The notes under the pieces: generated by a model
The model's database searches: none
Told to the model about the DNA's origin: nothing
What the model saw: the letters and a program-made list of their open reading frames with translations, nothing else
Source of the DNA: Chrysomallon squamiferum
Taxonomy: Eukaryota; Animalia; Mollusca
NCBI GenBank assembly: GCA_012295275.1
Contig: CM022673.1
Location: 14,818,001-14,882,000, forward strand
DNA: 64,000 nucleotides
Reading direction: 5' to 3'
Program-made: the position numbers and the translations under genes
Shown here: positions 1 to 64,000 of the stretch, in pieces
Layout: the number at the start of each line of letters is the position of its first letter
Numbering within the stretch: the stretch's first letter is position 1

Positions 1-202
1 GACAAATAAACAGATAAAGACAGAAAACCATGTAAACAACCAATCAGAGAAATTTGAAAGTAATTTAACTATAAAAGTTATGATATTTACTAAATTAACC
101 TTGTAACACCAGTTATCAACTATTAGTATGTATTAAACTAATATTATATATATTACAGAGTAAATACTATTAACACAAATTAACTAATAAGTGAAAACCT
201 AC

Positions 203-3200
203 ATTTGCAGGAACAGAACCATTTGTTGTCTCATCATCATCAGATGAGTCTCCCGAAGAGTTGCCTGTCCCTGCTGAGTTTGTTGAGTCTGAAATTACAT
301 TATCCTTTATTGTTAGCAAAGTTGGTAGCGCACTGTTTATCATGTTATTTGTGCTCTCTACAATCACACAATAGCTCTACATGTCTGTGTGTTGTTATTA
401 CAGATTTAAGATAACATTAACAGTTGTCAGTGATATAAATAAGTATTAAAGTCAGTGAGATAAGATATGATAATGTGACATGTTTATAGTGTTACAGATA
501 ACAGATAACTCACATGTTTGCGTTGTCAGTGATATAAGAAATGATAATGGGACAGGTACGAGACAACTCACATGTTTTGGAGTTGCTGTCAGAAGATAAC
601 ATGTGGTAACAAGTTAAGCAGACTCTCAGTGGTTTGTCCGACTGCTCGGGAAACGGCCATTTCTGGTTCGAACATGGATGACACACCACTTTGCCGCAGT
701 TCCTGCAGTGATGCTGTAACCACAGAAACAGAAACTACGTCAGTTATATTTAGAATACATTTCTACGAACACAAACAAAAGAAAGAAACAATAAATGAAG
801 AAAGAAAGAAAACCACAAAATAAACACACAATTTTTGTTAAAATCTGATACCAAAGGGAAATGCAATTACCTATTTAACTTTTGTTTAGAGTCAAAGTTT
901 CAGAAAAATAACGACTGTAAGACTACAATATAAATGTTTTATACAACAAAATAGTATAAAATTTGTTGGAGTTAGCCTTACTTTTAAATGTCTCACTGCC
1001 CTTTTTAGCGAACTGGCAGAACTGAGACTCTATTTTGATACAGGTTGAATTTACAGCATTATAGGACCTCAGCAAAGCAGTGTGCACTGAGGCCCCTAAC
1101 TACACAATGTTCACATAAAAATTAACTTTAATATTTGTTCATTATCTTCAGTAAAGCACATGCTAAATATGCATTTTCCAATAATGAATACTGACAGTTT
1201 ATTTTTTGTATATTTATTGACAGCTAGTCACAATAAGCATAGATTTGCATGGGGCCCCTGTGCTCATGGGGCTCTGGATAACTGCTCAGTGTGCTTGTGT
1301 GTTAAAATGTCCCTGATTCTGATATCAAAATCCTAGATCTGACTTTGTGTAATACTCTCTTTTCTCTCTGACAAGGTCTATATCAGATTTAAACATCTTG
1401 GTTGACCTACTGAATCATCTCTCTGGAACTGATATAACAAAGGTCATGCATGCACTATGCTGTCTGGGGGAAGGTGCATTTAAGAGATCCCTTGTTGCTA
1501 AATGGAAAGAGTAACTTATGAAGTGACAGCAACAGGTTTCCTCTCTGCGTTTCTGTAAGCAGAGGTGTGACACCAAACAACTGTAAACATAATGTGTCAA
1601 GTCTTAGTCGATAAAACGTTTTTATTTCTTTGTTTTTTTTATCCAATCTTTTTAAACATTATAACTTGACACACAGACTGGCTCTGTGGTGATGTTGGAG
1701 ACAAAGTTTTACTTACTCGTCTGTTGATCATGGAGAACTCATACTTGTTACAGTGCATGCACACAGTAGCAGACGAGTCAGGCATCCAGACAGGAGCCTC
1801 TTTACCAGACACTGGATCTACACCACCTGTAAATACATAAATCTAATCTACACCACTTTCAAAAGCAATTTAATCTACAGCATCCAGAAATGTATAAATC
1901 CAATCTACACGATACAGAAATGTATCTTTAATCTACATCATGTAGACAGAAACAATCTAATCTACACTTAACTGAAATTACACAAGTGTAATTTACTCCA
2001 TTTGAAAAAAGCACAAATATTAATGTAAACAACTGAAAATGGACAAACTTCAGTACCTTTTGTCATATTAAGTCTGGGTTTAAAAAAGAAGAAGATAAAA
2101 ATCAAGTAAAAACCTTTAGTTATCAAGTCATTGACACATTTTCTAATGTGAGCCATCCATTCTTTCTTCTCAGTTACTGTGGCAGCGTGAACAACAAACG
2201 ATTTGTGTGGACTGATTATCTTCCAGCCGTTCTTATTAGCTGAACCCAGACACAAAAAAAATTCTTTATTAAAATATATCTTAGAGGAACATTTTTTATA
2301 TAAAACACATTTTACACTTGCTAGACAATACTTTTAGAAATCACAGTGATATACAGAGAAGATTGAAAATATTAAAAATATTTGTTAGTGGTTTTCATTT
2401 TCACCTTTTATGTGCTTAATAAAGCTACTTAATATTATTTATATTATCACCATTTAAAAAATTACTCAAATTTATTTATATTATCATTTAATAAAACTCT
2501 AATGTTTTATTTTTATTATTATTTAATATAACTGCTCAGTTTTAAATTCATACTTGAATTATCAGGGACATCTTCTAACTTGACATCTTTGATAGGAATC
2601 ACATGTTGTTTGTTGTACTGAAAACAAAACAAGAAACCTGTGAGACATTTGTACAGTAACAAAAAACAAAAACATCAGTTTATGTCAACTGTAAACCTGT
2701 GATATACCAAATGTATTATATATTTTAATAACAAATATAGTAATGCTGTTATATTTACTTAACATAGTAAATATATCACAGCTAATTAACAAACCACTGA
2801 CAGTAATGATATTATAATTAATTAACAAACACAAACAGACAGATTACATTTATCAAACTAAAATAATCATCTCTGAATACATTTTTTTTTTTAGAAAAAT
2901 TTGTGCAAACAATGTTTTACTTACATTAATAAAAATAAATATACATTACAAAAACATGTAGGACAAAGATAAAAATAAAAAATAATAAAAAATGTCTCAC
3001 TCTTTTCTTATGTATTACAATATTTCCATACACGATGATGTCATTGAACAGAAAAAATATTCGTGGTTTTGTTTTTTTACGACACATTTTTGTGAGGACA
3101 CCTTCTCCAACCAACACCCGTCCATGTTTCTGGAGTGGCTGCAATACACAGAAATGTATTTACTTTGACAGAAACAGAAATATGTTTACACTGACAGAAA

Positions 3201-3912
3201 CAGAAATATGTTTACATTGACAGAAACAGAAATATGTTTTCATTGACAGAAACAGAAATATGTTTACAGTGACAGAAACAGAAATATGTTTACACTGACA
3301 GAAACAGAAATATGTTTACACTGACAGAAACAGAAATATGTTTATACTGAGAGAAACAGAAATATGTTTACATTGACAAAAACAGAAATATGTTTACACT
3401 GATAAAAACAGAAATATGTTTACAATAACACAAACAAATAATATAAATTAAAAAAACAGGATTATTTAAAGAAACAATACAAGCAAGTTATTACATACTC
3501 TGTATTTTATTTTATTAAGAAAAAGTAAACATACCTCACCACTGGACCCAAAACACTGCTCCACACAAGCAATGCGCCTTGCATTGGCCTCGGAATTTAC
3601 TGAAACAACAACAAAAAATTGAGAGAGAAAACAAAAAAAACTTTTAAAACTGAGTGACGAGATCTCTGTAGTGAGCACACAAATAGAATTCTGTGTTGAA
3701 AACAATTAACTGTGTACATACATATTTTAAAAAAATCAGGTTTCAGATTGCATACAGAGCTTTTTTAATTAACAGCAGGAAATGTCTCAGTCAGATTAAA
3801 ATCTGATTTGTTAAAACTGACCTCTTTTTAAAATACAATATATAAGTAAATAAATAAATAAATAAATAAATAAATACCAATGGAATGGACTTTAATATTT
3901 ATTTATGTATAC

Positions 3913-3953
<41 letters not shown>

Positions 3954-6308
3954 AATTTATTTAGTGCAAAATAGATCAGTTTTACACACACATACACACA
4001 TATTGGGTTCAGTAACATTAAATTAATATTAAAATAATAATTATCCAACATTCATAATCATAACTAGTAATATTTCCTTTTTCTTTTTCTATACTGTTAA
4101 CTCATAAAACACAAATAACTGAAATACAAGGTAGTCAATAAACCACAGATCACAAACACTACAAACCAACCTACTCAGTTTACTTAAACACCATGGAAAG
4201 TAAAACAAATGTATATTTACAAACAGTTAACAAAACCGGTTGCATACTTTTTAAATAAGAAAAAAGAAAACTCACTAATGCAATCCATGTTGTAGAAATT
4301 TGTGAACAAACAGATTAGTCCTTCCTACTAGACTATGATCTAATTCAGAGGTCAGATATTTTGACAATAACAGATACTGTTACAGGAAGAAATAGCACAC
4401 TATAAATATAACATATCCCTTTACTGTACACGACAGAGGTAAGTCATTTTCAAGTTAATCACATCGTTTTTACTTCTGAATACATATTTATTTATTTAAT
4501 TATGTGTTAAAAAAATGTATTTTTGTATTTATTGTTGTATTATTTATAAGCATGCAGAAAAAAAAGGAATGTTGTTTTCAAACACAAATTAATTTGTGTG
4601 TATCATAAAGGTATTTAAAAATATACTTTATGCTATGTGAAACAAAATTTATTATTTCAAAATTTATTTTCTGTTTTTATTATTTTCTATTTTTAGTATT
4701 TTTATTTATTTACTTTATTATTATTATCTTAAATGTATCAGTATGTTACAAAACATAATCGTCTGATTGATAAACTGAACTGCTTAATTTTCATCACTAC
4801 ACTTTTGTTATCAGCAACCTAATCAGACAGCTGTGTTATTTCATGACAGGCACTGCCTGTCAAAAACAAGAATAATGTTTAATACTTTGTAGTTTTCAGT
4901 CTAAATGAATGTTTATCTTTTAGAATCAACACTGGAAAAATTTCAGAAGAGACATAAGCTTTTTACTCTCGGATTTAATGAGATATTACTAAATTATCTT
5001 ATAACACATCTAGATTTTTATACTGAGTATATAACAAAATAAAGAAATAAATAAAATTATAATAATAAAGTACAAAATATGCAAGCATGTGATGAATCTA
5101 AGCAACTTTCCTGTGATAAACAATATTTTTATTTTCTTCTCCTTTTTACCACATTCCTCTATAAAAAGTCAAAAAACAACCACAAAAGTGTCATGACAGC
5201 TCTGTCTCATGAGGTATTTATCTCAGTAACTATTTGTATATGTAACATATTATACAGAATGTATTGCTGACTAAAATTCTATTAATTCACAGAAAGGTCA
5301 AACAATCACCCTGAAGTATACAAAAATGTACTTATCACTATGAATGAAAATATCTGAGCAGCATCAGCAAATTTTGAACCCTTGTTCCACCACATGTCTA
5401 GAGATAACTATAAGCTACAATTTTATCTGTAAAATTACCGCATTCACAATATTGGTGTTTTAATCTTCAGTTGATTTAAGTGAGAGATGAGTGAAATAAA
5501 AATTAATTAATGGGGAAACTGTGAAGATATTAAATCATGTATCTGCTGTAAAACCTAAAACTGGATTTTGAAAAAAAAAAAAAAAAAATTTCAGTGAAAT
5601 ACTTGCACACACTTAACAGTAATAAAATACAAGCAAGAACAAGATAAATATAAATGATGATAGTGATTAAATAAATAAAATATTACAAGATAGTCGGATA
5701 ATTAATCCATCCATCACTCTGTTTAATCATCAATCAAATTATTTCTGTAACATTTTAAATATCAGAAATCATTTTACCAACTCCTGTTAGTTAATCTTTG
5801 TCAAAAACAAACTGATATCTCAATTAAATATTCATCAGAACCAATCAATAAACTGTTTAAAGCACATCCAATATCCTCAGTTTAATTCAGATATTTCATT
5901 TGTTTAACTATTATTTCACAACTAATTTAACTGGTAATCAGATGTATGAACTTGTGTGTGTACTTCATCTGTATGATTTCAGTAAATATTAATTAATTAT
6001 TGAATTATACTTAATTCAAATATTTTATTAATTCACAATTTATTTATCACACTAGGATATCAACAAATCCAAAAATATTTTATAAACCTCAATTATTTGA
6101 TAATACAAGAACACATATCTATACTTGAGATGATATCTGTTTAGTTTAACATTAATGATTAAAGCTTGTAAGTTTATATGTAAAGTTAACTGACATTTAT
6201 ACTTAAAAATTAATAACATTTCTCTTTATGAATGATGTAACATATATATATATTATAAACAATAAATTAATTTAAAAAATTATAATCTGCTGAACTCTTT
6301 TTCTCTAT

Positions 6309-6348
<40 letters not shown>

Positions 6349-6850
6349 TACAAGAAACAGAAAGCAAAAATGTTTTTTCATTAAACTGTTGTTGTTTTTT
6401 TTGGGTTTTTTTGTAATGTTCTATTATTAATCACATGAATGGCTGAGTAATAATACTAATAATAATGGGTTTAAAAAGTAAACTAAAACTAAATTTACAT
6501 TGTTTTAGCACATTTTTAGTACTTTATTTTAATTTCTGTCATAATTAATCAACAAATTCTGATAATGGAAAGAAAAGTACAGGTGTCTAAATTTATACAT
6601 ATGAAGTCGAACCCTTCTCGGCTTCTGGCATGTTAAGTTAACAACTTAAATAATAAAGTTGTTTACAAAATGTCAAAAAATATTTTAAAGTATAGATTAT
6701 ACTGTCAAATTAAAATGAATACTCATACTGATGGTAACGTTTGCTTAAAATATTGTCAACTTGTATCCTCATTCTGAATACAGAAATAGTTATTCAAATG
6801 AGTTAGGTAATCAAACATAACTTTAAGAACTTACCTAACCTATCAACCAT
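203..6850 (-). CDS. PLEKHF2: Pleckstrin homology and FYVE domain protein phafin2 (PLEKHF2-like). Coding exons 6850-6835, 3599-3535, 3138-3001, 2617-2554, 2239-2114, 1826-1717, 713-572, 288-203. The 3' end either reads on to TAA at 170 or splices out of the window.
   Basis: Spliced translation MVDRLVNSEANARRIACVEQCFGSSGE-PLQKHGRVLVGEGVLTKMCRKK...YNKQHVIP...KSFVVHAATVTEKKEWMAHI (PH domain), then WMPDSSATVCMHC...RRHHCRNCGKVVCHPCS...LRVCLTC (FYVE) and an acidic SSDDDE tail. All introns are GT-AG with consistent phases. Confidence 0.95.
1041..1315. mobile_element. Degenerate non-autonomous DNA element (MITE-like) in a PLEKHF2 intron
   Basis: GC-richer island with cagg...ccctg ends and internal ggcccc/ggggcccc sub-terminal motifs. 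The TIRs are eroded. Confidence 0.35.
1400..1640 (+). mobile_element. Degenerate SINE resembling the mollusc Meta/MESC-type core
   Basis: aactgatataacaaaggtcatgcatgcactatgctgtctgggggaaggtgcatttaagagatcccttgttgctaaatggaaagagtaac...caggtttcctctct resembles a gastropod SINE core as I recall it. A second related copy lies at about 16480-16690. Confidence 0.65.
1815..1970. repeat. Degenerate ~30-bp tandem repeat (aatctacac...) starting across the PLEKHF2 exon 6 acceptor
   Basis: atctaca recurs about six times at ~30-bp spacing, and the first copy lies inside the exon. Confidence 0.6.
3165..3428. repeat. 26-bp minisatellite (tgacagaaacagaaatatgtttacac), about 10 copies
   Basis: Directly visible near-perfect tandem array next to the PLEKHF2 exon 3 acceptor. 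Confidence 0.95.
3914..3952. repeat. (TG)n microsatellite
   Basis: Pure dinucleotide run. Confidence 0.95.
4276..4288 (-). other. Candidate alternative first coding exon of PLEKHF2 (ATG GAT TGC ATT A|gtgagt)
   Basis: ATG followed by a consensus GTGAGT donor in the same phase (1) as the main first exon. It would give MDCIINSEAN instead of MVDRLVNSEAN. Confidence 0.45.
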
Positions 6851-7130
6851 CTTAAACTTCTTAACTGTGCATATTTGCATTGATACGCTTGTGATTCATA
6901 TGCGGATGATGCTAAGTCATCGGCAAATTCCGTTATGAGATCCCGGCAATTTTCGGAATATTATTTTAAAGAGACCGGAATATGTCGAAAATAATCGATA
7001 TATTCCGAATTACACACTGAGGAAGTAGTCACATGATTTAGATAGACCGAACACATCAAATATTTTCGCAAAATACTGGATACGAAATAAGCTGTCACTG
7101 CGGATATATTTATAAATTTACTCTTTTGCG
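6851..7130. promoter_or_regulatory. Bidirectional promoter shared by PLEKHF2 and RNASEK
   Basis: 280 bp separate the divergent ATGs. The region is locally CpG-rich with several CGGAA/TTCCG ETS-like cores and the E-box GTCACATGA at 7028-7036. Confidence 0.75.
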
Positions 7131-8408
7131 ATGGTTAGTTGTCATATTTTCGGCCCGAAATTGTCGGTGTACTGCATGATTTTAAGTGTCTGGGGTGTTA
7201 TAATGCTGGTAGGTATTTACCTTTTATCTAGTAAATTAACAATTTTAGTTGTATCCGGAAATTTAATCTCGGTATCTATTTCTTCACTTATGGCATGCCT
7301 TTGCCACTAAATATCTGTTGTAATGTTAATAACTAAAAACCAGTTTAAAAACAGTAACATAATGGGACAACTGAAATTACTAATTACTAAATTAGGTAGG
7401 TAAATATGTGAAACTCAGTGCCAAACAATTAAAACTAAATCTAGTCCATAACAGTTTAACTAGATCCATCATAATATTAATACAATATTGAATATAATAT
7501 TGCACACTGTTTGTGTCTCTTCTGATATCTGTCTTTTTAAAAAAAAAAAAAAAATATAAATAAATAATAAAAATCTTTTAAGTAAAGAGGAATACTGCCT
7601 TGGAATGAATTACCAAATGAAATTAAGTATTGGTCATAATTGAGATAATCATGCCTTGAAAATAGTTGGTGTAAATCATCATGGATTAACAAGTTTATCT
7701 GTTGTTTTTATTAACATCTTGAAATTTCCTTTTTGTTTTACTGACTAATTACTAAGTGTGTGGATAAACTTTATTTTATTTTGTTAGTTAATGCTGTATC
7801 ATTATAATTGTATTGTCCAGTAAATGTAAATTTACCATTGGTTGCAGTAAATGTAAAAAAAAAAAAAAAAAAAAATATTGTTATTTTAATCTTGTAAAGC
7901 AGTCATGGTTAAATGTGTGGCTGTAGGGCTTTCTGAATGACATGCCCAATTTCATGAGGAAAATAACATTTAGTAGTATATCCTGCATCTTTAAAAAAGT
8001 TGCCCATGCCTACTGTAAAGGCAAATAGTGTGGCTCAAAACCAGACTGAAAGATGATATAGATGGTGTTCCTACACAGTGATGGCAAAATTTGATATATG
8101 TAGATCTGTGTTTTATGCACCAGTCTGATAAAATTTGTTTTTACTATAAAGTGTTTAACTGTGTTGCTGTTCTACTTGATTTACAGGGTTTGCTGGGAAT
8201 ATTCTTCTACATTCGAAGTCCTAACCTGTTTGAAGATTTACCAGTGAATAACTGGAAAGAAAACAATTTTACAAAAGAGTACATCACAAAGAAGTATGAA
8301 CAGAACGCCATTAACTGCTGGATAGCAGCTGGGCTCTACGTTGTCCTTGGCATTTTCAGCTTCACACAGCAACGTATGAACTCTAGAGCCAACTATGAAA
8401 TGTCTTGA
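7131..8408 (+). CDS. RNASEK: Ribonuclease kappa / V-ATPase subunit f (99 aa). Exons 7131-7208 and 8187-8408.
   Basis: MVSCHIFGPKLSVYCMILSVWGVIML|GLLGIFFYIRSPNLFEDLP...YEQNAINCWIAAGLYVVLGIFSFTQQRMNSRANYEMS* has two TM helices and the GPKL and YEQxAxNCxIAA signatures of RNASEK. Confidence 0.93.
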
Positions 8409-10492
8409 TTTTTTTCTGTTTTTTTTTTGTTTACATTAATAAGAAATTCATGTGAACACTCAGAATAAAGAAAACATTTAATAATAAAGAGGTCTGCAGC
8501 ATGATGGTTGTCAGTTTAATCCAAAATAAAAGGAATAATTATTGTTGTGGAACATGTAGATGGAATGTACAGTGAAAGTTGATTGATAAATAAAACTTAC
8601 TCACTAACTGACACTAGAATTCATCATGTAATATCTTGTTTTCAGTTTGATCCAGTCATGTTGTAATTCATAGTAAATCATGTAGTCTGCAATACAGTAA
8701 AATAAATTTAAAAAAAAAAATTTTTTTTATCTAAATATGTTTTTTTAAATAGTGTTATATGTGCATGTGTATATAGATAGAAATACATAAATATTAAGAA
8801 ACTGCAGTTACATGTATTCGTATATGAACTTGATGAAGCATTTATATATGTAGTATTATCTAAACTGTGTTTATAAGGATATTTATAATCTGGGTAACAA
8901 AATATTTATTATACTAAACAATGCTATGCATGAACAACAATGTGTTCATTAATATTTTCATTTTCTGAAATTTCAGCAAGTTCTCTGTATTTGGCAAGTT
9001 TTGTTTTGTTAAAAGTGCAATAAGTTATAAAAATGTTACATGTCAGTTGTTCATCTTGAAATTAAATGGGTTTTGGAGGGATTTTTCTTCTTAGTCTGAA
9101 AAACTTAAAAAAAGACTCAGCACTAACAGAGTATCATTATTCTGTTAACATTCCAAACATTGCCACTTGTTTTATCTTTCTTTCACATCAGCTGTCAAAT
9201 ATTTGTTGAATTAGTGTAATTAAAAAATGATATCTTATCAGTTTGTTTTGTTATATTTTTACAACTCTACATCCCAGTAAAAACACAGGTAAAAATTTGT
9301 TCTTTATCACATTTGGTTTTCTGAAGAAAATTAATTCATAATTTAAGAGCAGTTTATATTTACACTATATCTATTTTACCCCTGTGACAGAATAAAAAGA
9401 AATGTCATAAATCTTCAATTCATAACATTTATGTTCAGTAATATAGAAGTTTCATCTTAAAATGTGGAGTTCAAATGTAATATTCCATGTATCTAACATA
9501 TTGATAAAGATTTTCTCCACCATTTTAAGAATAAATAAACTGAACAAGGATCTGTGTACTTTGTTTATTACAGGAATGTTCAAGAATCCACCCTAAACAA
9601 ATCATAATCTGTGTAACAAAAATCTGTTTCAACATGATCAAATATACCACACAGCTTATTAAAACAGCTGAAAAATATTTTAAAAATTAACTGTTCTTAC
9701 AAGATCTGCTAAAATTCTCATGTAAGGAGGTTGATGAAAAAAATGTAATTTTGTATTAAAATACACAAATCAAATATTCAGATTCAACTTTTGTGCTGAA
9801 TGATGCTATCAGACATTTAATATGAAAAATTTCACGCAGTTATTTTTTGTAATTTATTTTTTACTTCAATAATTAAGTGATATAAAGATATGTAGGCATG
9901 TAGCCCCACAAACATTTCTGTGTAAATATTCAAACAGTTTGGTAATAATTTAATCAATACTCCAAGACATGACAGTCTCTATTACCTACAACAAATTACT
10001 ACATTTCATCCAAGTTATTTTTAAAATATATTTTCAGATATTAACGTCCCAGCATTTCGATAATGTTTGTTTTCCATATTACAGTCTTATTTCACCTACT
10101 ACAATTTGATAAATATTCCATTTCACTGATGTGTTGATTATTAAATACAAAACAGCTTGGCATTTTAATACAAATATTTTCAACATCTGTTCCAAGCATG
10201 CATATTTGTTTTTTTGAAGAATTATGATAATTGAAGAGCAAACACCTGAGCTCTTCACTAATTTACTTGTTGCCATGATAGAATTAAACCAACATCTTCA
10301 AACCTGAATTAATTACATCAAGTAATTTGTATCCACTAATTAAAATGTTCCATCTCAAAATTTTGTTGTGCATAACTAAATTTATTATTTTGCATGCAAT
10401 ATAAAGTTTTTCATTATTCTTTTTACATCGAATATTCGTTACTGAAGGAAACTTCAGACATGTCTGTATTTATTGTGTTAAATAAGTTTGTT

Positions 10493-13400
10493 TCATGTAT
10501 TTCTCCCATCTCTCTCCTTATCACTGTGTTCAAGTTCGTAGGCAGGTTTGTAACACACTATTCCCTGTGAGTCAATGTACTGAAGTGTTGGGTTAGGGTG
10601 AGTGTTGTTCATACTTCCTAACGAGGTGTACCTGTAAGTATACCAGATATATAAAATACAGTAAACTCGATACTTTAATTATAAAAACATTTAAAATAGA
10701 AAACTGGATGGTAAATATGCAACAGTTGTATAAATATTCAACAATGCTTTGATGCTTAAATATATACTTTTATATGATTATTAAATATTCAATGTACCAG
10801 TAGCTGACCATTAAACACATAATACATTTTATAAATGTAACATTACAACTGACCCTCTGTCATACAGACTACAGTAAGGCAAACTAAGACTTCTAAGAAA
10901 GTGCCAGATGTCCTGGTATGTCCAGTCCAGCAGTGGATTTACTCTCATGAACTGTGGCCAGTCTGGATCAGTCATTGTAAATGATGTCAGACCATCTGCA
11001 AAATGACCAACACATAGAATTGATAACAACAGTTCTGCAGATTTCATGTTATAAAAAAATGATAAAAAACATTTTTCATCTGTTACTGGTGAGCAACTTT
11101 TGCCAATAACAAAATATATAAATTAAATAACAAGTTTGAAAGGATATATTGAGGCTGACATTTTATAATCATTTTAAAGATTTGTTATTATCAAACTTTA
11201 TTATCAGCAAACTCTAAGTTGTTCGAAATAAAAGGATATTCAAATTTATTTAGTTATTTGTTATTTTATTATACTTTATTATTAGCAAACTCTAGTTGTT
11301 AGTGATAAAAGTTATTTGGAAGTACACAAAATTTATTTAGCTATTTGTACTGCCAGAGTTACACATCTTGTCTGAGTTCTTTTGTTTTTAATGTATTAGA
11401 ATCACCATGTTAATCAAAAATAGAGAACATTTATTTACGTGAAAAAGGATCAGTTTGTCTGGTTCCCATGACAACTGCTTTCATATCTGGATGTTGAATT
11501 TGAAGTTCTTTAAGACAACCTTTGATTCTTCCATTAAAATGAAGCATTTCCAAGTTGTACCTAAAATAAAAGTAAATAAAAATGTTACAATACCTTTTTT
11601 TTAAAGGCAAAAAAAACATTTAACAATCAAAAAGACATTTCAAAATATTGTTATTCAGTATTAATAGTGGATGTCAAACAAACAGTTTTTGTTTAAAGAT
11701 TTGAGTTAATGCATAGTTTTTATTTACAAATCATGGTGTAGGGTTCCTACACTTGCACATATTTCTAAGTGAAAACTACTGTGAACCCTATAAGACGTAG
11801 TGCTTTAAAAACTGCTGATTCCTCTCACTAGTTCAGTGTCTACAGAAACAAACACTTCACTTACCTGTCTCTAGAAATCTGGATGAACTTTTCCACTTCT
11901 GGAAAAGGAAGCTTGCTACGGATATACAGAGCTTGCAACTTTTCTTTATAGTCAGGAAATTTTCTATAATTAAATAAAAATAAAAAATAATAAAAAATAA
12001 AAAACAGATGAAAAAATTCCAATCAATACTGTAATTACTACACAAAGAAATGTTTTTTGACAGAATGTAAACTTTACATTTATTAATCGATTGTGATAAA
12101 ATGTTAAATTCTGAAAAGGAACAAAACAAAGAGAAAGAATTATTTTAAATTTAGTACTTGACTTTTTAAAATTAAATTATATCCATTCTTAAATGTAAGA
12201 AACTGTAGAGGATTTAACAGGTTACATATGTAATGTCAGTTGTGCAATGATAAAATTATTTTTGTTTATTGTTTGCAATTGCTTGAACTGACCCTTCACA
12301 TCCTAATTAGCATCAACAATACTTTCTTTAACAGTATTTCAAACATTATAACAATATTTTAACAGATGTTAACTATCTCAATACATTTTAACAATATCTT
12401 AACACATTTTAACAGTGTGATTATTTCTTATCAACAACATTACCATTTGTTTCTAAATGTCTGGACTCTGGCTGGAAATGACAATTATGTTGATTTTCTG
12501 TCACCTAACTGAATGTGATGAACTATCCAGAAGTCTACTTGTAATAACATCTTAGTGGTTTAGTCTTTAAAATAAAAGTTTTTTCCTGAATTACAAAATA
12601 TTGTGATTTTTATCATAATTTGTTTGCAGCATTTACCTTTTTGCAACAGCATAAAATAAATGTAGTAAAACAGTGCAGTCCTTTCCACCATTGAAACCAA
12701 CACACACCTCATCCAGTCTGAAATGTTTGTTTTTAAGTAAACAAATCAACTCAACTTTAAACACAGTCACAAAGTTAGTTTTTATGTACACAAATCATAA
12801 ACAGAATTAACCTATTTTACTTACAAAATACAATAAATGTCACAGTAATGTAACATGAATAATTTCTGTTTTAAACAAATACTGTTTACATAAAAATATT
12901 ATTTGAATAATAATAATTTAAATAAAAATAAATTCTACATATAAAAATAAATTATATTTTTTGTTCTTGCAAAATTCACAATATAATGATTTGTAGCAAT
13001 AAAAATAACATTATTATTATTATTATTATTACTGTTGTTGTTGTTGTTGTTGTTGTTGTTATTGACATTTAGTATTGTAATAATACAGTAGAGAGAGTTG
13101 AACTTAAAGATGGATATACATAGGTTTCAAAATTTAAAACTTGACAAAAGACAAAGTTCTAAATAATTAAACAGATCTCTGTTGTTTTACAAACCTGTAT
13201 TTATTTAGACACTCATCAAGAACATCAACAGCGTGACGGACGTGGTTGCTGAACTGATTTGTCTCACTCGACGTAACAATGTCACTGATGCGTTTAACAG
13301 CATTTCCTATAGGGTTGTTATCATAGCTGATCACTGAACCTGCATCATTAAAACATCAACACCATATTTCATCAACATTTTAAAAACCTCATCAATATTT

Positions 13401-13519
13401 TTAAATTCTTCATCAGTGGTTTAAAAAGAAAGGTGAAGTTTAGTACAAAAGGTGATTATTTTGCTCACATTGATCCCCTGCATGAACCCTGAATATTTAG
13501 TTATAAATGTACCCAGGGT

Positions 13520-13554
<35 letters not shown>

Positions 13555-16500
13555 ATGACCACTGTTAATATATTTTCAACATTTCCATAAACAATTTAAT
13601 TATTCACATCATTTTGAAATCTTTTCATCAGTGATTTAAAATATTAACAGTATTGTTCATTATCATTCAAACTATATCACTACAGTTGTTCAAATTTCAA
13701 TTGTATAATAAATATAAAAGATGAATACTTTTCCCAGTCTATAGTTTATATCTTAAAATAGATATTTTTTCCCCTCTCTGTACACAGTGTAATTGACAAA
13801 TATAGAAAGATCAGAAACCTGCAGGCAAAGTAGACTTCAGGTAGAGGCAAGCCTCGTCCAAATACTTCTGACTGAGTGATTCCAGTGTTAACTTCACCTT
13901 GTAGTAACTCAAACAGAAAGTCATATCTCAGATAAGTTTAAAATAAGTATTTAAAAATATACCAAACAAAGAATACATTTAAAATTATTATTTAGTAAAA
14001 ACAGAAAATGAAGAACAAGTTTTAAATTAGTATTTAGAATTTTAAAGAAAACAAAGAATTGTTTAAAATAATTTAGAAAAATAGAAAATAAAGAACAAGT
14101 GCAAAATAAGAATTTAGAAAATTAAAAAATCCCCAAAGAACAACTACAAAATAAACAATAAGTTTGAAAGAAAAATGCCTAACAAAGACAAAACTGAAAA
14201 AGAAAAAAAAAAGATTACTGAAGTTTATTAAGGAGCATGATGAACATTTGAACCTACCAGTGATAATTAAAAATTGTCTAATTGATATTTAACAAAATTT
14301 GATCAGAAACACACTCACCTATTGTTGATGTCTGGATATGAACCCAGTATAACATGTTCTTTGAATCTGCTGTCAACATCATTGAGAACAGACGTAATGG
14401 TGACCTCATCAATGTTCACATAAATGTCTTCTGAATGAAACTCAACACCAGGATTACAAAAATTATCCTGCAAAAAAAAAAAATTAAAAAATAAAAACAA
14501 ATATGATTTTGCTTAGATATACATACAGTTATTCATAATTATATATATTTTTCATAATTAGAAAACCTACAACATTTAACAATAACAGACCTCATGAAAA
14601 ACTGATGAAGGTGTTACATTGGCCATATTAAAAACACTTGTGTGAATATTTTAGTGTACAAGGATAAAATCAATTGGTTGCAGTGACACGTGGTGTAAAT
14701 GTTTGTGGATATAAATTGAGGGGTGTGGTAGATGTCAGACAGTGAAATGTAAAGATGAATATTTTAAACTCAATAAACAGAGTTACATTCTGTAATTATT
14801 AAACAAAAACACATACATCACTGTGGAAACAACGCTTTACAAGAATTATTATTAAAACAATTTATTTTATCATTGGTTATTTTTCGTAAATAAATTTTGA
14901 ACTTATATATTTACAAAGACTGAGTAACTCTGCAAATGGATTAACATAAGTGTGTAGACCACATAATTTAATCACGTGACCTAATTCTGCAAAGAAAATA
15001 TTTTGATTTTGAAGTCACAGTTTTGTATAAATAATAGCAATTTTAAAAAGCCAACTTCTTCTGTTTTTGAAGAATCTTTCTACAAGCTGGTAAGAACAGA
15101 AAAACTGTAAACATTTATATATTTCTTATACAAAAACCTTGAGTAAGACAAAAGCATTTTCAAGGAGAGAGGGGATTCCAGGAAACATGAACACATTGTG
15201 TAGAGAGACAAGTGGATATCTTGTTCTCTCTCCTGTCTTTTTGTCTTCACCATACTGCAGTCTCGCATCCTCTGGAATCTAAACACAACTCACATATTTA
15301 ATAAATGATACCAAATAAAATAAATAATAAAAAAATAAATTAAACTGTAATCATAATATCATGAGCAGAACTGAAAAATATCTTAATAAACAGAATTTTT
15401 TTTTTTTAGTTTCCACTAGGATGAACTAAGAAATATATCTTGTAGTGTAACAATCTTAATTCTTACTGTTATCTGATCATTTCTTGTTAAGTTTTTATTA
15501 CTAATATATCATCAGCAATTTAAATTATTGAATAAAGCATTAACTGAAATAAAGTTAAAACTAATTTATAAAAAGAAAACTAAACTATGTGTTACATATG
15601 CCATCTTCATTTTGGGTGATGTGAGGTCATCTGTTTTGAAATATTTCTTTATCAGCTGCACGAGTTCAGGATGTGGAACAACTTCCTTGTTAAACGCTTT
15701 CGCCACACCTGAAACACAGCAACATATCTTATTAACATGGAAACTTCCAGTTATGACAAATTTTTTAAACAAGTGAAAAATTAATATTCCTTGGTAAAAC
15801 AAGTGACAGATAGACAAACACCCATCATTTCATGTAACCAACAGACTTTAACTTTATTTTTTATTTTTAGTTTTGTTTTCTGAAAATAAATAGTAAAAAA
15901 ACTAATCAAAATTATCTAAAACTGAATAACATAGATTAAATATTTTTTCCATGTTTTAATAATAACGATGATTAATAAATGATTAATGATTAGAATGATG
16001 ATGCTGCATCACCTTCAAATGTCAGGTCATCGTGAGTAGGGCCAATTCCACCTGATGTAATCACATGAGTGTAACGTCTGGAAAACTCGGATACTTCCTT
16101 TGCTATAGTATCCAGATCATCAGGGATCACAGATATCTAAAAATATGTCTTATATATTGGTATCTATATTAATTATTATTATTATAGTTGGTGGTGGTGG
16201 TGGTGGTGTTGCTGCTGCTGTTGTGATTATTATTATTATCATCATCATTATCAGATTTTTACCTTCATTTTTTTTTTTTTTTTAATTTAACACAATTCTA
16301 AAGTACATGTAAATGTGTGTTCGTCTGTTTTACATGAATTAATTAAACTGTTAATAATTTTAGGGCTTTGATATGATAATTATTATTAACATTTGTGGTT
16401 TAAAAATGTACATGATGACAACAGAAAGGCGTGTAAGTAGCAGGTTTGTGTCAAAGCTCCATTTATAACTAATTCTGCCTCATTCTAGCCATATTACAAC

Positions 16501-17812
16501 TGATGTATCAAAGGCTGTGGTATGACATTTACTGTCTGTTGGAAGTTATGCAGATTAAAAGTATTCAGTTTCAGAAGCAATAGGAGAGGCTAACAATAAA
16601 TTATACTGAAATTGAAATGTTTATGATTTAGGCACAGACATGAAACACCGCACAGCAGCAGCTGTTAATAAATATTACTAAATATTGCAGTAACAAATAA
16701 TACCTTTTTAACACGAACACCCATAGAATAAAGATGTCTGCAAATGAAGTGAGAGTTTGTGTCTGCTGTTTGGCCTTTTAGAATTTCATCACCTATCACT
16801 AAAATATAATAAAGAAATGTAAAAATCAAACTGACAGAGAACAAAATTTAAAAATAAGGTAAAATGGCTGTAAAAGTTAAATACATAGAGAGTTCTGATT
16901 AACTGATTAAAAGAGTTCAGACCCTCACATCAACAACTCTGGTTCAGCCCATCTGAATGAACTAATCTGAGCCAGTACTATCAGTTGTAATTACCACAGT
17001 TTAGTTATACAGTTGAAATGCTGGTTTACAACTCTGAAACACAGTATACTTGGTGTGGAAAGTGCAAAGTGTTCTTGGTTCAACTCCTGTTAAAGGAAGC
17101 TGAATAGATATAACTTCGTGAGATAACAAAATACAGTTGTTTTCAGTGAAGGGTCTTGAGAGATATTTAACACAATACATGACAAACCCCACACACAATG
17201 TGAAGCTGACCAGTCCAAATGGACAATCTTTCAGAGAGATCTTGTAGTTCGTGTTTGTGTATTTTTTAATTGTTTGTTTTGGGGGTTTTCTTTCTTTTTC
17301 TTTTTTTTTTTTCTTTTTTTAAGTATATAACAGAATGCCATAGTTTATAAACTCAAAATTATTTCACATTTCATTTCGTTTTAGAGAATGACTTATTTAG
17401 TGAATTCTTCGTTTCGATTCGATGACATGTAACTCCTACGTTGTTAGATGTGGATTATTATTATTATTAATATTATTGTTGTTGTTTGTTTTTTGTTTGT
17501 GGGATTTTTTTTTTTTTTTTTCCGTTTTGTTTTTTAATACTAATAACTGAAAAAAAAATTAAAACAAATAATTCTGCTTCAGTAACTTTGTACTATATTT
17601 TTGGTCCACTACACATAAATGAACTGGCCGAATTCACACAAATAACTGAGTTCTTAGTTCACCTAAGATCGCAAGCTTATATTACTTATTAGAAATATTA
17701 GTGTCACCTCACCGATAATACCGACAGTACTGTGGCTATTTGTCTGAGCCATTCGTCTAGCGATATGCTGTTTTATTAATCCAAGTCTATATATGTATCG
17801 AACTGAATGCAT
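10493..17812 (-). CDS. FLAD1: Bifunctional FAD synthase (MPT-binding/CinA-like domain plus PAPS-reductase-type FADS domain). 13 exons: 17812(or 17752)-17713, 16798-16704, 16136-16013, 15708-15596, 15278-15138, 14467-14319, 13907-13819, 13339-13195, 12717-12637, 11963-11865, 11560-11439, 10995-10854, 10631-10493.
   Basis: Motifs [87 protein letters not shown] and ERDGR. All exon phases fit. Confidence 0.96.
16480..16690 (+). mobile_element. Second degenerate copy of the mollusc-type SINE core
   Basis: caactgatgtatcaaaggctgtggtatgacatttactgtctgttggaagttatgcag aligns by eye with 1427-1485. Confidence 0.55.
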
Positions 17813-18465
17813 ATGTTTTCGTAGCAGATGATACGTCTTTAAACATCCTTTCAAAACACGACCTCTGACCCTTAAACTCAGTTTACTCGAACAGAAATGA
17901 CGCGAACCAGTTTACTTTGATGTTGCTGCGCTTTACTAATATAAATTGCATTTATTTATTATTATATTTAATTTTATTATATCTATCTGCTTATACGTAC
18001 ATACAGATATGTATGAATGTTACTGCAACTTTGATGTTATGTATAAGCTAATATATCCAAAACCAGTTGTATTGTTTCTGATGTTTGTAGTAGTGTTTTT
18101 AATTTTGCTGTCACTGATAACGATATTTTTAATGTTTGTATTATCAGGAAATTAAGTTGGTATAATTAACTTTTGAATCTCGTCAAGACTTTCACATGCA
18201 TACAAGCACACCAGAAACAAAACGCACTGAAGACGGCGACACCAACTTATGTTGAAGAACCTGATTATAACTGCTTGTAAATAATTTGAAACTGTTACTA
18301 TATCATTTTGCATTTATTTATTTATTACATAAAATGTGAAATGCATTATCGAAGAAGCCAGACTGATTTTTGAAGTTGCAAGAGATATTGTTTTTGTGGG
18401 GTGTTTTTTGGCGCTCTACCGTTCAAGAAGGAATTTACTGAAAATTTAAAATAGGAAGACAGAAA
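17813..18465. promoter_or_regulatory. Divergent promoter region between FLAD1 and VCPIP1
   Basis: CpG-richer stretch between divergent genes, with a YY1-like AAAATGGCG at about 18463-18471. Confidence 0.6.
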
Positions 18466-19161
18466 ATGGCGTCTCTTTTGGTGTTGACAAACATTGAAGA
18501 ATATCATCACTTGTAATTTATATTCGTTTAAATTTTATCCCTACTTTATCTGACAGCTTTTTACTGCACTTAGCAATGCAATTTTATGATAATACATAAT
18601 GTAATTTGTGTGTATTTAGGAGAGTTAGCGAATTTTTGGTGCGTTCGATGAATATTTATATTTTTGTAGTTAACGTTGTTTCCTGAAATGGAAACTGGGT
18701 TTTCAAGCTAATATATATATATTTGTTTTATCTGAAGGGTGGTCACGTGAGCAGAAAAACATTACGTAAGATTTATCTAAATCAGATCAGTCTATTATTT
18801 CTAATATTTATTTGTTTCACATATAACTGGTAGATGGGTTTGCAAGTGACGTAATTATTAAATTAATATTTTTATTATTTATAACGTGCTGAGGTTACGA
18901 GATGGTATTAGGGATGTTATTATTTATTTATGTACGTACCATTTAGAACAATCAGTATTCTAATTTTTTTTATTTCACTCAAGCATTGAAATTATTTTTA
19001 AATTATATATTTTTTAAAATGTGTTTTTAAATCATTTTCATAAATAGTATCACTTTAGTTTAATACAGAATCTAAATAATAATTTCAAGTGTTTTAAACT
19101 TTAAAAAATTATATGCAAAAAAGCATGAAAATAAATGTGTTATGGTAACAGTAAATTATTT

Positions 19162-19205
<44 letters not shown>

Positions 19206-19382
19206 ATTTTTCATGTTAGAAATGATTCCCAAAACTTTTTGTTTGAATTTCATTTATCATATAATGTGAATTGTAATACTTTTTGTCACTTGTATTTGAG
19301 TTGCCCTAGAATAAATCAACAAAATCCACTTTGTATTCAGGATTTTATATGTACAAATAATTACATACACACATGTAGATAT

Positions 19383-19420
<38 letters not shown>

Positions 19421-19530
19421 ATACATACATGTTTGTTTTAGATACAAATTTTTAAAGATTAGCCGTTAAATGTTTTTTTTTTTTTTTCCTGTACTAGAAT
19501 GGAGATGTGCATGAAGTGAAGACATCAACT

Positions 19531-22500
19531 ATGACATCAAAGATGAAGTCGACAGATCAGTACAAGGTGCTCAGTGGAATCTGTCCTGATGAGAAGTGTC
19601 GAGCTAAACTTCACTTTCCAGCATCTGATAAAAGTGTTGAGTGTACAAGTTGTGGACAACGGCATGAAAAGTCATCACTGCAGAACATCGCTGAGGTTAC
19701 AGACACCAACATTGCTCTTCACAATCTGCTTCGCAATGTTCTTCTTGGCAATGTCAAGCCACAAAAAGGGCCTGAAAATATCAAAGTTCTTGGCCTGTCC
19801 AACTATGTCTGCAAACTGCTGTCCCCCATACTGACACGGTACGGCATGGACAGGCAGACAGGGAAAGCCATGCTACTCACAGAAATGGGTCAGCCAGAAA
19901 TTTTTGACTGTGGTGTTTTAGGTGACCGGTCATTTCTTATTGACCCAGAGCATCTTTCAGTGGTGGGGTATGGACAGGATAAATCTGGGAGCTTCCAGTA
20001 TCTGGCAGACACACTGAAAATTATAAAAGAGACAAATGGTGACTGTGACGTTCTGGTTCCTATCCATGCTGACGGTGATGGTCACTGTCTTGTCCATGCT
20101 GTGTCGCGAGCTCTCGTTGGACGTGAGTTGTTCTGGCATGCTCTTCGCGTGAACCTGCTCAACCACTTCAGAGAGCAGATGACTCAGTACAAACAGCTGT
20201 TTAAAGACTTCATAGACCAGGACGAGTGGGTCACCATCATGAACGAGTGTGATCCAGATTTCATCCCACCTGACAATGAACCACTTGGTCTGCGTAACAT
20301 CCACGTGTTTGGCCTTGCTAATGTCCTCAGACGACCAATCATCCTGCTTGACTCACTCAAGTGGCATGCAGAGTCTGGGAGACTATTCAGGTTTGTTTTA
20401 AAATTTTGAACAAACATCTGATTTTTTAAATTAAAAAAAAAGCTATTACGTTTTATACTAATTATTTCTCACACTTGTCCGTAACTTATCAAACATTTTT
20501 TTTTATTGAATAATGCCTGAAATTATAAGTAACAGTGTTTTAAAATACATCTTTGTTAAGTTCATTTTAATTTATTTTATTTATTTGAATATTTTTCCAC
20601 TGTTTTGTTGGTGTGGTTTTTAAAAAAAATGTAAAAAATATTTAATTTGGATTTTAATTCCAGCTTTCTGCATGTGAAAACATTTACTCTATTTTCACAG
20701 GTGTGTTCCTGCCTGGCTTGGTTCCTCCAGAGAAATGTACAAAGGGAGGAGTTTTGAATAAACCTCTGTGTATTGCCTGGAGTAGCTGTGGAAGAAACCA
20801 TTTTATACCTCTTGTAGGCGTGAAAGGTTTGTGCTGTCTGCAGTGTAGTGCTATTCCAGACTAATCAATGCTGTAATTACATTATTATTCCCTGACCAGT
20901 ACAAGTGTTACATAAAAAAGATACTTTGCTACTGATTTGTAAGAGTCACCAGTGGAAGTGGGTTACTTTAGGCACAAAATAACTGTGACTGTAAAAACAT
21001 GCTGTCATGTGTTTAAACAGATTAACCTTAATAGTTAATCCCTGCCTTTCTGATTTCCGAAATGTAATTTGAAAAATGAATTTTATGAGCAGAATCTTTT
21101 GTAGTTTTACAAAGAAATGATGACTATCATAGGTCTCATTGGTTGTTTTCTGTATTTTTAATTGTTTTCTTTCAGGCCGCCAGGTGCCAAAGCTACCACG
21201 GTATCTGTTACAGAAAACCTGGGGAGTGCCCAGCACTCTCATAGATCAGTATATTGACTTTCAGGATGGAATGTGTGTTGTTGGGGGTGACAAATCTCTA
21301 CAGGTAAGAATCTAATAACATTGTGTTTGTAATAGGTAACTTAAAAGTGGTCTGGTGAAATTTTGTACATTGAAAAAGTGACAGTGAGTGAAAATGTGGA
21401 AATTTTATAATAGAGAATATGTAAAGTTTATTAATAATGTAAAACATATATTTTATAAGTTTTCAAAGATTTAAAACTTTTTTTTTTTTTTTTTGAAATG
21501 TGAAAATTACAGTGTTGCAAAAAATAAAATTTTGATGTTAATTTAAAATAAGATAACTTCATTTTTTTAAAAGTGAAAATTTCAGTATTGAAAAATGAAT
21601 AAAACATTTTAATTGATGTAAAATGTTGAAATTTCAGGACCGGTATTTACAGCGTCTTGTTGCTGCAATGGAAGATGTGTTTTTTGAGACGTACAAAGTA
21701 CATCCCAGTCTTGTGGCCGACGTGCACCAGTTTGTTTACAAAACTTCAGGTCAGAAGTTCAATTAAAAAAATTATTAATATTTTCATTAACCTGAGAGTC
21801 AACTTAGAAAAACTATAATAATTTAATGTTTTTTTATTGAAAATAATTTTATGTTCATCTGGGAAATGCAAACTTTGAAATTTCACTTTGTTTTATTAAA
21901 AATGGAATACAAAAGTGGCTTCTTGTTAATAAAGTTTTTGTATGTCTCGTTTATTTATTTTTTTATTTTTATTTTTTTAGGTTTTGTTGGAGCGAAAATG
22001 AAGGTGGTGATTGAGGCTACGCAGACTGCAGTACAAGAACATCGGCTGTACAGATGTCTTCTGTGTGATGCAATCATCGAATATCAGCTTCCTGCTGAGT
22101 GGTTCCAGCACGGAGGTAGTCTGTACAACCTTGCTGTTCAGGTACATGGTGAACTCAAAGTTGACAAGAAGTACTCATTTCCTTTGCAAGGTGAGCCCAG
22201 TTGAATAGAACTGTTTAAATACTGTCTTCGAATTTCACTTTGAAAAAATAAGACTTTTGTACCAGACTAATATATTTATCTCTGTAATCTTTATCTATAA
22301 AATATTTTATTTATTTGTGTTTGTTGAATGTTTTTGTTGCAGGAGCTGTGTGCACGTACAACAAGGCACGAGATGAACTGGTTCTGGATAGAACTCAGAG
22401 CAGACTTGTCAAGTGTACTTTCTGTCATGGGTTTGTTATCATTATCACTGTCAGTTTAAACCGTAATTTCATTTAAATATATGAACTAAAACAGAATACC

Positions 22501-25500
22501 AAACAAATATATTAATAATTAACCTAACAACAACAGAAAGACAGAAAAGTGGTATAATAATATATACAAGAAATAATGTGTTAAACTTTGGTTAAACTTC
22601 ATAAATATATTTAGCATATTTAATACTAAAAAAGATAATTCAATTCAAATCAATTCATTTTATGTAAAATGTGTGTATGTGTGTTGTATGTATAGATATA
22701 GATATGTGTGTGTATGTGAATTTCTTTTGTATTTGATAAGACAGACAGAACATATTTTTGGAACTAATGATTGTGTAATTATAATAAGCTTCAGTTTCCT
22801 TTCTTCCATTTTTTTCAGACAGTAGTTTTAAATAGTAAATTTAAAATCATTATTTCATCACTCGTAGTGCAGAGTATAAAATATTTACTTTAATTTATTA
22901 TAAAACTTTCAGAGATCGTGTGAGGCTGGTGAAAGGGGATGGAAATGTGTTGTATCAGAACGGAGACCGCACCCGAACTCCATCAAACACCACACGATGT
23001 ACATGCGGCTCCAAACATTACTGGGACGGAAAGGAATATGATAATTTACCTGAAAAGTATGTTGTTTATTCGTACTTACCACGTCAAACAATTATTTAAA
23101 TGATTTTTTTCATTATTTCATTAACATTTCTTTGGTGTTCGATTTGAGTAAGCAAAGGAAGCAGTTTATTAAAGTGTTTTCACACTCTTTTCTATGACAC
23201 ACTGAAAAGTCATTAAAAATAAATCTTGTCAGAGTAGTTTGCAGTTTGATTTTGCCAGGGATGTAAAGGTTTGGTGTTTTCAGACTGCCAGTTACGTTGG
23301 AGTGGAATGACAGGACAATCAAGGAGGAGGTGGCATGGTTCCAGTATGAGTCTGACCCAGCACTGAACAGCAATGTCTACGAAGTTGCCCAGAATCTCGT
23401 TCAGAAACACTTCCCAGGTAGAACTTTCTGTAAAACTTAAAATTATCATTTTTTAATATTTTATTCTTCTTTTTTTTTAAATTTTATTTATTTCCTTTTT
23501 CTTTGTTTTTAAGTTTGGTTGATATTGTTCAGACATTTTATTTCCCAGTTTAATCTGATTTGACCAATAGATAAATTTAGACAAAAGAGTTTGTTTGTTT
23601 TGTAGGTGAGTTTGGCAGTGAGAGATTGGTACAGAAAGTTGTAAATAAAATTCTACGTCAGACAGCAGCCCCAGAGCAAGACAATGCTGCATGTGAGACA
23701 TCAGCCTCAAAAACGTCAACATGGTCCCCAGAATCCTCATCAAAAATCATCATTACAGGACAACAGGTATCTCACTTTATCTGTCATAATAGCGAATATA
23801 ATTTTTTAATATAATAAGGGATGTTGTAAGCAGTATAATAACTTAGAAATCTGATTTGTCAGTGATGAGAATATAAGGAAGTTCAATTATTTTGACAAAT
23901 ACCTAAATGGTTTTTTCTGTGTCAACAAATAAATTAACATTTTTTTTGTTTTGATTTTTTTTTAATCCTCATTCAAGGAGTGAAAGTAGATTAATGATTA
24001 ATAGTAAACATTTAAAATACAGAGTTTAAATTGTTCTGTTTTTAGCACAAAAGCATTCACAAGGAGGAGTTGAACATGAGCGAGACAGAACGAATGGTGA
24101 GACAGAAAATTGAAGCGAACGCCCCCCTTCGTCAGAAGAAGAAATCTGGAGATGCCTCCCGACCAGAGACCGCCTCTGGTTCCACCCGCCCCCTGACTGA
24201 GGTACCTCACAGAGTTGTTACCCTTGTTTTTTTCCTTTCTTTAGATTTAGTCTTTCATTTTAGAAAACCAGCATTTTTGTTAGACACTTTCTTGTAATAA
24301 ATGATTGAAGGTTAATTATCAGATTAGAAAAGTAAATATATATGTGAGATGCAGAAAAAAATAACTGCAAGTGACTAAAAAAAAATTGAATGTGGGGGAG
24401 AAGAACTGACTACATTTTTGATGATATTTTGTTTCATTTCTCTTCTAACTGAATTCTGTTCTGTGTTCTAAGATGTCAAGAATCAGTGTAGAAAAAAGAC
24501 CTGCTACAAGTACATCGCAGCAACGCCCAGAGGCTGCTGCTGCCAGTGCCAGTGCTACAACACAGCCCTCCAGCTCTACTGAGTCCACAACAGCAGCAAC
24601 ATCAGAAGAAAAGAAAATACGAGTAGCAACATCAGAGGGTAAACAGGTAAAATGTGTGTTTTTAATATCAGAAACTTTGCACATTTTATAATCAGTGAGA
24701 CATTTTACACTGCTAGAAAGATAAACAGTTACTGTCTTACACATAAACACAAAAGGGGGTTCTAAGTAAGATATGTAATCTGTTTTTCAAACATTTTATT
24801 AAAGATGGTTTGATGTTGGTTCCCAGATACCTACTAGACACAGTGTAAGTGTTTATAATGTTGTTTGGTTTCAGGTGATGTTGACTCTGAAAGACGATGT
24901 GACGTTTTCTGAGTTGCAGGATCTCATACAGGGACTGGTCAACATTGCTCCTGACCAGCAGAAACTGAGGATTGGGTTCCCGCCCCAGGAACTGAAAGCA
25001 AGTGACTTTGAGAACAACAAGAAAGTTGATCTCAAACACGGAGACAAGATCACAGTTGAAATACTAACAAAGACAAGCACACAACCTGACGTCAGTCAGC
25101 CATCCATGTCTGGAGGTCAGTTGAGATGTCTGTCAGGTGTGTTCGGAGTGTCTGAGTGTCTGAAGTTTACAAATCACAATATTTTGATGTTAGCATGTTA
25201 GCATGTAAGTGAGCTGATACAAATTAGTGCAGTTGAACAAAATGTTTAACAAGATGTTTACTTGTTGTGTTTAGATGGGAAGACTGAGAAACTCAACTGG
25301 AGTATGTTTGACGACAACATCGCAGCACCTTCCGACAACTTACTGCAGAATATGTGTCGAACAGAACATGGTTGGAAATTTTACATTTTTTATTTCTCTC
25401 TCCTGATGTTGACATGTTTCTGATTTAGACAGTACTTGAATAAATGTGAATATGTTTGATAAATTATGTGTTAGTTTATGTTTAGAACATGTGACTTCAT

Positions 25501-27156
25501 AAAATTAGTGATAATTTAGTTTTTGTATAGGTGCTGACAACATTGACATGTCCATCTCGTCACTGACCATGTTAGCGACGTTGTCAGGTCGAGATTTGTG
25601 GACCTATGCGCAGTGCAATCCTCACCTCTTCTCAGTGGGAGGTCTTTTCTATAAACAGGTGGAGCGTGACCTTGGTCTGGCCAGCGGAAAACATTGTACC
25701 ATACCTGCCTTACCTGGAAAGGTGAGTTTTTGAACATAGGTAAAATATTTGCTTTAATCTTTTGTTAACATTCAGCCTGATTAATGTAACACAGTACACA
25801 AATTAATGTAAGATTTTCTATGAATAAATCTAAGATTTTTATACATAAATAAATTACACTCTACAATGTTACTGTCGTTACTGTCGTTCCAGAAAGATTT
25901 TTCTGGTTACTGATGTTATCATGTTTGTGGTGTTTTGTGAAATGTAGCCTGAATTAAAAGCTCACTCACTGCTGCATGTTTACATTCAGTCACTGTGTAT
26001 GTAGATATGTCAATATTCAGACAGTCACTGTACATGTAGAGATGTCAGTATTCAGACACTGTCACTCTGTATGTAGAGATGTCAGATACTATCACGTTCT
26101 GCACATATTAGTATTCAGACACACTGTCACTGTGTATGTACTTTACATTCAGACAGTGTCACTGTTTCAGGTTTTCAGGTACAATGCGACAGATGACAGA
26201 CTAGAACTGTGTCTGGAACCGTATGGACATTTCCCTGTTGAGCCTGACATTGAGAAGAAAATCAAAACCAAAGCTCCTGTTGTCAGCGAGGCAAGTCATG
26301 ATGTCAAGTTTGGCTCTAGTGGTGCAATCTGTCGTGAAGACAGAGGCACAGTGGCCTTCTCTGGACATGGACATTCACTGAAGGCTGCAGACATTCGAAT
26401 GCCTTCTGACTTAGTGGACACTTCACACCATGGTGCAAAGAGGATGCAGAATCTGTGTGACCCCATGACCCACCAGGAATCTATCACTGAAGTGAACGAT
26501 GAGACCGAGGCTGCTGCAGCTGACCCCAGACAAGGTCAAGGAGATGACGGTGACACAGGAGAGGCAACTGAGTATCAGAAACTGGGGCCTGGTTTCAGTA
26601 TAATAAGTCCTGCTGTTAACAGAACCAACATGCAGGTTGATGTTTTCCGTCAGCTCGTTGATGCTATTGAAAAGTCAGTATCAGACTGTGATGACTTCAC
26701 CGACTCTAACCACGACGACAACGATGCTGTCACTGTCAAAGTTCCACTACCAGGAGGTGGATCAGGAAATAGGAAAAAATATTGAGGTTAATTAAATGAA
26801 TTATTATCCATTTTTTTTTTTTAATTTGTTAATTTGGAAATAGGAAAAAATATTGAGGTTAATTAAATGAATTATTATCCATTTTTTTTTTTCAATTTGT
26901 TACTGACCATCCTATTTAATTTATCTTTCAAATTAGCATTTTCAATTCTTTCAATATATTTTAGTCATAAACGTTTAAATATTTTTTCTTACCAGCTGTT
27001 ATCAATTTGTTTATACTATTTTTTTTATTACTGACAAAACAATGATTTTATTTCATTCTTGTTTACATTGAAGTATTTTTATATAACTGAAAATATTAAA
27101 TATTTTTACAGAACCGAGAAGAAACCAAAAAGGATGAACAGATGGACACCAGCTAG
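19531..27156 (+). CDS. VCPIP1: Deubiquitinase VCPIP1/VCIP135 (OTU plus UBX-like domain). Exons 19498(ATG 19531)-20390, 20701-20826, 21176-21303, 21638-21749, 21981-22190, 22343-22430, 22913-23056, 23284-23417, 23606-23766, 24046-24201, 24473-24646, 24875-25115, 25275-25370, 25531-25721, 26171-26786, 27112-27156. Two apparent +1 frameshifts as assembled.
   Basis: CPDEKCRAKLHFP..VECTSCGQRH, the catalytic DGDGHCLVHAVSRALVGRELFWHALR, WSSCGRNHFIPLVG (catalytic His), WDGKEYDNLPE, HFPGEFGSERLVQKVV, the UBX-like QKLRIGFPP, and a C-terminal MDTS. Confidence 0.93.
25975..26165. repeat. Degenerate ~35-bp tandem repeat (cagtcactgt.tatgtaga.atgtca.tattcaga) ending at a VCPIP1 acceptor
   Basis: About five diverged copies are visible. 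They create the spurious 5' extension of ORF 25976..26785. Confidence 0.75.
26765..26902. repeat. ~70-bp tandem duplication of a VCPIP1 exon end plus 5' splice site
   Basis: ggaaataggaaaaaatattgag|gttaattaaatgaattattatccat(T)n occurs at 26765 and 26836. Confidence 0.9.
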
Positions 27157-29097
27157 GACACTGTCTGTTCTTTTGACTGTACAGTGGTGTTGTCTGCGAT
27201 GCATCTGTTGTCACCAGCTAGCTGCACTTGACTGTGATACTCGTCATAATAAACCTGTTTTCAAACAGCTTCGTATTTCCCATATTTTAATAAATTATTT
27301 AAATACTCGGCTGTTTTGTCTCTCAATAACCAATTTCAAATTTATGTGATTGATTACAGAAATATAATTAACAAAATCTGTGTAATTTATATCATCTGAT
27401 CAGTTGGAAAGAGACAAAAGACATTCAAAATGTTTGATGTTACTGATTATGTTTGAGAAATATATCATAGTGTATCCAAAATCTTGGAATAATGGGGGTT
27501 TTGGGGGTTTTACTCCCCAAATTTTACAAATAAAGACTTCTATCTTTAATCCAAGTTAAAAGAATAGCAAAACACTTCAATTTTAGGGCTGTTTTAGACT
27601 TTTTTAGTTATTGTTAACAGTATAGATAAATTATATTTAAAAAATAAGAAAACTAAAAAGAAATGCTGAAATACTTTATTACAGAAACAGTAACAAAATG
27701 AATTTGTTCATTCTGCTCTAAAGTGTAGAAACACTCAAATATAAATTTTTGATCAGGTGCAAATGTACAAACTGAAACTAAATTAAAAAATTTTGATCTT
27801 TTAAACAGGATATTTATTTTCATTGTTATTGATTTTTATTTTATTTTATTTTTTTTTTTTTTTTTTTGATTTCACTTATTATTAAACAAATGTTTCCTGT
27901 CATTTTAACAATTTTGATCATAACAGTTTCAGATGTACAAATGCACAGATTGAAAGAATATTAATTTTCTTGCAGTCAAAAACAAAGAACTATAAAATGA
28001 ACCCTGCTTGGTTAGTAACTTTGAATTGAAATTTTTTCTAAACCAAACTAACTTGGAATTCTGAAATTATACAGTTTACTGAAATATTCTATGGCAATAT
28101 GGATATGTAACATATATCAATGTGGACATAGCACCAAACATTTAAATATTTTGACAGTATTTACAGTGTCTTTTTTAAAGTGAGCAGCTGCTCTCAAATC
28201 TGCAAGCATAAAAAGCTGTCAAACAAGAAGATACTCACTTAGAAAATCCAGATGAATTTTCTATTATTTTAATTATTATTGGGAGTTTTTTCAAAACAGT
28301 TTAAAACATAATTATACTGACCTATCTGCATTAAAATGTTTTGGCTAACAAATCTGGTTTATACAACATGCCAGTGTTACTATTACTACTACTTTCCATG
28401 TAAAACAATTCAGTCATTCTACAAATCTACATTGTTTAAGTAACAACTAGTACAGGTATAAAAATATAATTTTAAACTTTGATTTTACAGTATTTGATTA
28501 ACTAGCGGTGGATAGTTGTGTGTTTTTCATCAAAGCTAAAACAAACTTGAATCACTTTGTCAAACAAATATAAATGAGAAGACATCTACAGTAAACTGGT
28601 GAAATATTTTAAAAAACATCTTTGGTTAAAATGAAAAACACAGAACTACTGGGCTACTGGGCTAACTGATAACTAATAACAACAGTATTATTCTAGAGGC
28701 TAGGCCACACAAAGTGAACTACAGGAAGGTAAATGTTAATACTAAATGATAATGCACCAATGACTAGATAATATAAAAAACAAAATGCAAGGCAAATTGA
28801 ATGGACAATAAAATGAAGCAATCAAACAATCTGAACAATGGTAAAAAGTAGAATACTAGGCACATAAAGAAGCTAACTGTGCAGTCCAGAGCTCTTCCTG
28901 AGATATTTAATATAATTGTTCTTTTTCACGTTCGATGTTTGCAAACTTGTCTCTGTCTGTAACTACACTTGTGACACACTCTCTTACACACATAAAAAAA
29001 CAACCAGTCATCAGTGGAGTTACTGTGGTCAGTGTTTATAGAGCTCACTGTGACATCACTGCTGCAACCGAGAAAATATTCCTAGTGGAAAGTTTTC

Positions 29098-30686
29098 TCA
29101 AAACTCGTCATGTTTTGTGAGAGCCTCGCCAAAGTCAGTGGCCTGACTCCCAACAAACAGGTCATACTTATCTAGAATTTCCTCCTTGGTTAACTTGCCA
29201 TCCTGAAACACAAAATAAACACAAATATTTAAACACAAATATTTCAACACAAAATAAACAACTATTTCAGCACAAAATAAAAAAAACTTTCAACACAGAA
29301 TAAACTCAACTACTTCAACAAAAAACATAACACATTAACAATAAGAAACAACAAAAAATAGTTCTTGACAAACACAAAAAATCATCATCTTCTTCTTCAC
29401 TTAATTTTAATAACAGATTTTAAAAATATTTCTCACTACCTTCTAGAAATGTGTATGAGGATAATTTCACCTGTGTAATGTTTTGAAGCTGAGAGGTGTA
29501 TATAATGAAGTCATATAATTACATTAATGAGAAAAATGGTGGGTTAGGTACAAGGGTAAGATGAAAATGTAAAACAAAAGTAGCATTTTTTTCAGCAACA
29601 GGCCACGTCATTTATTTTGAGACTTGAACTTTACCTTGTTACATTAATTATAAATTTATTCTGTAAAAGATTTTATTTTGACAGTGTTCTAAAATCTCTG
29701 TGACATGTAATTTGTTTACAGCTGAGTCTATCCAGTTTTTGTTTTCTTCCCTTTGCCCAACAAGCTTTGAGCTTGGAATAAGAGCAAACTGGGATCTGTG
29801 TAACTGTTATAACTGTTTCTGTTGTTCATTGTTTAGATTCATCAATTTATCAGGCAAGTATAAACAAATAAACCTTTAACCACAAAATAAACTTAAGACC
29901 AAATTTGGGTAGAGATCCATGCAGTGTTTTTCTTCTTTTTTTAAAATTAAAAATGTCACATAACGAAATAAAAGAAAACATCAGCTCTGCATGGTGGAAC
30001 CCCACCTAAACATTGTGATCAGGTGGGGTAAACAAAGTCAAGGTCAGTGGCAGACTACCAACCTTGTCAATGTCGGACTCAAACATGAGATGTTTGGCTT
30101 CAGCACTTGAGTGGTCATAGTCAGTTGGAATGATCCATTCTTGGACCTCACTCTTATCCATTTTGCCATCTTTGTTTTTATCTCGGTAATCTTTAAACTG
30201 ATCACGCTCAGATTTCACCCAATCTGGCTCCTCCTCCCCTTCCTTCTTGTCTCGCCACATGTCACCTACAAAGGTCAAAGGTTAGAGGTGAAAGAAGCGG
30301 GTAAGCGGTTAATGTGTACGCACCTTGTCTACATCAGATGCTCTTATCAAGTGAGCTGCCTCAGCTGAACTGTGGTCATAGTCTTCAGGAATTATCCAGT
30401 CTTTTATCTCCTCCGCATCCAACTTGCCATTCTTGTCTTTGTCACGGTATGTTTTAAACTGCTCTCTTTCTGAGGCTACCCAGTCAGGCTCTCCACCCTG
30501 GTGATCATCATCATCTTCATCATCATCATCTTCTTCATCATCCCAAATGTCAGCTGTACAAGAAAACATGACAAGAGCACATCCAGTCTGAACAAACAGC
30601 TGTGTCTACACTACAAGAGCAGTTGCAACTGGCTAGAGTATCTCAACTCTCAGTTTTAAACAAATAAACATCAAGCCTGCTTAAAC

Positions 30687-30717
<31 letters not shown>

Positions 30718-33700
30718 CTCACATCATTTTTACATTTGGTATATAACATTCCATTATCTTTTTAAGCTAAAAAAAACCAGATAATTATTTAAATAATCAT
30801 TTTGGATCTGGCTGATGTTTATTTAAGATTAACAAAGATTAACTGAAGGGTACTGACCTATGTATTCTTCAAGACTGATGAAACCATCTTTATCTTTGTC
30901 AATGTCTTCCAGTGTCTCCTGCAACAAACAAAACAATTTGCTTTTTCACATTCTAAACTACAAAACTGATCTACAAAAACTTTCTTTTGAATGAGATGGT
31001 ACAGAGAATGCTGTGAGATGTTTTACCAGTAATTACATTTGCTTGGTACAAATACAGTAAAAGGTCTTTTACATGGAGAAAAATGCTTGTAAAACACTCT
31101 GAACTGTAAAATTCCAGCACAATGTCTCTGAAGTGCAATAAATAACACAAATCAGAAAATTGTTACATACACCAGTGAGCAGTACGTTAACAAGTGTGTT
31201 TTAAAACAAATAACACAAATCAGACAACTGTTACATACATCAGTGAGCAGTATGTTAACAAGTGTGTTTTTAAAAAGTAACACAAATCAAAAAACATTAC
31301 ATACACCAGTGAGCAGTATGTTAACAAGTGTGTGTTAAAACACTGTGTAACTTGTACTCACCTGCACAACAATGTCACGCATGTGTTCTGCATCTTCTGG
31401 ATGGAGGAAATCAACAAATTCATCATGAGTTAGTTTATCATCGCCGTCTTTGTCAGCCTTCTGCCAGCGTCTCTTGTCTCGGTTTATCATGTCCAGATAG
31501 TCGTGAGTCGGAGAATGTTCATCCTCTGGTTCTGAGATATTACAAAAAAATAAAAACACTGTAATAATCTAACAATACAAAACTGGATAATTTTGTGTTG
31601 GGAAATGTCTAAATGTTTACTGGACTTCTGTATAAATGTGACAAACCACTGCTACTAACTGTTAGTATGTTTGAAGGAACATTGACAAAAATCATCTATT
31701 GATAAGTATGTATAAAAAATATCTTAAACGAAAAAAGCAATAATGTTTTTCTTTTTTTTTAAGTTTGTATCTAAATATAATCTGTTATCCTAAATCTGAA
31801 AAGCTCCAAAATTCAAAATGTTTCCAAGCAACAGAAATACTTATATCTTACAGTTTGGGACAGTTTTGTACATTTTATTTTATTTTATGCATAATATTAT
31901 TAAAAATATTAAATAAAAAGATCCTGCAGGCTATCTGTACAAGCCTTACAAAAATGTAAATTTATCTAATTCATTATTAGACACAGATCCTATTCCTTAT
32001 AATTCAAAATGAGAAAAAGTTTAAAAATCTGGGCCACTTCCAATCTCAGTCATTTTGGACAAAGGATTCTGAAGGTGTATAACCTAATTGATTTTTATAT
32101 ATATTTGTTAGAGAGATTAACACCAATTCTGCATCTTACCATCAGGGTATCCATAAGTTCGTTTCTTGTAAGCAACCCAGCTAAGTTTCCCGTCAGCGTC
32201 TGGCTCATGGTCCTTCCAGCTGCGGTCTGTGTCAACGAGGACGTAACGTTTCTGTACATACTTGATCCATTCCTTCAGCTCTTCCTCAGTGACCATCCCA
32301 TCTTTGTCTTTATCTATCTTATCTACAATGATCCTGTAACACAAGAAAAACAAACACTGAGCTCACAACCAGAAAATTACAAATTGAACACAATAATATC
32401 AGTCCAGTGTAAAATCTGAATCAAATAATCTTGTTCTAATTTCATTTATGATAATTACTTGTGAACACTCAAAAAACTAACAACAGCAATAAGTAAATTA
32501 TATTAGTGAAAAATCATAGTAGATTTAACTAACACTGCAAGCATTTAACAGAATAAACTACAGGTGATAAAAAAAAGATTTAATTTCATACCCAAGTCTA
32601 TTACGGCTTTCCTCAGGAGACAGCTGATCAAATGTTTTGGCATCTTCCTGACCAAGGAAAGCTTCATGGTCATAGTCAGTGTTGTGTTCCCCATCCTTCT
32701 CATGATCCTCTGTACTCAGTATCTGAAACAATGTAAACATTTTAAATAAGATCACTTATTTCATATATGCAATAGGTAAACATTTAACATAGCCACTGAT
32801 ACAGTATACTTACAAACAAGTAAACATTTAACATAAACAGTGACACAGTATAACTATAGCCAAATAAACATCTAAAATACCATCACTGATACAGAATACC
32901 TATAACCAAGCAAACATCTATCATAACTTTTCTGAGGCAATATACACTGACGTGACCTATGTATGGTATTTCCTATCTCTTACTGGTGTGTAGCTTGTGA
33001 GAGATTTGGTTGCAACACATGAACTAGTCAAAGTCTCAGTTTTCTGCTAACAAAATGCTTTGAAATGTACTGTTCCATGCATGTTTATTGTTTATAAATA
33101 AAACTGACATGAATGTGGAAACCTGTTCATTAAAAAAATAAATAAACATTTTAAAGAAAATATAATCCAGTAATATAGAAAGATTTTTGCTCATAGTAGA
33201 GTTGTGATCATGAACAAACTATAAATCACAGAGGAACATTTGGACTAAAATAACAATAAATATAAATAAATGTTTTTTTCTTTTGTAATACACATACTCA
33301 CACACACACACATGTATGTATGCATTTATATGTATGTGTATTTGTGTATGTGTGTGCGTATATGTAAGAAAATGTCATGTGAACTACAGGTTACTTGATA
33401 CTCATGAGTTTCTGTCTGTGGATATATAAACATATCAAGGTTTAAATTTTTCCCACTGCTTTTCTCTAGAGCACTTTTTATTACAGTGATCAACATCTGA
33501 GTGACTACCTTTTTCAGTGTTAAGTTTTGGATCAATATATCTTAAAGCTAAAAAGTGGCAAATTAAAAGTAAGGTACAAATAAAATAAAAAAGCAAAATG
33601 CAAAGTATTAAATACAAAATAACAAAGTTGACAATAATGTAGAATTAATTGATTGTAAAAGTCTTGACAATCGAGGATGGTGTTCCTGAAAATTCCCCAT

Positions 33701-34705
33701 TCTTTTACACTTAACATGGCATACTTCTGTAATCCATGGTGATATCGAATAATTAAAGAGTTAATTGTGGAAAAATGTATGGTTATCTTAAGGCCTCAAT
33801 TTATTGATTCACATTAATTGCTCGAGTCATGCTATTTTTAAGACTGTTCCACTTAATTGCATAACTTCAAAATATGTTGTGCATTTGTACTTATCACTCC
33901 AAAAAATCATGTGCTCCTTACTGCCTTGGCAACCTAACATTTCTGACAACACTTGCCGTGTTCAAAAACAAATTAATTCTGTCCCTGACATATGTATCAC
34001 ATACACTTGTACTGAGTATCTGTAGTTACAAAAACATAAATTATAAACTACTTTTATAAAAATATATAAAAAAATATAACATTATAAAAACATACAAAAT
34101 ATAAATATCTTCAGCAGCAGTCAATGTCACCCTTTGAATAAACATATTACAAACAAACAAAACACTATCTGCAATCAAAACAAAATGTACCATGTGACAG
34201 CTGACATTAAGTATATATAAAATATTTTACACTTACATCTGTTGACAATAATTTTAAATTATGTGTTTTATATATTCTTCTCAATTTTTGATTATTTCAA
34301 AAAAATATAAAAAATAATATTAATTAGTATATGAAAAATATATTAATATATATATATATATATATAAATTTTTTTTTTTTTTTTAAATTCTTTTATGGTT
34401 CTCCACCACAGGTACTAAAACTAACTTATAAAAAAAATATAAAATATTATACTAAATACCTTTCCTTTGAACAAAACATGAATTATTTAAAACAAAACAT
34501 AATACCAGTATTATCTTAATATTTTTTTTTTGGGAGGGGGAGCTTTTTTTAACATCCAAGTAAAAGAAATATAATAATAATTAAAAATAAATACCTTTTC
34601 TTTAACTCGGTCTTTGTGTTCTTTTTCTTTGTCAGGTTTTGGAATGGCAGAACTTGATGTGAATGTCAAAACAGCCAGAACTAGAAGACAGACATACAGT
34701 CGCAT
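29098..34705 (-). CDS. CALU: Calumenin (CREC-family ER/secretory EF-hand protein). Exons 34705-34595, 32722-32592, 32333-32140, 31531-31362, 30918-30858, [30553-30324 OR 30265-30063], 29202-29098. A non-coding first exon has its donor near 36035.
   Basis: Signal peptide [20 protein letters not shown], then [23 protein letters not shown], multiple DxDxDG EF-hand loops, [13 protein letters not shown] and a C-terminal HDEF*. Confidence 0.95.
30063..30265 (-). other. Calumenin mutually exclusive exon 6B
   Basis: tag|GT GAC ATG TGG...GAC AAG|gttggt, 203 nt, phase 1 to 0. Encodes [23 protein letters not shown]... Confidence 0.88.
30324..30553 (-). other. Calumenin mutually exclusive exon 6A (acidic variant)
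   Basis: cag|CT GAC ATT TGG...GAC AAG|gtgcgt, 230 nt, phase 1 to 0. Encodes [32 protein letters not shown]... Confidence 0.88.
31143..31340. repeat. ~68-bp tandem repeat, 3 copies, next to the calumenin exon 4 donor
   Basis: taacacaaatcag...ttacatacaccagtgagcagta.gttaacaagtgtgt starts at 31143, 31211 and 31278. Confidence 0.9.
31780..31975 (+). mobile_element. DNA-transposon-derived repeat fragment, inverted relative to the copy at 40640-40855
   Basis: aaagatcctgcaggctatctgtacaagc matches the reverse complement of gcttgtacaaattagtctgcaggattt at about 40671-40697, and the flanks also align loosely. Confidence 0.6.
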
Positions 34706-36159
34706 GGCTTGTCTAGAAGTGAGAACCTGCAAAGTACAGCTGAACTGTGATGGTATTTAAAATCACCAACAAGAATTTTGTTTTTCTTTATCAAACACAC
34801 CCATAACAAATATGTAAAATAAACGTGTTTATAAAACTTCCCACTGACACAGCTAAGTATTTCCTTATCCGAAGAAAAATATTTTTAAAAAGTTTAATCT
34901 CTAGAGAATACAAATTTCAATTTAGTTATTAAAATAAATTCCTCAGTAAAATTAGTTTTCCCATTTGAACTAATCCAAACTTTTTTTTTCCCATTTTGTT
35001 TAATTACAAAGATTTGTAAATATTGACAATCTTAGTAATGTGCTAGTTTACATGTTTACTGATGAGATTTTAAAATCGTAAATCATAAGAACAACTGAAA
35101 TTTAAACTTTAGTACTAACTAGTCAGTGTTCACTTTTTGTTTGATTTATTCATGTTAATGCTGGTATATAATGTTGGTTTATATGACCATGTAATTAACC
35201 TAGAGTTGAACTCTGTTTTAACTGGCCACTTAATCATACAAACATCTAACATTAAATACATAATAATGATAATATTATCCAGATCAAACATCTGTAAAGT
35301 GGCAAGATTTTATTATTTAACAAAATGTAACTAGTTATTATCAGTTGATACATACATATATATATATTTAAATTTATGTTGTAATAAAATGATTTCAAGC
35401 ATTTTTTTTTAATGAAACAATAAAGAGGCAAGCTTTGTAATTGTATTTGGCTTTTATTATTAAAAAAAAATATCAAATACATTAATGGTAGAAAAAACAC
35501 AAAAAACAAACATTCATCAAATTATCTTATAATGAATATGGATAAATTAAAATAGCATATATTAATAGAGATAATCTTGTGGATTTTTCTTATAATTATA
35601 AATGAAAATGTTTGCATCATTCTACATGCATTCGTGGTATTGACTTTTTCCGAGGTGATCGGTAACTGACACTAACACAGGCTGCTGACGTGGCCTCCAA
35701 GAAGATTCCTGGAGGTTGAGTAGATATCATTTTGTTTCCTACAGATTTTGACTTGTCAAAACTGTCAGTTTGCAAAAAAAGCGCCTAATTACAAATACAC
35801 TTAATACAGACAATACGATTAAACCAAAGTTTTAAATGTTTGTAAAACATTTTTAAACAGCCCAAATGCCATTGTTAAATTTACAATTTTTAAAGCAGAG
35901 AACAGGTAAGTAAAAAAAAAAAATAATAAAAAAGAACAAAATACCGAAAAAACATTTCCATGGTTATGATAGAAAAGTAACAAAATAATAAAATATCGAA
36001 ATAAATAAAAATAAAAACACAACATAATGACTTACCATTTCCATCTAAGTATTACTGGTCAGTTTCAGAAAACTGAAACAATGATCGCAGTTGTTTATAT
36101 CAAACTTTTGACAAAAATCGTCTGAAATGCCAAAAGATTTCTGCACAGAGTAGTTACTC

Positions 36160-36330
36160 TTAGCAGTACGACCTTTTCCAACCTGCACCGGTATTCACTT
36201 TAGCCAATCAGTTTACTGGGTTATCACCATGTGACTTTTATATACCAATCGAAGTCATGTCAACGTGGCCGAGTTGAAAACAGAACCAATCATAAAACGA
36301 AAGGAAGTAGCGTTAGCACCGTGGCAAGTA
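36160..36330. promoter_or_regulatory. Bidirectional promoter of calumenin and IMMP1L with three CCAAT boxes
   Basis: CCAATC at about 36204, 36245 and 36286 (~41-bp spacing) and CATGTGAC at about 36228. The region is CpG-rich and flanked by 5'UTR-exon donors pointing outward (about 36035 on -, GTAAGT at 36328 on +). Confidence 0.75.
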
Positions 36331-36933
36331 AGTCGGCTGGCTGTCAAATTACATCCACGTGGACGCCAAAGCAAATTCCAAAGGAAGATAATAATTACCT
36401 TGAAAATAGTCTCACTGTGACAAATAAACAGTCAAAGACGATTAAAGAAAACCTGTAAGAAACGATAAAATATCAACTATCGAAACACGTCATTTCTTCT
36501 TTTACACATTTCCACCCCAATGTTATGACCCAAGCAATGACCTGATGATTTTTAAATGTCATTAAACAGTAATCCTTTGTCAGTGGGATAACTTTCTCTG
36601 TTGTCTGTTATTATAATTATGTACAGTACACGAAACTAATTATTAAATGTTTTCATTATTCTTTTATTTCCTTTTTATTTTTGTTTCAGCCGTTAATACT
36701 AATGAACTTAGTTGAACAGGTTTTAAATAATGTTTTCCCTTAATTATCAATTCATTTCTTTTCTTATTCTGATGTATTTTTTTAAGACGACTTTTATATA
36801 CATTGGATATATAGGTTGGGAGTATTAATTTTTGAAAATGAGGTATCACGTTGTGTGTTTTTTTTTTTAATTATCTTTTATATTTCAGACGTCTGCAATC
36901 AGTATGACCTAGTTAAAGTGAGAATGTTCCAAC

Positions 36934-39900
36934 ATGTTTGGTAAAATATTTTCAAAAACAACTGGCATTGTAATAAGTATTGTGCAGTATGGATGCATAG
37001 CTCACTGTTCTCTTGAGTTTGTGGCAGATTTTGTTTGTGTAAGTCTGCTTTTCATTTCCTTTTGATTTAAAAACAAAACAAAAAAAAAAACATTTTATAT
37101 TTATTAAAATTTTGTTTAATTTAAAATCAGAATGATGAATTTTGTGCCATAAGCTGGTAGATTTTAAATATTAGTTTAATGACTGACAAAGTATATCAGT
37201 GATTAATTATTTTATTATTTTATTATCTTTTTATTTAATCATATTTCTTTTAAAAGTATTATAGGGTATCAGTAATGTTAATATTTACTGAAATTGTTTT
37301 ATTTATAAAAACAACAGCAAACAATGTAATAACCCTAGAAATATTGTGTATTATATCTATTATTTTTTATAATTTCATCAGTCTATATGAGTAGTGTTTT
37401 AATAAATTACACTTTTTTTTTTTACTCAGAATGCAGTGTTAAGTATGTAAATTTTTAAAATTAAAAATAATAAAACTGAGAAGTATGTGGTTATTTACTT
37501 TTTAAATATTTATTTTTTGATTTCACACAACTGACTCATTCACATATGTTAAAAAAGGATTCTCCACCTCACTAAGAGTACTCAGCCTAATTTGTCAGTT
37601 CACATTATGGTGGAATATAGTCACAAAGCGAGATATATCTGGTACATGTGATGTGGTGGAATTGTTTAGATTCCACTTAAACCTTTTATTAATATTTAAA
37701 AAAAAACAATTTTTGGGGGCAATAAGTTTTAAATTTCAGTTATATCTGGTGCTTTTATTTAGGCACATCTTTTTACAAAGTGTTTTTATAAACTTGTGTA
37801 ATTTTCATATTCTTTTACTATTTAATTTTATACAAATTATTTTCATACCTCTAGCAGACAGCTAACAGCAGATCTGCTTTTTGTGCTCTGGTTAAACATC
37901 CATTCATTTCATTCCATTTCTCATTTCAGTGTAGAGGTCCATCTATGGAGCCCTGCATCCACAACAGTGACATCGTGTTAACAGAGCACATCAGCGTAAC
38001 TCGTAAAACAATACAGAGGTAAACAAATAAAATAGAACACACTTGTCTTCTTAAGTATACTAAACAGTCACAGCAACATAGAAATTAAACATCTTTAAGC
38101 TCTTTTGTTGAAGATAAAATAATTTTTGTGGAAGTAAGGTAGATTAACTTGATTTTTAAAAACAACAAACTAGCACATTTTCACAGTTGTTAAACAACGA
38201 GTAAACAAAAAAATAAACACTGATGCAGTGTTTTCTTTCTAATTAGAATGAGTGTTTTAAAGTAATTCTTAAATGTATATTTTGATGTCATGTGTCCCCT
38301 TTTTGTTATTATAAGCAGCATTTAAATATATGAATAATGAGTTGGTTTGTTTGGTAAAGTTTTCACATATAAAGAAGTCTCCTCATTCCTGATCATAAAA
38401 TTACTTGTGCTGAATTGTACATCACTGAACTGATTCACTGGAAGTTACTTGTTTAAACATGTTTAGACAAATGTTAATATCTATAATACAACATTTTCAT
38501 GTTTAAATATACCACTGGTAGATAAAACTGTATTAGATACACATTTTTTTTTTTTTTTTTTTTTTTAAAGATTTAGAAAGAGATTTAAGAAAACAAGTTA
38601 AACTGTTGTGTAACCAGAAAGAGAGAATTTGATAAATTACAACAAACATTTTATAATTTTTTTTTTTTTTTTTTTCAAGTTGAAGTTGCAAATTAAGGGC
38701 TGTGATTAAGTTTATTCTTTTGGTTCAGAGGTTATATTGCAATTATCATCATCATTTTCATCAATCATCATCATTATTATTATTATTTCAAGTATAATAT
38801 CAGTAATCCTGCTGATCCATGATCCAGGGATTACTGAATTATGTAAAATATATCTGGGATTTTTTCAGGACTAGATAAAATAACAAATTTTAAAAAGTCT
38901 GACATGACTGTGATTAACTGTTTATTTTGGTTTCAGAGGTGACATTGTAATAGCAAGATCCCCAACAAAACCAAATCATTTCATCTGCAAGAGAGTTGTA
39001 GCCCTGGCTGGGGAGAGGGTGTATGGCCACACTACATACAGAACTAGACTAGTAAGTAATTAGTGAATATATGGCCACACTACATACAGAACTAGACTAG
39101 TAAGTAATTAGTGAATATATGGCCACACTACTTACAGAACTAGACTAGTAAGTAATTAGTGAATATATGGCCACACTACATACAGAACTAGACTAGTAAG
39201 TAATTAGTGAATATATGGCCACACTACATACAGAACTAGACTAGTAAGTAATTAGTGAATATATGGCCACACTGCATACAGAACTAGACTAGTAAGTAAT
39301 TAGTGAATATATGGCCACACTGCATACAGAACTAGACTAGTAAGTAATTAGTGAATATATGGCCACACTGCATACAGAACTAGACTAGTAAGTAATTAGT
39401 GAATATATGGCCACACTGCATACAGAACTAGACTAGTAAGTAATTAGTGAATATATGGCCACACTGCATACAGAACTAGACTAGTAAGTAATTAGTGAAT
39501 ATATGGCCACACTGCATACAGAACTAGACTAGTAAGTAATTAGTGAATATATGGCCACACTGCATACAGAACTAGACTAGTAAGTAATTAGTGAATATAT
39601 GGCCACACTACATTCAGAACTAGACTAGTAAGTAAATAGAAAATCTACAGTTACAATAACAAGGTAATCAGTAAGCATAGGGTGAAACACTTTAAGAACT
39701 AGACTAACAAATAATGAATAATTGCACTTCACACTACTTAAGGCATAGATGACATCATAAATGTTTTGTCATCTTCAGAAATTTGTTGCTTTCTTGACAG
39801 TAAAGATTAATTACAACTAATCACTTGTAAACTACATTTTTACAGTATAAAGTAGTTTGTTTTTGTTGTTGACAGAACTGTTTGTTTTTGTTTGTTTCAG

Positions 39901-41490
39901 GTACCAAGAGGACATGTGTGGTTGGAAGGTGACAACAAAAACAATTCCACAGACTCTCGGACATATGGACCAGTACCTTATGCTTTGTTAAGAAGTAGAG
40001 TGTTTTTCAAGGTAGTGAATGTTTACCAAATTTTCTTAATTGTTTCTCTGAGTCAGCTATTTGAGTAATCATTATAGAAAAACAAATGAAACGGCAGAAA
40101 ATAAATCATGTTTTCAACTAGTGGATATTTTTGTGAAAGGCTGTGTTTTGCTCATTGTGTCTTATTTGTCTCTGTGAGTTTGTGTGTGTGTCCATGTACA
40201 AGTTCTTTGAGTACAACAGATGTTATTCATTTGTTTTCTTAAATATATGATATATCTAAATGTCATAATGTACATAAAGTATTTTTTTTTTTAAATTCTT
40301 GCTGTGAAATCTTGCACACAAACTTGATGTAGATGTAACATCCTGTCTTTTAAACGTGTTAGCTGCTGCTGGGTGTGTATGGGCATATTGGGTTTATTTT
40401 TCAGTAGTAAGTAAATTACAAGTATAATCATTTAAAATATGCATCTGGTACATGACATAAATAATTTTATTTTTATTTTAATATTTTTTGATTCTTTGAT
40501 GCATCCAGTCATAGTCTGTGAGTTTTGTTGTATATTCCTTTAACAAAACACGTTGGTATTTTATCTGAAATAATTAGGTGCAAATTTCAAAAAAAATTGG
40601 ATTTCATAATGATTATAGCCTGAGAATACAATCTAAGTCTAAACATGAATTATATAAAAGTTCTTATACAGCTTGTACAAATTAGTCTGCAGGATTTTTT
40701 TTATAATCTTCTGCATTAAGTAAAGTTTCACTATGCAAAACAATAAAAAAAAACTGTAAGATGTTACTGTTTCAAATGCTTGGATAAACTTCATATCTCA
40801 GAGATTTTTGGATTTTGGAATTTCTGAATTCCAGATAAGAGATCCTCAACCTGTATATCTGTTGATATACATGTATTGTTATATATGTCACAACAGCAGT
40901 ATTTAGAAAATAAAATACTTGAGATTATACATATATCTAAGAGCAGATTTTTGTCTGTGATTCTACTCTCCAGTTTAGCTGTTTATAACAGTGTGGGGAG
41001 TAGAAACACCAGTGAGAGTGCTAGCAGGAAGTGTACAGGGTAGAGATATACCAGCCACTCTACACAGTGTTGACTTGTGTCCAGTTTTCTGGCTTTTATG
41101 TTAGCTTAAAAATGACCATGGTTGAATGAGTATGTCTTGTGTACATGTCTAACTTATCAGTTTATTTGTTATAACAAAACACAACAGTAAAATAAGAATA
41201 TGCATTTTTTTAGTTTTCGTTTCAGTCTGATGTTAAATGTATGCAAAAAGTCTTAACAGACTAAACTTCTGTATTTGAGAGAGTGAGAGAGAGAGGGAGG
41301 ACAATTTCATACACCACATATACTAATTTTATTGTCCCACTTTATTATTAGCAAATGTTGGCTTTAAGAAACAAGAAAACAGACTATATCAGAAAAGTAC
41401 ATTTTACACATGTAAAGAACATTTTTAAATCTTCTCTTTCAGATTTGGCCACCAGGAGACATAGGAAGTTTAAAGGATGTGATAAAATGA
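36934..41490 (+). CDS. IMMP1L: Mitochondrial inner membrane protease subunit 1. Exons 36934-37038, 37930-38018, 38937-39051, 39901-40011, 41443-41490.
   Basis: [22 protein letters not shown] (catalytic Ser), [15 protein letters not shown] (catalytic Lys), [25 protein letters not shown] and FFKIWPP. Confidence 0.96.
39022..39633 (+). repeat. 48-bp minisatellite (12 full copies plus 1 partial) made of the last 30 nt of IMMP1L exon 3 and the first 18 nt of the intron
   Basis: Unit tatggccacact(a/g)catacagaactagacta|gtaagtaattagtgaata. The copies are nearly identical. Confidence 0.98.
40640..40856 (-). mobile_element. Tigger/pogo-like (Tc1-mariner superfamily) MITE remnant
   Basis: Ends in gataagagatcctcaacctg|ta (reverse complement ta|caggttgaggatctcttatc), resembling Tigger-type TIRs with a TA target site. 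A related copy lies at 31780-31975. Confidence 0.55.
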
Positions 41491-44203
41491 CAGACAGACA
41501 GACATTCAGGTCATCAAACAGAGCTTTAATCATAGTCATGTCCACAGCAACCAGTGGTTAAAAATAAAACAATTTTTAAAATTTGTCCTCACTTTGTTCA
41601 TTTAGAAATCTAATCAACTTAAATATCAGGTATTGCAGTGACAAACATTAATAATATATTATTTAAATTAAAAATACATACATTCATTCACACCCACACC
41701 CACACACACACACACACTATGAAAATACAATAAGAGCACATCCCATCATAGCTTACAGGAAAAACCCAGCCTAAAGGACATCTAGTCTATGCAATTTTCT
41801 AAGATTTCCAAAGGATTTATGAACTAATTCAGTAAATGGAAAAGTTTTGTGAATGTTCTCAAAGGATATGTTACTTCTGAATTTTGGGGAATGTATTATT
41901 TTTCTGAAGTGTTAAACTTTTTACACATACTGAGAAAGGATACCTTCTAAATAATTTTAAAGTGATTTTTGACATGTATTTGTTTCTAGAAATGTATTTG
42001 TATTAAATATTGCATTATTTTGTAGATTTGTGAGAAATGATATTTTTGAAATAGTTTTAAATAGATTTAGAAATGTATTATTTTGTTCTAGAAATGTATT
42101 TTTATACATCTCTGAATGCTTTTGTATGTAGTTTTAAAATGTTTTATGTACAAAGGACCAAAGCACACTGTAATATACATTAGAATAATCAACTTTAAGT
42201 CAACTTGAATCCCTAGAGATAAAATTAGAATGGTCATTTTTTTTTAATAATAAAAAAAATGTCCTGTGCCAGTCAGTTTTGTAATTCTTAAATACATTCA
42301 TACAAACATATGTACATGTAAGTGCATTTTTAATTTACACACACACACACACACACACTGCACACATATACATAAACCACATAATACACACACACAAATT
42401 CATACATTAATACATACATTCATACAAGTATGTTTGTTTAATGAAACCAGCAAAAAAAAAAAAAAAAAAATTGTTTAATGAATGTAAAAAAAAAAAAAAA
42501 TGATTTAAAATAAGTGCATGTAAACAGCTGACTTATACCATATAACAAATGTATATATATTAATTTTTCAAATAAGATGTGGATGAATCTAAATGAAAAC
42601 TTCATTACAAAACTCATCTCTAACTGGCTTTAGGTCCAGATAATACAAAAACATGACGTAGTGTCAAGCATTTACAGCTTTCATGCTGAGGTCAAAGGTC
42701 CTTTTTCTAAATAAAAGTATGTGTTAGATAAACATGATCAATATGAGAGTGACAAGATTGCTTCGCCCTTTCTTGCTTGTATATAGGAGGACTGCATCTC
42801 CCAAAACTGGCTTCACAGAATGAAGCTTGTTAGTTCCTGCATTGTTCCAATCTCCTTACCATTAAGAGAAAATGTATTTGGTAATGTTTTGTTTGCAATC
42901 CAAATACGGGATACTCATATTAGCACAAGGATTACTAAGAAGTGTCTTAGTATACCTGGTTAAAGTTGAACCTGCACTTGTGAATGAACTGATCCTATAG
43001 AAAGCTTTACTAGAGAATTATGGACAGATTACTCTGAATTTCAATTTATATGTGGTCTATTATTTTTTGAAGTATTGAAAAACTTGTCCTTATACATGTA
43101 TATATTCTGTTATGCTTCAAAATTGTTGCTGGAAGAAAAAATGGGGGCAGTTGTCTGGTGGGCGATTGTTCTAGAATTGTCCTGGGCTTGTGTGCAGATC
43201 CATACAGAGTGCATCCATAATCTATTTTGATCTCACAACAGATCAGTATTTTTACATCACACAGGCATTAACAATTCAATAATAGAACAAAAAATGTGCG
43301 CCTTAAGTATTATAACAATGTTGTTCTTGTAACTGTTTTTTATTTTATAATTCTGCTGTAGGGCTACCTCTGGATGATGTAGTTAGAGAGTACAGTAGAG
43401 ATCGGTTACAAAAACAAGAACAAACGGTGGCTTGTGTTCCTTTGTCAATGTGAAGTGTCACAGACTTCATCCATTTTACTCAGTTCTGTTGTTTTTTTTA
43501 AATTAAATTCAGCCCAAATCTGTTAAGTATTTTAGATAGTTAATTGTCTGCTATATCTGTGTCATAATAACATTTATCACATTATAGTGATATCTGAAAA
43601 GTAAATTCTTCTATTTTACATACCTTATAAAATGTATTTGACTGTTCAAATCTTCAGGCTTTAGTAATTAATTTGTTGACTATAATTAGTAATGTGTGTG
43701 TTTTCATTATTAGGAAGGAAAAATACATATTCATTAAACACGTGTGCATGCACACACAAACACACACACAGACACACAGACACACAGCTGTTTGGAAACT
43801 GCCATCTTGAACTGCTGGTCAGTTTCCTTGTACTTACAAAAATAATTTTTTATAGATGTTATATTTCCAGTATATGCCAAAGTTAGCTTGATCTGCTTTG
43901 TCATTTATTTTATTTATAGAAATTCATTTTTTGTAAAACATTTTATTATGAATATAAAAAAACAACATAAAAATCAAAAATATTTTTATTTCTTAAAATA
44001 AATGTTATACATCAAATTATATTTTTTCAGGAAATATATGTGTATATAAAATAAAAATACACAGTATGGTAAAAATTATGCAGGGTGCAAAAATAAACTT
44101 GTTAAAAATAGCTTGATATCAATGTGGTCACAGAAGAAAATAAACGAGGTAAAATCTCAAATTTTCTCATAACATTATCACTGTAGAAGCAGCATGAAGT
44201 GAA

Positions 44204-44569
44204 GGGAAAACTGGGGACCAATGACCATGGGAACCTTTAAGCCACCCCATAAACTCCTGACTGCAAAATGGTAGACATCTATCCTCCCTCAATGCAACTA
44301 CCACACGTGACCTTACCATTGTTTAGAGAACTTTGGAGCAGTCTATCAACAAACCAGTAATAAATTATTTTTATGTGTTTTGATTACAATTTAATATTGA
44401 GATGATAATACATATTTGTTTTCTGTTAGTAATTTCTTTTGACTTCTAAATACAGTTTTAGTCAGTCACCATGTGGTTCTCTGGTACACTGGACTAACAT
44501 AATGAAAGTGGTTCTTCTGGGTGAATTGGCCAAATATCCTAAAAATGGCTCATTGGTCCCCAGTTTCCC
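44204..44569. mobile_element. MITE with ~21-bp terminal inverted repeats, Kolobok-like (TTAA-type flank, GG...CC termini)
   Basis: tgaa|gggaaaactggggaccaatga ... tcattggtccccagtttccc|ttaa. Confidence 0.75.
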
Positions 44570-46812
44570 TTAACATTCAATACAGTGGAAATGTAAAAAA
44601 AGAAAGAAAGAACATGTTTATCTCTGTAATTTGAGTACCCAATATGCAAAACAACACCTGAATGTTATTTGAATTGTAAGTATTGTGCAAAACACAAATC
44701 CTAATTCCTATGAAAAACAAGGAGAATAAACACAACATCCACAAATATCACTGTAAACATAAAAATGGTTTTAAAATAACTAAAGAGTGTCCATTTGTAT
44801 GGTGAACTGTATATGTTATCATTTTCAAGAACTGGATTACACCATTTCTCTGAAAGGAAAGCCCTTGCAATAAGCAATAAAACAATACACCACTAGCTGC
44901 TCTAAGGAAAATGTTTCATCCTTCAATAAAAAATATTTTCCACAATACAGATATCACATTGGCAGTATCATAGAAAACATGTTTTGAAAGCTTTTAATAA
45001 TATAATTTAAAAAAATATTCTAAATGTATATTGCCCAACAGTTTTTTCCAAAATTATCAGTTTATAGACATGAAATTGCAAAATTGAGCATACAAGAGAA
45101 ATATAAGACAAAGTTTAAACATACACTATATTGCACCAGGCAAGAGATAAAACCTTTACTGATTTAAAAGAGAACATTCATGTTCAAATAGGTTATTAAA
45201 AAGTTTGTTTCTGTCATCCCCATATTAAACCAAAATAATTCACAACTTCAAAAATATTGTTTTCTCCATTACATATACAGCTGTTTATAATTTAATTTTA
45301 TGTAACCTTAATGATAACTGAGTAATGTATGTATATGTTAAGTAAATGGTGATGATATTTAATTAAAAAATAAATGTCTTTTAAAGATAAAGATATTTAG
45401 TGTTAAAGGAATGAATGAGCACTTATTAAAATACACCCGATTTTTGTGGTTTTTAAAAAACAATTCATGAATGTTTCTACAAATACAACATAATAATTTG
45501 TAGTTATAAATGCTCCAACACATCTGTTTTTGTAATAATATTCATATTTGAATATGGAATAAAAATGTACAGGTAAAAGTAGCCAAAAAATAGTGACAAT
45601 ATGGATCTTACAAAAATTTAAAATATAAAAAATTCATAAATCTCAGCAAATATATATTTCAACAGCTTGTAAATTTACAGATTAGTTTCATATTATGCAG
45701 AGTAAGGCACTAAAATTTAAACATCTCTTCAAAGACATTAACTCTCTCCATTCAGCACTGCTGAACAAATAATTAAAAATATAAGAAAGAACAAAATGTT
45801 TATACTACGGACAGTAACAGATGAAGTCAATTAAAAATTAATCATTATACAAAATTGTAACAGTGAAAATCTTCATACCTGATCCCATTATGACGGAGTT
45901 AGAACAAAACTTTATACTGTTTTTAAATAGGACACATTTGAGCACATTATTTCAAATTGTGGTTGTATAAATCTTTTGACTAAAATTAACCATAATCATT
46001 TTAAAATAAAATAAAATAAAACAAAATAAAATAAAATAATGAAATATGAAAGACATGATTTAAATGAAATAATTTGTTTCTGAAATCCAAGTCTCAGTTA
46101 ATATCTCACATCATTATTTTTTCAGTATTTATCTTCATCTTCTGTTACTTTATTATTTTTATTGTTATTATTATTATTATTATTATTACAATTTACTTCA
46201 TGATTATTTTCCATTTCATTTCAGCATCCTTTCATCCTAATCTGCATTATTTATAAATAAATAATTAAAAATATGTAAGGTAATTAATGCTCCAACACTG
46301 TTATTGGACAGTAAAACATTTTTTAAATATTTTTAAAAATTATATAATTACACACGTAATAATTTATGATTAATAATCTGAAGACTGAATTAAACAACAT
46401 TATTATCTGCCAGTACTAATGAAAAAAACAAAAAGTTAAAAATCTTAGAATTGTCCAAATTAAATATATATTAATAATTATTGCAATGCAATGCTGAAAA
46501 CTATATTTTAATCAGTAAAATAAAAATACTGAAAGTTTTTTGTAGCAAAGTATTAAATATACAAAAGCAGGCAGTAATATATCAAAACCTTCACCAAAAA
46601 TAATTTTAAACGGATTTCTAATTATATTTTGCAGTGGAATGGTATTTTTTCTTAGAAAAAGCTTGCGATGGGGTGGGCTGTATTTCACATGAAAAATGAT
46701 AAGGAATGTGCTAAAACCAAGAGAACTGTAACCCAGTTTATAGAGTAAAAATTCCTGTGTTAGAAAGTTTGTAAAATGATTTAAGTATTCACACTGCATA
46801 TGTTGACACACA

Positions 46813-49800
46813 TTACTTGAGATCAAAAACTTGATCTCTCCTTCGAAAATATTCTTTAAACCGCGTCACACTGTATCTGAAAGAAAAATACAACAAATAT
46901 ATTTGACAAATTTTTCTTATTTCTTTTTTTACAATAGAAAAAAATCATAAAAAATCAAACACATATATATTCATGTCAAATCTGCATGAATCAAAAATGC
47001 TTGTTTAACATACTTTAAATTTAGTTTTTAAAAACTACAAAATTTTGTAAAAGAACAAGTCATGTTTTAATGTTTTTTTTGGGGTGGGTTTGTTGATCTT
47101 TAAAATGACTATGTGACATTCAACACTTCATTAGAAACAGTTTTAATTTACAAATTAGCTATTATGTTTATGTGTTAGTATTTCTGCAAGTGTAATAGAA
47201 ACGTGTACATATTTATTCTTTAGTTTCAAAAAGACTGACAGGAATTATCTGGAATTGGTAAATAATACAAAAACAACCTGCAGTGAATTTCTTTTATTAA
47301 GCTTGTTACAATATAAAAAATGAAATAAACTCACTCCAGGAAATCAAAGTCAATCTCAGAATACTCGGCTTGAATCAGTGCCCACACTCCCCATAAGAAA
47401 TGTGATGCCTGGAATGGAAATGTGTAGCTTTACTCTTCAATGTGCATGCACAAAAAGGAAAATAGAAGAGATTATTTTTGGTCAAAGGTTACATCAGCTA
47501 GGTGGTTTGTATTTGTCACAGGAATTTTGCCAGAGTGAAGGAATCACAGCAGGCTGGAAAGGTAAACAGATCAAAGGTTTTAAGATTTACTAACAAAAAT
47601 GTAATATTCACCAGAGAACACAGATTGACCATCACATAGAAACTTTGAACATCCTCATCTGTCACTTCCAATGGATTGTCTTGTGTAAACTTGTTGAAGT
47701 AGTCTAAATATGTTCGTATCCATGACAACTGTTGTTGTTCACTAGGATACCATTTGTAATCAATTTCCTCCATACCTAAATAATAATTTTTTTTTTAAAA
47801 TTTAAATAAAAAAAGAGGACAGTCATTTAAATAACAAAAATGCTGAATAATAAGTTGAAATCTAAAAAGATTTATATTACTTTTATTTAATTATTTTTTC
47901 AAATGACCATTATTAAGTTAAAAAATAAATAAAAACATTAAACATCTTAAAAACATTCTAAAGCATCTGAAAAGTCTAAATGTCACTTAATGCTGTTACA
48001 ACAATCTCTAACTGTGACAATACAAATAAGCTGCTAAAAGCAATTCTTATACTTCCAATTTATCATTTCACATTTTTTCAGTGACCTTTCATTGCTAAAT
48101 AAAAACAAATTCGTATTAGAAAATAATATGGCTGTTAGCATACAACTTAATGCCATCATTTTATCCCTCTGCAACTTGAGACATGACACATTGCCTTTAC
48201 GTGACAAACTAATAGTGGCATATATTTCTCTGCTTTAGTTAAAACATTTCCTTACTGAAAGATACAACTTAAAAAATAAACATGTAAGCCTATTTAAGTA
48301 AGCATATTGTCAGATTTTCTAATTTAATACTACAAAGGCAGTGAAATAAGTCAATTAAAAAGTATAACACAAAAATTTTCTAAGTGATGATACTGCTGAC
48401 TACAAGTTCATGCTTAATGAAAGGAAATAAACTATTATTATATTAAAATAGAATATTGTACAAATTAGCATTTTTATTCATGTTACCATTTATTGCATAA
48501 GATTTTCCATTTCTTCCATAGATACTGACTAGACATATCAACCATTGATTCTAGCGAGATGAGTGAACTCATTTTCAGGCAGGAAATTTAAAAGGTGTTA
48601 ATAAATTATATGTTGACTGGTCACTATATCATAATAGTATAAAAATTATGCAGTGGCAATTTGAATGCAGACCACTGTTGCCATAAATTTTATTTTTATG
48701 TCAATACACTGAAACAAAAATTTATATGTAAATAAAATGCAACTATAATATAGAGTTCTGTAGAAAAGTAATGTTTTTAATCTAAGTTTTGTTCACTGAA
48801 AGTCCCTATTTTCATTCTTTAACCCACCATATACATTTACTTTAAATGAATAATATACTGATTTGTAAAAATATTTGTTTATTCTTCATTATTTTTAAAT
48901 AACTTCACTGTAAAAAAAATAAAAAAAATAAAAAAGTATTTTAAAATATCAGTTAAGATAAGATAACAAATAAAATTATTGATTTGGAAGTATGCAGAAT
49001 ATATTTAGATTATTTATCTGTATCATAAATGGTACATTTTATGTTAATGTTCCACATATGCACTGATGCAGTGAAAATATACTAACCTACATATTCATTG
49101 AAATGATTTCCAATATCAAATGGTTGGTAATTGTAAAAGGTATATTCATAGTCAATGAAACAAACTTTATCTGGAAAGAAAAGAAAAGATTTCATATTAA
49201 ATCTACAAAAATATTCTTTGTCTACAGCAAATGATATTAGAGATTGTAAATAAAACATAAAAATGATATCTATCATTATCTATTAGAGATAGTTTTGTTA
49301 ATAGAACCTGCAAGTGATGTTATAAAGAGATAGAGGTGGTAAATAATAGCTACATGTGATGCTATGAATACTGCAACAGGTACAAACATGTGATGACACA
49401 GAGAGTGAGAACACGCACACATACCAGCAGTGTAACACATACTGTAAATACATATATAAGTGATATACACATATGAACACTCCAGTCATGTAACATAATT
49501 GTGAACAGATTTCACACATATTAAAACAGACACCACACATATTACATACAGATCCATACCAGTGATATAATGTATATATTTTAAATTAATACTGTAAACA
49601 AACATTATACCAGTGACTGTAAACACACATCCCTGTAGTATACAAAAAGGTTACAGATATTGTAAACAGACATCCACATATAAAAAGGTTACAGATATTT
49701 TAAACAGACACCTACATATAAAAAGGTTTCAGACACCTACCACAGGTTTCGTCATAGAGTATATTCTGCAGTAGTAAGTCATTGTGGCTGTAAACAACAG

Positions 49801-52800
49801 GGCAGTCCATTTTTTCAAGATGTCTTGTTAAAACAGCAAACTCTTCCTGTAAGTTCTTCTTTGATCCCAGGTTTTCCTCAAATCTAGAAAAACATCAGCA
49901 GAAAACTGTAATTTCTAATTTCTGTACATTCAAGATTATCCTTTATGTGTATTTGCTATTTCTAACATTAAAAGATATTCTGAACAAAAATAGTTTGCTT
50001 TTATCTTTCATTACCCAAGCAGTACTAGTACTTCCCATTAATAATGTGACTTGTTCTAACTCACTTCAGTACCAGACATAAGTGAGACATAAGTGCAGTA
50101 AATATGAAAGCCATCTTTTTGTTTAGCATTGTGTAGTTATTCACCCTGAGTGTGTACAAAATCAATTAACACACTGGAATTATCCTTCTTTTTATGTAAC
50201 TTACACTGATTCCAAAAATTCAGAATTTTATATAATGTTTGATTTTATCTTTCTCATTATATACTTCATTAATTGAATGTACATGTAGTTACATAGCCAC
50301 GTCATTCTAGTTCCTGTCAGGGATCAAAAAATATATAAATAAATAAACAATTCCATGACCAGCAAATTATTTTTTGTTCTATTTTTACATTCACATTTAC
50401 TCATGAATTTGGCAATGTTCAGACCTCAGAATAAAAAGTTACTTTTAATGGAGTGTGTTTTGCACTCCTTTTTTTCCCATTATTATTAGAATAAATATAA
50501 AATTAATAAAATACAAAAAAAATAAGGTTCTAAAATATAATTTGGGTAATAATTAAAACATGAAATAATGGAATAATTAAAACAGTAGAAATTTGGGGGT
50601 AGTTTGTGGCTGCGTATTGTTAAACTTCCTTTCATAATAAAATACTGATAAAGAATTCTAATATCAAACAATTTGTTGTTTTTGTATAGAAATTCATCAT
50701 AATTTAACAGCTTGATACATTTAAATATGAAAGCCAGAAATATTTATGGATTCAGCACTGTGTAAACACATTTCACAAAGAGTCTAATTGTGCATTGTTA
50801 ATGCATATCGGTATTAACAGCAACTGCTGAAATGTATTTCACAGTGTTTATTGTTATTATTATTATTATTATTATTTTCAAATATTTCTAGTACTTTTTA
50901 AATTACTAATTGTATGTGTTTAAACAAATGTCATTATGACAAATGTTGCAAAAAGATTTGATTTAAATACAAAAGGCATATACATCAACATTGAAAATAG
51001 GAGAAACTGACATAATAAGATGACATGTACATCAGTTATAAACAATGGACAGTAAATATATGAGGTATGCTAAACAATGCAAACAAAACACTGTTGAAGA
51101 CATTTTTAACACATTTTCACATGTGCATCTCTGTTATTCAGTAATATCTATTTTGTGACAGAAATCAATATGTATGTATGTGTGTTTGTGTATATGTCTG
51201 TGTGTGTGCGTGCGTGTATGGTGAACCAAAAGCATATGGACAACAGGTTAAGTGTGTTACTGCATTGTCTGTATTGTACTGTTATCAATTTTAAATCATT
51301 TAGTGATAAGCAGAAGATTAGGTGTATTACATGCAGCTATTGTCATTTATATCTTAGACTGCCATGGCCAAGAAGTTAATTATAACTATAGTGGTTGTGT
51401 TGTATTAGTATAAATTAATGGGGTTTTTTTTTTTTTTTTGCATTATTGTATAAAATTTATTATAATAATAATAAATAAAAAAATAATAATATTTATACGT
51501 AATCTCAAAATAAACACTAACATTTACTCTCTACCTACTTTTGGGTAACCCTGCGTGTATGTGTGTGTGTACAAAACAAACTGTTAAAAATAACGACCAA
51601 AAATACTTGAGAAACTGAAATATTATAAACTCACTTTTTTTGCATTTCTGGATCTGAAAATTTTTCTGGACAATGGCTGAAAAAGATTTCCATTTTCTTG
51701 AAGTAGTACAGCACGTTTTCACCAACAGCAGGGCCCTTCAGAGAATGAAGTTTGGCCATTTCTTTTGCTATCAGTCTTTAAAAAGAATAAAACAAACAGA
51801 ATCAATATAATTTAAATTAAACAAACAAAAAAAAAAAAAAAAATCAAATAAAGGAACAAAAACACAGTAACAAAGGAAATGTCAAAATAATTTGATGTTG
51901 GCAAGAGATATATATTTAATTCATATAATGATAAGATATATTAGATCTACTAAACGAACCTCTGGATCTTTTTATCATAAACTGCCATTTCTTGTGTGAG
52001 TGGTTTCCCCTTCAGATAGCCATAAGCCATTCCATTTGTAAATGTGCAGTACACAGGGGCAGAACAACCAGCTGCATGAAGAATTCTGAAAGCTTCTAAT
52101 TCTGCCTTACGATCAATGAACAGTTCAGTTTTCTGACCATAAATTCGAATCAATACCATGTCATCAGCATCAGTAGGACAATAACAACCAAACAGAAAAT
52201 TTGATATACCTGTTGTGAAGTACTGAAAAAAATGTTTTGTTTATATTCAGGAGTCTCTGTTGTAACACATTATGTTGTTAAGCTAAAATCTTAAATAAAA
52301 ACATATACAATCACATAAACACATAATTTTAAATATTTTTAACATATTTTATTAGTTTTAAAAAAAATAAGTTATCATAACCGTATTTATAATTATTAAA
52401 AATAAATATGTCATCTCAACCATATTTATTATTTTTTTAAAATGTCAGTCACCTTATGTTATTCTATTCTCATTTAATTTCAGATGAATGCTGAAAACAA
52501 ATTTAAAAATACATGCCAAATTACCCTTAACTCTTTTAAATAAACAAACAAAAACAAACTGAAAAAATTCCTGATATTTCTTGTCACTTATTTTTGATGT
52601 TAAAAAAATAAAAAAATAAAAAATAAAATAATAATAATAATAATAATGTGGTATGTTTCCAGGTTTATACATTTATGGTTTTATGAATTATTTTCTCTAC
52701 ATGAATGAACATCTTTGGCATGGCAAACAGGTACTATATAATACATACCCTATAGACGTGTGCATGTCCTCCATAAAATCTTTATTTTTGTTAATTTGCT

Positions 52801-53821
52801 GTACATCACCTTTCAAGTCTTTAAATTGATTTTTTCCCTTTTCATGTTTTACACCTAACTTGTTTTCTAAAAAGTACTAAATAAATAATTTAAAAATGTG
52901 TGTGTGTGTGTGTGTGTTTGTGTGTTAGAAATAAAAGCATTCCTAATCTGCAAGTATTTTAAACTAATCCAACAAAAATTTGAAAACCTAACTTTCCATT
53001 CAGTGTGAATAGATTTCTGCTTTCTACACTAAATTTTGTTTTCTTTGTTTTTCTTTTGTCAAACATTTAAAAAAATGTATATTCTTTTTACAGCTTATTC
53101 TCAATAACAAGTTATAACCAATAAATTAAATGCTGAATTTGTCAGAGAAAGAAGAAAATTGGATACGAGAAAAATAAATAAATCCTGTCATCTGATATTA
53201 GATAAACAAAATCACTGATCGTGTATGACAAGCCTTTGTATCAACAGGCTTAAATAATTTGATAGTGAGTTCACAGTATATGTAGGTCCTATTATATAAA
53301 TCTCAAAATATATTTAAGTATGGTCAATATCTCATGTTTCAAAAAAGTCTATTTCATAAACAATCAAGTAATTTTTACTTACAAACTAGCAACGTTAACT
53401 TTTTTATAACAAATAAAGCATATACCTGCTGAATTTCAAAACAATGTCATTCAAGCTAAGAACAAGAATACAGTTATGAAAAATAATAATTAATATAATA
53501 ACCACAATGCTAATGCATAGCTGGAGTCACATTTATACAACTAAGCTATAAAAGATCGAACACATTAATCAACATGATTTTTTTTTTTTTTTTTTCTTTT
53601 CTATAATATTATGATTTACACCTGCAAATATGTAGTCATTAAGTCAAGTCATACGATTAATTTAATGAATTTAAGAATGTTCTTGATACCTTCAGCTGAA
53701 TATCTGTCCTGGTCCATGAAGGTTTCAATTTGCAAACTAGATTCAATGCCTGTTCATCTGGTTTAAGTCTGTCAATCGTGATATCAAAATGTGAAATATC
53801 GCTTCCACTGTTTTCATTCAT
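46813..53821 (-). CDS. ETNK1: Ethanolamine kinase. Exons 53821-53690, 52222-51960, 51775-51635, 49883-49741, 49170-49087, 47775-47612, 47408-47335, 46876-46813.
   Basis: FTTGISN, VLIRIYGQKTELFIDRKAE, Brenner motif VVYSHNDLLLQNIL, CK/EK motif FIDYEY..YNYQPFDIGNHFNEYVG, SHFLWGVWALIQ and IDFDFLEY. Confidence 0.95.
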
Positions 53822-54152
53822 TTTGCAAAAATAGTTGCAGACGATGTGAAATTACTCTGTACCCATTATCAGCCTCGTTCTGAATGCTCGATAAGCTTTA
53901 AAAATAAAAAAAATAAAAATAAAATGTGTGACCTTCACCTTGCTTTTTCTTTACTTTTTTTACGTGGGGTTTTGTTTGTTTGTTGTTTGTTATTATTTTT
54001 TTTTATTATTTTCTTTTTTGGTTTGTTTCTTTTTTTCTTCTCGTTTAGAGTAATAAAATAAAATGCATAAAGTTTTATTTTATTTTATTCATTATTATTA
54101 TAATCGTAAGATTAATCACCAACGTCATCATTACTACTATACTACTACAATT

Positions 54153-54185
<33 letters not shown>

Positions 54186-54765
54186 TAAAATCACCTGGCT
54201 TGTTAAAAGTATCATCAGCTAAAAATATCACCGAACATCTAAGGAAAAAGGTTCATAGGATAATGTTGACGGTATCGTCTCCGATATATTGAGAGGTCAA
54301 GTGTTTGTGTGGCAGTATGAACATCTATTTAAAAATGTTAAATTTAACTTTGAATACCAACCATGCCATTATACAAATTAATTCTTCATCCAAAAGGTTT
54401 CCGGTTGGTTACACAATGTAACGATGTTGCTCAGTGCAGAAACAGTAAAAATATATCTTTAATTTTATTTTATTTTTTTATTTTTTTTCCCCTCATTGGT
54501 CTTTTTTTTTTTATCGTGAATATTTTTTCTGCTTCACCGACTTGTTTTTTTTGTTTTGATTTTTTTTTTCAGTTTGATTTATGTTTTCGGTTGGGTTCAT
54601 CGCCTCGGTAAACGTAGAATTGTGGTGCTCTCTAATCATTTATAAGAACGGACAAAATGCTATTTTTGAAATTATTGAAATGGGATGCTAAAAAGATGAT
54701 GACTAATGTGTATTTAACGATGCCAATAAAGTCTGCATTGTCCGTGACCTAGTCAGTTTCTTTTA

Positions 54766-54797
<32 letters not shown>

Positions 54798-57700
54798 GTT
54801 GTTTTTTTGTTGGTATTTTTTTTTTTTTTGCCGGGTGTAGTTTCAATGTTCTTTGTTATTCAGTTCGTCTACTCCTTTGGCTACTTCAGAACTCCAGTAA
54901 ACATCACACTTCTTATTGAACTAACTGCATGAGTAATTGTTCTGTTGTAATGTATTTTTTGTACTGTTCCACACCGGATTAAGCATTTACAAAATGTAAT
55001 AGTTCGCACATTCATGTAACTTATCCTGCTTTTTGATAGTTTTGTCAATTCACTGCTTTAACTCGCAATTTAATAGTTTTTTCTTTTTTTATTATTGTTC
55101 CTTTTTATCAAATTTACTAGTTGTCGGTTTTCAAATTTGACAATGGTCTGAAAACTGACTGGCCATTTGTGGCCGGGTGCGTATATCACCCTCACACAAA
55201 AACTACACAATGTCGATGTCGATTACATCTTTAATTTCTCAGTTTGATTGTACAACATGATATACAATAACAGTATAACATTATAAAATAGTATTGTAAT
55301 TATAGTGCAGAGAACTGGCCCAAACGTCTTTCTACCTTACCAGATTATCTCCGTTCTATTTTGAACTCTCTTTCACCACAGGCACACCGATAACATCTTA
55401 CACCCCTGACCAAAGCACCAGTGACAGTGTTTACCATATAATAAAGCCCCACGTGTCTTGGAGGATTTTCACAAGTACTTTACGTTTAAACAAGGAGAAA
55501 TAATATTTTATATTTTTATACAAATAACAAAACAATTACCGATTTATTTTCCATACACAAGAATAATTTGCACATAGCGCCATTTCAGCATTAGACATTT
55601 TACCGCAGTCTGTACAGTTCAGTTTATTTATAGTAGCAGTATAATAGTAGATTCTGTATTTTATTCATAATTATTGTTTTGTTGAAGGTTTTTTTTTTTT
55701 TTTCTTTGATTTTTAATTTATTATTATTATTTGTATTTGTATTATTTATTTATTTTTCGTTCTCCCGTTTACAAAAATCTCGATGTAAATGTATTGTTTT
55801 CACTCGTTTTACAGTTTGAAAGAAAGGTTCTGATGCTAACATCACAGAAATACGTTATTTTAAAAAATAGGATCACTGAACAAGAGAACTATGTCGGTGA
55901 AATGCGCAATACTTCAAATCTTATCCATCTGGGCTGACATCAGTATTATTTTCTGTTATGCATACCGCGTCATTTTAACGTCACCAGCTGTGTAATCCAA
56001 AGTTTTCAAACAAAAACAGATCAAATCAGTTGATATTGATAAGCAAATGAATTTCGCTGTTATTTTTAGACTGGACACGATCCGAGTTGAAACGGCGTTA
56101 AAAAAACAGCAAAGTGGGGACAACTGACGTAACACGATACAAAGCGTTTATTTTTTGCAGTCGAAAGAAGTGTTAACTGGGCTACTGTACAAAAAGACTA
56201 AAGAATAAATCCTTTATTTAACATGAGCTGATAAACTGTTTGTTACAAAGTGTCAAAAGTTAATTCAGTTATAATATTGATATTCCTTTATAAGGGACGT
56301 CATTCACAGAGAATTAAAAAACTCCCACTGTTTCTGAATAAATCAATGTTTTTAAAGAGCTTCCTATTCGTCACGCAATCCAACTTAATCTTTATTCACG
56401 CACCACTTCTAAAATATGAAGCTTTGAGAAAAATAGAATCATCCAATTTTATTATGCTTCATGCAGCCAATAATTCATCTGAGACTATTTACATTTTGTG
56501 CAAATGCTTTTTGCACAATGCATTTTATTTTATTTTGTTTGTTTTGCCTTTATTATTTTATTTTGTATGGTCATAAGTAAACAATTTCGTGATATATAAA
56601 TACAAACGACTTGATGAAAATAAAGATTCTGACAGGTAAACGTTGGAGATCTGTCGGTTGTCATCGAAACTGTACGAGCTCAATAAATGTTCTGTATGGG
56701 AACATATGGCATGGCTTGAATAATAACATTGTAATTGTTACACATCAAACTCCAGATAAACACCAGAGTCAGTGCAATTTATTGTTAAAAAAAAAAAGAA
56801 AAAAAAAAAGTTAATTCTATTGCTATCGTTTAATATTATCTAAATAAAATAAACAAAAATATTTTCTTCTATTTCAGAATCTGAAATTGTTCTGCTAGTC
56901 GGTGGATTTCATAATTTTGATTTTGTATACAAAAGATAAATCCTGCTTATTCATATGAGCAGTTTATTTTCATTTGGTACGCATGAACTTGCATGCAGAC
57001 TACTACTAGCAGCTTGTATGTTAACATTCAATCATATCACTTGTCAGAGTAGTTGTGTAACAACATTCAAATGCCAATTTGGTAGAAAAAAAATTCCATT
57101 GTTCAAAAAGGCATAAATTGTTAATGTGCAACACAATCTTCAAAACAAACAAAAACACACCCACCTGCCTCCATTGTACAAATAAAAAAAATATAAAAAA
57201 ATAAATGAACAGTTAAACAGCAAAGAGGTGTAGTTTTATTCTCTGGTTCTAGATGGCTGCATTACAGTCAATGCGCCCTGTCAGTTTGTATAGAAGAAAA
57301 ATACTGTGATAAAGTTGTAGATGGATCGTGTGACTACAAACGAATTCAACTCGGCACATGGATAACAAAAACCGGTAACTTGTTAAGTGAATTTGAATAA
57401 GTTATGTAAATATACATTTTAAACTATATAAAATAAAATATTTAATCACATCTTTAAAATAATGATAGGCTTTAAAAAAAAAAAAAAAAAAAATGGAAAT
57501 CAGGACTAGTCACTGTCAAAATACACTGAAATTATCCAAACTTCTCATCTTTCAAAACAAATAAAAGTTAAACAAGTATGACCAATAAAAAACCTACAAC
57601 TACGTTCAATAAAGGTTATCTTGCCAAATTACTTATCTGTGCTGCATATGCAATCACTAAATTCTTTAAGCAATCAAACTGATTTTAGCAAAATTTTAAA

Positions 57701-57880
57701 ACATTTGAGTGGTAAGACAGCTATTTTAATATATAGAAAAAACCCACAGCAAGGTTTCAGAGGTTTACTGCATAAGAAAACTAAATAGTATGAACATTTT
57801 ATGGAGAGAGAACAGTGACTGATGATTGTGTAAACAGCTGGTATGTGCTGCCTCGCCAGAATGATGTACAACATCCAGTG

Positions 57881-60800
57881 TCAATAGAACTCCAGACCAT
57901 CCAAAGTAGCTGAAATATAAAACAAATCATTGAAATTATCTCCATTTAATGAACAAACAGATTTAATGAAATGAAATAAAAAATTTCAAAAATCGTTAGC
58001 CAGACAAAAATCCACAATTAAATCCACAAACATGGAAGATAAATCGAGGAGAAAAATGGTTCATGGAACTATTTCAGGTATAAAGTTCAAAAAACATTTC
58101 AGACATGAATATTTATTGTGTTTATTTGTGTATTTTAAAACACTTGGTATTTCTCATCAGTTTATTACAGAAAGAAGTCGACAAACCTCTGTGAGATCTT
58201 CGTTGTTGTTGGTTGTCAGACGTGCTGGGAACGTTGCTCACGGCAGTCCGCAGACTCGTGGTGCTGTCGTATCCCTGGTCACCTGACACAGACTTCTTCA
58301 GTCGTACAGGAAGTGTGGATGCGTCGGATATCTGTGATGACCGAGTGGAAGGTTTTTGGTGCTGATGTAGAGCAGCTTCTTCCTGAAATTAAATAAAAAC
58401 ATCTGTTCACCTTTAAAATACTCACATTTTTATCTACCCTTTAAAATTTGCATTATGCAAATACTTTTGATTTTATGTACTTACAGCTGAATCATGAAGT
58501 TATTGCAATGCAACTATGTTTATGAAACTGACTCACTTGTTCAAGAATGTTCTGTGATCTCATCAAACTAATGGCCACTTTGTCCTGATTGGCCGATTCT
58601 AGATTCAGCTCAATGTCATGGAAACGACACTGCTCTTCTGACAATTCTTCAACTTCTGCTAATCTGTGAATAGAACAAACGTAATTTAAAACAAAAACAC
58701 TCATACTACATAAAATTTTAAAAAATATTTTTAACACATTAAATTCAAAAGATTACATAAATTAGAAAAAATTCTCAAAGCAATTAATTTCATTTAAAAT
58801 CACAACAGTAAAAACTTTAGCTGATTTTTTTGTACTAGAATGTTCATTCTATTAGTAATCTATGATTTTTGCAATATCTTGTGTAAAGAAATGCTGTCAG
58901 TTGATGTTAATTTACCTTTGTTCTTGAAAGTCTCTTAGTCTGTTTAAGTCTGCTTGTAGACTGAATGATGAAATTGAATCTCTGTCGTCTGCTACTGACC
59001 AATCTATGACATCCATGTAGCTGCTGGCTGATTCCAAGTCACCAAAGGTCCAAGAAGATTGACTGAGAGTAAAACTGTCATCCAGCAGATCATCAAGAGA
59101 CAAAGTACGTTTGACTGAAGATCTGTTACTTTCACCGAGTCCATTCGTAGACAGATATGATGTACTTTTAGTTAAACCTGATGACAATTGCCCAGACGTG
59201 TTCTCTAGAACTAGACTAATGTCTTCAGGTCTGAAACAGCACTTGAGAGAAGAGTTGGGCTGGTACATTCTGGCCCGTGGTGAAATGTCTACCAGTGAGG
59301 TCCCACGTTTCATTGTTCTGTCAGTATCTGATTGAGAAAGATCCTCCATTGAGTAGCCAAGCCTCTCTCTTCCTTGGTAGATACTTGCTGGACGACTATG
59401 TCTGCTGGTTCTCTTTATCAGACGACGACGTTGATAACCTTCTTGGTCAGAGACTGACATGTCTGGTGCAGCCGTTTCAGACTTCAGACTGCAGGAGATT
59501 AGTTCAGAAACGTATTTCAGTTTTAGGTCATTAGGCAGGCGACTTGCTGAAACTGCCCGGATTTTCTTCATCACCGAGTCGTAGGGATCCTCGTTTTCTG
59601 TAACTTCAATTCCCGATTCAGAACCTGCATCATACTGCGAACAACTGTCAAATGTGAACACATTGCGTGACGTTTTCCGTCTGTTTGGTGTTAAGTTCAG
59701 TTTGACAAATCTTTCTCCTGTTGATGAAGGAGGACGAGAAGCAGCACGATTCCTCAATTCAGGGTTGCATCCCGCTGATGAAGAGCAGTAGACGTCTTCT
59801 CTCTGTCGGTGCACACCATTTGATTGTGGCTGTCTTTCTGTCAGTCTGTTCAACTGCCTGGGTGAAGCCAACTCTTCCCAGTTTTTGTTGTACCTTTGAG
59901 AAAGATCATCGAAGTCTTGTTCTGTATTCCTTGTCCTGGCTGTCGACACTGGGTATGATCCAAGTGTGTCGGACAAACTCTGATGCCCAGTGACACCTGA
60001 ATCAGACGCAGAGTAACAAACACTTGTCTGACCTTTCCTCTCAGTGATTTCTCTCAGATTTAAACCTCTCCTCCTCAGACCAACTCTCCTCAATGGAGCC
60101 GATTTCAACGGATTCCGTCTGCTCAACTGGTAACCTTGGCGACCGAATATTTCATCTTTCCATTTAAATGCAGCCAGTACCAGTTTCACAGGCAGATATT
60201 TGCTTTGTAGAAGTCGATTTAGAAATCGTATACTGAAAATTAAAAACAATGGTTTTAAAAAATAAATTATAAATTTTGTTTTGATTTATTATAACAATCT
60301 TACCGCTGAAGTGCATTTATACTGATAATACTGACATTTGAAGCTGCAGAACAAAAGGCACTGACAACAGTAGTTACCATATTTTATTTTTGTATGTAAG
60401 TAAGACACTCACCGAAGAGCAACAGTATGAGCCTGCTGTTTCAGAGATGTGTGTATCTGGTGAGGAATGTCCGAGTCCATTCTAACAAGGTGGTCTTCTC
60501 TAGGAGATGGGTGTTTTGCAAGGAACATTTTCACAGCGATGTTCCACTCACGTGGCGTTGTTATCAGCTTGTTGTGTACACGTTGTGACACATGTTGTCT
60601 TAGGGAATCTGGCAAGAACTTGAGAACTTTCTTGTACCAGTGCATCGACTGAAAATCATTTTAGTGACAATCACTGTTAGGTAATACACAGAACATGGCG
60701 ATAAAGGTTGTGAAAGTAAATCTAATTTTTATTAATTAGAAGGCTTTAATGTATAAAAATTAACTTTTAAAATTAACATTGTTTAGATGTTTAAGAACCC

Positions 60801-62762
60801 TGTTTACCTAGAATGAAGACTTTTTACACTATGACTAGAATGTTACTTTAACACACAGTGGGTTTTCTTTTACAGGAAACTGATCACCTTGTGACAACTC
60901 ACTTTGTTAAGCAGAATGTGAAAAACGTGCACAGATATGTACGTATTCTGAACTTCATCCAGCTGCTGGGAAAATGGGTGAAGTATTCGTGACAGCTGCT
61001 GAATGACATCATCACAGCTGTTGACAACATCAGGATTTTCAGCTGACAGTTTAGTTAAAGTATCCAGAGATTCTGTTGCAGAGTTCAGCAGGTTCTATGA
61101 TTCAAAAAAAAAAAAAAAAAAATCAAGGTTTATCAGTTTGCTAACTATGTGCAGAAATGTTGGTTATTTTTGGTTTACAACTGAATTCACTGAACAGAGT
61201 TGCATCTACTGCACAATTCTTTGCCTTATTTAAATTCAGTTAAAAAACACTTTAATGAAAACAATTTTATTAAGGAATAAATCCTGCAAAAGTAATGTGT
61301 GTTAAATAGTATTTTTTAATTTTGAGATTATTTAACATTACCTTGGCTGGTTCGTACACTGCAGTGGTGAAGTGAGCCCGATACAGCTCGGCCTGACTCA
61401 GAGTGCGGCCAATCGCTGGGTGTTCTTTCAGCTGCACTCTGTACTTAGTGTTAAGCACATCTTCAATCTGAAACAAAACACTTCCATTTGAAACATCTTG
61501 TACCCATGTCTACACCATTTTTTAACCTGTTTTCCCAACATCTTTTTAAGAGACCCTCCACCCCACTCAAGTATAAAGGAAGAAACGTATAGTAAGCAAC
61601 ACACTGCACATTTTGCCTCACAATCAGCACTGAATAGATCAAGTGAATTTGTTTTACTCCCATTTTCTCCATCTGACCTTCATATAATTCTTAGTGTAAT
61701 GGCTAATCCACTTCCCAAGTGCATTTAAAATACAATGAATCAGACTTGGTCAAAACATGTTTAGTGAACTCAGTGGACTGAACAACCAGCTGACTTCCCC
61801 TATTTTTAAGGAGTGTAAAACATTTCCAAATTTTCTGAATGCACAGGAATCCTGTATAATCATAAGTTTGGAACAAATTACAAAGAAAAAAATCTCTTCA
61901 ATTTGAAATGAAATCTTGAACACATGATAAAGTAACCATGTTAAATGTGATTACAGTTTCAGCACAGGAAGCTAAATTTTACAGCTTTAATAAGAAAAAT
62001 CTGATTCTGAAATTACAAAGTAAGTTGTGGAATGAATCTACTGTTTGGATGGTCTCAGTAATTTTTGACACTGTTTTCAATACCGTTTACTTGTGTAACA
62101 AGTTACCTGATTGGCCAGTTCACGACATTTCTGAATCTTCTCAGCTGTGACAAGTCTTTCACTGGCTGTGTCCCACAGAGTTTCCAGTTCCACCTGGTAC
62201 TCCTTTATCTGAACAAAACTTGTTCTCAGGTGGTGCACAGCTTCCTGGACGAGACGAGGATGAACCAGACCAAGATTCGAGTTCTCGGGAGTCTCCAGAA
62301 AATGCATCGTTTGTTTACACTGGTCTATGATGTCATTTAGATTTATCTCCCTGAAATCATTAAAATTTTATTACACTAAATAAAATATTTTCTTCTGTTT
62401 ATTTAATACTAAAAACACTAAGTATTTAAAACAAATGTAAACAAGTTCCAAAAGGTATGTTTCTTGAAAGTATAAGATTTTAAATCAATAAAAACCAAAG
62501 AAAAATCAAAAACAGAACAAACGTCATCAGACATCAGAGTGATGCATTTCTCTCCAAATCTGTCATTCCATGTTTTCACTGTTATATATTTAACTCACCT
62601 CATTAAAGTCTGGTAGGTCTGAAGTAGTTCCTGTCTCAGACTTGTTAATTCCAATGAACTTTGACCTGCAAGGTCATATTCTTGAAGGAGTTCAACCCTG
62701 TCACGGACGTCTGGCAGACGTTCCAGCAGCTCGCACACTGCCTGGATGCACGGCGTCACCGT
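57881..62762 (-). CDS. Uncharacterised protein, 5' part not located in the window (at least 876 aa). Helical spectrin-repeat-like N-terminal part and a long Ser/Arg-rich disordered C-terminal part. Exons 62762-62599, 62350-62107, 61467-61342, 61094-60903, 60648-60413, 60232-58916, 58663-58537, 58382-58187, 57909-57881.
   Basis: Nine GT-AG exons join in frame without stops and end in ATLDGLEFY*. Segments such as YQVELETLWDTASERL and PAIGRTLSQAELYRAHF recall spectrin repeats of SESTD1/puratrophin-type proteins. The family assignment is inference. Confidence 0.8.
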
Positions 62763-62879
62763 CTGAAAATTCAAAACTCCACAATATTCTGTCACCTTTT
62801 CAGTTATTTTCATGTGAAATTGTTATCTGCTGTATATACACGTAATTTTGTTGAGGTGTGTAATTTTACCATCAAAAAC

Positions 62880-63700
62880 TTTATTTTCATCACAGTATTT
62901 ATGAGCCATGCCAAGCTGTGGACTACATACTGCAAGCCACTAGAACACCGATTGTGTCTTGTTTCCAAAAAAATGCTAAAAAAAAGAATCTTGGAAAGTC
63001 TTCTGCTCCTCTATGAACAACAAAACGTATTAAGATGAAACTAATTAGTAAGAACACCCTAACTGGTCCGTAACGCTCTTGAAGCCGTCTTCAAAAATAG
63101 CTCAAGCACAAACAACTTTCCCCACAAATTTCAAAAAACAAAAATGCAAAATGCAAATAAAAATAGATGACCATTTAATACCACAATCTAGAGCTTTCAC
63201 GTTCTTAGGCAACATATCTGATAGTCCAATCTTGGCATTCAAGTAAATCAGACCTACTCAAAAAACCCATCTACGAAAGAAATTACTCTGAAAATCACTG
63301 AATGGCCACCAGCTTGTATTACTGGCAATGAACTTGCTGATCACAATGCTAAAGATTACTTAATATCAAAGATGTCTGTACAGATATACACTACTGAACA
63401 AAAATGTTATGAATGGAACACCACCAAAAACATCTGGCAGTTTAGTATCAAACCACTTATTAAAACCCCCAAAATCACTTAGATAAAAATCTTACCAAAC
63501 TTGGAATCAGCTATTCCACCAATCTAAATGCAAACATCCAACTAACTGGATTTCTTGTAATAATGGAGCATTATTTGACTGAATATTAGGCTAACAAATG
63601 CCTAATTTTATATTTAAAAAAAACAAAAAAACAAAATATCTACCAGCTCTTTATCAACTGCTACAACAATATATCACTACCAGCTCCTTGCTTTGTTTTA
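62880..63700 (+). mobile_element. Decayed non-LTR retrotransposon fragment (end of RT, RNase H and C-terminal remnants; I-group-like)
   Basis: Broken frames give IDDHLIPQSRAFTFLG (about 63163-63210, RT C-terminal FLG motif), CITGNELADHNAK (63315-63353, RNase H GNExAD), ILTKLGIS (cf. LTRLRIGH) and EHYLTE (cf. EHILxEC). Confidence 0.65.
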
Positions 63701-64000
63701 TATGGTAGCAAGGAAAATACCCTTCACATCCCCCCACTGGCTCTGACGGAGTGTATCTATCACAGACGTGCTTCACAAGTGCTCCCTCTTACTCAGTGGT
63801 TTTTCTATTGGCTAGCTGAATTAAGAACTGGTCACATTAGATGTAAGACACATCTGACCTTATGTTCTGACATTTGCGTGGATTGTGCCTTTGGCAAGTT
63901 ATTCTATTTGATAACCTCCTTTTAAGCAAACCGTATCCGAATTTCTGGAAGTACATTTCAGAAAAAACCAAAATGGAAAACAAGAATGGAAAACAAGAAT

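Follow-up and report, generated by a model that had tools for sequence, protein, structure and literature searches.

The calumenin locus and its paired exons

The window analysed here, a stretch of 64,000 nucleotides from Chrysomallon squamiferum, contains on its minus strand a calumenin gene of which eight coding exons were found (Table 1). The named protein-search matches to this gene are calumenins, members of the CREC family, and its closest named relative is that of Gigantopelta aegis, with identities of 80-95% per exon in tblastn. Six EF-hands are encoded, five with loops recognised by pattern and one, EF3, by alignment. The N-terminus encoded by the first coding exon is hydrophobic and likely to be a signal peptide from its composition, commensurate with the hydrophobic N-terminal helix of the Gigantopelta models; as in those models, there may be a few further codons upstream of the ATG. 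At the other end of the gene, RNA contigs run on from the last exon through the 3' untranslated region to about 27880-27921.

The 3' end of calumenin lies near the end of a VCPIP1-like deubiquitinase gene on the opposite strand (19498-26782, plus), which has VCIP135_N, OTU and UBX-like domains. Further away, the minus strand carries an exon of a choline/ethanolamine kinase (51953-52240), an exon of a PAPS-reductase-domain protein (10832-11122), which we take to be FAD synthase-like, an exon of a PH-domain protein (1971-2333) and a 457-codon open frame with no Pfam match (58915-60285). Within the calumenin gene, the intron that follows the EF3 exon holds three imperfect tandem copies of a sequence of about 63 nt (31160-31345).

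Table 1. Coding exons of the calumenin gene, and the A/B spacer, in window coordinates.
Feature	Position	Strand	Basis
First coding exon, coding part	34595..34705	-	ATG at 34705, splice donor; tblastn 84% to Gigantopelta calumenin
Constitutive exon, N-terminal region before EF1	32592..32722	-	tblastn and in silico joining
Constitutive exon, EF1-EF2	32140..32333	-	single copy; counterpart of the exon duplicated in jawed vertebrates
Constitutive exon, EF3	31362..31531	-	RNA joint 30917/31361 in 4/4 runs
Constitutive 61-nt exon, EF4 loop, ends in phase 1	30858..30918	-	sequence and RNA contigs
Exon A, 230 nt, 76 whole codons	30324..30553	-	84% to Gigantopelta isoform X1; RNA joints
Spacer between A and B, 58 nt	30266..30323	-	sequence
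Exon B, 203 nt, 67 whole codons	30063..30265	-	85% to Gigantopelta isoform X2; RNA joints on both sides
Last exon, coding part: rest of EF6 and HDEF end, starts in phase 0	29098..29202	-	sequence and RNA

Exons A and B are the subject of what follows. A preliminary description of this DNA had read them as homologous exons with intact splice sites, each running from phase 1 to phase 0 and set 58 nt apart, and in these respects it was exact, including the coordinates of the gap: both lengths are 2 mod 3, both exons are bounded by AG and GT, and both have the phases claimed. Over a shared core of 56 codons, 39 residues are identical and the nucleotide identity is 65%. Moreover, different codons lie behind 20 of those 39 identical residues, in keeping with the many synonymous differences that had been noted; pS is 0.80 and pN 0.25 over this core and, since the synonymous sites are saturated, no dN/dS ratio is given. 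When the window exons are joined in silico, inclusion of A alone gives an intact frame of 333 amino acids and inclusion of B alone one of 324, both ending in HDEF. A message with both exons meets a stop at 315 amino acids, 152 nt before the last junction, and one with neither meets a stop at 233 amino acids within the last exon. In other words, frame is lost on double inclusion and on double skipping, as had been anticipated.

Transcripts and the probable means of exclusion

Five public runs contain this stretch, of which the four RNA runs, from one study (X1 to X4), were consulted as assembled contigs covering window positions 27600-31700. The joint from B to the last exon (29201/30062), that from A to the last exon (29201/30323) and that from the upstream exon to B (30263/30856) are each present in all four runs. 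The joint from the upstream exon to A is found in two of the four, in run X3 as a loose contig end leading from 30858 into the beginning of A, and in run X4 as a 284-nt contig that covers both exons; it is absent from the joint table, where rows falling at a repeat in A were dropped. Neither an A-to-B joint nor a joint skipping both exons occurs in these four contig sets. Contigs lose rare variants, and hence the RNA shows that both single-exon messages exist rather than that the other two forms are absent. At the level of contigs, the junctions named for checking in the preliminary description returned both single-exon forms, and no joint for co-inclusion or a double skip is listed. Mutually exclusive use of A and B in this gene is supported by these spliced contigs, together with the isoform pairs of other species described below.

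The same data bear on the explanation that one of the exons is a pseudo-exon, already dead or decaying, or that the pair is an artefact of assembly. It is the case that A evolves faster than B, with mean pairwise identities among 20 molluscs of 64% and 71%, respectively, and that the B copy of one metagenome locus (L050) contains two stops. Both exons, however, are spliced in all four runs, which refutes this explanation for the present species, and the copies are only 65% identical and are both conserved in many species, such that we give it virtually no credence.

Contig depths for B and A were 40/13, 9/21, 7/21 and 25/12 in runs X1 to X4, with B ahead in X1 and X4 and A ahead in X2 and X3; contig depth being a poor measure that cannot rank the exons, these differences are not counted as evidence of regulation. 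The same pairs of runs, X1 with X4 and X2 with X3, share single-base differences in the 3' untranslated region, at 28032 and 27920. The ratio of A to B would probably be set by tissue or stage.

With regard to the means of exclusion, a steric threshold of about 50 nt between splice donor and branch point has been described (PMC7969005). A motif scan of the spacer gives putative branch-point-like motifs in which the adenine would lie 15, 42 or 49 nt beyond A's donor. In this species, therefore, the 58-nt spacer would appear to leave too little room for joint use of A's donor and a branch point for B, and any message containing both exons would carry an early stop and be exposed to nonsense-mediated decay. 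A stop placed 152 nt upstream of the last junction, as here, meets the usual rule for such decay.

That same stop also fits a different account, in which exclusivity is mainly imposed after splicing, through decay, or by splicing regulators, and the short spacer is an incidental feature of this lineage. Indeed, the phases 1 to 0 are kept in two metagenome loci, L001 and L008, despite spacers of 710 and 381 nt, and a further locus, L050, has a spacer of about 1400 nt (1398), from which it follows that exclusion does not generally depend on a short spacer. Set against this account are the positions of all three spacer motifs under 50 nt from the donor, the lengths of the other six introns of the gene, which are 258-1872 nt, and the form that skips both exons, which has its stop in the last exon and escapes the usual decay rule, yet is absent from the contigs. 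We consider this alternative possible, although the less probable one, and prefer steric exclusion by the spacer with decay behind it for C. squamiferum. No stable RNA fold was found across the spacer (z = -0.54), and no docking/selector pair is evident among 25 of 38 inverted repeats in a scan of 29203-30857. At 140 nt downstream of B there is a single TGCATG motif, which is not counted as evidence.

Exclusion by proximity of donor and branch point has relatives elsewhere. In work on alpha-tropomyosin exons, branch points were reportedly mapped near the upstream donor and far from the acceptor. OGDH exons 4a/4b are similar to the present pair in having a distance from donor to branch point of under about 50 nt, a distance that is predicted here; they differ in having mapped branch points, at a long distance from the acceptor, whereas in calumenin the whole spacer is short and the branch points are putative (PMC7969005).

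A further possibility is that exclusion is purposely leaky, with shifted splice sites yielding a third, longer protein in which both segments are present and the EF-hands are more numerous. There is a GT four bases inside the spacer whose use as a donor would open a frame of 402 amino acids across A and B, and in-frame A+B arrangements made through shifted splice sites are found in six database models, of which two are RefSeq alternative isoforms (Mercenaria X5 and Crassostrea angulata X3) and the others are from Ylistrum, Solemya, Elysia marginata and the tubeworm Ridgeia. However, no joint using the shifted donor is found in the contigs of the four RNA runs, and its use would leave an intron of 54 nt; moreover, the join points vary by species, as is to be expected when gene predictors force a frame. 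Purposeful leakage is accordingly thought unlikely, and several of the gene models that fuse both exons may simply be wrong.

Distribution and age of the pair

Relatives were gathered through three protein searches and three cluster look-ups, from which 21 A/B isoform pairs were checked; a search of representatives gave single-exon open reading frames and served solely for building a query. In 19 of the 21 pairs the 150 residues that precede the segment match throughout and the last exon is identical, such that the members of each pair must be splice forms of one gene. These 19 comprise 18 molluscs and the annelid Owenia. The molluscs are gastropods (Gigantopelta, three Haliotis, two Patella, Littorina, Aplysia, Biomphalaria, Physella and Bradybaena), four oysters, Pecten, Sinanodonta and the chiton Liolophura; the pair is thus kept in gastropods, bivalves and a chiton. 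The remaining two pairs are a cross-species Mytilus pair and one from Mercenaria, whose members differ at a second place too. In the models of Solemya, Elysia marginata, Ylistrum and Ridgeia the two segments stand in tandem with A first, and A precedes B wherever the order is visible.

Among 80 metagenome loci searched by profile, four had two profile hits. Three of these (L001, L008 and L050) hold an A-like and then a B-like exon within one gene, the splice ends and phases having been checked in L001 and L008. The fourth, L060, was rejected as an exon pair, as it consists of two whole calumenin-like genes in tandem (262-5421), one of them divergent. A single exon occupies this place in nine selected genomic loci that have both flanking exons, from 16 loci examined closely. 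Among the best 120 of 1708 protein matches, only a B-like form is found in Octopus, Lingula, Lineus, Tubulanus, arthropods and deuterostomes, which, given that fraction of the matches, is weak evidence that A is absent from those groups. A Lingula model of 480 amino acids was considered as a further case of the exon pair and set aside, since its N-terminal half is repeated almost exactly and it has one copy of the A/B exon.

In L050 the B exon (4606-4804) has two in-frame stops and the A-like exon is open, and an intact near-copy of that B exon lies in another locus (L002, 663-860). This could reflect a gene duplicate that keeps only A, comparable to the split into CALUA and CALUB in teleosts, or else a copy undergoing decay.

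Trees were built on a 56-column core from which the acidic tract of A, described below, was excluded. In all three, every A row falls on one side of a branch, with 26 of 70 rows and support of 89/69 in one, 16 of 42 rows and 67/83 in another, and 15 of 38 rows and 82/91 in the last, none of them starred; several A rows, including those of annelids, are on long branches. The AU test rejects a recent origin of the pair within this species (p = 0.005). Since a chiton, bivalves and gastropods all have the pair, the duplication goes back at least to the base of the molluscs, itself Cambrian or older. Exon B is the closer to single-copy outgroups, at 68% identity against 59% for A, from which it would appear that A, also the faster evolving, is the derived copy. 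The history that these features suggest is one tandem duplication before molluscs diversified, after which B would have stayed near the single-copy state and A diverged.

Whether annelids share that event is a separate matter. Separate duplications in molluscs and annelids, with the likeness of the annelid A exons due to convergence and long-branch pull, are not rejected by the topology tests, with AU p = 0.17 for an annelid-only clade and p = 0.27 for a grouping of Owenia A with Owenia B. Furthermore, A of Owenia is without the acidic tract, the matches listed for Octopus, Lingula, Lineus and Tubulanus have the B-like form only, and the nine single-exon loci would be consistent with more than one origin. 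A common origin is indicated by the grouping of A rows in every tree, by the leucine at EF5 loop position 8 and the acidic residue after the WxxP motif that A of Owenia, Ridgeia and L001 shares with mollusc A, by the acidic tracts of Ridgeia and L001 A, and by the order of the exons, A being upstream of B in Ridgeia, L001, L008 and L050. On balance, two origins is a tentative reading to which we give well under even odds, and the duplication probably predates the split of molluscs and annelids.

The pair is distinct from that already known in this gene family. In vertebrate CALU, a mutually exclusive pair encodes the first EF-hand and dates to the jawed vertebrates (PMC4494069). Both vertebrate copies (in P0145) match one exon of the window, 32333-32140, which is single, and the molluscan and vertebrate duplications are therefore independent, as the preliminary description had supposed. 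The two systems are alike in family, in the use of tandem homologous exons one at a time and in the shortness of the spacer, which is 73 nt in the human gene (PMC7969005) and 58 nt here. They are unlike in what is exchanged: the vertebrate copies are of equal length and cover the EF1 region, whereas the molluscan copies reach from the EF4-EF5 linker to half of EF6 and are unequal by the acidic tract.

That duplicated exons can be mutually exclusive, and that such pairs have arisen convergently in orthologous genes, is well established (PMC9741552). The survey in that source, of human, fly and worm, describes tandem duplicated exon substitutions that arose independently at different exons of orthologues and are enriched in calcium-related genes; a word search of its main text gave no mention of calumenin. 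No description of a molluscan or annelid calumenin exon pair was found in the literature searched, which included PMC9829102, PMC8373072 and PMC9177970. Automatic X1/X2 models of molluscan calumenins in RefSeq and GenBank do correspond to the two isoforms, and they come with no account of exclusivity, age or function. The pair is real, old and independent of the vertebrate event, and its two isoforms are already present among automatic annotations.

Predicted consequences for the third EF-hand lobe

The segment exchanged runs from the EF4-EF5 linker through EF5 and into EF6, of which it takes in the entering helix and the loop as far as its fourth residue. The preliminary description had envisaged a switch of the C-terminal EF-hands; the C-terminal position holds, but whole EF-hands are not exchanged, as only the linker, EF5 and the first half of EF6 are involved. 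It had also passed over A's acidic tract, how old the pair is and the absence of the short spacer from some lineages.

The principal difference between the forms lies in the linker, which has 11-18 acidic residues in A of all 20 molluscs and 4-7 in B; in the window, A has about 13 more negative charges than B. Acidic tracts are also present in A of Ridgeia and L001 and not in that of Owenia. Smaller differences recur across the 20 molluscs: position 8 of the EF5 loop is leucine in 20 of 20 A forms and methionine in 17 of 20 B forms, the WxxP motif is followed by an acidic residue in A and mostly by proline in B, and the residue two places before the EF6 loop is small in A and glutamate in B. 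Across 22 taxa, however, the EF5 loop retains its usual acidic or asparagine ligands and its final glutamate in both forms. AlphaFold models of the Gigantopelta isoforms have the same helix pattern with A and with B, the tract of A appearing as a low-confidence coil (residues 235-249, pLDDT under 50) between the exit helix of EF4 and the entry helix of EF5; no calumenin structure is among 60 of 137 PDB matches.

On the basis of these ligand sets, the EF5 loops of both forms would be expected still to bind calcium, such that the swap would act as a means of tuning rather than as an on/off switch. In this it differs from OGDH 4a/4b, where the exchange toggles calcium sensitivity on and off (PMC7969005), both calumenin loops here being canonical. 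Human calumenin, which binds calcium with low affinity, folds on binding it into three lobes of two EF-hands each, with the ryanodine receptor as a partner at EF2 and SERCA2a at EF3-4; its third lobe, EF5-EF6, is said to be incompletely characterised (PMC4798761). In the molluscan protein, A inserts between lobes 2 and 3 a flexible run of 11-18 aspartate and glutamate residues, which would contribute additional weak calcium sites; A also changes a few lobe-3 positions and lengthens the flexible linker, and its partners would perhaps differ. The acidic tract is thus predicted to alter calcium handling or partner binding at the third lobe.

Taken as a whole, our explanation, to which we assign a probability of roughly 0.8, is that the gene splices in either A or B from an old pair, that the spacer and decay exclude joint use, and that the acidic tract of A tunes lobe 3. 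A broader proposal can be made, which is speculative and in our estimation improbable in its entirety: calumenin would be a repeated target of exon duplication, at lobe 1 in vertebrates, lobe 3 in molluscs and annelids and possibly lobe 2 in a venerid clam, with the acidic A form serving as a dedicated, high-capacity calcium-handling isoform in tissue that calcifies or secretes heavily, retained from before the diversification of molluscs. Two natural versions of lobe 3 exist within one gene and are kept across molluscs, and this makes the role of the lobe testable. The gene is, moreover, a clean case of convergent mutually exclusive splicing, at two places in one gene. Proteomic and stress studies of molluscs that report 'calumenin' pool the two isoforms.

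Differences of a similar kind are seen at other points of calumenin. In Mercenaria mercenaria, P0168 (X1) and P0199 (X4) differ homologously over the whole EF3 exon region, besides the A/B swap, a comparison of protein models that suggests a second mutually exclusive pair in that species; no such difference at EF3 was seen in 12 other proteins, mostly bivalve. In Saccoglossus kowalevskii, the EF2 region of P0074 (X1) and P0066 (X2) contains about 35 residues that are homologous but not the same in the two isoforms, possibly owing to a further duplicated exon.
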